DNA of 64,000 nt, from NCBI GenBank assembly GCA_041658255.1, contig JBBAAQ010000001.1:9874-73873 (forward strand). Reading direction: 5' to 3'. Made by a program: the position numbers and the translations under genes. The notes beneath the pieces are model-generated. The model searched no databases and was not told where the DNA came from. It saw nothing but the letters and a program-made list of their open reading frames with translations. The stretch's first letter is position 1. Each line of letters opens with the position of its first letter. This document shows positions 1 through 64,000 of the stretch, one piece after another. Origin of the DNA: Candidatus Woesearchaeota archaeon. Its GTDB lineage: Archaea; Nanobdellota; Nanobdellia; Woesearchaeales; UBA9642.

Positions 1-57
1 AGAAAAACATTTAGTGAACGTTGGAGAGATCTTCGACAAAACCCCTATAAATATGAA

Positions 58-711
58 ATGCCGCTTAAAGCAGCCTATTATTCAATTGCAATATTCTTAA
101 TACTTTCACTACTCGAGATAATTGCTTACTTTGCATTCTTTACAACAACTCCCGGGTTTATTGCAAAGCACGCCATATGGTTCCTCTATCTGAATATTAC
201 TGTTGCAAGTTTAGGGGCAACGCTCTGGTACATGACATCCTACAAAGGAACAGTGACATGTATGACTGGAATGATGATTGGAATGACTGTCGGGATGCAG
301 GCAGGAATGATGATCGGCGCAGTGATGGGTGGAACTAATGGATTCTTTACTGGCGCACTCGTCGGAATGTTTGTTGCAGTGATTCTTGGAACAATAACCG
401 GTGCAGTATGCGGGATCATGGGCGCAGTGCAGGGTATGATGACTGGAGTCATGGCAGGGACCATGGGCGCAATGATTACTGTCATGATGTTTACAGACCA
501 CGTATTAATATTTATGCCATTCTATATGATCATCAATGTCCTCGTCCTTGGAGGATTAATCTATATCTTCTATGAGGAAGTTGTTGAGGGGAAGAAGGAT
601 GTCAAGAAAAAAACAATCGACTTCACGACATTTGCTTCGTTAAGTATTATTGCAACAACACTACTGATTATTATCATGGTCTATGGACCAAAATCGCCAT
701 TATTTAGTTAG
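58..711 (+). CDS. Polytopic membrane protein with Met/Gly-rich helices, function unknown (possibly metal handling)
   Basis: 217-aa ORF with ATG start. Multiple hydrophobic helices. Central MTGMMIGMTVGMQAGMMIGAVMGG-type Met/Gly-rich segment. Directly upstream of a cupredoxin-like gene. Confidence 0.5.
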   Translation: MPLKAAYYSIAIFLILSLLEIIAYFAFFTTTPGFIAKHAIWFLYLNITVASLGATLWYMTSYKGTVTCMTGMMIGMTVGMQAGMMIGAVMGGTNGFFTGALVGMFVAVILGTITGAVCGIMGAVQGMMTGVMAGTMGAMITVMMFTDHVLIFMPFYMIINVLVLGGLIYIFYEEVVEGKKDVKKKTIDFTTFASLSIIATTLLIIIMVYGPKSPLFS

Positions 712-752
712 GAGAGATAAAAGATATTGAAAAGATATTTTTGGAGGGAAAA

Positions 753-1334
753 ATGGGTAACGCAAAATATATTCTAATCGGTGCGTCAGCAGTAATCATT
801 GTCGTACTATTAGCATTTGCTGCAAAAACAATTTTTTCAGGAGATGCGCACGCACAAGACACTAATACACAAACCTATTCAACTAATACGGCAAGTACAC
901 AGCGTCTCGCATCAGGTTCAGGAGACACAGTGGCAAGTTCTGGAACAACTGCTGTTCCTTCGGGTAATGTGCAGCAGGCAAATCTTGCATTGATTAATTT
1001 CAAATATACATTAACACCGAACAAACTCGTCAAAGGCATCCCTGTACGTATCGCGGTTGATGCAAGTACACTCAGTGGATGTATGACAACTGTTGTCATC
1101 AAAGATTTTGGAATTATAAAACATATCATCTCTTCAGATAATATTATAGAATTCACGCCAGATAAGACCGGAACATTTTGGATTACCTGCAGTATGGGTA
1201 TGGGCCCAGGATCATTTGAAGTCGTTAATGCTGACGGAACACCAGCTCCTGCAACAGCAAAAGTAGCGAGTCCTCCACCTTCAAGCGGCGGAAGTTGCGG
1301 CGCAGGCGGCGGTGGATGCGGTTGCGGCGGATAA
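753..1334 (+). CDS. Membrane-anchored cupredoxin-like domain protein with a Gly/Cys-rich C-terminal tail
   Basis: GGAGGG SD lies before the ATG at 753 (track start 741 is TTG). N-terminal TM helix. The C-terminal beta domain with ...TGTFWITCSMGMGPGSFEVV resembles the Cupredoxin_1/EfeO-N type C-x-MGM motif. The tail reads SSGGSCGAGGGGCGCGG. Confidence 0.55.
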   Translation: MGNAKYILIGASAVIIVVLLAFAAKTIFSGDAHAQDTNTQTYSTNTASTQRLASGSGDTVASSGTTAVPSGNVQQANLALINFKYTLTPNKLVKGIPVRIAVDASTLSGCMTTVVIKDFGIIKHIISSDNIIEFTPDKTGTFWITCSMGMGPGSFEVVNADGTPAPATAKVASPPPSSGGSCGAGGGGCGCGG

Positions 1335-1368
1335 TTTTTTTATGTTAGTAATACGTGTATTCGTACTC

Positions 1369-2616
1369 TTATTCATATCTTAGTGCATCTACCGGTTTTA
1401 ACTTTGATGCTTGATATGCGGGAATTACGCCTGCAAGGATGCCTACGATTATTGATACTGATAATGCCATCATTATTGAATTTGTCGAGACAAGAGTTCC
1501 ACCGGTAAGCAAACTATAATCTCCTAAAAATAGAGGCATTATCCCTGAGAGCATTATTCCGAAAAATACGCCGATAATCCCTCCGATAAGCCCTATAAAT
1601 GCGGCATTAAGAAGAAAAATCATCATAATATCCTTATTTTTTGCACCTATTGATTTCATAATTCCAATTTCTTTTGTCTTTTCAAGAACTGATGTGAACA
1701 TGGTATTTGCAATTCCGACTGCCCCGACAAGTAAGGAGATTGCAGCTATAGCAACTAAAAAAGTATTCACTGCAGACATTGTTTGTGCCCTTGCTTCCAT
1801 CATCTGCTTTGTGGAAGAAACTGAAAAATCTTTGGTTGTCGGAGTTACATGCCTTACATTCATCAATTTTTGTTCTATCTTTTCAATAACATTATCTAAA
1901 TCTTCCTCATTTCTTATTTTAATAATAATAGAATCATATACTTCATTTTCTTTATTATCCACTATTTGATATGCCATTTGAATGGGCATGTATATACCAT
2001 TACTTTCATCATCAAGTATGCCCACAACTCTAAATGCGCTGTTTTCGATTGTTATCATTTTGTTAATGCTTATCGGTTGACTAAAATAAGATTTCGCAAG
2101 GCGCCCACCTATAACAACTACATTTTGATCAGCAGAATCAAGCATTCTTCCTTCCTTGATTTTTAAAGTGGTAATTTTAGACCACACTTTTTGGTCAACT
2201 CCTGTTAAAGATACTGTTCCGGATTTTCCGAGATAAGATACTTCGACTTGACCGCTAATTTTCACATCTATCAATTCAATATCCGGGATTCCTTTCAAAG
2301 CTTGTAAATCTGTTCTGCCCAGTATTATTTTTTCTTCAGTAGCTTGATCCATACTTGTTTGCGGTCCTCCTCCTGCACCACCATGATGTTGCTGCAGCAT
2401 ACTGCCCCCTCTTGAAAATCCTGCAGTGACAGTAAGAATGTCGCCGCCTAAGCCGCTTAATCTGTTATTCAATGATTGTTGCATTCCTTCGCCAATGGAA
2501 ATAATGGCAATAACAGAAGCCACCCCAATTACGATGCCAAGGATGGTGAGCCAACTTCTTAATTTACTGTGAAGAACCATGCTAAACGCATGTTTTAGAC
2601 ATTTGACAAATCTCAT
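1369..2616 (-). CDS. ABC transporter permease, MacB/FtsX type
   Basis: N-terminal TM (LRSWLTILGIVIGVASVIAI), a large extracytoplasmic domain, and a C-terminal FtsX-like helix bundle ending PAYQASKLKPVDALRYE. ATG at 2616 preferred over TTG at 2622. Same strand as the ABC ATPase. Confidence 0.85.
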   Translation of the reverse strand: MRFVKCLKHAFSMVLHSKLRSWLTILGIVIGVASVIAIISIGEGMQQSLNNRLSGLGGDILTVTAGFSRGGSMLQQHHGGAGGGPQTSMDQATEEKIILGRTDLQALKGIPDIELIDVKISGQVEVSYLGKSGTVSLTGVDQKVWSKITTLKIKEGRMLDSADQNVVVIGGRLAKSYFSQPISINKMITIENSAFRVVGILDDESNGIYMPIQMAYQIVDNKENEVYDSIIIKIRNEEDLDNVIEKIEQKLMNVRHVTPTTKDFSVSSTKQMMEARAQTMSAVNTFLVAIAAISLLVGAVGIANTMFTSVLEKTKEIGIMKSIGAKNKDIMMIFLLNAAFIGLIGGIIGVFFGIMLSGIMPLFLGDYSLLTGGTLVSTNSIMMALSVSIIVGILAGVIPAYQASKLKPVDALRYE

Positions 2617-2649
2617 TTTCAATTATCTCTCTTTTTTCTAATGATCTCT

Positions 2650-4032
2650 TTATCTCTTTTTTTTCTTTATCAAATCCTTTAATTTAAAACCGGGCTCAAT
2701 GAGCTTTTTCTTTTTGTATGTATAATATAGAATAATCCCACCAATAACAATAATTGCGGTGATTATTGGACCAATTATTTTAGGGTTCTTCCAGACACTT
2801 TGTTGAGTTGGATGCATACGCGTCATCATTTCAGTTTGGGACTCTCCCGGCATGGTTGCTGTACTAGTAACTTGCGAACTTAACTGGACGTCTTTTTCAA
2901 CAATATGCCTTTCACCCATGGTATCAGTATATGCAATTTGAACTAGTAAATTTTTAGAATTAGAAACCGACATTCCTCCCGGGGACGGATTTATAACATC
3001 TTGAGCGCCTGCTTTGTTACTGGCTTCCCTATCTGTAGTCATAGCAGAGGTTCCCGATTGAAGATTAAAGCTTGCAACAGTGTAATCTCCCTTATTTAGA
3101 TTGCCTATGACAACAGAATTTGAGCCGCTAACCCTCCAAGCTTTTTGTATTGGAATGGTGACTGAAACAGAAGATGCGGGATTGCTTCCAATATTTGCTA
3201 TGGTAAAAGATGTTCCTCCATTAGAATTTTCTGAGAAGGCCACATCAAAATCCGTTTCTCCGCCAACATAAACTCCTGCTTTCGTATTTATTTCTTTTTC
3301 TTCTCCACTCACAGGATCATCATACGTCAAGGTTAAGTCTAGCATGTACAGATCAGGATCTACACTGGTACTGGCAATCACGTTGAACTGCAACTCAACA
3401 CCATCACCAACATCGATATACTTGATATATCTTGTGTTATCAGAACCAACAGGCAATATTATATTGTTTTCATTTTCCCATTGGAATGACAATTTCCTTA
3501 GAGGTGCAGAACCGACATTGTTTATGGTAAATTTCAAAGGTGTTATCTTTCCAGGAATCAGTTCAACTTGATCAATATATATTACTTCAGCACTCTCTTT
3601 ATTGTCTACATCCAAGAAAAGACTTTTTGTTATAGATATAGAAGTGTTTGAACCTTTCTCATAATACTTCACTTTAAACTCATAACTACCTGCTATAGCA
3701 TCTTTATCGATCATTAATTTATATTTAACAATCTTCATATTATCATCATATTGATACGCATTCAGGGTCCCTATCTCCTGAATCGCGTCTTGACCGGATA
3801 TTAACCCGAAAGGGTATTGGGGTATTAATTCAACCAGGGCATTATTTCCCGGGAGACCACCAATATTCTCAACACCTATCCTTATTTCAACTATATCTCC
3901 TGCTGTTGCAGGGTCAGGATCTTGATTCACAACACTTAAAGAAACTTCAAAATTATCCTTTAAGTTAACTGCCGCAGAAACACCGCTTATCATTAAAAAA
4001 AACACCAATAACATAATAATAATTTTTTTCAT
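2650..4032 (-). CDS. Cell-surface beta-rich protein (CARDB/DUF11 S-layer-like) with a C-terminal TM anchor, ABC-system associated
   Basis: Signal peptide MKKIIIMLLVFFLMISGVSAA. Repeated beta-sandwich-like segments (VVNQDPDPATAGDIVEIRIGVENIG). C-terminal TM plus a KKKK tail. ATGA overlap with the ATPase gene. Carries the MMTRMHPTQQS motif just before the anchor. Confidence 0.55.
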   Translation of the reverse strand: MKKIIIMLLVFFLMISGVSAAVNLKDNFEVSLSVVNQDPDPATAGDIVEIRIGVENIGGLPGNNALVELIPQYPFGLISGQDAIQEIGTLNAYQYDDNMKIVKYKLMIDKDAIAGSYEFKVKYYEKGSNTSISITKSLFLDVDNKESAEVIYIDQVELIPGKITPLKFTINNVGSAPLRKLSFQWENENNIILPVGSDNTRYIKYIDVGDGVELQFNVIASTSVDPDLYMLDLTLTYDDPVSGEEKEINTKAGVYVGGETDFDVAFSENSNGGTSFTIANIGSNPASSVSVTIPIQKAWRVSGSNSVVIGNLNKGDYTVASFNLQSGTSAMTTDREASNKAGAQDVINPSPGGMSVSNSKNLLVQIAYTDTMGERHIVEKDVQLSSQVTSTATMPGESQTEMMTRMHPTQQSVWKNPKIIGPIITAIIVIGGIILYYTYKKKKLIEPGFKLKDLIKKKKR

Positions 4033-4742
4033 TTTCTTTCACCTTTGCTTTTATGATTATATTCTATTCTCTCTATTTGACCATCTTTGAGATAAATTAC
4101 TCTTTCAGCGTGTTTGACTAAATTGAGGTCATGAGTAACAATAATGATAGTTTTGCCATCCTCATCCTGTATTTTGCTTAGGAAGTCCATAATAAACTGT
4201 CCTGTTTTGCTATCTAAATTTCCAGTAGGCTCATCTGCTAAGATGATTTCAGGATTAACAGATAGGGCTCTTGCAATGGCTACTCTTTGCATTTGTCCTC
4301 CCGATAACTGAGAAGGCAAGTGATGTATCCTGTCGCCTAATCCGACTAAATTTAATAATTCTAAAGCTTTTTTCTTAGCTATGAGTGTATCTACGTCCTG
4401 AAACTCCAAAGGCAGCATAACATTTTCAACAGCAGTCAGTGTAGGGATAAGATTAAATTGTTGAAATACAAAACCAATCTTTTGCCCTCTTGTTTGAGCT
4501 AATTTCGATTCTCCAAATCCCGCAATATCCTTCTTGTCTAAAAAAATTTGTCCTTTGCTCGGTAAATCTAAGCACCCTACCAAGTTCATCATTGTGCTCT
4601 TGCCACTTCCGCTAGCGCCAACAATGGCAAGAAATTCTCCTTTCTTTATTTCTAAGTCAATACCCCTCAAAGCAGGCACTTCGATTTCCCCCATTTGATA
4701 TATCTTCCAGACATTCTCTAAATGAAGTATTGTAGCAGCCAT
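4029..4742 (-). CDS. ABC transporter ATP-binding protein (MacB/LolD-like)
   Basis: Walker A GASGSGKST, signature LSGGQMQRVAIARAL, Walker B IILADEPTGNLD, H-loop VTHD. Confidence 0.95.
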   Translation of the reverse strand: MAATILHLENVWKIYQMGEIEVPALRGIDLEIKKGEFLAIVGASGSGKSTMMNLVGCLDLPSKGQIFLDKKDIAGFGESKLAQTRGQKIGFVFQQFNLIPTLTAVENVMLPLEFQDVDTLIAKKKALELLNLVGLGDRIHHLPSQLSGGQMQRVAIARALSVNPEIILADEPTGNLDSKTGQFIMDFLSKIQDEDGKTIIIVTHDLNLVKHAERVIYLKDGQIERIEYNHKSKGERK

Positions 4743-4984
4743 TGGAGTATTCTTATTTTTTTTTCTTGATTTTTAATCTTTTAATCTTATCGGCGTGCAG
4801 TATATTATGCAGTATATTTTGTGTCTGTCAGTCTCTTGTTCAACCCTTGCCTAACGCACATATTTTTCCCTCTTTATTAAGAACATTTTTATCACTATAT
4901 TTAAATAAGATGGATGTAAAAGATATACTATAAGTCCACATTTTTTATATATCTAAGTAAATTACGCATGTTCGGTGATGCATA

Positions 4985-5656
4985 ATGACAATACCCTCTT
5001 TTATTTATTCAGGATTTATGATTGAATTCATATATACGATAATTGTTGTTTTTTTCTGTTTCGTAATTTACGTTAAGACAAAAGAAAGCTACGATCTCAC
5101 AAAACATAAAGGGATTCGGCATTTCAGAAATGCTTTTTTGCTTTTTGGTTTTTCGTATGTGATGAGATTTTTTGTTATTGCCATATTTTTTTCTGATTTC
5201 AAATTCGGATTTGTAGTATCAAGAGACTTGTCAGCCATACTATCCATGGTGTTCACAGGATATCTGAGCACGCTTGCAATCTTTAATTTGATATACAGTT
5301 CAGTCTGGAAAAAAATTAATGACACATACTTCGCAATAATAAGTCATATCGCGGCAGTTATCTCGGCGTTATTAGTTTTTATTACTGCGTCTCATGCAAT
5401 AGCTCATGAGATGCTATTCTATCTTCAGTCGATAATTATGATAATTGCAATAGTCTTAAGTTTATTGCTCCTCAAAAAGAAGAATATATCTTCAGTAAAA
5501 ATCTTCTATACGCTGATATTTGTTTTTTGGCTAATCAATTTGTGGGCAATAGCGCCAAGAAATATCCTTTCTGTCGAGATTAAATTGATTTTCCAAATAA
5601 TCTCTATAATCGTATTTGTGATCGTATACTACAAAGTCTCCAAATGGCTAAAATGA
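4985..5656 (+). CDS. Polytopic membrane protein, function unknown
   Basis: 223-aa ORF with ATG start and about 7 hydrophobic helices. No recognisable motif. Confidence 0.5.
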   Translation: MTIPSFIYSGFMIEFIYTIIVVFFCFVIYVKTKESYDLTKHKGIRHFRNAFLLFGFSYVMRFFVIAIFFSDFKFGFVVSRDLSAILSMVFTGYLSTLAIFNLIYSSVWKKINDTYFAIISHIAAVISALLVFITASHAIAHEMLFYLQSIIMIIAIVLSLLLLKKKNISSVKIFYTLIFVFWLINLWAIAPRNILSVEIKLIFQIISIIVFVIVYYKVSKWLK

Positions 5657-5928
5657 GAAAAAAAAGAGATCGCTTGGAAGTGATATTTGATATCTTGAAA
5701 ATCATCAGTAATAATCATAACTCCATAAAACCAACCCCCTTACTAAGATATTCTAATCTCTCACCCAACGGTTTTTCTGAATATTATAAAGAACTAAATT
5801 CAAAAGGTTTTATCAAGGAGATCACAGACACTAAAGGAAGGATGTTTGTGACTCTTACAGACAAAGGATTTAACTTTCTTGAAAAATATACGTTGATTCT
5901 GAAATTTATTGATGAATTTGAACTGTAA
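5644..5928 (+). CDS. Small winged-helix DNA-binding protein (archaeal HTH_45-like)
   Basis: 94 aa. The RDRLEVIFDILKII...TPLLRYSNLS...ELNSKGFIKE...VTLTDKGFNFLEKY pattern is typical of small archaeal wHTH regulators. Confidence 0.6.
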   Translation: MAKMRKKRDRLEVIFDILKIISNNHNSIKPTPLLRYSNLSPNGFSEYYKELNSKGFIKEITDTKGRMFVTLTDKGFNFLEKYTLILKFIDEFEL

Positions 5929-6024
5929 TTTTTTCGTTCTTAACAAAACGACGAAATTCTCTTCAACGAAAGACCATAATGAAATGCCCATTGAGGAGAT
6001 GAGAAATTTTTTTATGGATCCTCC

Positions 6025-6441
6025 TCAACTCTTTATTTTCCAATATAGTGCGAGAAGGAGTATCCCTGTACTGAGTAAACCAATATATAGTCGATATGGT
6101 TCTAAATACATCATTAACGCAGTGGTACCAAATAAGAATACCAGAATTTTGTTGCAGATAGGACAACTGAATGCTAAAAAGCCTCCAATTCCTCCTGTAG
6201 ATGCAGATACATTGCATAGTGTAGTAGATTTCTTCTTATAATAATGCAGCCCGATATATGCACCTAAAAGAATTGAACTGAGAATAAGAAATACATAATC
6301 ATAGCTCTTTGCAGGAATCATCCGCGTAAACCACGAATTAGGGATGAGACCCGTCGGGATACCGAATAGGAAAAACAACGCTATCGCTGATAGCGTTCCG
6401 ATTACGATGCTCCAATTTTTTATTCGTTTTTTATTATTCAT
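6025..6441 (-). CDS. Membrane protein with an intramembrane CPxC motif, function unknown
   Basis: 138 aa, 4 predicted helices, FSCPICN inside a helix plus one upstream Cys. A TATA-like ctataaaaaaa lies about 40 nt upstream on the minus strand. Confidence 0.5.
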   Translation of the reverse strand: MNNKKRIKNWSIVIGTLSAIALFFLFGIPTGLIPNSWFTRMIPAKSYDYVFLILSSILLGAYIGLHYYKKKSTTLCNVSASTGGIGGFLAFSCPICNKILVFLFGTTALMMYLEPYRLYIGLLSTGILLLALYWKIKS

Positions 6442-6495
6442 ATTCAGTAATAGTATTTGCTATGCAAATCAGATTGTGTGCGTTTTTTTATAGAC

Positions 6496-7119
6496 TCAAA
6501 TTATTTTTGGTATAAACATCGGAACTTTTTTCATGTATGCTAAATATTGTCTTCTGTATTTTTTCATGATGTCTTGTTCTTCCCTCTTAGCAAGATTGTA
6601 ATACATCGTAAATAGAAATGGAAACATAATAATAGTAATTAACGTTGGCCACTGAATCAGGAATCCGATCATTACTAAATATATCCCCGTATATTGCGGA
6701 TGGCGCATTTTTGCATAAATTCCTGTTGTTATTAATCTTCCCTCTGAGTGATAAGCTTTTTTCCAACCAATAGTTATGACGCTAAGACCAATAATGATAA
6801 GAATCGTGCTTATGGCCATAACAATAAACCAACCAACCATAATATTTACACCTAAGAATGTGAGAAAGTAAGCAAATAAATGTCCGTACTCGTGTGTTAA
6901 AGGGATTTTGAGACCAAAAAAAGATGATAATAAGTAAATAGTCAGGGGAAACCCATACATCTCAGTAAACAATGCTATGAAAAATGCAATGAGTGTTCCG
7001 CCAGTTCTTTTCTCAAACCTCGTTCTTAATGGAAGATATTTTGTGATAAAGAATAGTGCTAATGCTATAATACTTGCAACGATAATCCAGTTTCCGTAAG
7101 CATATGTATCGTTAAACAT
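6496..7119 (-). CDS. Isoprenylcysteine carboxyl methyltransferase / phospholipid methyltransferase family membrane protein
   Basis: LITTGIYAKMRHPQYTGIYLVMIGFLI and a downstream REEQDIMKKYRRQYLAYMKKVP match the ICMT/PEMT RHPxYxG signature. Start moved to ATG 7119 (MFNDTY), which overlaps the upstream stop by 8 nt. Confidence 0.75.
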   Translation of the reverse strand: MFNDTYAYGNWIIVASIIALALFFITKYLPLRTRFEKRTGGTLIAFFIALFTEMYGFPLTIYLLSSFFGLKIPLTHEYGHLFAYFLTFLGVNIMVGWFIVMAISTILIIIGLSVITIGWKKAYHSEGRLITTGIYAKMRHPQYTGIYLVMIGFLIQWPTLITIIMFPFLFTMYYNLAKREEQDIMKKYRRQYLAYMKKVPMFIPKII

Positions 7120-7810
7120 GATTTTTTCCTTTGAGTGTGTACCATTTAATGTGCTCATAATAGCTCGACCATAATCCGCCAAATGTTAATGCAAACAATA
7201 ATTCTTCCACAGGTACGCCGAGAATAAGTATTCCGCTGATAGCATCTAAGTTCCACACCTGTTCAACAATTCCGGGATAAACTAAATTAAAAGTCATGAA
7301 AAATACAAAATACAATCCTAAAAACAACACTGATCCAATAACTATTTTCTTTGTCAAGTCAGGTCTGCATAACATTGCAGCTATTGAACCCACAAGCATG
7401 CCAATACTCGCAGAGTAAATAGGGTTAATGGAAGTGAAAACATATAATGGCAGGAATGCAAAAAAAGGTGATGCTAGTGCTAGCTTATGAAACCTGTGTC
7501 TTGAAGATATTTTCTCTGTATGATCTATTTTTACATGTTCAAATTTTATAAATGTTTCATAAAGAACTGCAGCAATACCTCCTACAGCGAATGAAAATAT
7601 CAAGCTTTCTATATCAAATCCAGTAGTTGCTGCTAGATTAAACAACGATGGAGGACTCCAATATTCTGGAACAAAGATGAGCTCAGTTAATCCAAAAGAA
7701 GCGGTAATAATGCTTGCCCAGATCATTTCTTTTCTCACAGAAGGTTTCACTATCCAGATAACTGCCCAGATTCCTAAAAGGATCAATGAAAATGTCAGCC
7801 AAGCATTCAT
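7112..7810 (-). CDS. Polytopic membrane protein, lycopene cyclase domain-like
   Basis: About 7 helices. LGVPVEELLFALTFG resembles the hPhEE motif of CrtYc/d-type lycopene cyclase domains. The assignment is tentative. Confidence 0.4.
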   Translation of the reverse strand: MNAWLTFSLILLGIWAVIWIVKPSVRKEMIWASIITASFGLTELIFVPEYWSPPSLFNLAATTGFDIESLIFSFAVGGIAAVLYETFIKFEHVKIDHTEKISSRHRFHKLALASPFFAFLPLYVFTSINPIYSASIGMLVGSIAAMLCRPDLTKKIVIGSVLFLGLYFVFFMTFNLVYPGIVEQVWNLDAISGILILGVPVEELLFALTFGGLWSSYYEHIKWYTLKGKNHV

Positions 7811-7824
7811 TTTTACTTACACCC

Positions 7825-8025
7825 TTATTGAGTTTTATTGTTTATATTAAATAAGGTATGCAACCAGCACCAACCAAAAAAGCTTTCAACAAGCGCAATC
7901 CAGCCTATAATCGCTATTAGCCAATTCACCCATACTAAGCCGTACTGAGGAGCAAACGGTCCCAGCCACCAGAATGCCAACATAAATCGCAAAATTCTAT
8001 CAAGCCAATATAAGTTTTGTTTCAT
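7825..8025 (-). CDS. DUF2892 (YgaP-like) small membrane protein
   Basis: 66 aa with two helices. LDRILRF...ALVESFFGWCWLHTLF is typical of DUF2892. GGGAGG SD. ATGA overlap with the lgt stop. Confidence 0.6.
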   Translation of the reverse strand: MKQNLYWLDRILRFMLAFWWLGPFAPQYGLVWVNWLIAIIGWIALVESFFGWCWLHTLFNINNKTQ

Positions 8026-8780
8026 TTTTTTACCTCCCTTTTTTTATATTTGATTACAATAAAATAGCCGGCAATAATAAACAAAACAATACCCACATAT
8101 TGCGTCGGCGTCAACCCTAAATATCTCGGATCGGTTGATTCTATCCTGAAAAAATCAAGAATAATTCTTTGCACTGAATAAAGCTGAACATATACCAGGA
8201 AGAGAAATCCATCAAATTTATGCAATTTTCTAAGATTGTAAATTATTATTCCTATAATGATGAGACCAATAATTTCATACACTACGACAGGGTGCCTTAA
8301 TGCGCCATCAAGATAAATCGCCCAAGGCAAATTAGTGACTTTTCCCGGATGGCCTCCAGTAAAATAATCCCCTAATCTCCCGAGAATATGACCAACAATT
8401 AATGGCAGGGTGAATATGTCTGCAAACTTCCAAAAATTGAGTTTATGTTTTCTTGTATAAATAAATCCTGCAATGAGCGCTCCAATAAATCCTCCAAAAA
8501 AGGCCATTCCTCCGTTCCATACGGCGAATATATCCCAAAACGTTAGCGGCATATCCGCAGGCCAGTAAAAAAATACATCGAATAGGCGTGCACCGACGAT
8601 TATACCAATGAGAAGATATAACACTAAATCCTCAATAACTTCTTTTTTTATGCCCCTTTTTTTAGCTTCTCGAATCGCCAATAGCGAAGCTACAAGAATG
8701 CCTAATGCAAACATAATACCATACATGTTAATATGTAAGGGTCCTAATTCAAATGGTGGAAAAATTTTGTAGGGAATCAT
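8022..8780 (-). CDS. lgt: Prolipoprotein diacylglyceryl transferase (Lgt) homologue
   Basis: Aligns by eye to E. coli Lgt blocks: VWNGGMAFFGGFIG (VWDGGMSFHGGLIG), GRLGDYFTGG (GRLGNFINGE), RHPVVVYE (RHPSQLYE), RIILDFFR (RIIVEFFR). Confidence 0.85.
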   Translation of the reverse strand: MIPYKIFPPFELGPLHINMYGIMFALGILVASLLAIREAKKRGIKKEVIEDLVLYLLIGIIVGARLFDVFFYWPADMPLTFWDIFAVWNGGMAFFGGFIGALIAGFIYTRKHKLNFWKFADIFTLPLIVGHILGRLGDYFTGGHPGKVTNLPWAIYLDGALRHPVVVYEIIGLIIIGIIIYNLRKLHKFDGFLFLVYVQLYSVQRIILDFFRIESTDPRYLGLTPTQYVGIVLFIIAGYFIVIKYKKREVKK

Positions 8781-9340
8781 ACACGTACCTTAACATCTTG
8801 ATCAGTAATTTCACATAGTTTCTTAATGATGGATTCTATCTGTGCCAGTCTTCCAATTCCTATTTCTTTGCAGACCATCTTTCCATATTCCGGATCTACA
8901 AAAATATAACCATGTTTCTTGAGTTTTTCAACATTTTCTTGGACGATAAAATTAGTCCACATCGCATTATTCATTGCAGGACAAATAATGACTGGCGATT
9001 TTGTTGCCATAACAATAGTGGATAATGCATCATCTGCGATGCCATGGGCGATTTTACCAATAATATTAGCCGTGGCGGGAACGATAATAATAACATCTGC
9101 GCGTTGAGCATATGCAATATGACTCACTTCACAGTTATCGGTGCTGAATAGATTAGTTAACACATTATTACCGGCAACTGTTTGAAGTGTGAGTGGTGTT
9201 ATAAATTCTTCAGCATTCTTAGTCATAACCACTCTTACATCCACATTCATATTTTTGAGAATACCAATGAGTTCTGTTGCCCAGTACGCCGCAATACTTC
9301 CGGTTACACCAACAAGTATGGTTTTTCCCTGCAAATCCAT
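8777..9340 (-). CDS. coaC: HFCD-family flavoprotein, phosphopantothenoylcysteine decarboxylase-like, stand-alone
   Basis: GKTILVGVTGSIAAY FMN-binding start, active-site His in EVSHIAYA, PAMNNAMW motif, and CKEIGIGRL (compare Dfp ACGDIGPGR). 187 aa with no CoaB half. Confidence 0.7.
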   Translation of the reverse strand: MDLQGKTILVGVTGSIAAYWATELIGILKNMNVDVRVVMTKNAEEFITPLTLQTVAGNNVLTNLFSTDNCEVSHIAYAQRADVIIIVPATANIIGKIAHGIADDALSTIVMATKSPVIICPAMNNAMWTNFIVQENVEKLKKHGYIFVDPEYGKMVCKEIGIGRLAQIESIIKKLCEITDQDVKVRV

Positions 9341-9517
9341 TTAGCAACATCCTCCGCTGCTTTGTTGTTTTGGCATGTTTTTCTTCGTCGCTTCAACTTC
9401 GCTCATATATTCATGAGCATGCTCCTCACTACAAAAATACTTACCAAATCTTTGTGGTGCAGTACTTTTGTCTACTTTCATTCCACATTTTTCGCAATAT
9501 TTATCAAACCATCCCAT
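9341..9517 (-). CDS. Small TRASH/YHS-like Cys protein ending in GGCC
   Basis: GAGGTG SD before ATG 9517 (track GTG 9526). Sequence MGWFDKYCEKCG...GKYFCSEEHAHEY...SSGGCC. The stop abuts the flavoprotein start. Confidence 0.55.
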   Translation of the reverse strand: MGWFDKYCEKCGMKVDKSTAPQRFGKYFCSEEHAHEYMSEVEATKKNMPKQQSSGGCC

Positions 9518-9527
9518 TTTTTTCACC

Positions 9528-10565
9528 TCATCTGCTCTTGTTTTTAGATTTACATATACATTGATATGCTTGTTCTATAAGAGAAATTGCATAATCAATA
9601 TCTTTCTGTGATCTAATTGTAAACACCTTATCAAATGTCCATGAAGGGGTTCTCTTGATATCTTCTGTTATCTTTTTTTTGTCAGTAAATGTGTTATTAT
9701 CAACTTTTAAATAAATTTCAAGCTTTCCTTTTGGAAATTTAATAGCGCAGAAATTTTTAAGTTTTGATATTTGATATGTTGTATACCCTGATTTTGGATG
9801 TTTTTCTTTAATATTATCTGCTATGCAACATACCTTTTTCCCAAGTTCCCTTAAAACTTCTTTTAAATTATCGTCTAACTTTTCAAGACGTTCCTCAACG
9901 GGAACAGTTGTCCATTTAAAAGTCCATTTTCTAGATTCTTTTTCTAGTTCTTCTTTGGTAAATGATTTGAATAAATGAATATGGTCGGGTGAAAGTTTGT
10001 TGTCTTTTACATACGTTTGAAAAGGGAGGGCTATTACTTCACCATGTGTTGCTAGAAAATTCACAATTTCAAGGAGAGGATTCACCTCTTTCATAGGATC
10101 ACCCACTTCATCAATAAGAATTATAATACCATAGTTGGTAACAATGGATTTAAGTTCTTCTTTTGATAATTTATAGGATGATTTAAGTTCTTCCTCAAAT
10201 ATTTCAACAAGTTTCTCCCGGGATTTTTCATTTTGCAATGCCATAATAAAACTAGTAATTTGTGGTAAAATATGTCTGCGCAAATCATGCTTTATTAATT
10301 CAACTTCCACTATGTAAAGTTTCTTTTTGTCAAAATCAATGACATAACCATCGGGAGTTGTTCCAAGTCCAGATTTGCTTTCAATTTTTCTCTTGTTAAA
10401 ATATCTTGTGTTCTTGCCAAAAATTTCAGAAGAATGCTCAATTATCATTTTTTCTAACTCTATCTCACTCTCATAATTATAGAGATGATATCTTCCGTCT
10501 TTAGTAACAATTACTGCTTCTTCTTTTCTCATTATTTTTTCCCTTTCTAATCTTGATTTATGCAT
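9528..10565 (-). CDS. PD-(D/E)XK nuclease-like protein with a DUF5655-like C-terminal domain (tentative)
   Basis: GYVIDFDKKKLYIVEVELIKHD fits a D...E-x-K restriction-endonuclease-fold motif. The C-terminal half resembles DUF5655. Alternative start at ATG 10532. Confidence 0.4.
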   Translation of the reverse strand: MHKSRLEREKIMRKEEAVIVTKDGRYHLYNYESEIELEKMIIEHSSEIFGKNTRYFNKRKIESKSGLGTTPDGYVIDFDKKKLYIVEVELIKHDLRRHILPQITSFIMALQNEKSREKLVEIFEEELKSSYKLSKEELKSIVTNYGIIILIDEVGDPMKEVNPLLEIVNFLATHGEVIALPFQTYVKDNKLSPDHIHLFKSFTKEELEKESRKWTFKWTTVPVEERLEKLDDNLKEVLRELGKKVCCIADNIKEKHPKSGYTTYQISKLKNFCAIKFPKGKLEIYLKVDNNTFTDKKKITEDIKRTPSWTFDKVFTIRSQKDIDYAISLIEQAYQCICKSKNKSR

Positions 10566-10764
10566 TAATTACATGAATAAGATAACCAATGAGTATAAAT
10601 ACAATACCAAGCATCCCTAATACCTGCTCGCGTTTCATTTCTTTAAGTACATCTTTATCGATTTTATGTTCTTTTATGATATGTCTATGAACAAACAATA
10701 CGGTAATCCCTATTAAGACTTTTCCGATGATATCAAACGTGGCACCAATAATAAACCAATTCAT
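10558..10764 (-). CDS. Small two-helix membrane protein
   Basis: 68 aa. GGAGGGG SD upstream. Located between copA and the nuclease-like gene. Confidence 0.45.
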   Translation of the reverse strand: MNWFIIGATFDIIGKVLIGITVLFVHRHIIKEHKIDKDVLKEMKREQVLGMLGIVFILIGYLIHVINA

Positions 10765-10826
10765 TTTTATCTACCCCTCCACAACGCACAACGACACATC
10801 ACACATATTCCCTCTATTTTTTCATG

Positions 10827-13466
10827 TTATAATTTAATTCTCTTAAGTCTCAACGCGTTTAAAAGAACACTTATTGAACTCGCAGCCATTGCCCCTGCAG
10901 CAATTATCGGACTTAAGAGAAATCCGAAAAAAGGATATAACAGCCCTGCAGCAATAGGTATTCCTGCAGTATTATAAGCGAATGATAAAAATAGATTTTG
11001 CTTAATATTTTTCATTGTTCCTCTACTTAGTTTGATAGATTTGACTGCATCAAGTAAATCGCTTCTCATAAGTACGATATCTGCGCTTTCTATTGCGACA
11101 TCGGTCCCGGCGCCTATTGCGATACCAATATCTGCTTTTGTCAACGCGGGTGCATCATTGATACCGTCGCCGACCATTGCAACAATCTTCCCTTTTTCTT
11201 GAAGAGCTGCTACGTGTTTTGACTTGTCTTCAGGAAGAACCTGTGCAAACACATTTTCTTGTTCAATTCCTACTTGGGAGGCTATGGCTTTTGCAGTCCG
11301 CTCATTGTCGCCGGTTATCATATACACTTGTATTTTTGCATCCTTAAACAGGGCTATTGCTTCCTTTGATGTTTCTTTTATTGTATCTGCAACGCAAATA
11401 ATCCCCAAAATCTCTTTTTTATTTGCTAACATCATGACAGTGTTTCCCTTTTCTTCGAGTTCATGAATCGTATCCAGGTGTTTATCGAAAGAGATAGTAT
11501 TGTTTTCCATGAGTTTTCTGTTTCCTACATAAAATTCTTTTCCTTCAACTTTTGCGTAAAGTCCATGTCCGGGTATCTCTTTGAAATCAGTAATTTTTTC
11601 AAATTCAATATTTTTTTCAGCGCCACCTTTAACAATAGCTTCAGCAAGCGGATGTTTAGAGTTTTTTTCAATTGATGAAGCAATTTGCAATATCTTATTT
11701 TCGTCAATGTCTGAAAAACTTATCACTTGTGTAAGTGCAGGTTTGCCTTTTGTTATAGTCCCTGTTTTATCCAAAATTATCGCATTAATTTTTTGTGCCC
11801 GTTCTAACGCTTCTGCACTTTTAATCAAAATACCGTGTTCTGCTCCAAGTCCTGTTCCGACCATGATTGAAGTGGGTGTTGCAAGACCGAGCGCACAGGG
11901 GCAGGCGATGATTAAAACAGTTATTAGGATAGTTAATGCGAAGAGAAATCCTGCGCCTAAAAAGTACCATATTGCAAAACTAATCAGTGCTATAGCAATT
12001 ACTGCCCAAACAAAATATCCTGAAATAATGTCTGCAAGTCTTGCAATAGGGGCTTTGGATGATTGTGCATCCTGGATTAATTTAATAATTTGCGCTAATG
12101 CAGTGTCTTTTCCAACTTTTGTTGCTTTAAATTGTATTGCGCCTGATTTATTGATTGTTGCACCGATAACCTTATCTCCCCTATCCTTATCTATAGGAAT
12201 ACTTTCACCGGTAATCATGCTTTCATCAATGCTGGTTGTTCCTTCAATAATTTCTCCATCAACAGGAATTTTTTCTCCCGGTCTTACAATAATGATTTCT
12301 CCAACTTCCAGTTCTTCAATAGGAACTTCTATTTCTTTACCTGCCCGTATCACTGTTGCAGTCTTTGCGGCAAGTCCCATAAGTTTTTTTATTGCTTCAG
12401 AAGTTTTTCCTTTAGTTACTGCCTCTAAATATTTACCAAGCAATATCAGTGCAATAATGACTCCTGCAGTTTCAAAATACAGATTTCTAATAAATTCAAC
12501 ATTCCCAATTATGATTTGATAAACCGCATATAAACCGTATATATAGGCAGCACTAGTTCCCAAAGCGATAAGTGAATCCATATTCGGGGTTCTTTTTATC
12601 ATGTTTCTAAAACCAACACTGAACAATCGATAACCAGCGATGACTACCGGTATTGATAGAATGAGTTGTGTCAATGCATATGCGATCGGATGTATTTCCG
12701 GACTTAAGAATGGGGGGGCCAAATTTTTGCTGATAAATTCAGCCATTGCTAAATAGAGTATGGGAAAAGAGAAAATTGCTGCAATAAGAAACTTTTTTTT
12801 GAGTGTTTGAAGTTCTTTTGCTTTTGCTTTGTTTTCTTTCTCGAATATGTCTTCCCCTTCTTGAACAATAATGGCTTCATATCCTGCAGCATCAATAGCC
12901 TTTTTTAATGTGGAAAGTCTGACCAGTGAGGGATTATATTGGAATTTTGCATAAGAATTCGCAAAATTAGTTTCAACTGCTTTTACTCCTTTAATAGCAT
13001 TGAGCGTGTCTTTGACAATGCCTGCACAATGATCTGAACCCATGCCTAATACTTTAAATTCAGCGTCTTTATACGCTTCATCTATCGGCGTATAACCTTT
13101 ATCTCTTATGGTTTGTGCAATAGCATTTTGATTAGTTTGGGTATCATCAAATTCCACTTCGCAACTCTCTGTTGCAAAATTTACGCTAGCGTTTGATACT
13201 CCTTCTACTCTTTTTAATGCCTTCTCAATAGTTATTGCGCAGGAAGCGCAACTCATCCCATTTATTTTTAGAGCTAATTTTGACGTTTGTGGTTTTGGAT
13301 GATGATTTATGTGATGTTCGGTTTTTTCATCTTTTGTGGCTTTTTTTTCATTGAATTTTTTAAAACATTTTTTACTACAAAAATAATATGCCGTTTTGTT
13401 TCTTTTTAGCATAAATTTCGCTTCTTTAGGATTAATATCCATTCCGCATATGGGATCTTTAACCAT
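10827..13466 (-). CDS. copA: Copper-translocating P1B-type ATPase
   Basis: N-terminal YHS/TRASH (DPICGMDI...YYFCSKKC). Two HMA domains ([17 protein letters not shown]). CPC ([12 protein letters not shown]), [25 protein letters not shown]. Confidence 0.97.
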
Positions 13467-13629
13467 TGTAAACCTCCTTTAACGAATGTGTAGTAATATA
13501 TATGTTACAGCTATTATTTTTTTTACACCATTCTTCGCATTTTTTAGCCCAAGCTTCATCGGTGTATAGTAATAAGCATTCTTCGCAATAAAATAATTCT
13601 CGCCCTCTTTCCACTATTTTTTTGACCAT
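13459..13629 (-). CDS. Unannotated 56-aa Cys-rich (TRASH-like) ORF translationally coupled to copA
   Basis: Hand translation: [56 protein letters not shown]. Cys pattern is CxxC-x13-C-x3-C-x6-C. It starts 5 nt after the arsR stop. Its last codons contain the copA SD, and its stop overlaps the copA start (ATGGTTAA). Confidence 0.45.
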
Positions 13630-13633
13630 TTGT

Positions 13634-13975
13634 TTAACACTTCCCCATTACAATTTTTGAGCAATAATTCTTCATGTGGATGTTCATAAGTTTCAGGAGT
13701 GGAACAATCGCCACTTTATTGAGTGAGTAAATTCTGTTTTTCCCCCTCTGGTTTACACTTACAAACCCACAGCTCTCAAGCCTTTTTAAGCTGTGCGATA
13801 TTGTTGATTGATCATAATTTAATTTATGGACTATCGCATTAACACTCATCTCTTTTTTATCTAGTACTGTAATGATATCAATTCTTACCTGATTTGCAAG
13901 TGTTCCAAAAAATTGTTTGTAGGGTTGTCTTAGTGCTATTTTCACAACGTCACCTAAATATGCTATTAATAGCAT
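13634..13975 (-). CDS. ArsR/SmtB-family metalloregulator
   Basis: FFGTLANQVRIDIITVLDKKEMSVNAIVHKLNYDQSTISHSLKRLESCGFVSVNQRGKNRIYSLN is a typical ArsR wHTH. First gene of the copA unit. Confidence 0.85.
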   Translation of the reverse strand: MLLIAYLGDVVKIALRQPYKQFFGTLANQVRIDIITVLDKKEMSVNAIVHKLNYDQSTISHSLKRLESCGFVSVNQRGKNRIYSLNKVAIVPLLKLMNIHMKNYCSKIVMGKC

Positions 13976-13977
13976 AT
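13958..13977. promoter_or_regulatory. Perfect 20-bp palindrome overlapping the arsR start codon, a candidate autoregulatory operator; TATA-like tatatttaaa at 13991-14000
   Basis: atatgctattaatagcatat equals its own reverse complement. The ATG of arsR (13975-13973) lies inside it. The TATA sits about 25 nt upstream, which implies a leaderless or near-leaderless mRNA. Confidence 0.55.
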
Positions 13978-14024
13978 GATGCTACAAACATATATTTAAA
14001 TGTTTCTTTTATAAAAAAACGGCG

Positions 14025-14311
14025 CTAAAACTCATAATTTTGGTTTTGAGATACCGCGCAGTTTTTAGTACGCTAGAAAAATACGCTGTATTTTTCGCGT
14101 ACAGAAAATCCTGATAGGATTTTCACGTATCCTAAAACAAAAAAAATCAAAGATTTTTTAGTCCCCCAAAACAGCTGTTTTTGTGGAATCCGCGATTCAG
14201 AAAGCGTCGGGCCAAACTTTGCACGTGAGGAAACCACTGTTTCCGGCGCCCCAGAAATGTGCGTATTTCTTTGGCTTTAGTGTGGAGTAGGACGCTTTCA
14301 GCGTTTTTTTT
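14025..14311. other. Array of at least 8 consecutive hairpins in a 462-bp spacer, ending in a hairpin plus T8
   Basis: Stems: 14068-14073/14097-14102 enclosing 14076-14084/14088-14096; 14104-14112/14116-14124; 14141-14148/14152-14159; 14168-14172/14177-14181; 14229-14234/14239-14244; 14253-14258/14265-14270; 14292-14296/14300-14304 followed by T8. Long-range pairing 14200-14208/14291-14299. Confidence 0.5.
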
Positions 14312-14437
14312 ATGATTTCACTCATCATTTTTGAATACTGCTTGTTTATGTTTAGGGATGCATGACGAGGAACATAATGATTGTTATGAGTATCAGTATG
14401 CCGATGATGACGAATTTTTCGTATTTTTTGTAAAAAC

Positions 14438-14656
14438 TCAATGACATTTACCTCCTTTATCGCCTTGTTTGCCTGACTTATGCATTTTCATCAAAAAGAT
14501 GTGTGACAATGGACACAGCAGGATTGCCGCCCAGGTGATATATGTATTTCTGATACCAAAACCATAGATGAGTACGAGCAATACAATTAATGGCAGTCCA
14601 CAACAGATAACCATCAGCAGTAAGTGGTTTTGCTTTAATTTTTCAAACCATCCCAT
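14438..14656 (-). CDS. DUF2933 small membrane protein
   Basis: GAGGTGA SD before ATG 14656. Sequence MGWFEKLKQNHLLLMVICCGLPLIVL...LLCPLSHIFLMKMHK...GGKCH. This family is usually found next to copper genes. Confidence 0.6.
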   Translation of the reverse strand: MGWFEKLKQNHLLLMVICCGLPLIVLLVLIYGFGIRNTYITWAAILLCPLSHIFLMKMHKSGKQGDKGGKCH

Positions 14657-14657
14657 A

Positions 14658-14888
14658 TTATTCACCTCTAAAAACTATTTTTTTCAGTTCTTCTTTGTTT
14701 GGTGTTCCGATGAACTCGACTTTTTCATTGACAATTATTGTTGGTACTGACATCGTCGGGTACTTTTGAAGAATGCCAGGATTCTTTGAAATGTCTATGG
14801 TCTCGTATTTGACTTTCATTTCTTCTAAATATTTTTTAACGACAACACAGCCGCTACAATTTGGTGTTACTAAAATAATGACGCTCAT
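14658..14888 (-). CDS. Glutaredoxin/thioredoxin-like small redox protein (CSGC)
   Basis: MSVIILVTPNCSGCVVVKKYL...VPTIIVNEKVEFIG. ATGA overlap with the CcdA-like stop. GGAGA SD. Confidence 0.8.
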   Translation of the reverse strand: MSVIILVTPNCSGCVVVKKYLEEMKVKYETIDISKNPGILQKYPTMSVPTIIVNEKVEFIGTPNKEELKKIVFRGE

Positions 14889-15751
14889 TTTTCTTTTCTC
14901 CAATATTTTTTTATTATTAGCCTTATCACAAGAAATAATATGATAACACCGCCAACTAAGAACGCGATTTGACCAAACGACGTACTTAAAAACTGGTTTA
15001 TTATTTCTGTTAATTTTGATAATAAAATATTGATTTTTAACTGGCTTTCTGAAGGATTCATGGTAATGCGGTCAGTTAATGTATAATACAATAGGATTCC
15101 ACCCATAATAATGAATACTGCTCCTGAAAAGAGATTTGATAGGGTGAGTGATATCTTTTTCTTAAATACCGAATACGTAATCTCTTTTTTGAAGATATTC
15201 ACCTTATCCATAATTCCTTTTTTATCCAGGAAATAGGAGATAATAAACAAGGGAAGGACCATCCCCAGTACATAAATTACAGAATATAGACCGCCCCACA
15301 ACATTGATCCAGGCAGTGCGGAAAGAGCCATTGCCCCTGCTAAAACCGGTGCACAGCATAATGTTGCAAATCCTGAAAATATGCCCAGAATAAAAACTGA
15401 GAAAACACCGGTGACCTTGACTTGTGATTTTGTTCTAAATGGTAATGAAAAATGAAGTCCTGATAATATGAACAAACCTAAAAATAAGAAAAATATACTT
15501 GCAACGAGATATATCGTACCATGATATGCTTTGAAAAGCTGGCCAAGAAAACCCATTCCGAGGCCCAAAGGCAAAAATACTGTCAGTAAACCAAAGAAAA
15601 ATACCAGGGTCATTAATAATACTGTTCTTTTCTGCCTGAATATTGATCCGAAAAATGCAGGTAGCAGAACACCTATGCAACAGGGAGCAAAGAGTGCAGC
15701 AATTCCTGCGAGGAACGCGGTTATTAATGCCGCAAGTATTAGTATTTCCAT
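14885..15751 (-). CDS. CcdA/DsbD_2-family membrane thiol-disulfide electron transporter
   Basis: Polytopic. Paired Cys motifs FAPCCIGVLLPAF and TLCCAPVLAGA sit in helices 1 and 4, as in DsbD-core proteins. Confidence 0.8.
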   Translation of the reverse strand: MEILILAALITAFLAGIAALFAPCCIGVLLPAFFGSIFRQKRTVLLMTLVFFFGLLTVFLPLGLGMGFLGQLFKAYHGTIYLVASIFFLFLGLFILSGLHFSLPFRTKSQVKVTGVFSVFILGIFSGFATLCCAPVLAGAMALSALPGSMLWGGLYSVIYVLGMVLPLFIISYFLDKKGIMDKVNIFKKEITYSVFKKKISLTLSNLFSGAVFIIMGGILLYYTLTDRITMNPSESQLKINILLSKLTEIINQFLSTSFGQIAFLVGGVIILFLVIRLIIKKYWRKEK

Positions 15752-15858
15752 TTTATGCCTTTTTTATTGTATATAAAGTATAGAATACTTTTATACAACT
15801 TAAAAATTTTTGATTTGCGATAGCAAATTTTTCTTGTCATGCGAGTATATTTTTATGT

Positions 15859-16605
15859 TCAGAGTTTTGAAACTAAAAACTCATTATTTAAAGCCATGTT
15901 TGGATCGTCTAAGACATAGGTTATTACGCCTTGTTTGATGATAACATAGGTGTGGCCCGGAAATGAACCTTTATGCATGGATGAAGGTACATTCAGGACA
16001 TCATACGCGCCCGATACTGCTTTATTGGTGTCAAATAAGATAGTCCCCACTCCATACTTTGGTTGTGAACTAATGATTTTATCCCATTTATCCTTTGCAT
16101 CAATAACTATGGATGCAGTGATAACATTTCCGGTGTTGAACCGCTTGTCGTTTCCTAGAGATGCCATCTGATTCCAACACGCAGGATAACACATAGATCC
16201 CTCATTAAAAAACAAGACGATTGTTTTATCCTGATAATCACTCAATTTAAATGGAGAACCATCTCGTTTTGTCAAAGTAAAGTCTGGCGCTTTTTGTCCA
16301 ACTGCACTGGCGAAACTTAATTTAGTCATACCGGTATTTGTGTTATCAGTACTAACCGGGGTACTGCCCCCATGATGACTTGACATATCATCATTATTGC
16401 TGCTACTGCTGCCTCCGTGGTGGCCTGACATGTCATTGTTACTTTGTTGAGTGGGATGCATGCGCGCCATCATTTGATCATAACTTTCCCCTGTTTGCTG
16501 GTTTGTGTTTGCCGGAGTATCTTCTTTCTTGTTCAAAAACAGCATGCTTAAGCCTCCGACAACTAATATTCCTAACACAATAACGACTATTATTTTTTTA
16601 TTCAT
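15859..16605 (-). CDS. Membrane-anchored redoxin (AhpC/TSA/ResA-like, CYPAC) with a His/Met-rich linker
   Basis: N-terminal TM. APDFTLTKRDGSPFKLSDYQDKTIVLFFNEGSMCYPAC. The linker holds MMARMHPTQQS and DMSGHHGGSSSSNNDDMSSHHGGS. Confidence 0.75.
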   Translation of the reverse strand: MNKKIIVVIVLGILVVGGLSMLFLNKKEDTPANTNQQTGESYDQMMARMHPTQQSNNDMSGHHGGSSSSNNDDMSSHHGGSTPVSTDNTNTGMTKLSFASAVGQKAPDFTLTKRDGSPFKLSDYQDKTIVLFFNEGSMCYPACWNQMASLGNDKRFNTGNVITASIVIDAKDKWDKIISSQPKYGVGTILFDTNKAVSGAYDVLNVPSSMHKGSFPGHTYVIIKQGVITYVLDDPNMALNNEFLVSKL

Positions 16606-16633
16606 TGTTATTACCTCTATTCTTCATATCCTA

Positions 16634-16801
16634 TTAATGACAACAGGAATGTTTGCTCTTAGACGATTTCTTAATTTCCTTCTCATAGGTATCAAGACAA
16701 TTTTGACTGCAAAACCATTTTTCATGTTTACTGATGCCTTTATCTTTTTCCTCTTTCATGCCACATACAGGATCTTTTTTCTTAAATAAATTAAATACCA
16801 T
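16634..16801 (-). CDS. YHS-domain small metal-binding protein ending in HSCCH
   Basis: GGAGGAG SD before ATG 16801. Sequence MVFNLFKKKDPVCGMKEE...KWFCSQNCLDTYEKE. Confidence 0.7.
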   Translation of the reverse strand: MVFNLFKKKDPVCGMKEEKDKGISKHEKWFCSQNCLDTYEKEIKKSSKSKHSCCH

Positions 16802-16856
16802 TTTTATCTCCTCCAAATACAATGCATTGTTTTATGAACCATTATTTTTTATCGCG

Positions 16857-17246
16857 TCAATTAAACCCTTGTGCGACCCACGCGTTTCTTCCGCCAACAA
16901 GATTGTACACATTAGTGTATCCTTGTTTTGCGAGTTCTTCTGCTGCAAGAACACTCATATATCCTGATCTGCAATAGAGCACTATTTTAGCAGATTTATC
17001 TTTTGGTAATTCATTCATCCGCTGCACAATTGCAGTATAGGGTATACTAAGGTCAGTACCCACAATATGTTCTTGTGTAGGAATATGTACGTCTATGAGT
17101 ACGAAATCCTTATTGTTCATCATCCCATTTAATTCTTCAACACTAAGATTTTTATAAGATGTTTTTGAATTAGTATTACTTATTGATGTACATCCTACAA
17201 CGAATAGTGCTCCGAGCAATATCGTGCTGATAATTATTTTTTTCAT
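16857..17246 (-). CDS. Rhodanese-domain lipoprotein
   Basis: MKKIIISTILLGALFVVGC lipobox-type signal. Active-site loop LYCRSGYMS. An alternative upstream ATG lies at 17288. Confidence 0.85.
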   Translation of the reverse strand: MKKIIISTILLGALFVVGCTSISNTNSKTSYKNLSVEELNGMMNNKDFVLIDVHIPTQEHIVGTDLSIPYTAIVQRMNELPKDKSAKIVLYCRSGYMSVLAAEELAKQGYTNVYNLVGGRNAWVAQGFN

Positions 17247-17321
17247 AAATTTGTTCTCTGTCAAATAGATACTATTTACACTATGCATGAATAATTTGTT
17301 AGTTTAGCGTACAGTATGTTC

Positions 17322-17825
17322 TTACCATTCTTTGCAGCAATCAACAATACTTTTGATCATTTGGGAAAATTTATTGGGTTGCTCCCTACTTTTTTTCTCA
17401 TGAGCCAATTCGGGGAGCTCTTTCTTATCAATCATTTTAAGATTTATCGCAAAAAATAGCGACCACAAATCAAATGCTGCAGTAAAACATTCATGCGCTT
17501 CAGCAAGATTCTTTTTTGCTTGCTCTTTTGTTCCGACCTCGATTAATCGCATACTCGCTGCAAGAAGGTGTTTACTAATACACCATTCCTCCCCGACGGC
17601 ATCAGTAACAATCTTTTTCATGAATCGTTGTCGCATCTCCCGCACTTGTTGCAGCATATCAAGATATGCGCCATTGTCTGTTTTCATTGCAGTGAAATAA
17701 AAGTGTTCTTCTAAACTCACAAGATTCATTAATGCAATACTTAAATCCTCGTCTTTAGAGAGATCCATCGAACCCTGTTTTGCTTTTTCTATCTTCTTTA
17801 GCCATTCTTGAACATTTTTTTCCAT
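17322..17825 (-). CDS. Cytoplasmic helical protein, function unknown, ends DCCKEW
   Basis: 167 aa with ATG start and no TM. Embedded in the thiol/copper operon. Confidence 0.5.
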   Translation of the reverse strand: MEKNVQEWLKKIEKAKQGSMDLSKDEDLSIALMNLVSLEEHFYFTAMKTDNGAYLDMLQQVREMRQRFMKKIVTDAVGEEWCISKHLLAASMRLIEVGTKEQAKKNLAEAHECFTAAFDLWSLFFAINLKMIDKKELPELAHEKKSREQPNKFSQMIKSIVDCCKEW

Positions 17826-17857
17826 ATGACACTTCTATTTATTTCGTTTTATGTTCT

Positions 17858-18412
17858 CTACTTAAGGAATAATTGAAATAAACCGCTCATAATAATAAGT
17901 ACTACAAAGGTAAGGATAATCCCCTGATAGGGAACCATTTTTTCCTTTCGATAGTGTGTGAGCTGCTTACTCAACCAGGGTGTAATACATAATACTGCGC
18001 CGCCCACAATACTCCCTACGAGGAATTTACTAAAAATATATGTTCTGTTAAATAGCGAACCATAATCCCCGCCCCAAGAGATAAATATTGCATAATAATC
18101 CTGGATGAGTACCATGACAGGAATGATGGTCAACAGATAGGAGGAAATGATGAGTATCGGTTTTTGATAGGGGATATATTGTTTTTTTAGTCTATTTGCA
18201 ATCCACCACCCCATAGATACTGCAAATGCGCCAATAAATATTCCGACAATCGCGTTACTTACTCCTAATGCACTCGCACCTGCAGCAGCAGCGACAGCCC
18301 CCATCGTGCAAAGTGGGCAATGGGCAGATACTGATGGTAAGGCGATTATAGATACCAGTACTAACGCCATTCCACCAAATACTATTCCAATATCACTTAT
18401 GCTTTTTCTCAT
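17858..18412 (-). CDS. Polytopic membrane protein with CPLC after the signal sequence, function unknown
   Basis: 184 aa. ...ALPSVSAHCPLCTMGAVAAAAGA, about 5 helices, and one further Cys (AVLCITPW). Confidence 0.5.
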   Translation of the reverse strand: MRKSISDIGIVFGGMALVLVSIIALPSVSAHCPLCTMGAVAAAAGASALGVSNAIVGIFIGAFAVSMGWWIANRLKKQYIPYQKPILIISSYLLTIIPVMVLIQDYYAIFISWGGDYGSLFNRTYIFSKFLVGSIVGGAVLCITPWLSKQLTHYRKEKMVPYQGIILTFVVLIIMSGLFQLFLK

Positions 18413-18427
18413 AGTATAATCCGCTAT

Positions 18428-18940
18428 CTATATACGCATAAACTCTGAAGTGCTACTGTCCTTATGTATTGCATAGATAACAAAATCTCCTGATTTTGAT
18501 CCCGGCATTCCTGGACTGCCTGAAGGCATTCCTGGCATTGCGATTCCTACAATATTAGGCTTTTCTGATAACAATTTATTTATTGCTTCTATAGGAACAT
18601 GTCCTTCAATAACATAATCTCCAATAACCGTGGTATGGCAACTCTCCATATCTTTTGGTATATGATATTGATTTTTTGTTTCGGCAATATCTGTTACATC
18701 TGTTACCTGTATTCGATCACCAACAGCATTCTTTAAATAATTCACATAAACGCCGCAACAACCGCATTGCATGGATTTATATAATTGTACAGGGTCTGAT
18801 CCGGCCTTGAGCACATTAGGATATGTCGGGATATTTTTTGCCGGTTTAAGAATTGTTCCAATCCCTATTGCTATTACTATCGCTGCAACAACAAATAGTA
18901 TTCCTATTGTTATGTATGTATTTTTTTTATTTTTTTTCAT
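18428..18940 (-). CDS. DUF411 (CopG-like) metal-binding protein, membrane-anchored
   Basis: MQCGCCGVYVNYLKN...SCHTTVIGDYVIEGHVPIEAINKLL...GIAMPGMPSGSPGMPG. GGGAGG SD before ATG 18940 (track start 18982). Confidence 0.85.
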   Translation of the reverse strand: MKKNKKNTYITIGILFVVAAIVIAIGIGTILKPAKNIPTYPNVLKAGSDPVQLYKSMQCGCCGVYVNYLKNAVGDRIQVTDVTDIAETKNQYHIPKDMESCHTTVIGDYVIEGHVPIEAINKLLSEKPNIVGIAMPGMPSGSPGMPGSKSGDFVIYAIHKDSSTSEFMRI

Positions 18941-18975
18941 AGGTATCGTCCTCCCTTTATTTCTTTTATATGGTT

Positions 18976-19470
18976 TTACCATGAATACACCCTATTCATT
19001 ATGCGTGGAATAGTGGTGATTGTTATATTGAATTTTGTTAATTCTTTATCTACAGTAAAAACGATTTTTCCACTACTGTGATGTCCGCTCAATTCAGGAA
19101 CAGTGGATGGATATACTTGTTTATTATCATATGCAAGTGTGATAACTTTAGTAAGATCGACGGTATCCAGATTTACAGAATGTGTGTTTAACGTAAAATC
19201 CACTATCAATTGATTATTCTGTACAGACTGTGGTTTAAGAGCAATCTCTACATCATTCGTATCAGTCGTACCTAATGTAATTGCCTGAAACGGGGAGTTG
19301 CTTGTTGTCGCGGTTGTTATTGCAGGTGAATTAGTGGTAGTGGTCTGTTTCTCAGTAATTTTTGGAGTTGAAAATACTCCAAGTAACAGGATGAGTGCAG
19401 CAATGCCAATACTAACAATGACGACTATTATTACAATGGTTTTTTGTTTTTTTTCTATGAGTTCATTCAT
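18976..19470 (-). CDS. Membrane-anchored extracytoplasmic beta-domain protein, function unknown
   Basis: N-terminal TM, Thr-rich linker, and a beta-rich C-terminal domain containing ...ELSGHHSSGKIVF. Confidence 0.5.
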   Translation of the reverse strand: MNELIEKKQKTIVIIVVIVSIGIAALILLLGVFSTPKITEKQTTTTNSPAITTATTSNSPFQAITLGTTDTNDVEIALKPQSVQNNQLIVDFTLNTHSVNLDTVDLTKVITLAYDNKQVYPSTVPELSGHHSSGKIVFTVDKELTKFNITITTIPRIMNRVYSW

Positions 19471-19508
19471 GATTATCGCCCTTTATTTTTTTTATATTTT
19501 TATTTTTT

Positions 19509-20093
19509 TTATGTATATACCATAAACGCAGTAATGATGATTATCCCGCCAACAATTGCGTTTGCATACAGTATGCTTTTCAAATCAACACGATTCATCC
19601 ATGAAAACAAATAATTTTTTGCAGATGAATGTTTTTGCAGATGATAGAGCATCATGTTAATCCCGAAAATATTTGATACAATTCCCGTAATGAGAAATGC
19701 GGTTTGATATGTATCGATAAATGGTGTTATCGCAGTTAATCCTAATACGGGCAATACGTCAGATACGTGATGTACGCAGCAAGTGATCATCGAAGCACTC
19801 GATACTCCACTTGTCGCAGTTATTTGCGCGGTTGCACTATTAATTTTTGCGAGTGTTCGCGCATAAGAATATAATCCTACTTGTATCCCGAATCCTATGA
19901 TGAGTGGGGTCATCCAATACCATAATGTGATAAATTGATCTATGGCATGACTAAAAGAGTTTGCCAAGGAGAGTATAATCAAATAGACACTAAGTAAGGA
20001 TACGCCGGCTATAATGCCAATACCAACACTTTTGAGGCGATATTTGGAAGCGTCACTAAGGGGATTAATCCGTACTTGTGTCTGATCTTTCAT
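19509..20093 (-). CDS. Polytopic membrane protein with an intramembrane CCVHH motif, function unknown
   Basis: AAGGAGA SD before ATG 20093 (track start 20144 is TTG). SASMITCCVHHVSDVLPVLG lies in a helix. Confidence 0.5.
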   Translation of the reverse strand: MKDQTQVRINPLSDASKYRLKSVGIGIIAGVSLLSVYLIILSLANSFSHAIDQFITLWYWMTPLIIGFGIQVGLYSYARTLAKINSATAQITATSGVSSASMITCCVHHVSDVLPVLGLTAITPFIDTYQTAFLITGIVSNIFGINMMLYHLQKHSSAKNYLFSWMNRVDLKSILYANAIVGGIIIITAFMVYT

Positions 20094-20128
20094 AACATTC
20101 TCCTTGGCAACATACTCTGGCAATAGGC

Positions 20129-20212
20129 CTATGAGCAGCAGCAACCACCTTTTTTTTGTTTCTTGCGCGATTCACTTTTTTTGCAACAATCGTTTTTTTC
20201 TTGCTTCGCCAT
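20129..20212 (-). CDS. Unannotated 27-aa Lys/Cys-rich peptide at the head of the operon (speculative)
   Basis: Hand translation: MAKQEKNDCCKKSESRKKQKKGGCCCS. AGGGGG SD 6-7 nt upstream. A cttataaa TATA-like box lies about 70 nt upstream on the minus strand. Confidence 0.3.
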   Translation of the reverse strand: MAKQEKNDCCKKSESRKKQKKGGCCCS

Positions 20213-20382
20213 TTGAACCCCCTTCTTTTTCGTACATACTTAAGGTATAGTAGTTATTTTATCCTGTTATATTAACACCTACCTCATTTATAAGCTCGAT
20301 TCAATGTTAGTGAAAAATTAGTGAAAATACCATTTTTTGGTAATTAAAAAGATTTTTAAATAAATACCCGCTTCAGACATCA

Positions 20383-22140
20383 ATGATGCAATATATTCGT
20401 AAGAATTATAATACTATCGCACTTGTAGTAATATTCGTGTCACTCGTTATGGCGGGATTACTCAGCTTTACAAATACAAATTCATTTCTCAATCTTGAAC
20501 AACAATTACAATCCCAATGGCTGGAACAACAACGGATTGAAACAAATTATGTCTCATCCCAAATTGCAAATGAGATACACCAAATAAAGATGGAGCTTAT
20601 TGCATTAACACTTTCGCCCCAACTACTCCATATATCTAATACCACTGCATGCGCTGGGGATTTAGGGTCATTACATACACGGCTTGGTGGACGGATACAA
20701 TCATTATTTAGAACTGATGCATTAGGGACTGTTATTGAGTGCTCGCCGCAACAATACCAGTCGCAACTCGGAATTAATGTTCAAAATAAGGATTATTATA
20801 AGATACCGGTACGAACCCGGGCAGTATATGCCTCAGGACTCGTCGGTGAAGGTGCAGAATCAGAAATTATTATTTCCGCACCAATTTTTGAGTCAGAAGA
20901 ATTAGGCCCCTATCCTAACACTGAGGGAAGATTTTTAGGGATATATTTTAGTATCATTAAAATTCCTGATCTTTATTTAAAGTATGTTCATCCGGTAACA
21001 ACCGAAAAACAAAAATATTACATTCTTGTCGATATTAAAAAAGAATTTATTATACAACAAAACAGTAATTTTAGTTCTGTAGAGGAAATACGTAAACAAA
21101 TAGGTGAGATTGCACAGGAACGCAGCACCTTTATGGATATGAAGGCGTATGGCCGAACGATTGTAACATCTGCAAATATTGTTTTTGATGATCAGAATTG
21201 GGTGATTATTGTTTTTACGCCACTGAACACACTTACCCGGGAAACACAGCGTATACATGTTCGGCATTATATCGAACTCTTCATAACATTTTTTATCCTG
21301 GTATTGATGATTGTATACTTGTTTTTTCTCTACCGTTCCAGGCAATCAATACACTCGCAACTTATGAAAGCAAATATTACTCTCAAGAAACTCGGTATTA
21401 AAACAGACATCGAAACGAATCTTTACGCGCAAACCGATACGGATTTACAAGACGGGAATGTGTATTTGGTGCGTGATGAAGATGAAAATCAGGCGCATGA
21501 ACTTTTCATTAGTACATTAAATAAAGGATATACAGGTTTAGGGTTTATACGGGAGGATCCGAATATCTTCAAGAAAAAGTATAATTTGTATAAAACAGCA
21601 CTTATTTGGCTGAGTAAAATTTCCGTTGAGAATGTACATTCGGAAACAAATAGTGATACTATTTTTAGTGTTATCGCGGAATTTATTACCACATCCAAGA
21701 AAAATGTGATTCTTATTGATCGGTTAGATTTTCTTATGGCAGAAAATAATCCTACCCGCGTGATACAAATGATTCAGCATATTAAAGATATCGCATCCAA
21801 TCATAATACCATCATTATCGTCGGATTGAAAGAAGGAATTATTTCGAAAGAGTATGTTCACTTACTCGAGGCAGAAACCGTTGATTTATTTGGGAAAGAG
21901 CTAACAAGAAATACCGTCTTATCTGATCAAGAATCGGCGATATTATCTTTTGTTAATCAACACAACATCTATAATCAGCTTGTCTCTTACAAAGATATCA
22001 CTAAACAATTTAATATTACCAAGCCAACAACACGTGTGAGGATATCTCAATTGCAAAAGACCGGACTCATCACTATCGAACATCGTGGACGATTTAAATC
22101 AATAAAAATAACTTCTTCAGGAAGGAAATTTGTTAAATAA
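20383..22140 (+). CDS. Membrane sensor-regulator: extracytoplasmic domain, DUF835-like domain and C-terminal winged HTH
   Basis: Two TM helices flank a ~270-aa loop. NVYLVRDEDENQAHELF...GLGFIRE...VILIDRLDFLM...IIIVGL matches the DUF835 pattern. The C-terminus ...ITKPTTRVRISQLQKTGLITIEHRGRFK is wHTH-like. Confidence 0.6.
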   Translation: MMQYIRKNYNTIALVVIFVSLVMAGLLSFTNTNSFLNLEQQLQSQWLEQQRIETNYVSSQIANEIHQIKMELIALTLSPQLLHISNTTACAGDLGSLHTRLGGRIQSLFRTDALGTVIECSPQQYQSQLGINVQNKDYYKIPVRTRAVYASGLVGEGAESEIIISAPIFESEELGPYPNTEGRFLGIYFSIIKIPDLYLKYVHPVTTEKQKYYILVDIKKEFIIQQNSNFSSVEEIRKQIGEIAQERSTFMDMKAYGRTIVTSANIVFDDQNWVIIVFTPLNTLTRETQRIHVRHYIELFITFFILVLMIVYLFFLYRSRQSIHSQLMKANITLKKLGIKTDIETNLYAQTDTDLQDGNVYLVRDEDENQAHELFISTLNKGYTGLGFIREDPNIFKKKYNLYKTALIWLSKISVENVHSETNSDTIFSVIAEFITTSKKNVILIDRLDFLMAENNPTRVIQMIQHIKDIASNHNTIIIVGLKEGIISKEYVHLLEAETVDLFGKELTRNTVLSDQESAILSFVNQHNIYNQLVSYKDITKQFNITKPTTRVRISQLQKTGLITIEHRGRFKSIKITSSGRKFVK

Positions 22141-22448
22141 GTATGAAAAGAGTTTTTCCCTTTCTTTTCACTAATATTTATCCTTATTTATATACAAGAG
22201 TGTTCTCATAATTATTACGAAAATGGTTATGGTGACTCAACAACAGTGCGTTGTGAACAATTTGATGTTTCGCGAAAATTTTTTTTATTTTATGTATAGC
22301 AAATTCAAAATAATGGAACATCTCGCGAGATTTGTTATCACACGCAGTATTTATAGCAAAGCATTGAGCAATAATATGTTGTTGTGCAATAATTGTTAAA
22401 TAATATAATAGGTATCATTGAAAGGTATCATTGAAGGGAGGAATAAAT

Positions 22449-23294
22449 ATGTCAAATAGCGATACTAGGCAACACGTGCATAAACATCAGGATATTTCTG
22501 TTGAGGAAAATGTGGAAAAAGAAAAACATTCCAAAACACAGACCTCTCACATACCTCACAACACTTATTTACCGATAGAGGGAAAAGAAAAGACTGCGAT
22601 AATGATTATCGGGGTAATTGAATTATTATTATTCTTTTCTGCAAGTATGATTATATATAATCAGTTTCAGATAGCAACAATTTCAGGATCATTATCTGGT
22701 TCTGGCGGTCATAATATGGGATCCATGGGATTTTCGAGAAGTGCGAGTCTTGAAGGCATCGATATCAGTACTATTAAATCAACTGCGCAGACAGTAGGAA
22801 CTGTATTTCCTGTATCTGAATGGAAAACGCAGGATGATGTCATTGCAGCAATGCTCCCATCAGGAACTCCCGAATATGGAGATGCACTTGGCGTAAGCTT
22901 CGATAGACCTGAAGAATCTCTACAGATACTTGCACAAATGTTTGAACCCCTCAAAGCGCAGGTAAAAAATAATAATCCTCAGGCATATGAACGGTGGCTT
23001 AACATGGCATCGAATCCAATGGGAATGTCATGCGAATTTTGTTGTGGCGTAGGACCGATAGCTGTTGATAAGAATGGAAATTTAAAATGTGGTTGCCAGC
23101 ACATTCCGGCACTTAATTCAGTTGGATTATGGTTAGCTGCAAATACTGATTATAGCGATGGTGAGATCCTAAGGGAGGTCATGCGGTGGAAGACGATGTT
23201 TTTCCCGCAAAAAATGGTTGCACTGGGTGCAAGCTTAACAGGAGCAGATGCTCAAACAGTGGGTCAGCTTCCGGGCATGGTCGGCGGATGTTAA
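22449..23294 (+). CDS. Membrane-anchored exported Cys-cluster protein ending in LPGMVGGC
   Basis: GGGAGG SD before ATG 22449. One TM helix. SCEFCCGVGPIAVDKNGNLKCGCQH cluster. C-terminal QLPGMVGGC. Confidence 0.55.
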   Translation: MSNSDTRQHVHKHQDISVEENVEKEKHSKTQTSHIPHNTYLPIEGKEKTAIMIIGVIELLLFFSASMIIYNQFQIATISGSLSGSGGHNMGSMGFSRSASLEGIDISTIKSTAQTVGTVFPVSEWKTQDDVIAAMLPSGTPEYGDALGVSFDRPEESLQILAQMFEPLKAQVKNNNPQAYERWLNMASNPMGMSCEFCCGVGPIAVDKNGNLKCGCQHIPALNSVGLWLAANTDYSDGEILREVMRWKTMFFPQKMVALGASLTGADAQTVGQLPGMVGGC

Positions 23295-23321
23295 TGGTTT
23301 ACACATAAGGAGATGGTTACA

Positions 23322-23537
23322 ATGAGAAAACAACTTTTAGCAGCGGTACTGTTAATTGCACTTGGTGGAATTTTGTTAACAGGATGCAGTTCAGAAAAGA
23401 GCTCTACAGATGCTCCTGCAAATAATCAGCAGTATCAGGGCAGGGGTGGATGTGTAACAGGTGCTCCTCCAGCAATTGTCAGTGATACGCCTATGGCGCA
23501 TGTCGATGTATCAATGAGTACACAAGACGCAGCATAG
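23322..23537 (+). CDS. Small lipoprotein (lipobox LLTGC)
   Basis: MRKQLLAAVLLIALGGILLTGCSSEK. AAGGAG SD 9 nt upstream of ATG 23322. Confidence 0.5.
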   Translation: MRKQLLAAVLLIALGGILLTGCSSEKSSTDAPANNQQYQGRGGCVTGAPPAIVSDTPMAHVDVSMSTQDAA

Positions 23538-23586
23538 TGGACTCTTTCAGATCGAGGAGTGGCAATAACTTAAACAACGAGAAAAA

Positions 23587-24345
23587 ATGACAACTCCAAT
23601 AATCCTTGATGAGGAGCATGCAAATGAAGAGCGGTTTCTCACTAAATCAGAGAGGAAAAAACTCAAAAAACAAGAGCATCAACAGATGCGTAGAGATGCT
23701 CATAAAGTCTCAAGCCGTAAACGAATACTAAGCTATGTTGTGTCAGGAATTATTGCCCTTATCGTAGTGGCAGGCATTATTTATATTGGAACGCTTTTTT
23801 CAAAATTCAAGGCACCTACTGCCGAAGGTGAACCAATGCTTGGGTCGCCTGATGCGGTACTCACAATTATTGAATTCGGGGATTATCAATGTCCCTATAC
23901 CAAACAATTCAATTTAGATATTGCTCCACGATTACTTGCAGCGTATAATGGAACAGTACGAATAGTGTTTAAGGATATGATTACAGGAAAACATATTAAT
24001 TCCGATATTTCCGCAGAAGCGGCTGAATGTGCAGATGACCAGGGAAAGTATGATGCGTATCAGCAAATACTATTTTCGCGGCAGGGAACTGCAACGTTTA
24101 TCACGTTAAAAAGATATGCGGCAGAGATAGGACTTGATACTGCTCGTTTTGATGAATGTCTTGATTCGAGAAAATATAAATCAGAAGTGAAGGATGATAC
24201 TGCGGAAGGAAGAGGTGCGCAAGTGGGAGAGACCCCCACTTTATTTATTGACGGAGCAAAAATGAATGGCATATTTACTTTTAATGAGTATAAGGCAGTT
24301 ATTGACCAGGCACTTGCAAGAAAATTATCTCAAAAGAATAATTGA
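23587..24345 (+). CDS. DsbA-family thiol:disulfide oxidoreductase, membrane-anchored
   Basis: N-terminal TM. DAVLTIIEFGDYQCPYTKQF (CPYT active site). C-terminal TPTLFIDGAKM cis-Pro region. Confidence 0.85.
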   Translation: MTTPIILDEEHANEERFLTKSERKKLKKQEHQQMRRDAHKVSSRKRILSYVVSGIIALIVVAGIIYIGTLFSKFKAPTAEGEPMLGSPDAVLTIIEFGDYQCPYTKQFNLDIAPRLLAAYNGTVRIVFKDMITGKHINSDISAEAAECADDQGKYDAYQQILFSRQGTATFITLKRYAAEIGLDTARFDECLDSRKYKSEVKDDTAEGRGAQVGETPTLFIDGAKMNGIFTFNEYKAVIDQALARKLSQKNN

Positions 24346-24465
24346 GAGGAATTGTGTGAATATCGGGCGTGAATATGTACGCAGGGTATATATACAATTA
24401 TGTGATGAATAGTTATTGACAAATATTACAGTCTAGTATACTATTTGAATAGGGAGGTAAGAAAT

Positions 24466-24681
24466 ATGAAAAATGGCGTATTAATAAGTTTAGTGGTGAT
24501 TTTAGGGATATTATTGGTTTTTTCTGCAGTTCAGGCAGTACAATTAAACTCCTTAAAGTCAGCCGTAGAAAATAACAAATTATCTGTTAAAGGTTCAAGT
24601 ATCTCAGCATCGACAACACCAAATAATATACCTGCACCGGCAACTCCGAAGAATTTACCCTCAATGGTTGGTGGGTGTTAA
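24466..24681 (+). CDS. Small exported protein ending in LPSMVGGC
   Basis: GGGAGG SD before ATG 24466. Signal/anchor MKNGVLISLVVILGILLVFSAVQA. C-terminal NLPSMVGGC. Confidence 0.5.
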   Translation: MKNGVLISLVVILGILLVFSAVQAVQLNSLKSAVENNKLSVKGSSISASTTPNNIPAPATPKNLPSMVGGC

Positions 24682-24790
24682 AAGAAGGTGTTAGGGAAGT
24701 AGAACGTATGGTGGAGATTAATTTTTTTATTTTTGCATACTATTTGTGTGTGTAGATAATTTGTTTAAATGATTTATCAATAGATAGTAT

Positions 24791-25960
24791 ATGGGTGGCT
24801 TTATGGAAGAAAAAAAATTACAACTAAAAAAAAATAAAAATAGTAGCGTTTATTATACGCTGATGAGTATTATTGGTATATTCTTGATTGCAATCGCGAT
24901 ATTTAATACCACACAAATAGTTACTCTTAATAACTCTCTTACGACAAAACTTGCTGAGATTGCAGAAAATGCACGACCTGCAAACCTTACACTTGCAATT
25001 ATTTCGGCCCGGTGCACTATTTGTTCTGATATCACACCTGTTGTATCTGAACTGAGTGCTCTTAAAAGTATAAATATTGTCGATCGACAGGAGATTCAGC
25101 CTGATTCTGCGCAAGCAAAAGAACTCATACGCACATACGCGATTAATGCATTGCCGGCAATTATTATTACTGGAGAGATCAATAAAACATCTGTATTAAA
25201 GACCGCTCTTTCAGGAGCATTGCGTGAAAAAAATGGCGCATTACTTTTTGATAGTCCTGCTCCTCCATTTATTAATTTATTAACCAATAAAATAGTCGGT
25301 AGTGTAAAAGTAACAATAGTAGAGACCGTCGGGTGTATTGCATGTCAAAATCTTTCAATCATGCTTTTCCAATTAAAAAAAGCAGGAATTTATTTTGAAG
25401 ATGTTACGTTATTAGATTATGAGAGTGCTAAAGCAAAAACACTCGTTAATACCTACAGTATCACTAAACTACCTGCAGCAATATTAAGCGCGGATTTAGA
25501 AGCATATCCTTCAATTACTGCAACATGGTCGCAGATAGGTACTCTTGAGAAAGATGGATCCTATATCATTAGAGAGGTACCTGCACCATATTATGATTTG
25601 ACCAAGCAAGCAGTGGCAGGTATCGTAAATGTGGTATATCTCAAGGATAATCTTTGCGACACGTGTTATGATGTTGAACAATTCCATTCATCTGCATTGA
25701 AAGGACTCGGATTATACATCCGCGGGAGCAGTAGTGTAGATATCAATAGTGTTCAAGGAAAGGAATTAGTGGATAAATATGCTATTACAAAAATCCCGAC
25801 TGTGTTACTGAGCGGAGACGTGGGCGTATATGCTGCATTTGGCAAAATATGGCCCCAGGTCGGAACAGTGGCGAGTGATGGAACATATATCTTCCGTAGT
25901 GTCGAGATTGCAAAAAGACCCTATAGGGACCTTACTACTGGAGAAATCATTACGCCTTAA
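24791..25960 (+). CDS. Membrane-anchored protein with three tandem thioredoxin-like modules, each with a CxxC
   Basis: N-terminal TM. Three ~110-aa repeats carry CTIC, CIAC and CDTC, each followed by ...Y(A/S)I(N/T)(A/K)(L/I)P(A/T)... (RTYAINALPAIIITGE, NTYSITKLPAAILSAD, DKYAITKIPTVLLSGD). Confidence 0.6.
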   Translation: MGGFMEEKKLQLKKNKNSSVYYTLMSIIGIFLIAIAIFNTTQIVTLNNSLTTKLAEIAENARPANLTLAIISARCTICSDITPVVSELSALKSINIVDRQEIQPDSAQAKELIRTYAINALPAIIITGEINKTSVLKTALSGALREKNGALLFDSPAPPFINLLTNKIVGSVKVTIVETVGCIACQNLSIMLFQLKKAGIYFEDVTLLDYESAKAKTLVNTYSITKLPAAILSADLEAYPSITATWSQIGTLEKDGSYIIREVPAPYYDLTKQAVAGIVNVVYLKDNLCDTCYDVEQFHSSALKGLGLYIRGSSSVDINSVQGKELVDKYAITKIPTVLLSGDVGVYAAFGKIWPQVGTVASDGTYIFRSVEIAKRPYRDLTTGEIITP

Positions 25961-25991
25961 CGCAGCATCATCTTTCGTAAATATACACTGA

Positions 25992-26011
25992 TTTTTTTTT
26001 AATTTTTTTTT
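25992..26011 (+). terminator. Oligo-T termination signal (T9-AA-T9)
   Basis: tttttttttaattttttttt lies 32 nt after the stop at 25960. Oligo-dT tracts are the known archaeal termination signal. Confidence 0.45.
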
Positions 26012-26119
26012 ATACTCTCTTATGAAAATCAGTTTAATGTACAACGGTGTGAGCGAGATATTGACGCGGTGTAAGTCACGCAATTTGACTTTATCCGTCC
26101 GTAGTAGATTCAGAATGCA

Positions 26120-26443
26120 TTATTCTTTTGCAGTATGTTGATGAGAATTGTACTCTTCCTTTTTTACTGCAATATCCTCTTTAATTTGATCAGAAGCATA
26201 TGTTACGGTATTCGGCTTTTTTGTTCCAGAATATTTTTCTACAGAATCCTCGAGTGACACTCCGATAATAAACAACCCTGCCGATGCTACAAGAAGCGCG
26301 ATTCCTGCAATAGCAGTGATTCCTGTACTCGGTCCTGATGCGCCGATAACATTTGCAGTGATGTCTGCATCAGTTGACAGGACAAAGAATGCTCCTGCAA
26401 AAAATCCGATAATTGATCCACCGATAGTCCATTTATAGTTCAT
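26120..26443 (-). CDS. Small two-helix membrane protein
   Basis: 107 aa, Gly/Ala-rich helices, charged C-terminal tail. Confidence 0.45.
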   Translation of the reverse strand: MNYKWTIGGSIIGFFAGAFFVLSTDADITANVIGASGPSTGITAIAGIALLVASAGLFIIGVSLEDSVEKYSGTKKPNTVTYASDQIKEDIAVKKEEYNSHQHTAKE

Positions 26444-26511
26444 ACGTTCACCTTGATTTATTGTATTTTTGCATTATATAATTATTGTATATTTATTATT
26501 TGCGATTTTTA

Positions 26512-27522
<1,011 letters not shown>

Positions 27523-27570
27523 TCAATAAGTAATAGTTAAAGAAGATGAATTTATAAATGTTATTTAGGA

Positions 27571-27906
27571 TTACTCCTTAGGGTAATATTTTTCTCTCAC
27601 TAATTCTGTTAATAGTTTTTTCTGTTCCGTGTTATTTTTTGGGTTGGTATCAAAACCTTCAAGTCGGACTTTGCCATTCCATAATGATATGACAATATAT
27701 TTTCTAACGTCGTGTTCTTTTTCAGAGATGAGCGGATTATGTCTAATTGATCTATCTTCCATAAGTTCAGTAAATGTTCCATTAAAAAATGCGTGTTTAT
27801 CATAGGATGACGGTTTTATAGCGTATGCCTGACAAAAAACTTTGTAGAATTCCCATACATCGTCCTTAGTGAGTTTTTTGATGTCAGAAACGTAAATGTC
27901 AATCAT
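27571..27906 (-). CDS. Hypothetical cytoplasmic protein
   Basis: 111 aa with ATG start. A TATA-like tttataaaaaa lies about 28 nt upstream on the minus strand. Confidence 0.5.
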   Translation of the reverse strand: MIDIYVSDIKKLTKDDVWEFYKVFCQAYAIKPSSYDKHAFFNGTFTELMEDRSIRHNPLISEKEHDVRKYIVISLWNGKVRLEGFDTNPKNNTEQKKLLTELVREKYYPKE

Positions 27907-27969
27907 GCAGATGTTTATGTTCCGCTATTTTTTATAAATGTATTTATTATTTATACTGATTTAGTTGAA

Positions 27970-28092
27970 AGACGCGTTACCGTCTTAAGGCGAACATCTT
28001 ACACAAATACTTCAAGAAAAATTTACAGAATTGCAAATGGTAAATTTTTCTATCGATAGAACAACACCAATGCGAACGACGGTAACGCGTTT
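27970..28092. other. Nested long hairpin: 13-bp outer stem enclosing an 11-bp inner stem
   Basis: Outer stem 27972-27984 acgcgttaccgtc pairs with 28078-28090 gacggtaacgcgt. Inner stem 28016-28026 gaaaaatttac pairs with 28040-28050 gtaaatttttc. Confidence 0.5.
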
Positions 28093-28118
28093 AACTTCAG
28101 AACATTGAGTAAGCAATA

Positions 28119-29417
28119 TTATTCTTCCTTTGCGACAGAAACAGTGCTGTTTTTATCCTCAATAATAAGAACGTGTTCTCCGACAATTTTTTCAAGATCG
28201 ATACGTATCTGTTCCATGATTTCTGCGTTTTTACCTGCAATCTTTTTAATCTCGAGTGCATATTTTTCTATTTCACGTTCATGGTCGCTAATACGGTCTT
28301 GCGTATTTTTTATTCCATACTGTTGTTCAGAGAGATTAAGTGATGCACTATTATGAGTGATTTTGGTCTGGACATGCTGTTTTTGCTCATGCCATTTGTT
28401 GAGCATACTTTGCTGTTCTCGAAGATAGGTTGCATTGAGTCTGTCAATGATTTCGAGTGTATGCTCGCGTTTTTTGTCTTTGAGTTCAACAGTATTATTC
28501 AGGATGCATTCTTTGACTGCAGGAAGAATGCTTACGATTTCAAGTTGCGGATCTTCAAGGAGGCCAATGCCAACATCGTCGAGGTAGAGTTTGAGGATTT
28601 TTTTATCCTGATTGCGATAATAATATTTTCGCAGTGCAGTGTCGAGTTCAGAAAAGGCATTACGTAATTCGCGCACAATGTGTTTGATCTCGTCTTCGAT
28701 TTTTGCTTTTTCATCCAGAAATCCCTGCAATGTACGATAATCTGCGCCGCCGGTGATGGTTACGATGCGTTCATTCAATTTTTTGATTTTGTCTGCATAG
28801 ACGCTGATTTGTGCTTCTTCATTTGCGATATGCTCTTTTAAATCAAGGATTTTATTGTCGTTTTCTGTGCGTTTTTTGATCTCTTCCTGGATATCTTTTA
28901 AGACTTCGATATTATTCTTCTCAAAAAAGACGCGGATATCAATAACTTTTTCTTCAATATCCACAAGCATCTTATTGATGGTCTTTAATTCTGACTTAAA
29001 AAAATGGTTGAGAATGAACATGTTTTTTTGCAGTTCCCGGCCTAATTGTTCGAGTTGTGTCGAGAAGGCAATACAATAATCATAAAGTTCGAGATATCCT
29101 TTCGGAAAATCAATCGCATCCACGAAATGCGCAACACGCTTCACATACGTATCACGATTCCCTTCCATGATCTGGATCTCCCGTTGAGGGATGTTTGGAT
29201 TCATCAAATGCTTTTTATGGAGCTGGCGTAGTTCATGTAAGGTGTCTGTCTTATGGATGTTTGTTGCACTCACGAGTTCAATAATTGTTTTGTTGAGATC
29301 GCCCATGCGCTCACGCATGAAAAAATTCATATATTTATCAATCTTCGAGAATTCAATCTCATTATAATCAGGCTTTTTAGGTTCTGTCTTAAAGAAACCC
29401 ATAAGTTTTTTGAGCAT
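28119..29417 (-). CDS. Long coiled-coil protein, function unknown
   Basis: 432 aa. Heptad-rich, E/K/L/I-rich, with no NTPase motif seen. Confidence 0.55.
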   Translation of the reverse strand: MLKKLMGFFKTEPKKPDYNEIEFSKIDKYMNFFMRERMGDLNKTIIELVSATNIHKTDTLHELRQLHKKHLMNPNIPQREIQIMEGNRDTYVKRVAHFVDAIDFPKGYLELYDYCIAFSTQLEQLGRELQKNMFILNHFFKSELKTINKMLVDIEEKVIDIRVFFEKNNIEVLKDIQEEIKKRTENDNKILDLKEHIANEEAQISVYADKIKKLNERIVTITGGADYRTLQGFLDEKAKIEDEIKHIVRELRNAFSELDTALRKYYYRNQDKKILKLYLDDVGIGLLEDPQLEIVSILPAVKECILNNTVELKDKKREHTLEIIDRLNATYLREQQSMLNKWHEQKQHVQTKITHNSASLNLSEQQYGIKNTQDRISDHEREIEKYALEIKKIAGKNAEIMEQIRIDLEKIVGEHVLIIEDKNSTVSVAKEE

Positions 29418-29496
29418 ACTGAACGGAGCGAAACGAGATTTAAAAGGGTTGTGAAAAATAAGAGTTTTTTGAATAATATGAGAGAAAAAGTCCGAT

Positions 29497-29697
29497 CTAA
29501 TCAGGGAGGTATATATCTTTACTCATATTTTCTGAGCGACCTGCTCTCAATTGATATTCTCGCCGTAGGTTTTTCATCTTTTCATTAATCTGATTATAAA
29601 TGCGGTATGATTCTTCATGTGAGAAAAGTGGCATGGCTGGCAAATTACTTTGCGTCGTTAGAATAGTGTTGGTGCATATATCGGAAATTTCAGCCAT
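29497..29697 (-). CDS. Small hypothetical protein (weak)
   Basis: 66 aa with ATG start. A TATA-like box at 29721-29730 on the minus strand lies about 30 nt upstream. Confidence 0.3.
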   Translation of the reverse strand: MAEISDICTNTILTTQSNLPAMPLFSHEESYRIYNQINEKMKNLRREYQLRAGRSENMSKDIYLPD

Positions 29698-29720
29698 ACT
29701 TAGGCTATTGTTGATATACT

Positions 29721-29749
29721 ATTTATATTTTTCTAAAACATTTATAAAA
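29721..29749. promoter_or_regulatory. Back-to-back divergent TATA boxes
   Basis: atttatattt (29721-29730, serving minus-strand ATG 29697) and tttataaaa (29741-29749, serving plus-strand ATG 29771). Each is about 30 nt from its ATG, consistent with leaderless transcripts. Confidence 0.45.
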
Positions 29750-29770
29750 CCCGGCGTGTTTTATATCTTT

Positions 29771-30082
29771 ATGCACATGATGCGTCGTAAAAAACAGGAT
29801 GCACAGAAAACAATTGCACTCGAACGTATCAGTACACTCTTTAAAGAGGCAGAATCACAATTTAAGGAATATCCGGAACTGAGTCGTAGATATATGGTTC
29901 TTGCGACTCGTATGGCTGAACGATACAAAGTACATCTGACAAAAGATCAGAAGCGTAAATGCTGCAAAAAGTGTCATGCGTATTTGGTGCAAGGTGTTAA
30001 TAGTCGTATCCGTTTACAACACGGAATCCTCGTCATCCGATGTCTTGAATGTAATCAGTTGAGACGATTGAAATATAAATAG
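29771..30082 (+). CDS. rnp4: RNase P protein component 4 (Rpp21/Rpr2 family)
   Basis: IALERISTLFKEAE...SRRYMVLATRMAERYKVHL...CCKKCHAYLVQGVNSRIRL...IRCLECNQLRRLKY zinc ribbon. Start moved to the internal ATG at 29771 downstream of the TATA. Confidence 0.85.
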   Translation: MHMMRRKKQDAQKTIALERISTLFKEAESQFKEYPELSRRYMVLATRMAERYKVHLTKDQKRKCCKKCHAYLVQGVNSRIRLQHGILVIRCLECNQLRRLKYK

Positions 30083-30594
30083 GGTTTGAGCGGGGCTATC
30101 TGTAGAAATAATAATTTTGTGGGTCTCTCGCAGGCCTACGAAATCATTATTTTCTCAAAAAAATATGATTATATAATCAAAACAGAAAAATTTATATGGC
30201 TTGTTGCTTCAATCCTCCTATTATGCAAGAAAACTTATTTAATCAATTTCAAAATTTGTTGGGAAATGCGGGGAGATGTATTGATCAAAGACTTTCATAT
30301 GGTCTCAACTCTTTCGTGAATGTAAAAATTTTCAGGTTGAATGGAATGCCTATTATTCCAACAACACCTGTACAAGAAACAAAGATGACATTGACTTGGG
30401 TGTGTCCTTCATCTGGCGGCAGGATTGTTGGAGTGGACAACCATGAAAATAAGCCGCTACATGTGCATGTCTCTGGAACTCAATTATTCTTGGCGGGTTC
30501 TCAGAACGTCGCTTCTGCTGGTTCGTATGTCTTTTTACATCTTTTGTAACTCATTCTCCGAGTTCACTTTATATATTCGTATCGCGCGGAGCTA

Positions 30595-30933
30595 TCAAAA
30601 TCCTTCTTCTCCTAAGCTTCGCAGGACTGTTTTTATCTCGTCTATGGTTTCCTGTTGGTTTTTCTTTTCAGACATGCGAACAAATTTGATGATCAAATCC
30701 TTGAGTTCTGTTGATTTTAAGAATTTTATTTTATATCCATCAGTAATACAATAGAATCGGAACTTTCCATATTTTACCTCTTTGATGAGTATGTTTCCTA
30801 CGGTACTGATGTCTTTGCCTTTATGCGGATTGTCTTCAAGAGATAGTAATAATACAAATATTTCTATGGATTGTTTTTTGAATTTCTTGTTTATTTCTTC
30901 TTCAAGAGTCGGAGTAATTATTACTTTTGCCAT
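30595..30933 (-). CDS. RelE/ParE-like toxin candidate
   Basis: 112 aa. Overlaps the upstream small gene by 13 nt. ...GKDISTVGNILIKEVKYGKFRFYCITDG resembles RelE-fold toxins. Tentative. Confidence 0.4.
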   Translation of the reverse strand: MAKVIITPTLEEEINKKFKKQSIEIFVLLLSLEDNPHKGKDISTVGNILIKEVKYGKFRFYCITDGYKIKFLKSTELKDLIIKFVRMSEKKNQQETIDEIKTVLRSLGEEGF

Positions 30934-31133
30934 CTTTTCTTTGCTTTTGCGATAGCTTCTTCAATAGGGATGCAATTTGTTTCATCCATTAATAATTCTC
31001 GTAATTGTCGCTCTTTTGCGCTATTCAATAATTTAGCGAGTATATCGTCGTATGTCTCGCCCTTATTTCCCAACTCTTTAATCTGATCCCTTATTTCGGG
31101 AGATATTGCAATTGTGGTATTCATCATGATCAC
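30921..31133 (-). CDS. Antitoxin-like small protein
   Basis: 70 aa. TIAISPEIRDQIKELGNKGETYDDILAKLL is typical of small archaeal antitoxin-like proteins. Paired with the downstream toxin candidate. Confidence 0.4.
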   Translation of the reverse strand: MIMMNTTIAISPEIRDQIKELGNKGETYDDILAKLLNSAKERQLRELLMDETNCIPIEEAIAKAKKRWQK

Positions 31134-31218
31134 CTATAATGGATATAATTATTATAATAGTTATAGCTATTATATAAATATTGTGTTTTTAAGGCATAGG
31201 TATCGTAGATTGGCAATT

Positions 31219-31674
31219 CTATTTATCAAGAAATTCTTTAATGGAATATTTTGGTTTTTGCCCGTATCCATACGCTTTTGGTTGATATAATTCTTTGAAG
31301 AATTTGAAGAGTGCATGATCTTTTTGGAATTGATCTAATGGTTTGTTTAATTCCATGACAAAACAACATCCAACACCGTCCCATTCAGAAGTTTCACCGA
31401 CAAGATTGGTGGCGGGAATCTTAAAGTCGTCTCGAATCTGAAGATATACTCCGTCAGTATAATTTACACTCGCATCGTCTTCACACTGTTTGAATTCTGC
31501 CCTTTGTAATCTCTTTTCTAATTCTCTCTTTACGTTTTGAGTCGTAAAAAATTCTTCGTAATCGAATGATCGGTTTTGCGCGAACATATCATATACATCT
31601 TGCAGTTTCATATCTTGCGTATACACACCGAATTTAAAAATGTTTTTATTTATTTTCCACTTAGCAATAGTCAC
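31219..31674 (-). CDS. Hypothetical cytoplasmic protein
   Basis: 151 aa with ATG start. No motif recognised. Confidence 0.5.
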   Translation of the reverse strand: MTIAKWKINKNIFKFGVYTQDMKLQDVYDMFAQNRSFDYEEFFTTQNVKRELEKRLQRAEFKQCEDDASVNYTDGVYLQIRDDFKIPATNLVGETSEWDGVGCCFVMELNKPLDQFQKDHALFKFFKELYQPKAYGYGQKPKYSIKEFLDK

Positions 31675-31893
31675 AAAACCACAACATTTATAAATAAATC
31701 ATTACTGTTTAGTGGATACTCAAAAATACTTATTGAGGTTGAGCACATGAAAGAATATACATCAGAACATGAAACCGAATTTTCATTCGATGAAGTCAAA
31801 GGAGAAGCAGGAAAAAAGCCAAAGATGGCAATCCTGAATAAAAGCCACATCTCCAAATATGAAATGGACGATCTCTTTTTATCAGAGGAATAG

Positions 31894-32280
31894 ATGCAAA
31901 ACGGAAAATACGTCGTTCTTGTCGTAGATGATTATCCTGATACCTGTCGAATTCTGAATAAATGGTTGTCGCGAGCAGGATATACTACTCTTAAAGCATC
32001 AGATGGTCAAGAAGCAATAGATATCTGTAGAGCAGACATAACTAATACTATTGATGTTGTTCTTATGGATATTAGTATGCCCATTATAGGCGGTATAGAA
32101 GCATTACAGCGTATCAAAGCATTCAGAAATGAATTACCTATTATTGCACAAACCGTACAGTGTATGCATGGTGATAAAGAGCGGTTTCTTGCTTTAGGAT
32201 TTGACGATTATATCGGAAAACCATCTGATGATAACACCGTATCCCAAAAAATAGCGCGCTATACCTCTCTCAAAGATTAA
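31894..32280 (+). CDS. Stand-alone response regulator receiver (CheY-like)
   Basis: VVLVVDDYPD...DVVLMDISMPIIGG...PIIAQTV...GFDDYIGKP carries the phospho-acceptor Asp and the conserved T/K positions. Confidence 0.85.
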   Translation: MQNGKYVVLVVDDYPDTCRILNKWLSRAGYTTLKASDGQEAIDICRADITNTIDVVLMDISMPIIGGIEALQRIKAFRNELPIIAQTVQCMHGDKERFLALGFDDYIGKPSDDNTVSQKIARYTSLKD

Positions 32281-32321
32281 TTTTCATAACCCTTAAAAAC
32301 AGTATTCTATTCCCTTTGGGT

Positions 32322-32939
32322 ATGACGCTTACACGAACACCCATCGCATCTGGCGCAGAATCAATTATTTATATTAATAGCGAAGATCAGATTGAAAAAG
32401 ATCGTATACCAAAACCTTATCGCATCCCGGAAATTGACAGATCATTACGAACATCGCGAACAAAGCGCGAAGCAAAAATTCTACAAAAACTCACAATGCT
32501 AAAAATTCCTGTTCCTAAATTACTCTCGGTAAAATCTGATTGTATTGTAATGGAGAACATTGAAGGTATCCAACTCAAAAAAATTCTTGACACAGAACCA
32601 TTTCTTGCAAAACGCATTGGCGAGCATCTTGCGCGTATGCACGATCATCATATCATCCATGGGGATCTTACGACGTCAAATATGATACTCAATCATTCAA
32701 CATCTACTCCAGAACTGTATTTTATCGATTTCGGATTAAGTTTTATTTCGGCGCGCATAGAAGATAAGGCAGTTGATATTCATCTTTTCAAGCAGGCCCT
32801 TGAAAGCAAACATTTCACAGTCGATAAAGAAGCCTACCGCTTTTTTCTTGAAGGGTATCATTTGAAAGATCGTGATGAGATATTGCAGCGACTTGAAGAA
32901 GTAGAAACCCGTGGACGTTATAAGGAGAAATTCTCATGA
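32322..32939 (+). CDS. bud32: Bud32/PRPK atypical kinase (KEOPS subunit)
   Basis: IASGAESIIY, catalytic HGDLTTSNMIL, FIDFGLS. ATG 32322 preferred over TTG 32316. Confidence 0.85.
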   Translation: MTLTRTPIASGAESIIYINSEDQIEKDRIPKPYRIPEIDRSLRTSRTKREAKILQKLTMLKIPVPKLLSVKSDCIVMENIEGIQLKKILDTEPFLAKRIGEHLARMHDHHIIHGDLTTSNMILNHSTSTPELYFIDFGLSFISARIEDKAVDIHLFKQALESKHFTVDKEAYRFFLEGYHLKDRDEILQRLEEVETRGRYKEKFS

Positions 32940-34792
32940 ATGTTATTCGTATAGTATTCGGATTATGTATTGTATTGATATTATTATCTCCCGTAAGTTT
33001 TGCTTACATTGAATCAGGGCATATTTCGCTGCTTACCGTTGCTGAAGGGAAGAATGCGACTGCATATGGGGGAGTTGCAGACTTATACCTTTCTATAAAA
33101 CCAGGAACAGGAAGAATATTTATTGATTCATATCCTTTATCCAAAATAGATACGCAGATCACCACAAGATTTGCTGCAGAAATTGCCTGTGATTTTCTTG
33201 ATAGGGATTGTTCGCATGATGATTTTTTCTATACCATCAAAGCAAATTCTGCGCTTGTCGGTGGTCCCAGTGCGGGCGCTGCAACAACTGTTCTTACAGT
33301 CGCCATGCTTGACAATCAAAAATTGAAAGATACGCAAGTGGTCATGACCGGAACCATTAATTCTGGAAATCTCATTGGTCCGGTATCGGGAATTGTGCCG
33401 AAGACCACTGCTGCGGCAGATAAAGGATTTAGTGTTGTTCTTGTTCCCCAATGGGATCTTGATAATGAAACTGTGCAAAATCTTACGGCAATTAATATTA
33501 CTGTTATTCCTGTTTCAAAACTTGAGGATGCACTCTATTATTTTACTGGAAAAAATTATTCTAAACCCGACACTGCGCTTTCTTCAGACAAAGAATACAC
33601 GACGTATATGAAAGAGATCACTAAAGATTTGTGTACGCAGTATGGCTGGATAGAAAATAATACCCTCATACTCCCCAACCTTTCACGAATCATCGAGTAT
33701 GACGCAAATACCCGCGCACCCTTAACATCTGAAGATATCAATAATTCAATCATACCGGTAAATTTTTCATCGTCAACAAATAGTACGAATGCATCCCTTG
33801 TTTCGAAGGATCAATTTGTGCGCGCTATTGACGCAATCCATAATCAAGAATATTACAGCGCAGCAAGTTTCTGTTTTGCAGGTAATGTGCGCATCACTGC
33901 AGATATGCTGAGGAATGTCTCGAAGAAGAAATTGAAAATTGCATATATGGAAGTGTTTACGAATATTTCTGATTTCGAAAAACAGTTTGCCGTGGAATCT
34001 AAAGATATTACGCGTATTTCTCAACTCGAAACAACAGTCATCGTTAAAGAGCGGCTTTCAGATGCAAAAAAATCACTCACTGATCAGTCCTACGATAATT
34101 TATCTTCTGCGCAAGTTGCCTATGCAAAGGAACGATTCACTACTGCAGTCGTATGGTCGAGGTTTATGGGCCTTCAGGGAAAGGAATTTGTACTTGACCA
34201 AGGATCATTACAAATAGTCTGTCTCAAAAAAATTGGTGAAGCAGAAGAACGTACGAATTATCTGGAACTCTTTTTCCCGACTGCAGCTGCACGCGACGGA
34301 CTCGATGAGGCATACCGGTATTATAATGCAGAGGATTATGCATCCTGTATTTTTTCTGCATCAAAAGCAAAAGCTGATGCGAATGTCGTCTTAGGAGCGC
34401 TTTTTGTTCCGAAAGAAAATATCAACGAATACCTCGATGAGAAATTGTCTGCAGCGCGAAATGTTATTAATACCCAATCAGAAAAAAATATCTTTCCAAT
34501 CCTTGGCTATAGTTATTATGAATATGCGCAGACACTTCGTAAGGTCGATCCTTATTCTGCGCTTATCTATGCAGAGTATAGCTTAGAACTCAGTAATCTT
34601 GACATGTATTTTCCTGCAAAAAAATCATTTACATTGCCTATTGATTGGCTTATGATTTCCGTATTTGGTGCAGGAGTCGGCTTTGGTATTGTGTTAATTA
34701 TTCTTATTCTTCTTATAGTTCGACGAAAAAAGATGTATACTCAATCTGTGGTGGTAAAGAATAAAGTTAATAGAACGCAACGGAAAAAATAA
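32936..34792 (+). CDS. Exported Lon-like S16 serine protease domain protein with a helical C-terminal region and a TM anchor
   Basis: Signal peptide. SALVGGPSAGAATTVLTVAMLDNQKL...VMTGTINSGNLIGPVSGIVPKTTAAADKGF matches the Ser-Lys dyad context. C-terminal TM plus RRKK. Confidence 0.7.
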   Translation: MNVIRIVFGLCIVLILLSPVSFAYIESGHISLLTVAEGKNATAYGGVADLYLSIKPGTGRIFIDSYPLSKIDTQITTRFAAEIACDFLDRDCSHDDFFYTIKANSALVGGPSAGAATTVLTVAMLDNQKLKDTQVVMTGTINSGNLIGPVSGIVPKTTAAADKGFSVVLVPQWDLDNETVQNLTAINITVIPVSKLEDALYYFTGKNYSKPDTALSSDKEYTTYMKEITKDLCTQYGWIENNTLILPNLSRIIEYDANTRAPLTSEDINNSIIPVNFSSSTNSTNASLVSKDQFVRAIDAIHNQEYYSAASFCFAGNVRITADMLRNVSKKKLKIAYMEVFTNISDFEKQFAVESKDITRISQLETTVIVKERLSDAKKSLTDQSYDNLSSAQVAYAKERFTTAVVWSRFMGLQGKEFVLDQGSLQIVCLKKIGEAEERTNYLELFFPTAAARDGLDEAYRYYNAEDYASCIFSASKAKADANVVLGALFVPKENINEYLDEKLSAARNVINTQSEKNIFPILGYSYYEYAQTLRKVDPYSALIYAEYSLELSNLDMYFPAKKSFTLPIDWLMISVFGAGVGFGIVLIILILLIVRRKKMYTQSVVVKNKVNRTQRKK

Positions 34793-34999
34793 ACAGTGCA
34801 GAGAAAAATTAATTCTCAAGAATAATAATAAACCCGAAAAAACCCTCGATTGCTCGAGAGCTTTCCCGGGAAAAAGAGGTGAGTAGTAGTTAAGAATATG
34901 TGCACCTCAATGATGAATTGATAATGTGCTACTGCTATTTAAAGGTTGTGGTTTGTAACTATTTAGAAATGAAGAAAATATTTGCAAAATCGTGACAAG

Positions 35000-35260
35000 A
35001 TGGTGACGAAAACTACAGCAAATCATAAATTGTATAAATTCGAACAGTTTAGGGTTAGTATGCCGCGTAAAAAAAAGAAATCAGTCGTACATAAACCATT
35101 GAATGAATTCTATACTGAAGAGCAACGCAAAGAACTAGCATTACATAAGAAACGCGAACATCACCGCAAGACGCAGGAACAGATTGAAACGGACATTTTT
35201 GAACATATTAAAGAACATACGAAGAAAGTGTTGAAACAACAGAATTCCACTCATCTATGA
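35000..35260 (+). CDS. Small highly basic protein (weak); its 3' end runs into repeat copy 1
   Basis: The ORF is 86 aa from ATG 35000. Lys/Arg/His-rich. The last 8 codons lie inside the 155-nt repeat. Confidence 0.3.
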   Translation: MVTKTTANHKLYKFEQFRVSMPRKKKKSVVHKPLNEFYTEEQRKELALHKKREHHRKTQEQIETDIFEHIKEHTKKVLKQQNSTHL

Positions 35261-35388
35261 TGGGTGGTCGAAGTGGAATCTGTTGTGCTCAGGAATCACC
35301 GGTCGTGGAATTCTGAGCGTCAAGAACCACATAATATTTAATTAACTAAGCAGTCATGCCACTGGTCTGTGACTGGTGGTTCTTGACA
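35234..35388 (+). repeat. GC-rich structured 155-nt element, copy 1 (candidate ncRNA or 3'-UTR element)
   Basis: 148/155 identical to 51777-51931. Perfect helices: 35240-35250/35305-35315 (11 bp) and 35319-35330/35376-35387 (12 bp). Inner hairpin 35359-35367/35371-35379. Confidence 0.8.
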
Positions 35389-35420
35389 GAAAGAAAGGAA
35401 AAGAAATAAATGTGCGTTAT

Positions 35421-35837
35421 TTATGCACGCTCTTTTACCCAATCGATAAACCTTGTTGTACGATCGACATAATATCTTCCCGTAACTTTAAGCATATCTC
35501 CAAATGCAAGTCCTGTGGATTTCTCTTGATCTTTGACTAATGCATACATCATTAAAACATCTGCAACTGTTTCCAAACCGCCTAATGCTGCCATTCCGAT
35601 GGTTGGTGCTTTTAGTGTACTACTTATTCCTGAAAGTGTATCTATGGCGCCAAAGCCCATTGCGTATCCGCGTAGTTCTTCTCTTAACTCTTTTTGACCG
35701 GCATTATTATCGTCGCTTGCTTTTAATGCAAGTCCTGCAGCTCCACCAATAAAATTACCGGGAAGATTTACGATTGATGCAGCGATATTTGCTCCATAAA
35801 TAATATGGTTTTTAGTGTCTTGTTTCATTTTTTTCAT
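35421..35837 (-). CDS. Gly/Ala-rich amphipathic protein, function unknown
   Basis: 138 aa. GANIAASIVNLPGNFIGGAAGLALKA and GFGAIDTLSGISS...IGMAALGGLETV are glycine-zipper-like segments. Last gene of a 4-gene unit. Confidence 0.5.
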   Translation of the reverse strand: MKKMKQDTKNHIIYGANIAASIVNLPGNFIGGAAGLALKASDDNNAGQKELREELRGYAMGFGAIDTLSGISSTLKAPTIGMAALGGLETVADVLMMYALVKDQEKSTGLAFGDMLKVTGRYYVDRTTRFIDWVKERA

Positions 35838-36586
35838 TTAAAATCTTTGAGTATTTCTTCTCTTTTTGTTCGATCTAGTGCACTCAGATACAAATTGAAC
35901 AATCGTTCCTGCTCGTTCCAGATAGTATGATCGACATCTTCACGTTCGTATGTTCGTTTTTGATTTCCTTTGGCAATCTCGATTTTCTCAATAGTAAAAT
36001 CAGGTTCTATAGTGCAATTGTATGTAATGATTTTGTCAGCAGTATGAACACTGAGTCGATACTCTTTTTTTGCAGTATCAATTGCTGAAGTTACATTCAC
36101 GTGTTTTATCCATGTTCCAGGCCTAGATGTTTTGTCTTCTGTCCATCCCTCAGTATCGATAGTTGTGGTTTTATTTTTTGTCGAATCCATAAGTTCCGGA
36201 TCAATATAGGTGCGAACTTCAAGTGTTCCTTTATAGGTATAATTGCTTCCCCCATAGGTGTCTTTTAGTGAACTATATCGGGAATTAGAAAAAAATTCTC
36301 CGTTTCCATCCATAGTAGGTAATATTCCATATACTTGCTCATATTGTGCAGGGAGATCTGAATCCCTACCTATTAAATTTCCATAAAATGTTACCCGCGC
36401 ATCTCTTAAGCTATCAATCTGTTTTTCTTTTAACTCTGTTGCGTGTTTTGCTTCACGTTGAGTTTTTTCTTCGAGTGTTTCCTGATGGACGAGTGTCCCT
36501 TTATTTTCGATTTTTGGAGAGTCATTATTGCATCCATAGAATCCCATAAATGCTGCCAATGTTAGTATTGGAATGATCTTTTTCAT
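35834..36586 (-). CDS. Lipoprotein-like secreted protein, function unknown
   Basis: MKKIIPILTLAAFMGFYGC signal with a Cys. 4-nt overlap with the downstream gene. Confidence 0.55.
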   Translation of the reverse strand: MKKIIPILTLAAFMGFYGCNNDSPKIENKGTLVHQETLEEKTQREAKHATELKEKQIDSLRDARVTFYGNLIGRDSDLPAQYEQVYGILPTMDGNGEFFSNSRYSSLKDTYGGSNYTYKGTLEVRTYIDPELMDSTKNKTTTIDTEGWTEDKTSRPGTWIKHVNVTSAIDTAKKEYRLSVHTADKIITYNCTIEPDFTIEKIEIAKGNQKRTYEREDVDHTIWNEQERLFNLYLSALDRTKREEILKDFK

Positions 36587-36599
36587 GGTTACCCTCTTT

Positions 36600-37961
36600 T
36601 TATGCTTTCAAATATTTTTGCAGTGTTCCCCGACTCATATTCATGCCATATTCTTCACGAAGTGCTGCAATGATTTCTTTTTGTAATGGTTTGTGGTGTT
36701 TCCCTTCCTGTTGAGAATTTCTTGCCGAAACATAGTCTATAATGGATGTCTTTACGCTATTCGTATCGGCGAGTTTTGAATCCCATCGTTTAAGCGTAAC
36801 ATCATTTCCTTGTGTATGCGCATAGAGTATTGCTTGTTTTGCATCAGTTTTGGTCTGGATTGCAGCAAGACTTGCTTCAGCAGCAGCATACGCGAGTGCC
36901 TGACTGTGTGTTGATCCTGTTGCAAGCGCATTTGCATAATAGGATGCAACTTCCTGCATTCCTGTATCAAAATCGCTTTGATACGGTGATATCGTTTCAG
37001 TATCGATGAGTTTGTCCTCGATATTACGATGACTTAGATATTTGTTCAAAAGCGGGGTGTTGTTATATCCGAGTTTGATTATTTTTTTGTGAGGATCATA
37101 TTGTTTTATTTTTTCTTCAATTGATTTTGGACCACCATCTGTTTTCTTCTCAGGAGCTAGCGTTGTGTCTTCTTTGCTCTTGGTTGAGGGAGCAGTGGTT
37201 GTGCTAGTGTTTACTGTTTCCTGAACAGTCACATTTTCCTGAAGCGCGTCATACACGGATTTTATCTGGTCCTCGAATGCCTTATCGTTGATCTTGTTTT
37301 TTTGATATTGTGGTTTGGTGTGCTCTGATTCCCATTGATTATCTTCGTTGAAGATTTCGCGTGCATCATTTTTTATGCTTCCGTATTGCGCAATGTCTTT
37401 GATAAATCCAGAATAATCTTTTGATTCTGCTTTTAGGCTTGTCACTAATTCAAAAATACCTGTATATCCTTTTTGTTTTGCGGCTTTCAGATATTGATTA
37501 TATGTAATGTCCTTAAAATTCTTGACTACTGAGACAGTATCGCCTTTGCTCGTAATGAATGAATACGTAGTATCCGTAGTTATTGTTGGAGCAGGCGGTG
37601 TTATTGGAGCAGGCGGTGTTTTTGAACTATCTGGTGTCGGAATTATTGTTTTTGGTATATTGATCTTCGGCGAATCAGGTTTGCGGTAATTGTTGTTTGG
37701 TATAATTGGAATTATTTTGCTGCTATCATTTTTTGTAGTATCCGGTGTCTGCGGGATAATTCCTGGCAAGAATGGTTTTTGCTGTTGTGTCGTGTTCGGT
37801 GTCGTCTGTTCAGTGGATATTTTTGGAAGTGGCTCTGGTGAGGATTTATTGAAGAGTGTGTAATATCCGATTACGCTAATAGTTGTAAGTGCTGCTACTC
37901 CAACGATAATTTTAGATTTCCAACTGTCGAAAAATCTTTTGGGTTTATAGTTCCAGTCCAT
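36600..37961 (-). CDS. Membrane-anchored Pro/Thr-rich protein, possibly with a LysM-like segment, function unknown
   Basis: AGGTGGA SD before ATG 37961. N-terminal TM and a P/T-rich linker. YSFITSKGDTVSVVKNFKDITYNQYLKAAKQ is loosely LysM-like. Confidence 0.5.
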   Translation of the reverse strand: MDWNYKPKRFFDSWKSKIIVGVAALTTISVIGYYTLFNKSSPEPLPKISTEQTTPNTTQQQKPFLPGIIPQTPDTTKNDSSKIIPIIPNNNYRKPDSPKINIPKTIIPTPDSSKTPPAPITPPAPTITTDTTYSFITSKGDTVSVVKNFKDITYNQYLKAAKQKGYTGIFELVTSLKAESKDYSGFIKDIAQYGSIKNDAREIFNEDNQWESEHTKPQYQKNKINDKAFEDQIKSVYDALQENVTVQETVNTSTTTAPSTKSKEDTTLAPEKKTDGGPKSIEEKIKQYDPHKKIIKLGYNNTPLLNKYLSHRNIEDKLIDTETISPYQSDFDTGMQEVASYYANALATGSTHSQALAYAAAEASLAAIQTKTDAKQAILYAHTQGNDVTLKRWDSKLADTNSVKTSIIDYVSARNSQQEGKHHKPLQKEIIAALREEYGMNMSRGTLQKYLKA

Positions 37962-37970
37962 AGTTTCCAC

Positions 37971-38753
37971 CTATTTATATGTTTTTGGTATGCTATTGAA
38001 TTTTTTGTCAATAGCGTTGCGCGTGTCTGTAAGATTCATACCCAGTTCTTTTTCCGCTATAGTAATCTCTCTCATAGTGTCCTTATATGCCTCTTCTACT
38101 TGCAAATATGTGGCCCCATCTATGGATTCTTTTTGTCCAGCAGCAAGTGAGATAAGAAGCTGGTTTTGCCCGATCCGTTTATTGGTATACTTATTTATTT
38201 TTTCAGATAATATGGTATTATTGAATGGTTCGCCTATAGTATTAAATTTTGGATATGCGGTGAGATACGCTCGTGTCTTAGTTAAGAATTGTGTATCATT
38301 AATATCTAGTTTCGTGACTGCATTATTAACGCCTGTTTTATATGAAGTCATACTTGTTTCGAGGTTGTCCTGAAATAAGGCTTCTTCTCCACGCGTCAGT
38401 ATTCCTGTCTTCAGGCATGATTCGAGTGTCTTTTTTGTGTCTAAATACTCAGGTATGGCTTTTGCAATGTCCGGATATGCGGATTTATTCTCTGTTGATG
38501 CATTAGTGTCATATGTTTCAATATCCTTTAAAAGTCCTGTGTGTTGTATATTGAACGATTCGAGTTTATCGCTGAGTTCTTTTTTTGCAGAATGGCGTGA
38601 TAATTCTTCTCCGCCGATGCGAATCAATTCATTAATTTGTTTTGTTGCTTGTTCTGTATCTTTTGTTAATTCGTTACTGGTTGCACTCTGATATGCACTT
38701 GCCATGCTTGTGAATGCATAATGATAGTTTTCGATGATATCGTTTTTACTCAT
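37971..38753 (-). CDS. Helical cytoplasmic protein, function unknown
   Basis: GGGGGA SD before ATG 38753. An upstream ATG at 38828 is also possible. Its stop abuts the next gene. Confidence 0.5.
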   Translation of the reverse strand: MSKNDIIENYHYAFTSMASAYQSATSNELTKDTEQATKQINELIRIGGEELSRHSAKKELSDKLESFNIQHTGLLKDIETYDTNASTENKSAYPDIAKAIPEYLDTKKTLESCLKTGILTRGEEALFQDNLETSMTSYKTGVNNAVTKLDINDTQFLTKTRAYLTAYPKFNTIGEPFNNTILSEKINKYTNKRIGQNQLLISLAAGQKESIDGATYLQVEEAYKDTMREITIAEKELGMNLTDTRNAIDKKFNSIPKTYK

Positions 38754-38891
38754 TGTAATTTCCCCCACAACAATTTTATTGTTGTTATTACATAGTGATA
38801 TCTTATTTACTATATATAGTTTTTCCATAGATTATATATGGAACATATATCTTTCGTAAAGTTTAAATAGACGAGTGTCTAATCTATCTTC

Positions 38892-39797
38892 ATGCAACGC
38901 AAAATCATCCAGCAAAGCGCCACAAGCATGGGAATCAGTCTACCGAGTAAATGGTGCAAGAAATGGGGTGTGAAGAAAGGCGACGATATGTATATTGAAG
39001 AATCTGCAGATAAAATTATTATTATCCCTGCTACGAACTCAACGATTGAAGAAACTGCCGAAATCACTCTTGGTACCGGATCAATTGGCTATGTGAAGAG
39101 CGTTATTAATAATTTATACCGCCGAGGATACGACTCTGTAAAACTTATACATCCGCCTATTGCGCGACATAAAATAATCGAGGCGCTTCGCGAAACAACA
39201 GGATTTGAGCTCGTGGAACAAAAAGATACCTATGTCGTTATCCGCAACGTTGCAGGAATTTTCGAACAAGAATTTGATCATTTGGCACGTCGATTATTTC
39301 TCGTAACACTGGAGATTGCAGAAGAGGGATATCGTGATATCTGTAATAAAACTTTTTCACTTGAACAGTATACGCAATTGAAGCTTACTGTCGAAAAATT
39401 GATGAATATGTGCTGTCGAACACTGAACAAGGGAAAACTTCGTGAACAACCCACGAGTAAATTTATCTATCTGATTGTTCACACACTCGATAAAATTGCA
39501 TATAATTATCTCTACGCATATCGACTTATTGCTAAGCAGAAAACATTAAGCAAACCGTTACTCAAATTTTTAAAGAATGTTAACGAGTATCTTCGTGCAT
39601 TGTATACTGCATATTATCAGAAAGATCTTGCGCATGTTGTTTTCCTCACTGAAACTAAAGATACTCTCTTGTGGGATGAGGGACACGCATTACTGATGAA
39701 ATTGCGTGGCGAAGAGATAATAATCGTTCATCATCTGATGAGTGCTGTTCGTCGGATTTATGAGTGTACGAGTCCTTTTATCGGTGAGAATATCTGA
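38892..39797 (+). CDS. AbrB/SpoVT-domain plus PhoU-like regulator
   Basis: N-terminal ATSMGISLPSKWCKKWGVKKGDDMYIEE (SpoVT-AbrB). The C-terminal helical repeats are of archaeal PhoU-like type. Confidence 0.75.
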   Translation: MQRKIIQQSATSMGISLPSKWCKKWGVKKGDDMYIEESADKIIIIPATNSTIEETAEITLGTGSIGYVKSVINNLYRRGYDSVKLIHPPIARHKIIEALRETTGFELVEQKDTYVVIRNVAGIFEQEFDHLARRLFLVTLEIAEEGYRDICNKTFSLEQYTQLKLTVEKLMNMCCRTLNKGKLREQPTSKFIYLIVHTLDKIAYNYLYAYRLIAKQKTLSKPLLKFLKNVNEYLRALYTAYYQKDLAHVVFLTETKDTLLWDEGHALLMKLRGEEIIIVHHLMSAVRRIYECTSPFIGENI

Positions 39798-41300
39798 TTA
39801 CGATTGTTTTGACCAATGGATTGTTGCACGATAGATATCTTTATCAATCTTCTTTTTGGCAAGGTCACTGATTTTTTTCCCGAGATATTTTGCAATCATA
39901 TTCATCTCAGGACCGAATACTTCCGGTATGCATGACATCGCTTCAAGACTCTCCATAGCAACTCTTTTAAAATGCTTTGCCTCTTGTGTCGCGTCATAGT
40001 ATCGTTCGTGTGATTGCGCATCCTTTGCTTCATTGAGTGCATATCCTATCTGCCGGATTGCTGTTGGAACGCGCATCTCCATATATCCTGCGACAAAATC
40101 GCGATAGCTTGCTATTTTATCATCGGGATTAGTTTCATTCCAGGCTTGCGCACAATAAGGAAGTATTGTTCCTATCCTTTCCTGGAATCCAAATGGGTTG
40201 AGGAGTACGCCGTGTGTGCCACTAAAATAATTCTTATGGGCAATAGCTTTTTGGGGGAGATATGCATCAAAGAGATAGAATATATTGAGTTGAATTGGCG
40301 AGTATTCGATATGATTGAAATCAGTGACATGAATATCCTTCGCATACGGATCTGTTTTTGTGACTGGTTTATGGAGCACATCTTCAGGGTTACTTACGAG
40401 TACGTTATCGGTTGATGCGCTGGAAATCCATCTGCTAAATTTTTTCCGTGTGCTGTTAATGTGCTCTTGCAATGGTCTGAATACTTCAATGAATTTTTCA
40501 TCATAGAATTCCAATGACTCCATGATACGGTATGCGTCAATATTTTCAATGATGTTTTCTTTGGATGTATTGAATTTTTTCGTAAGATTCTCTGTTTTTT
40601 TGTTCTTCAAATACTCTTTTTCTGTATCTGTTAATATGTTTGAAATATCCTTATCAATACGTAAACCGGTTTCGTAGCTTGGAAAAAATAATTCTCCGAG
40701 TTTTTGAGTAGGGTCCCCGAATATGGATCCCATCGAACCGCTGAATACATTAATCAATCGTTGGGTCAAATGCTTTAGCGTATATCCACTAATTTTTTCC
40801 ATCTCGATTGTTGTATCATTACAGGATAATTGCTGAGGAACAGGATGCCCGCGACTTTTAAGCTCATTAAGCACGCGGTACTCGAGTTGTGCAAGTTCTT
40901 GTGTGTCGTTGTCTTTAAGGACGCTATTTTCCCTTTCAATTCGTCTTTCTTTTCCACGTACTTTAGCAGTTGTTCTTCCAGCGTATTTTACAGGTTCATT
41001 TATAATCGTCGAGAAATCGTCTAACATATCTCCGGTTTTTGGACATTCAATAACCCCGTTTTGATCATAAGGTATGTGAAGTGTGAGTATGCCGTTTAAT
41101 ACTGCAGCATTATGCATGCTTGCTATTCGTTCTAATTTTTTTGTATCGACATTTTGCATATTCGTTCTAAGACGCCACCATTTATAAACTTTACGCTTTT
41201 TAACTACTCTGAAGTAACAATCATTAATAAATTCTAATTCCGCAAAATTTACGGATTTTACAGTGTAAGTGTATTTTACAACTATGTTTGAACTAAGCAT
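39798..41300 (-). CDS. Protein-kinase-like-fold protein (tentative)
   Basis: 500 aa. EYRVLNELKSRGHPVPQQL...TTIEMEKISGYTL resembles the N-lobe/hinge of RIO/APH-type kinases. DIHVTDFNH may be a DFG-like element. Low certainty. Confidence 0.35.
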   Translation of the reverse strand: MLSSNIVVKYTYTVKSVNFAELEFINDCYFRVVKKRKVYKWWRLRTNMQNVDTKKLERIASMHNAAVLNGILTLHIPYDQNGVIECPKTGDMLDDFSTIINEPVKYAGRTTAKVRGKERRIERENSVLKDNDTQELAQLEYRVLNELKSRGHPVPQQLSCNDTTIEMEKISGYTLKHLTQRLINVFSGSMGSIFGDPTQKLGELFFPSYETGLRIDKDISNILTDTEKEYLKNKKTENLTKKFNTSKENIIENIDAYRIMESLEFYDEKFIEVFRPLQEHINSTRKKFSRWISSASTDNVLVSNPEDVLHKPVTKTDPYAKDIHVTDFNHIEYSPIQLNIFYLFDAYLPQKAIAHKNYFSGTHGVLLNPFGFQERIGTILPYCAQAWNETNPDDKIASYRDFVAGYMEMRVPTAIRQIGYALNEAKDAQSHERYYDATQEAKHFKRVAMESLEAMSCIPEVFGPEMNMIAKYLGKKISDLAKKKIDKDIYRATIHWSKQS

Positions 41301-41370
41301 TTAATTACCCTATGTTGTATGAATCTGTAAGAAAATTAAAAAAATAAGGAAAAAAATAAGGAGTAATAAT

Positions 41371-42528
41371 TTACTCCGCAGGTTCAGTCGTTGATTCCGA
41401 ACGTGTACTCAAAAATTTCCACCAAGAGCTCTTTTCAGCAACGATTTCTCCGGATGTCGGATCAACACTTGTTTCGCTGTTTGCAGTTGCTTTGATAAAT
41501 CCGAGAACCTTTCGCTCTTCTTCGCCAGTGATATCATAGGATGTTTTTTCCTTGCCTTGAATGAGTTTCATCTCGCGAATTTTGTAGCGTACTTTCGCCT
41601 TGGCCTCTTGAGGTGTTATTTTCAATTCCTGATCTCCTGCCTTAAGTATGTTTCCTTCATAGGTGAGTTCTGATTCTACTTCGATTTCCGTGCCATCACT
41701 TTGCCTGAGTTTTAACTTTTCCTTACCTACAACAATGTCGAATTTTCCAGTACTGAAGGTTTTGTTCTCTGCTTCAATCTCAGTGTCTCCTGCAGTAATC
41801 TTTTCCTTCCTGAATTCTATCCTGTCAACAACTGGTGAGAGTTCTGTAACGCTTATCGATGAGCGTGCAGTAACAATCTCTTCAATAGTCTTGTCTATCT
41901 CACTGCGTAATGTTTTGAGTTTTTCAAGTCGCACTGTGGGGTCCTCTTCACTTTTGATGGTGTCGAGTTCTTCCTTGTAATAAGCAACAATGTCTTTTGC
42001 ACTGCCTTCACTTAATTTTACTGCAGTAGAAACCAGTCGTCCAAGATTTTCTTTACATAATTCACGTTGCTTTTCTGATTCTTTTATGCGGAGTTCTAAT
42101 TGTTCGCGCGCTGTCTTATTTTCCGTCTGTTCACGGAGTTGTTTTTGTAATTCTACGCGCTTTACAATATCTTCACATTGCACTCTTTTTTCACGAACTG
42201 CAACAAGTTCGTCAGGGACACATTTTCCTTTGACATTTCCCTTCTCATCTTTTGTATATGCTGGATGATACCCTAGGATACAGTCAATGATGACGCGTTC
42301 CTTGATGTCATCATCCTCGATTTCTGTTTCTTCTTCAGTTTCATCTTCAAGTTCTATCTCGTCTTTATCTTCAATTTCTATTTTATTATCATCTAATCCC
42401 CTGGTTTTGTCGTCTTCTTGATCATCATCTGATTTGCTTGTTGTTCCCCGATCACTGCCGCTTTCTGCAAGCGTAAGAGCTGAACCGAGAAGCAGCATAA
42501 TTGCAAGTATTCCCCAGAATTGTTTCAT
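41371..42528 (-). CDS. Secreted acidic coiled-coil protein
   Basis: Signal peptide MKQFWGILAIMLLLGSALTLA. A D/E-rich tract (IEIEDKDEIELEDETEEETEIEDDD) followed by heptad-rich sequence. Confidence 0.55.
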   Translation of the reverse strand: MKQFWGILAIMLLLGSALTLAESGSDRGTTSKSDDDQEDDKTRGLDDNKIEIEDKDEIELEDETEEETEIEDDDIKERVIIDCILGYHPAYTKDEKGNVKGKCVPDELVAVREKRVQCEDIVKRVELQKQLREQTENKTAREQLELRIKESEKQRELCKENLGRLVSTAVKLSEGSAKDIVAYYKEELDTIKSEEDPTVRLEKLKTLRSEIDKTIEEIVTARSSISVTELSPVVDRIEFRKEKITAGDTEIEAENKTFSTGKFDIVVGKEKLKLRQSDGTEIEVESELTYEGNILKAGDQELKITPQEAKAKVRYKIREMKLIQGKEKTSYDITGEEERKVLGFIKATANSETSVDPTSGEIVAEKSSWWKFLSTRSESTTEPAE

Positions 42529-42675
42529 AAGTATCCTCCCTATAGTATCTTTTTTATACCAAATAATGAGCAGTATTTAAATATTTTTTTAAATTTGAAC
42601 AGAATTAAATCACTCCGTAAAATCTCCGCCTTTTACGCCGCAAGGTTTATGAAGAACTTATGCATATCTTAGTGT

Positions 42676-43344
42676 ATGAAATCTTATAGTATCATACTTG
42701 TTCTTGTATTGATATTTGCAAGCACGAATATACTTGCATGGACTTCGGATACGCATGAATGGATATGTAATCATGCAGGACTTCCAGATCTCGATTGCAA
42801 AAATGCTGATTATCCTGCGGTGCAGAAGAATTATTCTGGATTAGGATTTGTGAATCATCACTGTGCAAATAATGCGATTGATTGCGCAGCGAGGAGAACT
42901 GCAGTAAAATTTAAGGCAATGAACACCACAATCACTGATGGATTCGCAGCGCATCTCTATGCGGATTCCTTAGTTCCCGTCCATTGGTATTCACTTGATT
43001 ATTATTCCTGTCATAAGATTTTTGAGGATCGTGTCGAATACGAACTTCAACATGCAGGAACTACGGTCTATGCAATATTCGGCGATATTATCGACACCAC
43101 AAAATGGTCTTTTACCATGGAATGCACAGATAAAAAAGATGTTTCACACAAACTTGCGGCAAGTAACGAGTATATGAATGGTGTTGTAGAACGTGTTGCG
43201 GAGAAGATGGGTTCGACACCGACAACCCCGTCAATTAATACTGTCAATTTGACAGCGCCTGTTATTATTATTGTTCTTGTCGTGATTGTACTAGTAATAC
43301 TTATCCTATTTGGAAGAAAAACCGCAAAGAGGAAATTATCCTAA
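42676..43344 (+). CDS. Exported protein resembling the zinc-dependent phospholipase C / S1-P1 nuclease fold, C-terminal TM anchor
   Basis: The mature N-terminus begins at W (NILAWTSDTHEW), as in PLC/P1 enzymes where Trp1 ligates Zn. AAHLYADSLVPVHW is an H/D-rich motif. Tentative. Confidence 0.4.
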   Translation: MKSYSIILVLVLIFASTNILAWTSDTHEWICNHAGLPDLDCKNADYPAVQKNYSGLGFVNHHCANNAIDCAARRTAVKFKAMNTTITDGFAAHLYADSLVPVHWYSLDYYSCHKIFEDRVEYELQHAGTTVYAIFGDIIDTTKWSFTMECTDKKDVSHKLAASNEYMNGVVERVAEKMGSTPTTPSINTVNLTAPVIIIVLVVIVLVILILFGRKTAKRKLS

Positions 43345-43445
43345 TATATGCGATTAATTGACCGGAACAGTGCGAGATCCATCTATATCGATTTTGAAGT
43401 AGTTACAATAGTAAAATTTAAATAGTTCACTAATTTCTTTTCATA

Positions 43446-44003
43446 ATGAGCATTGATTCGAACATGATGCAGACAGGTGTTAAGATAACTCTAGAGGAAT
43501 TAGAGAAAGTATTGAAATATCTCCCTGAACCAAAATGCGTAGACGTTATATTATATGGAAATTTTGATTATTCGAGCATCTCTTCTCAAGCACAAGAAGT
43601 GGTTCAAGGTGTAAAATTACAAAATGCTTATGGTCTTGTTTTTAGATTAGAAAATGCTTCAAAAGAGAAAATACTCGATATTTATAGAAAATCAAATGAA
43701 GTAAGAAATACTAAACGCCCAGAAGCATTTGTGCTTCCAAAAGGAATGGGTTTACCGACGTTTCTCAAAAATGAGGGAGTAGATTTAGCAGTTCCAAAAA
43801 TAATTGATTTGTGGAAAGTTAACTGGTATCTAGATGATCATGTCCAAATTGAGTGGACGCCATTAGGAGTGGATGTAAAATATAATGATCAGAAACCAAG
43901 TTACATTTCTCAACTGGAACAGGAATTAGTGGGAACAAAAGTCAAACTTAAAATTGAAGCATATCGATCACAATTTCTTGACGATATAAAACTTCATCAG
44001 TAA
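43446..44003 (+). CDS. Hypothetical cytoplasmic protein
   Basis: 185 aa with ATG start. No motif recognised. Confidence 0.5.
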   Translation: MSIDSNMMQTGVKITLEELEKVLKYLPEPKCVDVILYGNFDYSSISSQAQEVVQGVKLQNAYGLVFRLENASKEKILDIYRKSNEVRNTKRPEAFVLPKGMGLPTFLKNEGVDLAVPKIIDLWKVNWYLDDHVQIEWTPLGVDVKYNDQKPSYISQLEQELVGTKVKLKIEAYRSQFLDDIKLHQ

Positions 44004-44026
44004 AATAACGAACTCACGATATTCTA

Positions 44027-45037
44027 TTATTTCTTCATCTTTCCAAACGTCGCCGCCACCAACAACGGAAATACTAATGTCGCTTCTGCGCGTACTTTCA
44101 CATTCGGCGCATTGACCTTTAACTTTGCCCAGGTCATTGCTTCCTGCGGGTTGCCGCCAGAATCTGAGGCATCATATTCCTGTGCTGTCGTTATATAGAC
44201 TGCATAATCGAGTCCGTCGCGGTAGATGTTTGCATTGAGAATATAATGTTTTGAGACTCCGCCGCCAAGGATGATTGCACCAGTCTTCTCGCAGGATAAT
44301 ACTAAATCAATAATCTTTTTATGATCTCCGACAATGTCAATGGCAATATCTGATTTCTTGACGCGTTCTGCATAGAGAAAATTACCGATAGTTCCATCGG
44401 TTAACGCCGGACAAAAAATAGGTATATTATTTTTATACGCCCAATAGACGATAGATTCTTCTTTTGATTCGAGTGATTCCATCTCTTTGCCCAGTTCAAA
44501 GATGAGTTCTGATGGTGTAAATGGTCTTCCATGTGCGTGCTGCCTTTCGTGTAGCGTATCAAAGAACGGGTCTGTGAATTGTTCAAAATAGAGGTAGCGG
44601 TCGAATGGTGCAAAAATATTACCAATGCGCCCAACCCCTTTATCAAGCAATGTTCGTCCAGGAATATCGAATGTTCCGATCACAAATGGCTTTAAACATT
44701 TAATAATATCTTCTTCTACGCCTCCTGCAGAGATTGCAAGTGCATGAATCATGTTATGCTTGACAAGAAATTTAATGATTTCACGATTTCCTGAACTGAT
44801 CATGTTTGATGTCGCAGACAGGAAAATCGTTGCTTTATCATTAATCATCTGGTTGGTAATGTCGATTGCGAGCGCTAAATTTGTTCCCTGAATACCCATG
44901 GATTTGAATGAATCCATAAATTTGTCAAAATCAAATGGCTGTTCAAAATCATAACCTTTAATCTCCGGGAATCCCTCGAGTGTCTCATACCGGCGCATAT
45001 CGTTTGCCTGTTTTTTATCATCTGAATTAGTATCCAT
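44027..45037 (-). CDS. dys: Deoxyhypusine synthase
   Basis: ...FLSATSNMISSGNREIIKFLVKHNMIHALAISAGGVEEDIIKC...GNPQEAMTWAKL. Start moved to ATG 45037 (MDTNSDD). Confidence 0.93.
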   Translation of the reverse strand: MDTNSDDKKQANDMRRYETLEGFPEIKGYDFEQPFDFDKFMDSFKSMGIQGTNLALAIDITNQMINDKATIFLSATSNMISSGNREIIKFLVKHNMIHALAISAGGVEEDIIKCLKPFVIGTFDIPGRTLLDKGVGRIGNIFAPFDRYLYFEQFTDPFFDTLHERQHAHGRPFTPSELIFELGKEMESLESKEESIVYWAYKNNIPIFCPALTDGTIGNFLYAERVKKSDIAIDIVGDHKKIIDLVLSCEKTGAIILGGGVSKHYILNANIYRDGLDYAVYITTAQEYDASDSGGNPQEAMTWAKLKVNAPNVKVRAEATLVFPLLVAATFGKMKK

Positions 45038-45176
45038 AATATCACCTGGTGTTATTTTATATTTGAGGAAAAAATTAGCTATAAGTCTAGAATAATCTAA
45101 TAGAACCTGAAATGACAATAGGAACCAGATATCTTAACCATAAGAGAAGGGAATAGGATAGGTTTTTTAAAGGTGA

Positions 45177-46214
45177 TTATTTTAATGCATCACGGATGAT
45201 TGCATTATAAAGGAGATTTGCTTTTGGATATTCTTTCTCTAAAGTCTGTAGTACGTTATCTACAAATACTCCTTCTGCAGCATAGGTGTAAAGTTCTTGC
45301 CAATTTGCAATTGCACTCACATAGTTGAATGCGCCATTCGGTATGTCTGTTTTTGCTCTTCCGAATGTTGAGTCATTCTCCATCCTATTCGTTATATTTT
45401 TAGCCACATCCTTGAGATACTGTTTTGCCTCTGGGCTGAGCGAATCTAGTGATCGATGCATCTTCTCATGGAATAATACTTTTTTTAGTGTAGCACTATC
45501 AGATAAAATGTCTTGATTGGTGACGATATTTCCCGGAGAAATAAGTATGATAGTCATACGATTGATAGTATTTTCGTCATAGTGTAATTGTTGCAACTGT
45601 TTTTTGAATTTGGCTTCTTTACTTCCGAGCCAATTCTTACCCACATAAAACCCTTTAGGTCCGCCGCTGTGGAATGAGAGAGTGTCTGTTATGTTTGCAA
45701 ATAAGGACAATACTTTGTTTGGGATTGCATATTGGTTTGGTGAGAGTGTGATGATAATATTTTGCTGATTTTTTGTGGAATCTGCTGTTGTGAGCGTATC
45801 AGTTACTGTTTGTGTATCCTGCACTATCTTCTCCTCTTTGGTTGTTGCACCTAATTGTTGTACAAGTGCTAACTGTTTTTTTGCAAGCGCAGGATTTTCT
45901 TTAGACAGTTCTTCGGCACGTTGAAGTGTTGCATATGCAAATGCTTGTGTTAATGCTGCAAGTTGTTCCTGTTTTTTTGAATCTGATTCCTTGCTTTCGA
46001 GTGTGATCATCTGCCCTGCAATGTTTTTTTGTTCTTCAGAAAATGTTTTTGCTTGCGCACTTGTCAATGCCGTATTCATAAATTGCGTAAGTGCAACAGT
46101 GGTGATAATCGCGCCTTTTAATTTTCTTCGTACGCGATCATAAAGGCTTGGCTTAAATGCTCCGCCGCGTATGTTTTTTTCTATATTCTCAATTGACTTA
46201 TCTTTTGAGTTCAC
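45177..46214 (-). CDS. Exported protein with an HExxH motif (possible metallopeptidase)
   Basis: GTG start in the track. Signal-like AIITTVALTQFMNTALTSAQA. VLFHEKMHRS supplies HExxH. Tentative. Confidence 0.4.
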   Translation of the reverse strand: MNSKDKSIENIEKNIRGGAFKPSLYDRVRRKLKGAIITTVALTQFMNTALTSAQAKTFSEEQKNIAGQMITLESKESDSKKQEQLAALTQAFAYATLQRAEELSKENPALAKKQLALVQQLGATTKEEKIVQDTQTVTDTLTTADSTKNQQNIIITLSPNQYAIPNKVLSLFANITDTLSFHSGGPKGFYVGKNWLGSKEAKFKKQLQQLHYDENTINRMTIILISPGNIVTNQDILSDSATLKKVLFHEKMHRSLDSLSPEAKQYLKDVAKNITNRMENDSTFGRAKTDIPNGAFNYVSAIANWQELYTYAAEGVFVDNVLQTLEKEYPKANLLYNAIIRDALK

Positions 46215-46286
46215 AAGTCTTTTCTGACATAATCTTTATAAATATGTTACGGTTTACTACAGTAATATCTATGCGAGGTAATCCCT

Positions 46287-46778
46287 ATGGTAACTGTTGG
46301 CTTAAACTTTACAAAAATTGTTGCGGAACGTGCTGGCGCATCACAACAAAATATTCATATCCAGAATACGACGTCCATTCTTTCGGTAAAAGAATCGACG
46401 ATTGCTGACCCTAAAAAGTCTCTGCTTAAATTCGAATTTGAATTTACCTGTACGTATACGCCAGATATTGGAAAGATTCTTCTCACTGGTGAACTCCTTG
46501 AGATTTATGATAGGGATGTTGCAACAAAGATATTGACTGGGTGGGGCAGTAATCGCAATGTTGCGCCTGAACTCATGGAACACATCTTGAATGTGATCTT
46601 AAGCCGCGCAAATATCGAAGCACTTGTCATCAGTCGAGAAGTCGGTCTTCCTTCACCATTTGCAATGCCAAAAGCAACAGTTAATATTAAACCAAAGAAT
46701 CCTGAAGTCAAAACAGTAGGAGAAATTAGACCTGCAGCAAAACCTGAAGTCAAGAAAGACGATAAGAAGAAGAAATAA
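46287..46778 (+). CDS. Hypothetical protein with a Lys-rich tail
   Basis: 163 aa with ATG start. Beta-rich N-terminal half. C-terminal KPEVKKDDKKKK. Confidence 0.5.
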   Translation: MVTVGLNFTKIVAERAGASQQNIHIQNTTSILSVKESTIADPKKSLLKFEFEFTCTYTPDIGKILLTGELLEIYDRDVATKILTGWGSNRNVAPELMEHILNVILSRANIEALVISREVGLPSPFAMPKATVNIKPKNPEVKTVGEIRPAAKPEVKKDDKKKK

Positions 46779-46790
46779 GATTCTTTATTG

Positions 46791-46809
46791 TTTTTTTTAA
46801 TTTTTTTTT
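46791..46809 (+). terminator. Oligo-T termination signal (T8-AA-T9)
   Basis: Lies 13 nt after the stop at 46778. Confidence 0.45.
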
Positions 46810-46944
46810 AATATAGTTATTATTGTTATGTTTTTCTATACTGTTCTCTTCCATAACTTTCATCCTATTTGAAGTCTTCGACGGATATTTATAAGAGTTA
46901 GACTATACCCTAATATCTTAGAATCAATCTAAGAGGGGGCAAAC

Positions 46945-47973
46945 ATGAAATCGAAGAAAAATAACTTTTTAAAAAATATGTTTGGAGCATTATTTTTATT
47001 AGTAGTATGCGCATTATCTGTGACGTCAGTATATGCACGTGATACGCAGGAATTAGTTACTGCAACTGATATTCTTGCGTCAGAGTCTAGCGTTGCTTTG
47101 TATCCGACGCTTACTGTATCGGAAGGAACAACTGGTTCAAAACCTATTAGTATAGATACAGATGGTACCAGTAAACCAATCAGTATAAGCACCATAGATA
47201 CGACTGGCACAAGTATTGCTACGAGCGGAAAATTTAAACTCCGGATCGGAGAGCAACAAACCATTTCTAAGCATCTTGTTCTTACATTGACTGGTGTGAA
47301 TAGTGTTATAACCGAAAATAGTGTTATAACCGAAGATGCATTTGATGGTTACGCAATAAACTTTAATATCTATTCGTACGGCGGCGGTGATGTTGTTGCT
47401 TACGCAATCTTTACAGCTGATAAGGGGGAATCTGTGACTTATACTATTGATGATACGAATATACTCACCATAACACCCGTGGCTATAACTTTTGAGGACG
47501 GTATTCATAATCCTGCAGTAGTCTATTTTAAGTGGACAATTACAGGTAAGACTGTAAAAAATCATAATCCAGACATCACCGGCATCAGTGGACCACAAAC
47601 ATTAAAGGTTAACGAGAAAGGAAAATGGTCTATTTTCGCAAATGATAAAGACAATGATCCATTATCCTATGCGGTGAATTGGGGAGAATATGTTACCTAT
47701 CCGACTGCGCAATCTTCAAGCACTCTTGTTGCAGCACAGCAATCAACATTTACACACTCCTATGATTATGCAGGGACTTACACCATAACTGTTGATGTGA
47801 GTGATGGTAATGGAGGATCTGCACAAAGTACAATCACTGTAACAGTAGTCGATGAGGGGGATACTACTCCTACAGAACCTCCGCTTCCTGCAAATAAGGA
47901 TGCAAGACTCAAGGAATTATATAAACAACTCCTGAGAATCGTTGCAGAAATCGTACGATTACAGGCAGATTAA
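46945..47973 (+). CDS. Secreted PKD-domain protein
   Basis: GAGGGGG SD and a signal peptide. NHNPDITGISGPQTLKVNEKGKWSIFANDKDNDPLSYAVNWGE...YDYAGTYTITVDVSDGNGGS is a PKD domain. Confidence 0.7.
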   Translation: MKSKKNNFLKNMFGALFLLVVCALSVTSVYARDTQELVTATDILASESSVALYPTLTVSEGTTGSKPISIDTDGTSKPISISTIDTTGTSIATSGKFKLRIGEQQTISKHLVLTLTGVNSVITENSVITEDAFDGYAINFNIYSYGGGDVVAYAIFTADKGESVTYTIDDTNILTITPVAITFEDGIHNPAVVYFKWTITGKTVKNHNPDITGISGPQTLKVNEKGKWSIFANDKDNDPLSYAVNWGEYVTYPTAQSSSTLVAAQQSTFTHSYDYAGTYTITVDVSDGNGGSAQSTITVTVVDEGDTTPTEPPLPANKDARLKELYKQLLRIVAEIVRLQAD

Positions 47974-47975
47974 AG

Positions 47976-47991
47976 TTTTTTTATTTTTTTT
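47976..47991 (+). terminator. Oligo-T termination signal (T7-A-T8)
   Basis: Lies 3 nt after the stop at 47973. Confidence 0.45.
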
Positions 47992-48104
47992 ACTGTTTTT
48001 CCATAACATTTATATCCCTTCTTAACCCCCGATTCATACATAAGACTTATAAATACGAAGTATTTTTTAGGGTGTAAGGACGAGCAGTATGCGGGGTGGA
48101 TTAT

Positions 48105-50444
48105 ATGTCTAAAGACATCATGAAGCTTAAAGTTGCTGAAGCAATCCAGGATGATGTAAATAAGGGAATTGTCAAAATCGATTCTAATTATATGAAGCAG
48201 ATCGGTATCCGGTCCGGTGATATTGTTGAAATCTTAGGCAACAGAAAGACTGTCGCAATAGCTGATCGCGCATACCCCGGAGACATGGGTCTCAATATTA
48301 TTCGTATGGACGGTCTAATCCGTAGGAACGCAAAAACCGGTATTGGCGAAGTTGTAACCATAAAAAAGGCTGTTATTAAAGAGGCTAAAAAGATCATTAT
48401 TGCTCCTGCACGTGAAGGTATTCTTGTTCGCGCAAACCCTCTTATTTTCAAACAAGGACTTTTAGGACGCGCAGTTGTCAAGGGCGATATTGTGGCACTT
48501 GGCGGAACACGAACAAGGCGCACTGCAATGACGCAAAATCCGTTCTTTGACGATATCTTCACATTCCCGAATGAGGAATCACTTATGGGCTTTGGATTCG
48601 GAGATCTCAAATTTATGATTGTAGATGTTGTTCCATCAAAAGAAGCAGTAATCATTACTGAAGGTACTGAAGTCGTGTTCAATCCAGAAGCAGTAACTGA
48701 AATCAAAGAGGATAAAGCGCCCGATGTTACTTACGAAGATATTGGCGGACTTGATGAGGAACTCAAAAAAATCCGTGAAATGGTCGAACTCCCGCTTAAG
48801 CATCCAGAAATCTTTGAACGTTTAGGGATAGAACCACCAAAAGGTGTATTACTCCATGGTCCTCCAGGTACCGGTAAGACACTTCTTGCACGCGCAGTTG
48901 CAAATGAGACCCAATCACATTTCACAGTCATCAATGGTCCAGAAATCATGAGTAAATATTACGGTCAGAGTGAAGAAAACTTAAGGAAGCGATTTGAAGA
49001 AGCAGAAAAGAATGCGCCTGCAATCATTTTCATCGATGAGATAGATGCGATTGCGTCAAAACGTGAAGAAACCCATGGTGAAGTTGAAAAACGTGTTGTT
49101 GCGCAACTCCTTGCAATCATGGACGGATTAAAATCCCGCGGCAGAGTTATTGTTATTGCTGCATCCAATATTCCCAATGTACTCGATCCTGCACTACGAA
49201 GACCAGGACGATTTGACAGGGAACTTGAGATTGGTGTTCCACGAAAACAGGGAAGACTTGCAGTATTAAAAATTCATACAAGGGGGATGCCACTTCTTAC
49301 TGCAGAAAATCTTAAGAATTATAAGGAACGCAATAAGGATCTGGATGATAAAAAAATTGTTGATCTTGATAAACTTGCAGAAATCACTTATGGTTTTGTC
49401 GGTGCAGACCTTGCATCACTTTCCAAGGAAGCGGCGATGGTTGTCTTGCGAAAAGTATTATCAGATATGATCTTACAAAATGATGAACCAGTATCTGAAG
49501 AAATTCTTGAAAAACTCGTCATTACCCAAGATGATTTTATTGAAGCATTAAAGACTGTTCGGCCATCTGCCCTGCGCGAAGTACTCATCGAAAAACCTAC
49601 AACTAAATGGGATGATATTGGTGGTCTTGAAGATGCAAAACAGGAATTGCAGGAAGCAGTGGAGTGGCCATTGCAACATCATGCAGCATTCTCACGACTC
49701 GGAATCAAACCACCTGTTGGAGTATTACTTTATGGTCCACCAGGTACCGGTAAAACATTACTTGCAAAAGCAGTAGCGAATGAAAGTAAAGCAAATTTTA
49801 TCCTTGTCAATGGTCCAGAACTCATGAGTAAATGGGTCGGGGAATCAGAAAAAGCTGTACGCAAAATCTTTGAAAAAGCGCGCCAGGCAAGTCCATCAAT
49901 CGTCTTTTTCGACGAGATAGATTCTATTGTTCCGAAACGGGGAACAGGCGGCGATAGTCAAGTGACTGAACGCGTAGTTAATCAATTACTCTCAGAAATG
50001 AACGGATTACAGGAGATGAAAGATGTGGTGGTCATTGGCGCAACAAATAGGCCTGATTTGTTAGATTCCGCGCTCTTACGACCAGGACGATTTGATCGTC
50101 TCGTACTTGTGAGTGTTCCAGATGCGAAATCACGTAAAGATATCTTTAAAGTACATATGAAAGGAATGCCGCTTGCAAAAGATGTGAAAATCGATGAACT
50201 CGTCAAACAAACCGACGGATATGTCGGCGCAGATATTGAAGGAGTATGTAGAGAAGCAGCAATGCTTGCACTTCGTGAAGACATCAATGTCAAAGATGTG
50301 AAAATGAAATATTTCTTTGACGCATTAAAGAAAGTCAAACCATCTGCATCAAAAGATATCGAAGCACTCTACCATACGTTCAGCGATCAATTCCGTAAGA
50401 CACGCGCAGAAGAGATGAAGGATAAGCCGACGTATTACGGGTAA
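48105..50444 (+). CDS. cdc48: CDC48/VCP-type AAA+ ATPase
   Basis: N-domain followed by two AAA modules, each with [11 protein letters not shown](R/K)AVANE and a Walker B ([16 protein letters not shown]). ATG 48105 preferred over GTG 48096. Confidence 0.97.
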
Positions 50445-50447
50445 ACA

Positions 50448-51725
50448 ATGAGACACGTCAAACTCCATCTCGAACACGAAATTATTGAAGGACTTCTTGT
50501 CACCGAGGACGAAAAGCGATATACACTTAAATTATCGAGTGGGTATAATATCGGAATTCAAAAACATCGCGTACAACGTGTCGAAGAAATCGTAATAGTA
50601 CCGTCACATTCTAAAATCGCAGAACATAAAACTCCGACACATCAAAGTACTGCGCTTCCAAAAATTTTAATCCTACACACCGGCGGAACAATCGCTTCAA
50701 AGGTGGATTATCGCACAGGCGGTGTGATACCAAGATTCTCGCCACAAGATCTTATTGAGATGTTTCCTGAAGTGAAGGAACTTGCAAGTATAGATAGTGA
50801 ATTGTTTAGGAGTATGTGGAGCGAGGATTTGCGGTTTGTGCATTATAATCTCCTCGCAGAACGAGTTGCTGTAGAGATAAAGAAAAATCCGGATATTAAG
50901 GGCGTTATTATTGCACATGGTACGGATACGATACATTATACCACTGCGGCATTGAGTTTTATATTCGAGCATCTACCAATACCTGTTGTTATTGTCGGTT
51001 CGCAGCGCAGCAGCGATCGTGGAAGTAGTGATGCAGCGATAAATCTTGTCAGCGCAGTCGCATTCATCGCAAATACTTCTTTGAACGGAGTTTTTATTTG
51101 CATGCACGAGAATATGAATGACGACTCATGCATAATACTGAATGGATTAAATGCCAGAAAGATGCATTCATCGCGCAGAGATGCGTTCAAGCCAATAAAT
51201 GTTCCTCCGATTGCGCGCGTTGATTATAATTCGAGAAGTGTTGAATATCTATCAGAGTATCCTGAATCAATATTAAATACTCCTGGAGTATTGAAGCTTC
51301 ACTTATTCAATCCGGGTTTAAAGATAGGAATCCTGAAAAGCCATCCGAACATGTTTGTTGAGGAGATATTATGTTATAAGAATTTTGATGGATTGATACT
51401 TGAGGGTACGGGATTGTGCAATTTTCCTGTCAACAAGATTGATGAATATACTGATGAGCATGTGAACATAATGGATGCATTGCGTTCTCTTGCACAAAAA
51501 ATGCCTGTTGTGATGGCGCTACAGACCGTCTATGGCAGAGTCAATATGAATGTCTATCAGACAGGAAGAGATTTGCAGACAACAGGAATATTAGGAAATC
51601 ATTCATCACTCACTTCTGAGACTGCATTCATCAAACTTGCATGGCTTATTTCTCAGAAGTTAGATCCGCAAGAATATTTCATGAAGGATTTACGCGGAGA
51701 ATTGAGTGGGAAGAGTGTTGAATAA
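50448..51725 (+). CDS. gatD: Glutamyl-tRNA(Gln) amidotransferase subunit D
   Basis: Asparaginase-type core ILHTGGTIASKVDYRTGGV, HGTDT, and the archaeal GatD N-terminal extension. Confidence 0.95.
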   Translation: MRHVKLHLEHEIIEGLLVTEDEKRYTLKLSSGYNIGIQKHRVQRVEEIVIVPSHSKIAEHKTPTHQSTALPKILILHTGGTIASKVDYRTGGVIPRFSPQDLIEMFPEVKELASIDSELFRSMWSEDLRFVHYNLLAERVAVEIKKNPDIKGVIIAHGTDTIHYTTAALSFIFEHLPIPVVIVGSQRSSDRGSSDAAINLVSAVAFIANTSLNGVFICMHENMNDDSCIILNGLNARKMHSSRRDAFKPINVPPIARVDYNSRSVEYLSEYPESILNTPGVLKLHLFNPGLKIGILKSHPNMFVEEILCYKNFDGLILEGTGLCNFPVNKIDEYTDEHVNIMDALRSLAQKMPVVMALQTVYGRVNMNVYQTGRDLQTTGILGNHSSLTSETAFIKLAWLISQKLDPQEYFMKDLRGELSGKSVE

Positions 51726-51776
51726 TATTTTTTTCAAATAATTCTATTCTTGAATATCTTTTTGCACTGTATTTTC

Positions 51777-51931
51777 AAACAACAGAATTCCACTCATCTA
51801 TGATGGGTGGTCGAAGTGGAATCTGCTGTGCTCAGGAATCACCGGTCGTGGAATTCTGAGCGTCAAGAACCACATGATGTTTCATTAACTAAGCAGTCAT
51901 GCCACCAGTCTGTGACCGGTGGTTCTTGACA
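51777..51931 (+). repeat. GC-rich structured 155-nt element, copy 2
   Basis: 148/155 identical to 35234-35388, at a constant offset of 16543. Starts 51 nt after the gatD stop. Followed within 5 nt by cttttttatt. Confidence 0.8.
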
Positions 51932-51982
51932 AATATCTTTTTTATTCAAAATATTTTTAAAGGACCAAACCTTTGATATACG

Positions 51983-53587
51983 ATGTCTGGTCGTATGAAT
52001 GTTTTTGTTATAGGTGTTGTCGCAATTGTTGCAATAATCATAATCGTTTTACTCGTTCAATTATCTCCCTTTACCGCTGTTCTCAATCAAGATGATATGA
52101 TAGGAAACACGTTTGCCAGTACTCCTTATAATACTCTTTATTTAGTTGAAGAATCACAAATAACTATGCACGATGAATCTTCTCGTAATGTTACCCTGTT
52201 CTATCCCACTTTTGATCTTGTTGAAGAAGATGTGTTAGTAATAATTAATAAATCGCCAGAGATGCCGCTGCGTCCTATTGATAATTCTACTATTTCGAAA
52301 ACAACCATTATTGAAGAAGATAGATTTATGTATATTAAAGTAGTTGATGAATCCTATGAGCTTCTTCCTGTCAAAAAAAATCTTAGTGTTCTTGTGATTG
52401 CAATCAATATTGAAGGCAATACGACTTCACTTTCTATTAAAGATAGCAATTTCTTTAATTACACGCATTTCACACCTGCAAGCATCCCTCAGATAAATGA
52501 TACCTTTTTCGGCGATAAGTCTCTCCAGGGATATATGCAGTACATTTCTCACGGCCAATTAAATATTGTCGGCGATGTTATCGGGCCCTATTTGATTAAT
52601 CTTTCAACACTTTCTGATAACTGTTATTTCACAAATTATATGTTTTATGCTTTTTCTGATAATAGAAAATGTGATGTTAAATTCCGCAACGCAGTACTCC
52701 AGTTAAGTCCGAAAAATGTATCTGCATATGATTATATCTTTTTTGTTTGGCCGAAACTGAATAGTTCTGAAGTAGGGTTTAGTGGACAAGTAATGACTCC
52801 TCAGATTATATACATCAATGGATTTTATAGTAAGAAAGAAATTTCTCTCTATGTTCTAGCCCATGAATTAGTGCATACGTTTCATAATGGTTCAGCAGAG
52901 TATGATTTTTCTCATGTTCACGGGTTTGGTTGCCCATTTCTCAACACCACCCTACGAATAGTGTCTGTTCCTAATTTAGATAATAAGTCTTGTGTGAGTG
53001 TAGATTATGGTGATCCGTATGATTTGATGGGTCCAAGTACATTATTGTGGTCACCAAATTTTAACGGAGTCACCGGGTTGCACGGATATGCTGCAAAACA
53101 ATTCAATAACTATTTCAATCTCTCATTCATGCCTGATTCTGCAGTGCAAAAATTACCTTCATTCCCCAATTCTTCTGAAGTTGTATTATCGCCGGTGATG
53201 AGTAGTTCAGGGACAAAAATGCTCATTCTTCCTATTAATGTGAATAGAGAAAGCGACGGGAAATACGTTGTTGATTTCAGATCCTGGACATCTTGGGAAC
53301 CATATAATTTTTCTTCACCGATTCTTAACGGGGTATCACTGCATTTTATTAAAAATTATGATTCGACACTTCTCGATATGCATCCTGAAACTGCAAGTTT
53401 TGAAGATGCAATGCTTTTGATTAATGAATCGATATTGTTGAGTATACCTATTCCTGGACGGTATTCGGGGTTTGAGTGGCATTATTATGATTATTGGTAT
53501 ATCAAAGTCCTCGGAAAGACTCCTGAAGGAAATATGCGATTAAATGTGACATATTATACATATCTTCCTTCGGGTTTAGGAAAATAA
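51983..53587 (+). CDS. Membrane-anchored exported protein with an HExxH motif (putative zincin metalloprotease), many N-glycosylation sequons
   Basis: N-terminal TM. VLAHELVHTFHNG. Numerous N-x-S/T sites. Confidence 0.45.
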   Translation: MSGRMNVFVIGVVAIVAIIIIVLLVQLSPFTAVLNQDDMIGNTFASTPYNTLYLVEESQITMHDESSRNVTLFYPTFDLVEEDVLVIINKSPEMPLRPIDNSTISKTTIIEEDRFMYIKVVDESYELLPVKKNLSVLVIAINIEGNTTSLSIKDSNFFNYTHFTPASIPQINDTFFGDKSLQGYMQYISHGQLNIVGDVIGPYLINLSTLSDNCYFTNYMFYAFSDNRKCDVKFRNAVLQLSPKNVSAYDYIFFVWPKLNSSEVGFSGQVMTPQIIYINGFYSKKEISLYVLAHELVHTFHNGSAEYDFSHVHGFGCPFLNTTLRIVSVPNLDNKSCVSVDYGDPYDLMGPSTLLWSPNFNGVTGLHGYAAKQFNNYFNLSFMPDSAVQKLPSFPNSSEVVLSPVMSSSGTKMLILPINVNRESDGKYVVDFRSWTSWEPYNFSSPILNGVSLHFIKNYDSTLLDMHPETASFEDAMLLINESILLSIPIPGRYSGFEWHYYDYWYIKVLGKTPEGNMRLNVTYYTYLPSGLGK

Positions 53588-53666
53588 TATCGTAAATTAG
53601 TGGATGTAAGTATCTCTTTCAATACTCTTCTCTAATTTTATAAATCCTTACTGTTTATTGATATCT

Positions 53667-53909
53667 ATGAGAGAACTCCATGGACACGAAGTCATTGCAT
53701 TCATCAAGAATGTAAATCCGCCAATCAAAAAATCAGAATTACTTGCAGTATTGCAAAAAGAATTCAGTGACACAAAATTCCACACTTGTTCACAATCTGA
53801 TTTGACTATTGAGGGATTACTTGAGTTCTTAGAATCTGCAGAAAAACTGGTTTTTGTAAAGGGTATGGCGACAATTAATACTGGAAATGTGTGTAGTGAC
53901 GGTGATTAA
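53667..53909 (+). CDS. YecH-like (DUF2492) metal-binding protein
   Basis: MRELHGHEVIAFI...KFHTCSQSDLTIEGLLEFL...NVCSDGD parallels E. coli YecH (HGHEVL...FHTCS...). ATG 53667. Confidence 0.7.
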   Translation: MRELHGHEVIAFIKNVNPPIKKSELLAVLQKEFSDTKFHTCSQSDLTIEGLLEFLESAEKLVFVKGMATINTGNVCSDGD

Positions 53910-53911
53910 TT

Positions 53912-54715
53912 TTATTTCTGCGCGATCACTGTAAAAAATCCGGTCTTTTTTGGATTAAATTTTTTCTGGTAATCACCATATACAGTGAGATTCTTATATC
54001 CAACATCACGTACAGTATCGCGTAATTCTTCGCATGTAAGCGGATAAAGCACTAAATCAGACATTACGTTTGTTAGTCGATGCTGGTATCGCATTAATAT
54101 CATATCAGTTGCGACATATATTGGTGTTATATTAATATTTTTTCCACGGTAGGGGCCATTTGTAGTATTAACAAAATTTCCCTTAAGTAATTCATTATAA
54201 TTTCTTGTATCGATGACGAGAAATCCACCTTTTTTGGTTGTGTCATAAAAATTGTGTAATGACTTTTTGCGTTCTTCAGTTTTCAACACTTCAGTAAGCG
54301 AATTACCTGTACAGATTTCAACATCAAATGCTTGATTAAAGTGCTTGCTTAATTCTTGCCAATAATAATCAGTGATGATGAGTGCAATATACCGCTTTTT
54401 TGATTCATTTAATGCAAATCGCTGTAATTCTACGTCCGGTTCATTCGATATAACATTTGTGATTCCGTATTGTTGAAGTCCGATACTCGTTGCGCCAGTG
54501 CCCAGACAGGTGTCTAGTACGCGCGTGGCGGGCGTCATTTGGCATTCGCGGATAATGAAGGGTATTTCAATAGCAATACGTTCATCAATACTTGCAAGAT
54601 CGGAAAGTATTCCACTAAATGGTTGATCAAGATAGTTTAGTCCTTGTTGTTCTAAACGTGTGAATTGTTCTGCTGTTAGCTGTGATTTTACGTAGTCTGC
54701 ATAGTTGAATTCCAT
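53912..54715 (-). CDS. Class I SAM-dependent methyltransferase
   Basis: Motif I RVLDTCLGTGATSIGL. AGGTGA SD before ATG 54715. Confidence 0.75.
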   Translation of the reverse strand: MEFNYADYVKSQLTAEQFTRLEQQGLNYLDQPFSGILSDLASIDERIAIEIPFIIRECQMTPATRVLDTCLGTGATSIGLQQYGITNVISNEPDVELQRFALNESKKRYIALIITDYYWQELSKHFNQAFDVEICTGNSLTEVLKTEERKKSLHNFYDTTKKGGFLVIDTRNYNELLKGNFVNTTNGPYRGKNINITPIYVATDMILMRYQHRLTNVMSDLVLYPLTCEELRDTVRDVGYKNLTVYGDYQKKFNPKKTGFFTVIAQK

Positions 54716-54826
54716 GATATCACCTTTTGTATTCACTATGAAGTATTAACGGTAATATAAAATATTCTAATAGAATCTCTGTCAAAAAGAAAAGATTTAT
54801 AACAGAATTCTCCTTAATAATAAAGA

Positions 54827-55795
54827 ATGATATATAAACTAGATTTAAAGGACAAGAAAATCCTCCATGAGCTTGACTTTAACGCAAGGCAAAGTTATTC
54901 AGAACTCGCAAAGAAAGTCTGGCTTAGTAAGCAAGGAACTGAGTATCGTGTCAATAATCTTATCAAGAAAGGGATCATCACAAGATTTTATCCAGTTATC
55001 AATGTTCCAAAACTCGGATATTTCTATTGTCGTATTTCGATTATCTGGCAGAATGTTGGTCCTGAAGAACTCAAAAAAATTTATGAAGATGTCAAAGCCG
55101 ATACGCGGGTGTTCTGGATTTTTGAAGTGCAAGGGGAATTCGATTTTTTCTGCGGGCTCTGGTGCAGAACGCTTACTGATTTTAGGTATTTTGTAGATGA
55201 ATTTATGGTAAAATATTCGCGTTACGTAAAGACACATCTTGAAAATATTGCAACTGATGTTGTCCATTATGAACATCGTTATCTGCTCGGCGTGCAAGCA
55301 ACAGAGGAAATTCATATTGCAGAATCACCCGTGCGTATACCCCTCGATGAACTCGATAAACAAATATTAATACTTCTTGCAGAAGATGCACGAACATCAT
55401 TAGTAACTCTTGGTCAAAAACTTAAGGAGCATCCAAAAACCATTGCATATCGTATACAACGTATGGAAAAACAACAATTAATTGAAAAATATCGTATCGG
55501 TATTGATCATAATGCATTGGGTTATACCTATTACAAGATTTTTTTAAATATCAGTGATTTTAATCATCAGGAATTACGTAAACTCAAAGAATTTATCAAG
55601 AATCATCCTGCAACCATTTACTTAATTGAGGGCATCAATCTCCACGGCGATCTTGATTTCGAGATGATGATCAAAGATAATCAGGAATTATTTGATTTTA
55701 TTAAATTGCTTCGAAAAGAATTTCCGAAAATTGTCGGCAACTATCGGACTGCAATATTTATGGACACATTGAAAGTAAGGTATTTGCCGTTCTAA
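54827..55795 (+). CDS. Lrp/AsnC-family regulator with duplicated HTH modules
   Basis: LDLKDKKILHELDFNARQSYSELAKKV and LDELDKQILILLAEDARTSLVTLGQKL are two HTH_AsnC-type units. Confidence 0.75.
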   Translation: MIYKLDLKDKKILHELDFNARQSYSELAKKVWLSKQGTEYRVNNLIKKGIITRFYPVINVPKLGYFYCRISIIWQNVGPEELKKIYEDVKADTRVFWIFEVQGEFDFFCGLWCRTLTDFRYFVDEFMVKYSRYVKTHLENIATDVVHYEHRYLLGVQATEEIHIAESPVRIPLDELDKQILILLAEDARTSLVTLGQKLKEHPKTIAYRIQRMEKQQLIEKYRIGIDHNALGYTYYKIFLNISDFNHQELRKLKEFIKNHPATIYLIEGINLHGDLDFEMMIKDNQELFDFIKLLRKEFPKIVGNYRTAIFMDTLKVRYLPF

Positions 55796-55827
55796 TAGTT
55801 TTAAGAGAATAGGCAGTCACTTTCTAT

Positions 55828-56271
55828 TCACTCATTCTCTTTAAATTCTTTAACAGTATTGAATTGTTTTTTGAAATAGTCGATGTGGGGAAGAAATTCT
55901 GAATCTAAAACGTAGATATCGATGTGATTGTTTGGGAAATATTTTTTATTTGCAGGATTGTTTACTGTCCCGACCATTAATGCGATAAGTCCTTCAGGAT
56001 GTGTGTCTGGGGTAATATTGCTGATAACAACCTTGTTTTTCCCCTGTTCTGCTTCATAGATCGATAGTGCCGAATATTGTTTAGGATCCTTATTCTGTAC
56101 AGTCGGGAGAAGAAATGCATATCTTGGAAGCTTTTCTTTTGGAAGATTTCTTTCTTTAACATCAGACATAAATTCTGCGTAGTATATATTGACTTCTCGT
56201 TCGAAAAAAGGATCAGTTCTTTGGAAAAGGCGGAATTCCGTTGATTGAGATTTTGGTTGGTGAGAATCCAT
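55828..56271 (-). CDS. Hypothetical cytoplasmic protein
   Basis: 147 aa with ATG start. No motif recognised. Confidence 0.5.
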   Translation of the reverse strand: MDSHQPKSQSTEFRLFQRTDPFFEREVNIYYAEFMSDVKERNLPKEKLPRYAFLLPTVQNKDPKQYSALSIYEAEQGKNKVVISNITPDTHPEGLIALMVGTVNNPANKKYFPNNHIDIYVLDSEFLPHIDYFKKQFNTVKEFKENE

Positions 56272-56342
56272 ATGCTCAGATTCGATGTATTCTTTAAAAA
56301 TCTTTTCATAACATATTTAAACGCAAATCATTTCTAAAAGGT

Positions 56343-58187
56343 ATGACTGATTATACTGCGCTCGGACTCAAAGTGGGGCTTGAAATCCATCAGCAGTTAG
56401 ATACAAATAAATTATTCTGTAATTGTCCCTGCGAAATCCGTGATGATACGCCCGATAAAACTATTAAACGCATTCTACGTGCCGCTGCAGGAGAAACAGG
56501 GACTGTCGATATTGCGGCGAGTGCGGAGATGGAGAAACAAAAGCATACCATTTATGAGTATTATGATGATACGACGTGCCTTGTTGAGCTTGATGAATCG
56601 CCTCCCTTAGATATAAACAAGGATGCACTTCAAGTCACATTACAACTTGCTGCAATGATGCATTGTGAAGTTGTCGACGAAATCCATGTCATGCGCAAGA
56701 TTGTTGTTGATGGATCAAACACTTCAGGATTCCAACGCACCGCATTAATTGCGCGTAATGGATATATTGAATTTGAGTCAGAAGGAGAACTTGTAAAAGT
56801 GGGTATTGAAACAGTCTGCCTTGAGGAAGATGCTGCACGTATCATTGCAAAGACTGCAAAATATGATACATATCGACTTGACCGCTTAGGAATACCCCTT
56901 ATTGAAATAGCAACAGCGCCGGATATTAAAACACCGCAGCAGACCAAGGATTGTGCGGCGCATATCGGGATGCTCCTTCGAAGTACGGGTAGAGTAAAAC
57001 GTGGACTTGGAACAATCAGGCAGGATGTGAATGTTTCTATCAGTGGTGGTGTTCGCGTTGAAATCAAAGGAGTACAGGATTTACGATTACTCGATACTGT
57101 TGTAATCCTTGAAATTGAGCGGCAACAGAAAATGTTCAAACTTTGCGAAGAATTGAAATCACGTGGTATCACTAAAGAAAACTTAAATACTTCGCTACAA
57201 GATTATACAATAGTATTCAAGAATACTACTTCTAAACTCATCAAGAAAGGACTTGACGCAGGACAATTGATCTATGGCAAACCTTACAATAATTTTAAGG
57301 GATTCTTCGGTTTTGAACTCGGGCCAAACAGGAGGTTTGGCAGCGAACTTTCAGATCGTATCAAATTATTTGGATTGGATGGTTTAATACATAGTGATGA
57401 GGATTTAGGAAAATATCAGATTGTAAATGAAGTGAAAGAAATTTATAGCCAACTCAATCTTGAACAATCTGATGGAATGATTTTTATTATTGGAACACCA
57501 GAAAAATGTGTACTCGCCTTTAAAAAAATCGATGAAACAATAAATTCATTTCTTGAGCATGGGCTCTCTAAAGAAGTGCGTAATGCAACAGAAGTCGGAA
57601 CATCAAACTATCTGCGGCCCATGCCTGGATCGAGCAGGATGTATCCGGAAACAGATGTTAAGACCATCATCCCCGATATCTCAAATATTCAAAAACCTGA
57701 ATTGATTAAAGACAAGATCGAGCGGTTCGAAAAAGAATATGGACTTCCGAAACAAGTTGCGAAAGAATTAGTGTTTGAAATGAATTTTGAAAAATATGTA
57801 ACTCAGTTTCCGCAAATAAGACCAATTACTATTGCAGAAACACTTGTTTCAACACCTAAAGACTTACAGAAGCGATTCGGTGTATCTGTTGAATTATCTG
57901 AAGATATTGTTGTGCCAATATTTTATAGTCTTAACAGCGCGAACATCGCATCAAGTTCTATACCGGAGATATTAAAAGATTATGCTACGGAAAAGGATAT
58001 TGTGCGGTCAATCAATAAATTTACATTAGCTGATGAGTCTGAACTCACTTCGTATATTACTCAGATGATTAAAGAGCATCCTTCAATGAATACGAACGCC
58101 ATCATGGGCCTTGTCATGAAGCAATACCGCGGAAAATTCTCCGGGCAGAAGATATTAGAGTTGATTAAGAAGTTTAAGGGGGAGTAG
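56343..58187 (+). CDS. gatE: Glutamyl-tRNA(Gln) amidotransferase subunit E
   Basis: N-terminal GLKVGLEIHQQLDTNKLFCNCP, the GatB/E core, and a C-terminal YqeY-like tail. Confidence 0.95.
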   Translation: MTDYTALGLKVGLEIHQQLDTNKLFCNCPCEIRDDTPDKTIKRILRAAAGETGTVDIAASAEMEKQKHTIYEYYDDTTCLVELDESPPLDINKDALQVTLQLAAMMHCEVVDEIHVMRKIVVDGSNTSGFQRTALIARNGYIEFESEGELVKVGIETVCLEEDAARIIAKTAKYDTYRLDRLGIPLIEIATAPDIKTPQQTKDCAAHIGMLLRSTGRVKRGLGTIRQDVNVSISGGVRVEIKGVQDLRLLDTVVILEIERQQKMFKLCEELKSRGITKENLNTSLQDYTIVFKNTTSKLIKKGLDAGQLIYGKPYNNFKGFFGFELGPNRRFGSELSDRIKLFGLDGLIHSDEDLGKYQIVNEVKEIYSQLNLEQSDGMIFIIGTPEKCVLAFKKIDETINSFLEHGLSKEVRNATEVGTSNYLRPMPGSSRMYPETDVKTIIPDISNIQKPELIKDKIERFEKEYGLPKQVAKELVFEMNFEKYVTQFPQIRPITIAETLVSTPKDLQKRFGVSVELSEDIVVPIFYSLNSANIASSSIPEILKDYATEKDIVRSINKFTLADESELTSYITQMIKEHPSMNTNAIMGLVMKQYRGKFSGQKILELIKKFKGE

Positions 58188-59397
58188 ATTTTTTCTTTTG
58201 ATACTGGTCGATCGCATTTCCAATAGCGTAACCTACTCCGCTGAAAATCCATCTGACACCCGGTATGAAACAGACTGGTGCAAAAGCGAGAAGTGCATAT
58301 TTGTTTGCTTTCGACCAGTCTTTGGTTTGACGGTCCCATTTATCCATGATCGATTCACGAGTAGTTATATAATTTCTTTCATAAAGTCTTTCAAGTGCAT
58401 CATAGATTGTTACAGTCGTAAAAATTCTATTCTGATCAGTACAATCTTCTCTCCATCGAGATGGATCGATTTCAGGATTGATGTTTGAAGGGTGTGGAAC
58501 CCTGAGCGAGGGCTGACTTTGCCAGCTGCCATCTGTTTCTTGTGTTTTGATAATGTTCTTAATCTGTTTTCTTAATTGGTATTTACTCTGATCACAAAGA
58601 TGCATATTCTTGAGTGCTAATGCGCGATAGAGTGGATTATTGTTTTTTTTGGCGGCTTTTACAAATGTGCGCGTCGTTTTTTTTGTTCTTAAATAGGGAA
58701 ATTCCTCATATACCTGTGCAGTGGCGTAGATGTTGCTATTCCACCAATAACTCCGCCACTCATCTTTTGGTTTTTGATTTGATATATACTCTTCAATTGA
58801 TTCTTTATCTTTTTTTAATTTTTCAGAAGATTCAATCCACCACAGATGATGGAAGGCTTTCGCGACAACTACACTAATATCTACTGTTGATTTACACCAC
58901 CCATCAACAGGTATATCTTTGAATCTTGTAAATCCAGGGTGTTCGCGAATATCTTTTTCATTATAACAGGCATATCCATTATCTGCTTTGCGATGTTCTT
59001 GAATAAACGTTATTGCTTTTGCTATGTTTTTACGATAGAAGTGATGCGCATCTGTTCTGTCGTGCATTAGCGATAAGAACATCGTATTCCATGCTGTTGA
59101 ATCAGTATCCGCCGGCGTATGTCCATTAAATCCCCAACCACCATTTTCTTGTTGACGTGATGCCATAACTTCTGCGGTTTTCTCAAGTTTTTGTTTTATA
59201 GAATTCTTTTTACTAAGTTTTGTGTATGTATCTTCTGCTAGTATAAGCAATGTTCCGACATATCCTGTTACCCAATCAACACCTTCTCCATTTGTGTGAG
59301 ACTGAAAATCATGCCAAAGATAATCCCGACCTTGTCGTGATAAAATATATTCTAACGCTTTTTTCTTTGCGACATCAACTTTCATAGAGAGGTTCAT
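58174..59397 (-). CDS. Prenyltransferase / squalene-cyclase-repeat (alpha-alpha toroid) protein with a C-terminal membrane segment
   Basis: Repeated Q-x-x-(D/N)G-(G/S/Y)-W motifs: RQQENGGWGF, RKADNGYA, QETDGSWQ. Hydrophobic C-terminus YALLAFAPVCFIPGVRWIFSGVGYAIG. Its 3' end overlaps the gatE 3' end by 14 nt (convergent). Confidence 0.7.
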   Translation of the reverse strand: MNLSMKVDVAKKKALEYILSRQGRDYLWHDFQSHTNGEGVDWVTGYVGTLLILAEDTYTKLSKKNSIKQKLEKTAEVMASRQQENGGWGFNGHTPADTDSTAWNTMFLSLMHDRTDAHHFYRKNIAKAITFIQEHRKADNGYACYNEKDIREHPGFTRFKDIPVDGWCKSTVDISVVVAKAFHHLWWIESSEKLKKDKESIEEYISNQKPKDEWRSYWWNSNIYATAQVYEEFPYLRTKKTTRTFVKAAKKNNNPLYRALALKNMHLCDQSKYQLRKQIKNIIKTQETDGSWQSQPSLRVPHPSNINPEIDPSRWREDCTDQNRIFTTVTIYDALERLYERNYITTRESIMDKWDRQTKDWSKANKYALLAFAPVCFIPGVRWIFSGVGYAIGNAIDQYQKKKSTPP

Positions 59398-59485
59398 ATT
59401 ACCACTAATAAGTGAATCACTATTTATATTTTTGTTGTTAGTTATAATAACAACATTTATAATTTAAGGAATCTCTTCAATAGTT

Positions 59486-60202
59486 ATGGATCTTATCGAG
59501 AAACTAAAACTTGCAGGACTCTCTGGAAATGAAGCAAGAGTTTATCTTGAACTCGTGAAACATGGTTCAATTCCGGCACGCGATATTGCAAAATCCTTGA
59601 GTATGGATCGGACACTTGCGTACCAAATACTTCATAATCTGATCGATAAAGGATTCGCACATTATCAGAAGCGTGGTGCAAAAACATATTATTCTGCATC
59701 GAAACCCGGATTTGTCTTAACAAAATTCCGCGAGCAAGCAACAGAGATAGAATCTGCAATACCCGAACTTACGGCACTATCAAAAACTGCGCCATCTGCT
59801 GCGCCATCATCAGAAATTTACGAGGGAAAACAGGGACTGCGCGTACTCATCTCAGAATTGTTTTCTGCAAAGGATATCTGCATTTTTGGAGCGACTGGAA
59901 ACAGTTATGATGTCTTGAAATGGGAACTCGGGCATGTTGTCAAATCATTTGAACTCGCAAAGATTACCGGCCGCATGATCATGGATGAGAAACTCCGGGG
60001 ACATAAAATGATGTATATCAAAGGATTAAAAGTGAGATGTTTTAAAAACACTCCTGCAAGTGCAACAACTGCAATATATAATGATACGGTTGCGATACAC
60101 TCCATTACTGATAAACCAACAGTCATCATTATCCGCAACAAAGAAGTCGCACAGACCTATAAAAATTATTTTGAACAATTATGGAGGCAAGCAAAAGCAT
60201 AA
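59486..60202 (+). CDS. TrmB-family transcriptional regulator
   Basis: LKLAGLSGNEARVYLELVKHGSIPARDIAKSLSMDRTLAYQILHNLIDKGFA. Confidence 0.8.
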   Translation: MDLIEKLKLAGLSGNEARVYLELVKHGSIPARDIAKSLSMDRTLAYQILHNLIDKGFAHYQKRGAKTYYSASKPGFVLTKFREQATEIESAIPELTALSKTAPSAAPSSEIYEGKQGLRVLISELFSAKDICIFGATGNSYDVLKWELGHVVKSFELAKITGRMIMDEKLRGHKMMYIKGLKVRCFKNTPASATTAIYNDTVAIHSITDKPTVIIIRNKEVAQTYKNYFEQLWRQAKA

Positions 60203-60229
60203 TATGTGCTGAGTGTTTGAAAAATAACA

Positions 60230-61084
60230 ATGATCCTCTCTGCAATTCTCCTCGCATTTGGTGCCATGCTCTCGTGGGGCATTGGTGATTTTCTCATCCA
60301 ACGATCGACAAGAAAGATCGGCAATGTGGAAGCACTTGCATGGATAGGAATTATCGGAACAATCGGTCTACTCCCATTTGCAATCCATGATTTCTCGATG
60401 ATCACTAAAGATACATTGATACTTCTCGGGTCGCTTGGTGTATTAGTCTTTATCGCGGCAATTTTCAACTTTGAAGCATTAAAGGAAGGAAAATTATCAG
60501 TCATTGATGTACTGCTCGAAATAGAGCTCCCCATCACTATAGCTATGAGTATGGTTTTTCTCAAGGAAATCCTCTCATTCACTCAGATCATGCTGATACT
60601 CCTTATCATGATAGGTATCATCCTTATTGCAACATCATCATTTGCGCATCTGCGCTTCAGACTCGAGCGCGGGGTTATCTTTGCAATCATCGCATCACTC
60701 TTTATGGGACTTGTCAATTATTTTACTGCAACATCAGCAAAAAATGTCTCGCCAATCATGGCTGTCTGGGCGCCTTGGTTCATCTTCTCACTATTTTGTC
60801 TAGTTATCATCATCCGCCGCAAAGGGTTCACGCAATTTTTTTCTCACATTAAAACATTCACCTGGCTCATTATCTTTATGGGAATATTCGATACCCTCGC
60901 ATGGGTTTTTTATGCATTTGCAGTCGAACAGAATTATGTCTCACTCACAACAGCCATCACTGAGGCATATCCTGCAATCGCATTAATACTCGGCGTATGG
61001 TTCAATAAAGAGAAAATCAGATGGCACCAGTATTTAGGTGCGGGATTGGCGCTTGTTGGAAGTGTGGTGCTGGCGATATTATGA
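60230..61084 (+). CDS. EamA/DMT-superfamily transporter
   Basis: 10 helices arranged as two EamA-like halves. Confidence 0.85.
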   Translation: MILSAILLAFGAMLSWGIGDFLIQRSTRKIGNVEALAWIGIIGTIGLLPFAIHDFSMITKDTLILLGSLGVLVFIAAIFNFEALKEGKLSVIDVLLEIELPITIAMSMVFLKEILSFTQIMLILLIMIGIILIATSSFAHLRFRLERGVIFAIIASLFMGLVNYFTATSAKNVSPIMAVWAPWFIFSLFCLVIIIRRKGFTQFFSHIKTFTWLIIFMGIFDTLAWVFYAFAVEQNYVSLTTAITEAYPAIALILGVWFNKEKIRWHQYLGAGLALVGSVVLAIL

Positions 61085-61192
61085 TAGTTCTTTAGTCCAG
61101 TTGTGGAGTATATCCGGACAATGCGAACACTTGAATTGTAATCCTTTGTAGAGTTGCATTGGTTTAATGTTCTCACGTATGATTATTATTTT

Positions 61193-61384
61193 CTATCCCC
61201 GCCACTCTCCCTTCATCTTTAAGAATTCTTCTCTCGTCATGGTTGAGGATTTTATGCAGGAGTCAATAATCATATTCTGCTGTTTACTCCATACGGTGTC
61301 GGGATGCGTCAGTACATATCGTGACCATTCATCGATAAATTTGTATCGTTCACGCTGGTTCTTATTCACGAAGTATCGCCTCAT
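61193..61384 (-). CDS. Small hypothetical protein downstream of the NTase-like gene
   Basis: 63 aa. Overlaps the upstream gene by 23 nt. Confidence 0.35.
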   Translation of the reverse strand: MRRYFVNKNQRERYKFIDEWSRYVLTHPDTVWSKQQNMIIDSCIKSSTMTREEFLKMKGEWRG

Positions 61385-61964
61385 ATGCTTTGAGTTTTTG
61401 CTTATTGAGTTTTAATCCTAAGATATTTCTGAGATGGCGCGCATCTTCCATATCCTTAGGTGATTTTAATCGTTGTTCTTTATATGCAATTTGCATTTCA
61501 AGATCGGATATCTTCAATTCTGTTGTATTGATACGTACACGTATTGCGTCGTGAAGCGCCAGAAGATCGGTCTTATTTTTTGCAAATTTGAATTCCATAT
61601 TCGGAATGACTGTTCCTTTCTTTGCGAATCGGATAGCGACTTTTTCCTGAGTAAGGTATGAATACATCTCTGAAATGGTTGGAGTGTTCAAACAATAGAA
61701 TCCTTTCTTCTCGAGAGTTTTTTCGAATTTCGTAAATGTTGTCAAATCCATTTTTGGAACAATCAAATCAATATCTTCACTTATCCGAGATCTGCCGAGG
61801 AGAATTGATACATACCCGCTGATAAGGACATAGGATGAATATTTTTTGAGTAAGTCAATAAATTTTATTGTAAATGTATCGAGTGCAGATAACTTGCGAT
61901 TGACAATAAGCACGCCGTCTTTAAATTCCATAACCCATGTGAGGTTGCTCTTTTTTATAAACAT
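61362..61964 (-). CDS. Nucleotidyltransferase-fold protein (MNT/DUF6036-like, tentative)
   Basis: ISGYVSILLGRSRISEDIDLIV fits the G-x-(n)-R-x-(S/T)-x-D-x-D NTase motif. Confidence 0.45.
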   Translation of the reverse strand: MFIKKSNLTWVMEFKDGVLIVNRKLSALDTFTIKFIDLLKKYSSYVLISGYVSILLGRSRISEDIDLIVPKMDLTTFTKFEKTLEKKGFYCLNTPTISEMYSYLTQEKVAIRFAKKGTVIPNMEFKFAKNKTDLLALHDAIRVRINTTELKISDLEMQIAYKEQRLKSPKDMEDARHLRNILGLKLNKQKLKAYEAILRE

Positions 61965-62004
61965 TATGGTAATCTTTATTAATCCTATCCCTCACCAATA
62001 ATTG

Positions 62005-62787
62005 ATGTCCCTTACTCGAAGTCTGGAAAAGGCAAAGGATGCTTATACGAAACATGATGCACGGGCGTCAAAAGTAGCGCATACACAAAAATCTCCTGAA
62101 ATGCATCAACATTCCGGATACTATCTGAAAAGTGCAGTCTATGGTGGACTTGATGGGACAATAACCACATTTGCAGTGGTTGCAGGTGTCGCAGGTGCAG
62201 CCCTCTCGGCAAATATCGTACTTATCTTAGGATTTGCAAATCTTATTGGTGACGGGATATCCATGGCAATTGGGGATTATTTGAGTACGAGGGCAGAACA
62301 GGAATATCATCGGGCAGAGCGCAAACGTGAAACATGGGAATTCGAGAATTATCCTCTTGGAGAAAAAAAGGAGATGATTGAAATCTATATGCAGAAAGGA
62401 TATGCTAAAAAAGATGCAGAGAAAATTGTTGAGATCATGTCAAAAGATAAAGAGGCATTTATTGATGTGATGATGGTCGAAGAATTAGGGATCATGCAAT
62501 CTGCTGAGTCGCCGCTTAAAAATGCACTCGTTACCTTCGGGTCATTTGTACTCTTCGGATTCATCCCCGTACTTGCGTTTGTTCTGGCATTATGGGCAGG
62601 GATAGTCATGAATATATTTTTAGTTGCTGCAATCCTTACAGCCGCAACATTATTCACACTTGGCGCAATAAAGACCAAAGTTACTGGAAAGAATTTCTTC
62701 TATTCAGGACTTGAAATGTTGATTGTCGGCGGAATCGCTGCGGGTGCAGCTTATGGAATCGGCGCGTTGATTGCAGGACTCGTATAA
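62005..62787 (+). CDS. VIT1/CCC1-family iron/manganese transporter
   Basis: YGGLDGTITTFAVVAGVAGA, a central acidic metal-binding helix region (EQEYHRAERKRETWEFEN), and C-terminal helices. Confidence 0.9.
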   Translation: MSLTRSLEKAKDAYTKHDARASKVAHTQKSPEMHQHSGYYLKSAVYGGLDGTITTFAVVAGVAGAALSANIVLILGFANLIGDGISMAIGDYLSTRAEQEYHRAERKRETWEFENYPLGEKKEMIEIYMQKGYAKKDAEKIVEIMSKDKEAFIDVMMVEELGIMQSAESPLKNALVTFGSFVLFGFIPVLAFVLALWAGIVMNIFLVAAILTAATLFTLGAIKTKVTGKNFFYSGLEMLIVGGIAAGAAYGIGALIAGLV

Positions 62788-62813
62788 TGTTTCTGTTTGA
62801 TTAACTTTAAATA

Positions 62814-63494
62814 ATGTGTTCAATCTCTTTCACTATGTGGTATGCAAAACTTCTCATTCCTGCAAATGATGGAATGCTCGTCGCATCTCGGGCGAAAAAA
62901 CATAAGATTGCATTATTCGGCTATCCGTTGTCCTTTCAGGAAAAAAATAATAAGTTTTTGCTGTTGTGCACGGGTCACGTGGTTGGTGCATCCGCAAATA
63001 AAAAAGCATTTCTAAGTGACCTCAAAAAAGATAAGCGGACAATGAAGATTGATATGGTTAATGATCATTTCGGATTTTGGCTTTTAGATCAACATCCTAG
63101 CACAAAAATGTTTTATGATCCCTTAATCATCTATGTTAAACCATTCTATATTTCTCCACAAGGTGATCAGATCCTCGAACTTGCAAGCTGGGATAAAAGA
63201 AAATTGATGGCTATTGCGCGGGCAATACAAACACCATTGTATGGCGGAAAACTATTGTCGATGACTCAGAAAAAGATTAATCATATCGCAATAATGACGA
63301 CTTTTCCTGAACTGACTGATAAACAGAAGCGCGCATTTGATCTTGCAGTCGAACACGGGTATTATGGCTATCCGCGAAAGATTTCGATGCAAAAACTTGC
63401 AAAGATCATGAAAACATCCTACGCGACATATGAATTTCATCTGCGCAATGCAGAAAAGAAACTCATGCCCTATCTTCATTCTACGATAAATTAG
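62814..63494 (+). CDS. HTH_10 (bacterio-opsin-activator-type) DNA-binding protein
   Basis: C-terminal LTDKQKRAFDLAVEHGYYGYPRKISMQKLAKIMKTSYATYEFHLRNAEKKLM. Confidence 0.65.
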   Translation: MCSISFTMWYAKLLIPANDGMLVASRAKKHKIALFGYPLSFQEKNNKFLLLCTGHVVGASANKKAFLSDLKKDKRTMKIDMVNDHFGFWLLDQHPSTKMFYDPLIIYVKPFYISPQGDQILELASWDKRKLMAIARAIQTPLYGGKLLSMTQKKINHIAIMTTFPELTDKQKRAFDLAVEHGYYGYPRKISMQKLAKIMKTSYATYEFHLRNAEKKLMPYLHSTIN

Positions 63495-63549
63495 ATATAT
63501 CGTGATATAGCGATAAAAAGAATAAATATGACTTCTTTATTACTTTAGA

Positions 63550-63822
63550 ATGTTCCAACCTAATTGCCCCGGGGGTATTACTGCAAAAGCGTATTTTGAT
63601 TCATTACATAAAGCGGCTGTCGATCGGTGGATTGATGTTGCTTCTGAGTTACCAACTAATTATATTTCGCGTATTATCAAGGATTATGAGTGCAGTACTT
63701 CAAAATTTCAAAAATTACTGAACGCTCTTGATTTAGCTTACGCCCCGCCTTATGTTGTTGCATATCGTTATACGATTGCTAATCGTAATCATAAAAAACA
63801 TGACTTGCCTCGTTCTTATTGA
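63550..63822 (+). CDS. Hypothetical protein
   Basis: 90 aa with ATG start. No motif recognised. Confidence 0.4.
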   Translation: MFQPNCPGGITAKAYFDSLHKAAVDRWIDVASELPTNYISRIIKDYECSTSKFQKLLNALDLAYAPPYVVAYRYTIANRNHKKHDLPRSY

Positions 63823-63892
63823 ATTATTCGCCGTTAACTTTATATATTCCCGCTTCTATACATGATTATCGTTTATCTGGGGGTTGATTACC

Positions 63893-64000
63893 ATGGTTAA
63901 AAAAGTGGATTGGCTTGCATGTTTATTAGTATCTATTTTTGTAGGATGGTTTGGTATCGATAGATTTATGATGGGTAAAGTCGGGACTGGGATACTTAAA
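63893..64000 (+). CDS. TM2-domain membrane protein (5' fragment, runs off the window)
   Basis: GGGGGT SD. Hand translation MVKKVDWLACLLVSIFVGWFGIDRFMMGKVGTGILK matches the TM2 G-x-x-G-x-(D/H)RF-Y/M-x-G motif. Confidence 0.6.
   Translation, partial: MVKKVDWLACLLVSIFVGWFGIDRFMMGKVGTGILK

What the first reader, a model, noticed from the sequence alone, without database searches (positions are those of the whole stretch)
23268..24681. Two unrelated exported proteins flanking DsbA share an LP[GS]MVGGC-COOH tail encoded by different codons
22449..23294 ends QLPGMVGGC* (ctt ccg ggc atg gtc ggc gga tgt taa). 24466..24681 ends NLPSMVGGC* (tta ccc tca atg gtt ggt ggg tgt taa). Of the 7 identical residues, 5 use different synonymous codons, Met has only one codon, and only Cys shares one. 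The match is therefore held at protein level rather than by a recent DNA copy. The rest of the two proteins is unrelated: one is 281 aa with a CEFCCG...CGC cluster, the other 71 aa. Both have an N-terminal signal or anchor, so the free C-terminal Cys should be extracytoplasmic, next to DsbA and a triple-thioredoxin protein. The motif ends the protein with no TM or basic tail. It therefore does not fit the sortase, archaeosortase or rhombosortase signals I know of.
Basis: partly seen in the sequence, partly recalled or inferred. Interest (0 to 1): 0.7.

Follow-up and report, generated by a model that had tools for sequence, protein, structure and literature searches.

The report
Membrane-tethered Gly-Gly-Cys arms in DPANN/CPR
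The shared LPxMVGGC ending is real and strongly conserved: it marks an undescribed gene cassette of ultra-small archaea and bacteria in which membrane-anchored proteins hold a terminal cysteine on a flexible arm, next to thioredoxin-like and copper-handling genes.

Summary
ORF A (22449..23294, 281 aa) and ORF B (24466..24681, 71 aa) end in LPGMVGGC and LPSMVGGC, with different codons. All 120 best homologs of A end in [MQ]VGGC, and 119 of 133 diverse family representatives end in Cys. A DNA-pattern scan found about 165 tail-bearing ORFs in at least 100 DPANN archaeal and CPR bacterial species.

- **Carriers:** only two families carry the tail. "BIG" is a novel all-alpha domain with an invariant CxxCC…CGCxH, with no Pfam, NCBIfam, PDB or Foldseek match. 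"Small" is a TM anchor, a linker and the tail. The two are adjacent almost everywhere and also share their N-terminal anchor, so they are not unrelated.
- **Cis and trans:** tail-less BIG variants always had a tailed small protein beside them.
- **A third arm:** a lipoprotein family has an internal or C-terminal GGGC, GGGCG or GGGCGG. The window copy is 23313..23537.
- **Partners:** a triple-CxxC thioredoxin protein, CcdA, monothiol Trx-fold proteins, membrane sensors, and copper genes (CopA, CopG, CuA-type cupredoxins, HMA-CcdA fusions).

Best reading (about 0.5): the tails are swinging-arm cysteines, SoxY-like in design. They would carry Cu(I) and/or disulfides and be reset by Trx and CcdA. 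It is not a sorting signal. The function is inferred, not shown.

The parts
22449..23294 (+). BIG: 281-aa type-II membrane protein. It has a His/Lys-rich cytoplasmic N-tail, a TM helix, a disordered linker, a novel all-alpha extracytoplasmic domain and a flexible C-terminal arm.
   Evidence: AF2 model: helix 47-83, domain 101-271 with pLDDT >90, tail pLDDT 34-64. No Pfam or NCBIfam hit, no PDB sequence hit, no Foldseek PDB hit.
22587..22697 (+). TM anchor plus Gln-rich juxtamembrane helix of BIG (..IIYNQFQIATIS..)
   Evidence: AF2 helix 47-83. It aligns with the anchor of the small family (hhalign probability 95.7%). The motif F-N-Q-x-Q-I is common in the family.
23031..23102 (+). Invariant Cys5-His centre C195-E-F-C198-C199-G ... 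C214-G-C216-Q-H218
   Evidence: These columns are invariant in 75 sequences. The same motif is present in every BIG homolog, tailed or not.
23268..23294 (+). Arm A: LPGMVGGC plus stop
23313..23537 (+). Third arm: 74-aa lipoprotein with lipobox LLTGC, a polar linker and the internal motif QGRGGCV (GGC codons 23445..23453)
   Evidence: A family of 55-74-aa lipoproteins with YVGGGCG(V) occurs in 23 sources (21 scan loci, L122 and the window). Some members end in GGGC, GGGCG or GGGCGG.
23587..24345 (+). Membrane-anchored DsbA-like protein with a monothiol active site C-P-Y-T (23890..23901)
   Evidence: Pfam Thioredoxin_4 and DSBA. Active site read.
24466..24681 (+). Small: 71-aa TM-anchored (or signal-peptide) peptide. 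The anchor plus V-Q-A-V-Q-L-N-S-L-K lies at 24478..24558, followed by a low-complexity linker.
   Evidence: A small protein is adjacent to BIG in 9 of 9 contexts that were retrieved through BIG homology.
24655..24681 (+). Arm B: LPSMVGGC plus stop
24791..25960 (+). 3xTrx: membrane-anchored protein with three thioredoxin-like units, each with a CxxC motif (CTIC at 25013, CIAC at 25334, CDTC at 25655). It resembles PDO/PDI.
   Evidence: Pfam and NCBIfam hits on three separate stretches. It is the commonest neighbour, found in 67 of about 109 loci.
20383..22140 (+). Divergently placed membrane sensor/regulator with an extracytoplasmic sensor region, a DUF835 domain and a winged helix
   Evidence: The same gene lies upstream of BIG in 8 of 10 extended contexts.
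14885..15751 (-). CcdA (DsbD_TM), which imports reducing equivalents across the membrane
   Evidence: CcdA/DsbD_TM is present in 10 of 10 extended contexts.
15859..16605 (-). Membrane-anchored Redoxin/ResA-like thiol-disulfide oxidoreductase
17322..20144 (-). Copper-linked sub-cassette of five genes: an unknown cytoplasmic protein (17322..17825), an HCPLC membrane protein (17858..18412), CopG/DUF411 (18428..18982), an exported 164-aa protein (18976..19470), and a membrane protein with a CCxHH motif (19509..20144)
   Evidence: The same gene set recurs beside the cassette, for example in L120, L129 and L053.
10827..13975 (-). CopA-type P1B ATPase with YHS and two HMA domains (10827..13466), plus an ArsR/SmtB metalloregulator (13634..13975)

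Best explanation
The tail is a flexible 'swinging arm' that presents one sterically free cysteine thiol (…L-P-x-[M/Q]-V-G-G-C-COOH) outside the cell membrane.

The arm comes in three tethered forms:
- fused to the BIG domain (in cis);
- on a minimal TM-anchored peptide, the small protein (in trans);
- on a small lipoprotein, with GGGC, GGGCG or GGGCGG either internal or at the C-terminus.

The arm cysteine is proposed to undergo reversible covalent chemistry with two partners. One is the invariant Cys5-His centre of BIG. The other is the neighbouring thioredoxin-fold proteins. The chemistry would be Cu(I)-thiolate ligation and hand-off (with Met/Gln at -5 and Cys as ligands) and/or mixed-disulfide formation. 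The arm would then be returned to the thiol state by the triple-CxxC thioredoxin protein, using electrons imported by CcdA.

The physiological role I commit to is envelope copper and thiol homeostasis in organisms without a closed periplasm. That means capturing or buffering Cu(I), or delivering it to CuA-type cupredoxin lipoproteins, while keeping the cysteine ligands reduced. Expression would be controlled by membrane sensors (DUF835-wHTH, BlaR1/BlaI-like, or TM-MarR with an outside Cys pair).

Shown: the motif, its conservation, the three arm families, the cis/trans pattern, the predicted flexibility of the arm, the novelty of the BIG fold, and the gene neighbourhood.

Inferred: the topology, the chemistry of the arm, the cargo, and the direction of electron flow.
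For: 1. The terminal Cys, with Gly at -3 and usually -2, is the most conserved feature. All 120 close homologs have it, and 119 of 133 diverse representatives end in Cys. Position -5 alternates between Met and Gln.
2. AF2 models a confident globular domain (pLDDT >90) and an unstructured tail (pLDDT 34-64).
3. The arm is modular:
   - 22 loci have a tail-less BIG with exactly 5 Cys next to a tailed small protein;
   - the tail was lost at least 3 times on the BIG tree;
   - 9 of 9 contexts retrieved through BIG homology, so not biased by the tail search, have a tailed small protein directly downstream.
4. An independent lipoprotein family presents the same Gly-flanked Cys. Some members end in GGGCGG, the SoxY-type carrier terminus (SoxY GGCGG arm: PMC6067878, PMC5336275).
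5. Partners are thiol enzymes:
   - 3xTrx (3 CxxC) in 67 loci, CcdA in 34 loci of at most 8 kb (fixed 8-kb slices of the contigs, not centred on the match) and in 10 of 10 contexts of ±10 kb;
   - monothiol Trx-fold proteins, namely TrxS with WCxYT in 22 of 26 cases and the window DsbA with CPYT.
6. The copper link:
   - 8 of 10 extended contexts have a CopA/HMA, CopG/DUF411 or Cupredoxin_1/COX2-type gene (one search gives the window's CopG/DUF411);
   - HMA-DsbD_TM fusions occur in L126 and L130;
   - CuA-motif lipoproteins (C…CG.GH..M) occur in 15 loci;
   - a protein family with four invariant His occurs in 39 loci;
   - the cytoplasmic tails of BIG, small and 3xTrx are 2-3 times enriched in His;
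   - CxxCC plus CGCxH resembles the vicinal-Cys motifs of Cu(I)-cluster proteins such as CopG's CxCC (own knowledge).
7. BIG is exported as a Sec-type anchor with no twin-arginine motif. A cofactor must therefore be acquired outside the cell, which fits Cu or Zn and argues against Fe-S (inference).
Against: - There is no experimental data of any kind.
- I had no model coordinates, so I could not test whether the arm can reach the Cys centre.
- No AF-Multimer run was possible.
- A single Cys with Met is a weak Cu(I) site unless two arms, or an arm plus the centre, cooperate.
- Copper genes are absent from 2 of 10 extended contexts (L122, L127) and from most of the 8-kb blocks.
- The cassette also sits among general oxidative-stress genes (peroxiredoxin, desulfoferrodoxin, FUR in L120 and L129), so a metal-free redox role fits nearly as well.
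- The positive-inside rule is ambiguous for the small protein. Its conserved VQA could be a signal-peptidase site, which would make it a free peptide rather than a tethered one.
- CcdA with Trx indicates reduction, but what oxidises the arms is unknown.
Confidence: 0.5

Rival explanations
1. A metal-free thiol relay, or a tethered stand-in for a low-molecular-weight thiol. The arms would act like a membrane-bound glutathione. Monothiol Trx-fold enzymes (CxxT DsbA, TrxS) would use them as co-substrate or resolving thiol. The arm disulfides would be re-reduced by 3xTrx and CcdA, the analogue of glutathione reductase. BIG would be the oxidant-facing catalyst, or a disulfide-generating enzyme whose tail shuttles equivalents in the manner of Ero1/Erv2 with PDI.
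For: - Monothiol active sites dominate TrxS (22 of 26), and the window DsbA is CPYT.
- 3xTrx is PDO/PDI-like.
- CcdA is present in 10 of 10 contexts.
- Up to three arm genes occur per cassette.
- Oxidative-stress genes lie nearby (peroxiredoxin, desulfoferrodoxin, FUR).
- C-terminal redox-shuttle tails are an established principle: TrxR GCUG and Erv2 CGC (own knowledge).
Against: - It does not explain the enrichment of CopA, CopG, HMA and cupredoxin genes (8 of 10 contexts).
- It does not explain the His-rich tails, the His4 family, or the near-invariant Met/Gln at -5.
- A single-Cys arm cannot carry a disulfide on its own.
Confidence: 0.2
2. A structural or assembly role. The terminal Cys would form a permanent disulfide, either arm-to-arm between BIG and small or arm-to-centre. 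This would lock a BIG-small (and 3xTrx) membrane complex that is nucleated by the shared Gln-rich anchors. There would be no catalytic cycling.
For: - The BIG core has an odd number of Cys (5), with one more in the arm.
- The anchor motifs are shared.
- Gene adjacency is strict.
- Cognate tails are slightly more alike than non-cognate ones (4.3 versus 3.9 of 12 residues, permutation p about 0.001).
Against: - The lipoprotein arm family, with its long low-complexity linkers, looks like tethered reach rather than a fixed joint.
- The arm is not docked in the AF2 model.
- A static disulfide would not need a dedicated CcdA and Trx reduction branch.
Confidence: 0.1
3. A sulfane-sulfur carrier like SoxY. 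The arm Cys would carry persulfide, polysulfide or thiosulfonate. It would be loaded by a rhodanese or by BIG and unloaded reductively by Trx, for sulfur scavenging or detoxification.
For: - Lipoprotein arms end in GGGCG or GGGCGG, the SoxY terminus (PMC6067878).
- SoxY is serviced by a CcdA homolog (SoxV) and by thioredoxins (SoxS/W) (own knowledge).
- The window encodes a lipoprotein rhodanese at 16857..17288.
- L120 has an SQR/FCSD-like flavoprotein.
Against: - No SoxAX, SoxB, SoxCD or SoxZ genes are present.
- The rhodanese and the SQR-like gene each occur in only one context.
- BIG is all-alpha, not the SoxY beta-sandwich.
- Copper genes are far more recurrent than sulfur genes.
Confidence: 0.08
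4. A C-terminal processing, anchoring or sorting signal. VGGC would be read as a lipobox-like site (S-lipidation by Lgt or an archaeal analogue, possibly followed by carboxyl methylation by the ICMT-like enzyme or decarboxylation by an HFCD flavoprotein), or as a sortase-like recognition motif (LPxM resembling LPxTG).
For: - VGGC fits the lipobox rule [LVI][ASTVIG][GAS]C.
- The window contains Lgt (8022..8780), a PF02441 flavoprotein (8777..9340) and an ICMT/PEMT-like methyltransferase (6496..7182).
- L120 has a PEMT-like gene and L126 has an Lgt gene.
Against: - Only two families carry the tail, and they are always neighbours, whereas sorting signals mark many unrelated substrates.
- No TM or basic segment follows the motif.
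- The arm is not preceded by a hydrophobic helix, which Lgt substrates have.
- ICMT/PEMT and Lgt each occur in only 2 of 10 extended contexts and in 0-1 of 119 blocks.
- The third arm family already has an ordinary N-terminal lipobox, and many of its members have the GGC motif internally.
- Lgt is needed anyway for the many lipoproteins of the island.
Confidence: 0.05

Closest known systems
SoxY carrier protein of the Sox thiosulfate-oxidation system (C-terminal GGCGG 'swinging arm'), re-activated by SoxV (a CcdA homolog) and the thioredoxins SoxS/SoxW
   Same: - A Gly-flanked cysteine sits at the extreme C-terminus of an exported protein.
- The lipoprotein arms end in GGGC, GGGCG or GGGCGG, and the BIG and small arms end in VGGC.
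- A CcdA-type membrane reductase and thioredoxin-fold proteins are encoded alongside.
   Different: - There is no SoxY/SoxZ beta-sandwich. BIG is all-alpha with no structural match, and small and the lipoprotein arm have no globular domain at all.
- The arm is tethered to the membrane, not to a soluble carrier.
- No Sox enzymes are present.
- The neighbours point to copper rather than sulfur.
C-terminal redox or metal shuttle tails of enzymes: high-Mr thioredoxin reductase (GCUG-COOH), MerA (C-terminal Cys pair), Erv2 (CGC tail), Ero1 shuttle loop with PDI
   Same: - A flexible terminal segment carries Cys between a buried centre and a partner or substrate.
- The partner is a multi-thioredoxin-domain protein, comparable to PDI.
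   Different: - The arm has one Cys rather than a pair.
- There is no flavin domain.
- The arm also exists as stand-alone genes.
- All components lie outside the membrane.
Copper hand-off tails and envelope copper-thiol systems: CCS domain 3 (CxC), hCtr1 C-terminal HCH, ScsB/ScsC, TlpA-Sco1/PCuAC for CuA assembly, CopG (CxCC Cu4 cluster)
   Same: - Short unstructured Cys-containing termini that pass Cu(I).
- A DsbD/CcdA-driven reductase keeps the copper-binding cysteines reduced.
- The genes are co-located with CopA, CopG and CuA-type cupredoxins.
   Different: - No sequence or fold relationship to any of these was detected.
- No HMA, Sco or PCuAC domain is present in BIG or small.
- Copper binding has not been tested.
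C-terminal sorting signals (sortase LPXTG; exosortase, archaeosortase and rhombosortase PEP-CTERM, PGF-CTERM and GlyGly-CTERM)
   Same: - A short conserved motif at the C-terminus of exported proteins.
- 'LPx' superficially recalls LPXTG.
   Different: - No TM helix or basic cluster follows the motif.
- The motif ends the protein.
- It is carried by only two mutually adjacent families.
Cysteine lipidation signals (bacterial lipobox with Lgt; eukaryotic CaaX prenylation with ICMT)
   Same: - VGGC satisfies the lipobox residue rule.
- The Cys is terminal or near-terminal.
- Lgt and an ICMT-like gene are present in the window.
   Different: - The motif is at the wrong end of the protein and is not preceded by a membrane helix.
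- The Cys is the last residue, not at -4.
- The predicted location is outside the cell.
- The candidate enzymes do not co-occur with the cassette elsewhere.

Membership tests
Sortase (LPXTG-type) cell-wall sorting signal | LPXTG-like pentapeptide followed by a hydrophobic TM segment and a positively charged C-terminal tail | tested here: not met
   The protein ends 5 residues after LPx, with no TM or basic tail. The residue after LPx is Met or Gln, not Thr-Gly.
Sortase (LPXTG-type) cell-wall sorting signal | A sortase gene and many different substrate proteins per genome | tested here: inconclusive
   Only BIG and small carry the tail in about 108 loci. No conserved peptidase other than the BlaR1-like M56 was found among the neighbours. 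Whole genomes were not scanned with a sortase HMM.
Exosortase / archaeosortase / rhombosortase signals (PEP-CTERM, PGF-CTERM, GlyGly-CTERM) | Tripartite architecture: signature motif, then a TM helix, then an Arg/Lys cluster at the C-terminus | tested here: not met
   The tail is terminal and non-hydrophobic.
SoxY sulfur-carrier family | C-terminal Gly-flanked carrier cysteine (GGCGG-COOH) | tested here: met
   BIG and small end in VGGC-COOH. The lipoprotein arms end in GGGC, GGGCG or GGGCGG, or carry the motif internally. The motif itself is taken from PMC6067878.
SoxY sulfur-carrier family | SoxY Ig-like beta-sandwich fold with a SoxZ partner, and sox enzyme genes (soxAX, soxB) | tested here: not met
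   The AF2 model of BIG is all-alpha. No Pfam or NCBIfam SoxY/SoxZ hit was found. No sox genes appear in 10 extended contexts.
Bacterial lipoprotein lipobox (Lgt/Lsp substrates) | [LVI][ASTVI][GAS]C at the end of an N-terminal signal-peptide h-region | tested here: not met
   The residues VGGC fit, but the motif is at the C-terminus after a polar linker. True lipoboxes are present at the N-termini of other proteins of the island, including the third arm.
CaaX prenylation / ICMT substrates | Cys at position -4 (CaaX) on a cytosolic C-terminus, with the processing enzymes co-occurring | tested here: not met
   The Cys is the last residue and the C-terminus is predicted to lie outside. The ICMT/PEMT-like gene occurs in 2 of 10 contexts and does not recur in the 119 blocks.
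HFCD (EpiD/MrsD-type) substrates | Peptide with a C-terminal Cys encoded next to an HFCD flavoprotein and lanthipeptide-type modification genes | tested here: not met
   The C-terminal Cys is present. However, the PF02441 flavoprotein at 8777..9340 is 13 kb away and is not found beside any other cassette.
Thioredoxin-fold oxidoreductases (DsbA/Trx/PDI) - for BIG itself | Thioredoxin fold with a CxxC motif at the N-terminus of helix 1 | tested here: not met
   BIG has no Trx-family hit and an all-alpha model. The neighbouring genes, not BIG, are the Trx-fold proteins.
Known copper chaperones and copper-binding families (HMA/CopZ, Sco, PCuAC, CopG/DUF411, Csp) - for BIG and small | Detectable sequence or structure homology to one of these families | tested here: not met
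   No Pfam or NCBIfam hit even at E<=5. No PDB profile hit. No Foldseek hit with E<=0.001.
Known copper chaperones and copper-binding families (HMA/CopZ, Sco, PCuAC, CopG/DUF411, Csp) - for BIG and small | Measured Cu(I) binding or transfer | not testable with these tools
   This needs protein biochemistry.

The most novel reading that the evidence does not exclude
The Gly-Gly-Cys arms are a genetically encoded, membrane-tethered replacement for a diffusible low-molecular-weight thiol, in effect a 'protein glutathione' for cells that have no closed periplasm. TM-anchored and lipid-anchored peptides would supply the thiol. Monothiol Trx-fold enzymes (CxxT DsbA, TrxS) would use it as co-substrate. 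The triple-Trx protein with CcdA would act as its reductase. The novel Cys5-His BIG domain would be the metal- or oxidant-facing catalyst. This would be a complete thiol and copper buffer system rebuilt from new parts and exchanged between DPANN archaea and CPR bacteria.
Probability: 0.2. Interest if true: 0.85.

Novelty: new variant of a known kind. Interest (0 to 1): 0.72.

Why it matters
DPANN archaea and CPR bacteria make up a large share of microbial diversity. They live attached to other cells, and most of their surface biology is unknown. This analysis defines a conserved multi-gene module found in at least 100 species and present in both domains of life. It is built around three undescribed protein families: BIG, the small TM-anchored arm, and the lipoprotein arm.

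The only shared functional element of these families is a terminal or Gly-flanked cysteine on a tether. If the arms carry copper or redox equivalents, two open questions would become testable. One is how cells without a periplasm, and probably without quinone-dependent DsbB/VKOR or small-molecule thiols, keep surface cysteines and copper under control. The other is how their CuA-type cupredoxin lipoproteins receive metal.

The module also gives a clean target for experiment: short peptides, one soluble domain, and Cys-to-Ser mutants. It adds a new example of gene transfer between archaea and bacteria that share a habitat. The BIG domain has no match among solved structures.

Tried and rejected
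- **Family databases.** Pfam and NCBIfam scans of A and B, also at E<=5, found nothing.
- **Solved structures.** The PDB profile search with the BIG alignment gave only chance hits with E>1. Foldseek against PDB with the AF2 model gave a best E of 0.56.
- **Literature.** A search for 'MVGGC' returned 6 irrelevant papers. Searches on DPANN/CPR disulfide systems or C-terminal cysteine found nothing on this module.
- **Modification enzymes in the window.** I asked whether the HFCD-type flavoprotein, Lgt, the lycopene-cyclase-domain protein or the ICMT/PEMT-like gene (6496..9340) travel with the cassette. They do not: 0-1 of 119 loci, and 2 of 10 extended contexts each for PEMT and Lgt. Tail lipidation or decarboxylation is therefore unsupported.
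- **General sorting signal.** Rejected, because only two families carry the tail.
- **Recent DNA copy or gene conversion.** Rejected in general, because only 49% of codons are shared across 60 pairs. L033 is an exception, with 15 of 17 codons shared.
- **Co-evolution of cognate tails.** The effect is real but small, so I did not rely on it.
- **Domain fusions.** Long BIG homologs gave uninformative fusions: one FKBP domain and nothing else.
- **N-terminal extension of tail-less BIG.** Its multi-TM extension (CPVC) shows no significant similarity to the HCPLC membrane protein of the window.
- **His4 neighbour family.** It has no Pfam or PDB hit.
- **Clustering correction.** My first single-linkage cluster named '3TRX' was heterogeneous. 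It mixed true triple-Trx proteins with CuA-type cupredoxins and DUF1573 proteins. I corrected this with motif-based counts.
- **Not run.** I did not run a second structure prediction or further large protein searches, because they would not have discriminated between the remaining hypotheses.

Full report
**1. The observation**

The sequence is as described.
- ORF A (22449..23294, +, 281 aa) ends ctt ccg ggc atg gtc ggc gga tgt taa, which reads LPGMVGGC*.
- ORF B (24466..24681, +, 71 aa) ends tta ccc tca atg gtt ggt ggg tgt taa, which reads LPSMVGGC*.
- Five of the seven identical residues use different codons.
- Both ATG starts are preceded by GGGAGG.
- MVGGC occurs nowhere else in any frame of the window.
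- By my estimate, a 7-of-8 C-terminal match between any two of the 103 ORFs of at least 90 aa would arise by chance about once in 10^4 windows.

The window is 100% identical in ORF A to a protein of a Candidatus Woesearchaeota MAG.

**2. Recurrence**

ORF A has 247 homologs at E<=1e-3 in the 5.8-billion-protein collection. The top 120 are 41-62% identical and come from Woesearchaeota, Nanoarchaeota and other DPANN. All 120 end in LP.[MQ]VGGC: 117 in MVGGC and 3 in QVGGC.

An exhaustive HMM search of 1.84 billion cluster representatives found only 290 family members. Of the 133 listed representatives that contain the Cys motif:
- 78 end in MVGGC;
- 24 end in xVGGC, mostly QVGGC;
- 8 end in another ..GGC;
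- 9 end in another ..C, such as MVGSC or MVGDC;
- 14 do not end in Cys; these are fragments, tail-less forms and a few endings with residues after the Cys (GGCG, GACG).

The consensus is therefore L-P-x-[M/Q]-V-G-G-C-COOH. The terminal Cys and the Gly at -3 are the most constant positions.

I also scanned one genome per GTDB species with the back-translated tail plus a stop codon.
- About 11 are chance matches: internal MVGGC followed by TGG, or tiny ORFs, in Paenibacillus, Planctomicrobium and similar genomes.
- The other roughly 108 loci hold about 165 genuine tail-bearing ORFs.
- They come from Woese-, Nano-, Aenigm- and Micrarchaeota, and from CPR bacteria (Paceibacterota, Magasanikbacteria, Uhrbacteria and other Patescibacteria).
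- All three stop codons are used.

Both are clearly not met.

**3. Who carries the tail**

Clustering all ORFs of these loci shows that only two families carry the tail.

"BIG" is 200-460 aa.
- It always contains exactly C-[EDGN]-[FY]-C-C-[GS]-x(10-18)-C-G-C-x-H, plus the terminal Cys.
- In the alignment of 75 sequences the invariant residues include C195, E196, C198, C199, G200, C214, G215, C216, H218, Y143, W247 and the tail.
- AlphaFold2 with this alignment gives mean pLDDT 82.8. It predicts a long helix at 47-83 (the TM anchor plus a juxtamembrane segment), a disordered linker, an all-alpha globular domain at 101-271 with pLDDT >90, and a tail with pLDDT 34-64, meaning it is not docked.
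- Nothing known matches the domain: Pfam and NCBIfam, PDB sequences and Foldseek against PDB (best E 0.56) all give nothing.

"Small" is 64-116 aa.
- It consists of a TM segment followed by V-Q-A-[VF]-Q-L-x-[SG]-L-K (89 of 101 sequences), a Ser/Gly/Ala/Thr/Pro-rich linker, and an extended tail, typically (L/V)PSx(L/I)x(N/D)LPxMVGGC.
- However, profile-profile comparison aligns the N-terminal anchors of the two families in register (BIG 57-86 with small 9-38; probability 95.7%, E 9e-9).
- The extended tail, with a hydrophobic residue at -11 and L-P at -8/-7, is also common to both.
- Small therefore looks like BIG without its globular domain.

**4. A third arm, and arms in cis and in trans**

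The 74-aa ORF between A and the DsbA gene (23313..23537) is a lipoprotein with lipobox LLTGC and the motif QGRGGCV.
- It belongs to a family of 55-74-aa lipoproteins found in 23 sources: 21 scan loci, L122 and the window.
- These have a Gln/Pro-rich linker and the motif Y-V-G-G-G-C-G-V.
- Several members terminate right at the motif: …GGGC (L122), …GGGCG (L037, L040, L091, L128) and …GGGCGG (L126).
- The last of these is the carboxy-terminal motif of the sulfur carrier SoxY, whose Cys sits on a 'swinging arm' (PMC6067878, PMC5336275).

Twenty-two loci have BIG proteins with no tail and exactly five Cys in the domain.
- Some of these carry an N-terminal multi-TM extension with two extra CxxC motifs.
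- Every one of them lies next to a tailed small protein.
- On a neighbour-joining tree of the domain, the tail was lost at least three times.

Those loci were found through the tail itself, so the pattern could be an ascertainment effect. I therefore fetched nine further contexts through BIG homologs instead. All nine have a small protein ending in LPxMVGGC directly downstream of BIG. Four of them also have a lipoprotein arm.

The arm is thus a module that can be fused to BIG or supplied separately on a membrane tether. Carrier domains and their enzymes typically show this pattern.

**5. Neighbourhood**

The typical gene order is: regulator (often divergent), then (CcdA), BIG, small, (lipoprotein arm), (TrxS), 3xTrx, and then (a His4 protein, an NTF2-like protein or CcdA).

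The scan loci are fixed slices of at most 8 kb that are not centred on the match, so the counts below are lower bounds.

| Neighbour | Loci |
|---|---|
| Triple-thioredoxin protein (three CxxC, PDO-like by NCBIfam) | 67 |
| Exported protein with four invariant His (HxH…H…H; no Pfam or PDB hit) | 39 |
| CcdA/DsbD_TM | 34 |
| Small anchored Trx-like protein 'TrxS' (active site monothiol WC[KQ][YF]T in 22 of the 26) | 26 |
| BlaR1-like M56 peptidase with a BlaI-type repressor | about 20 |
| Lipoproteins with the CuA-type motif C…CG.GH..M | 15 |
| CopG/DUF411 | 15 |
| Two-TM MarR-type regulator with a Cys pair in its outside loop | 14 |
| Membrane protein with CCxHH | 7 |
| CopA | 5 |

In the ten contexts with ±10 kb (the window plus nine):
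- CcdA/DsbD_TM is present in 10;
- the DUF835 membrane sensor/regulator is present in 8;
- at least one copper-family gene (HMA/CopA, DUF411, Cupredoxin_1/COX2-type) is present in 8;
- two contexts have HMA-DsbD_TM fusions.

The window itself carries, on the minus strand:
- CopA (10827..13466);
- an ArsR-type regulator;
- a glutaredoxin-like protein;
- CcdA (14885..15751);
- a ResA-like redoxin;
- a lipoprotein rhodanese;
- the sub-cassette of unknown protein, HCPLC membrane protein, CopG, exported protein and CCxHH protein (17322..20144).

On the plus strand it carries the DUF835 sensor, BIG, the lipoprotein arm, DsbA, small and 3xTrx. The window's DsbA has a monothiol C-P-Y-T site.

The cytoplasmic N-terminal tails of BIG, small and 3xTrx are 2-3 times enriched in His. 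His-rich tails occur in 9 of 63 of these proteins, against 0 of 203 other anchored ORFs.

**6. Most likely mechanism**

What is shown:
- a strongly conserved, sterically free terminal cysteine on a flexible segment;
- three independent ways of tethering it to the membrane;
- its obligate pairing with a novel Cys5-His domain;
- constant company of thioredoxin-fold proteins, CcdA and copper genes.

What I infer:
- The arm cysteine shuttles between the Cys5-His centre of BIG and the Trx-fold proteins.
- It carries Cu(I) as a thiolate, assisted by Met/Gln at -5, and/or oxidising equivalents as a mixed disulfide.
- It is reset by the dithiol 3xTrx protein with electrons from CcdA.
- BIG is inserted as a Sec-type anchor without a twin-arginine motif. 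Any cofactor must therefore be loaded outside the cell. This fits Cu or Zn and argues against an Fe-S cluster.
- The vicinal-Cys motifs CxxCC and CGCxH resemble those of Cu(I)-cluster proteins such as CopG (own knowledge).

The physiological role I favour is copper capture, buffering or delivery, for example to the CuA-type cupredoxin lipoproteins. This would be coupled to protection of surface thiols, and would be switched on by membrane sensors. I put this at about 0.5.

**7. Rivals**

| Rival | Confidence | Main points |
|---|---|---|
| Metal-free thiol relay, or tethered surrogate of a low-molecular-weight thiol | 0.2 | Attractive because of the monothiol CxxT enzymes. It does not explain the copper enrichment. 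|
| Static disulfide that assembles a BIG-small complex | 0.1 | Fits the odd Cys count and shared anchors. It does not explain the lipoprotein arms or the reduction branch. |
| SoxY-like sulfane-sulfur carrier | 0.08 | Fits the GGCGG termini and the one rhodanese. There are no Sox enzymes or recurrent sulfur genes. |
| Lipidation, processing or sorting signal | 0.05 | VGGC fits the lipobox rule, and the window has Lgt, an HFCD-type flavoprotein and an ICMT-like gene. These do not recur, only two families carry the tail, and no TM or basic segment follows it. |
| Chance or annotation artefact | excluded | See sections 1 and 2. |

**8. Comparison with known systems**

In design, the closest system is the SoxY arm with its CcdA-like and thioredoxin helpers. 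In logic, it also resembles two other groups:
- the C-terminal shuttle tails of thioredoxin reductase, MerA and Erv2;
- the copper hand-off tails of CCS and Ctr1, and the Scs and TlpA-Sco systems.

Membership in any of these families fails wherever it could be tested, on fold, domain content and partner enzymes. It resembles these systems in design, but it is not a member of any of them.

**9. Novelty and caveats**

None of the three arm-bearing families is in Pfam or NCBIfam. The BIG domain has no structural match among solved structures. No paper in the searched library mentions the motif. The module is shared by DPANN archaea and two separate CPR clades, which implies inter-domain transfer.

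I rate it a new variant of a known kind: an envelope thiol and copper system built from new parts. The unexcluded reading in which the arms replace a diffusible thiol would be categorically new.

Caveats:
- The function rests entirely on inference.
- The topology of the small protein is not certain. Its conserved VQA may be a signal-peptidase site.
- The 8-kb blocks undercount neighbours.
- MAG taxonomy labels are unreliable. Many loci labelled 'uncultured Methanosarcinales' have DPANN-type content.

Noticed in passing
window 6496..9340 (-): Four consecutive genes lie here: an ICMT/PEMT-like membrane methyltransferase (6496..7182), a lycopene-cyclase-domain membrane protein (7112..7810), an Lgt prolipoprotein diacylglyceryl transferase (8022..8780) and a PF02441 flavoprotein of the HFCD/UbiX type (8777..9340, overlapping Lgt by 4 nt). 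A bacterial-type Lgt in a Woesearchaeon fits the many lipobox proteins nearby. The set would be a natural candidate for modifying a terminal Cys, but it does not co-occur with the cassette elsewhere.
   Followed up: partly
window 16857..17288 (-): A single-domain rhodanese has a lipoprotein signal (LFVVGC) and the active-site loop CRSGYMS. That makes it an extracytoplasmic sulfurtransferase inside the redox and copper island. It is not conserved in other cassettes.
   Followed up: partly
window 23890..23901 (+), in the DsbA gene 23587..24345: The DsbA-like protein has a monothiol C-P-Y-T active site instead of CPxC. L047 has CPFT, while L066 and L073 have CPxC. Like TrxS (WCxYT), it would need an external resolving thiol.
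   Followed up: partly
loci L007, L019, L024, L029, L038, L083, L094, L095, L106, L113 (for example L094 2065..3282): Tail-less BIG proteins of about 400-450 aa carry an N-terminal multi-TM extension with two extra Cys pairs (for example AACPVCQG). This looks like a membrane thiol module fused to the BIG domain. It has no Pfam hit and no similarity to the HCPLC protein of the window.
   Followed up: partly
39 loci (for example L078 2298..2885); not present in the window: A family of anchored exported proteins has four invariant histidines (HWH…H.H) and a C-terminal …YVNG…D.I.I.Y segment. It is the third most frequent neighbour. It has no Pfam, NCBIfam or PDB match and is probably a metal-binding protein.
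   Followed up: partly
15 loci (for example L066 300..773, L097 5512..5934); also L124, L125, L129: Small lipoproteins carry a CuA-type copper motif (F.C…CG.GH..M; Pfam Cupredoxin_1 with weak COX2 hits) in organisms not known for aerobic respiration. They are possible clients of the cassette.
   Followed up: partly
L126 14349..15785 and L130 13511..14992: These are fusions of an HMA (heavy-metal-associated) domain with a DsbD_TM/CcdA membrane reductase. In L130 there is also a weak cupredoxin hit. This is a direct physical link between copper binding and transmembrane thiol reduction.
   Followed up: no
L033 (MAG labelled 'bacterium E14'): The BIG and small tails are identical over 17 residues (APLPSSLQNLPNMVGGC), with 15 of 17 comparable (non-Met) codons the same. 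This is the one clear case of recent gene conversion between the two genes.
   Followed up: no
13+ loci; L120 5439..5852: A roughly 137-aa membrane protein with the motif W-Q-V-C-H-N-L-C at the start of a TM helix recurs next to the CopG sub-cassette. It has no family assignment.
   Followed up: no
L004, L009, L015, L024, L026, L030 and others: About 20 MAGs titled 'uncultured Methanosarcinales archaeon', and one titled 'Candidatus Binatia', carry cassettes whose BIG proteins nest among Woese- and Nanoarchaeota sequences. The taxonomic labels are probably wrong.
   Followed up: no
window 20383..22140 (+) and homologs upstream of BIG in 8 of 10 contexts: This is a one-component membrane regulator with a dCache-like outside sensor, a DUF835 (KaiC/ArlH-like) domain and a winged helix. 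It seems to be the dedicated switch of the cassette in Woesearchaeota. CPR and other DPANN use BlaR1/BlaI-like or TM-MarR regulators instead.
   Followed up: partly
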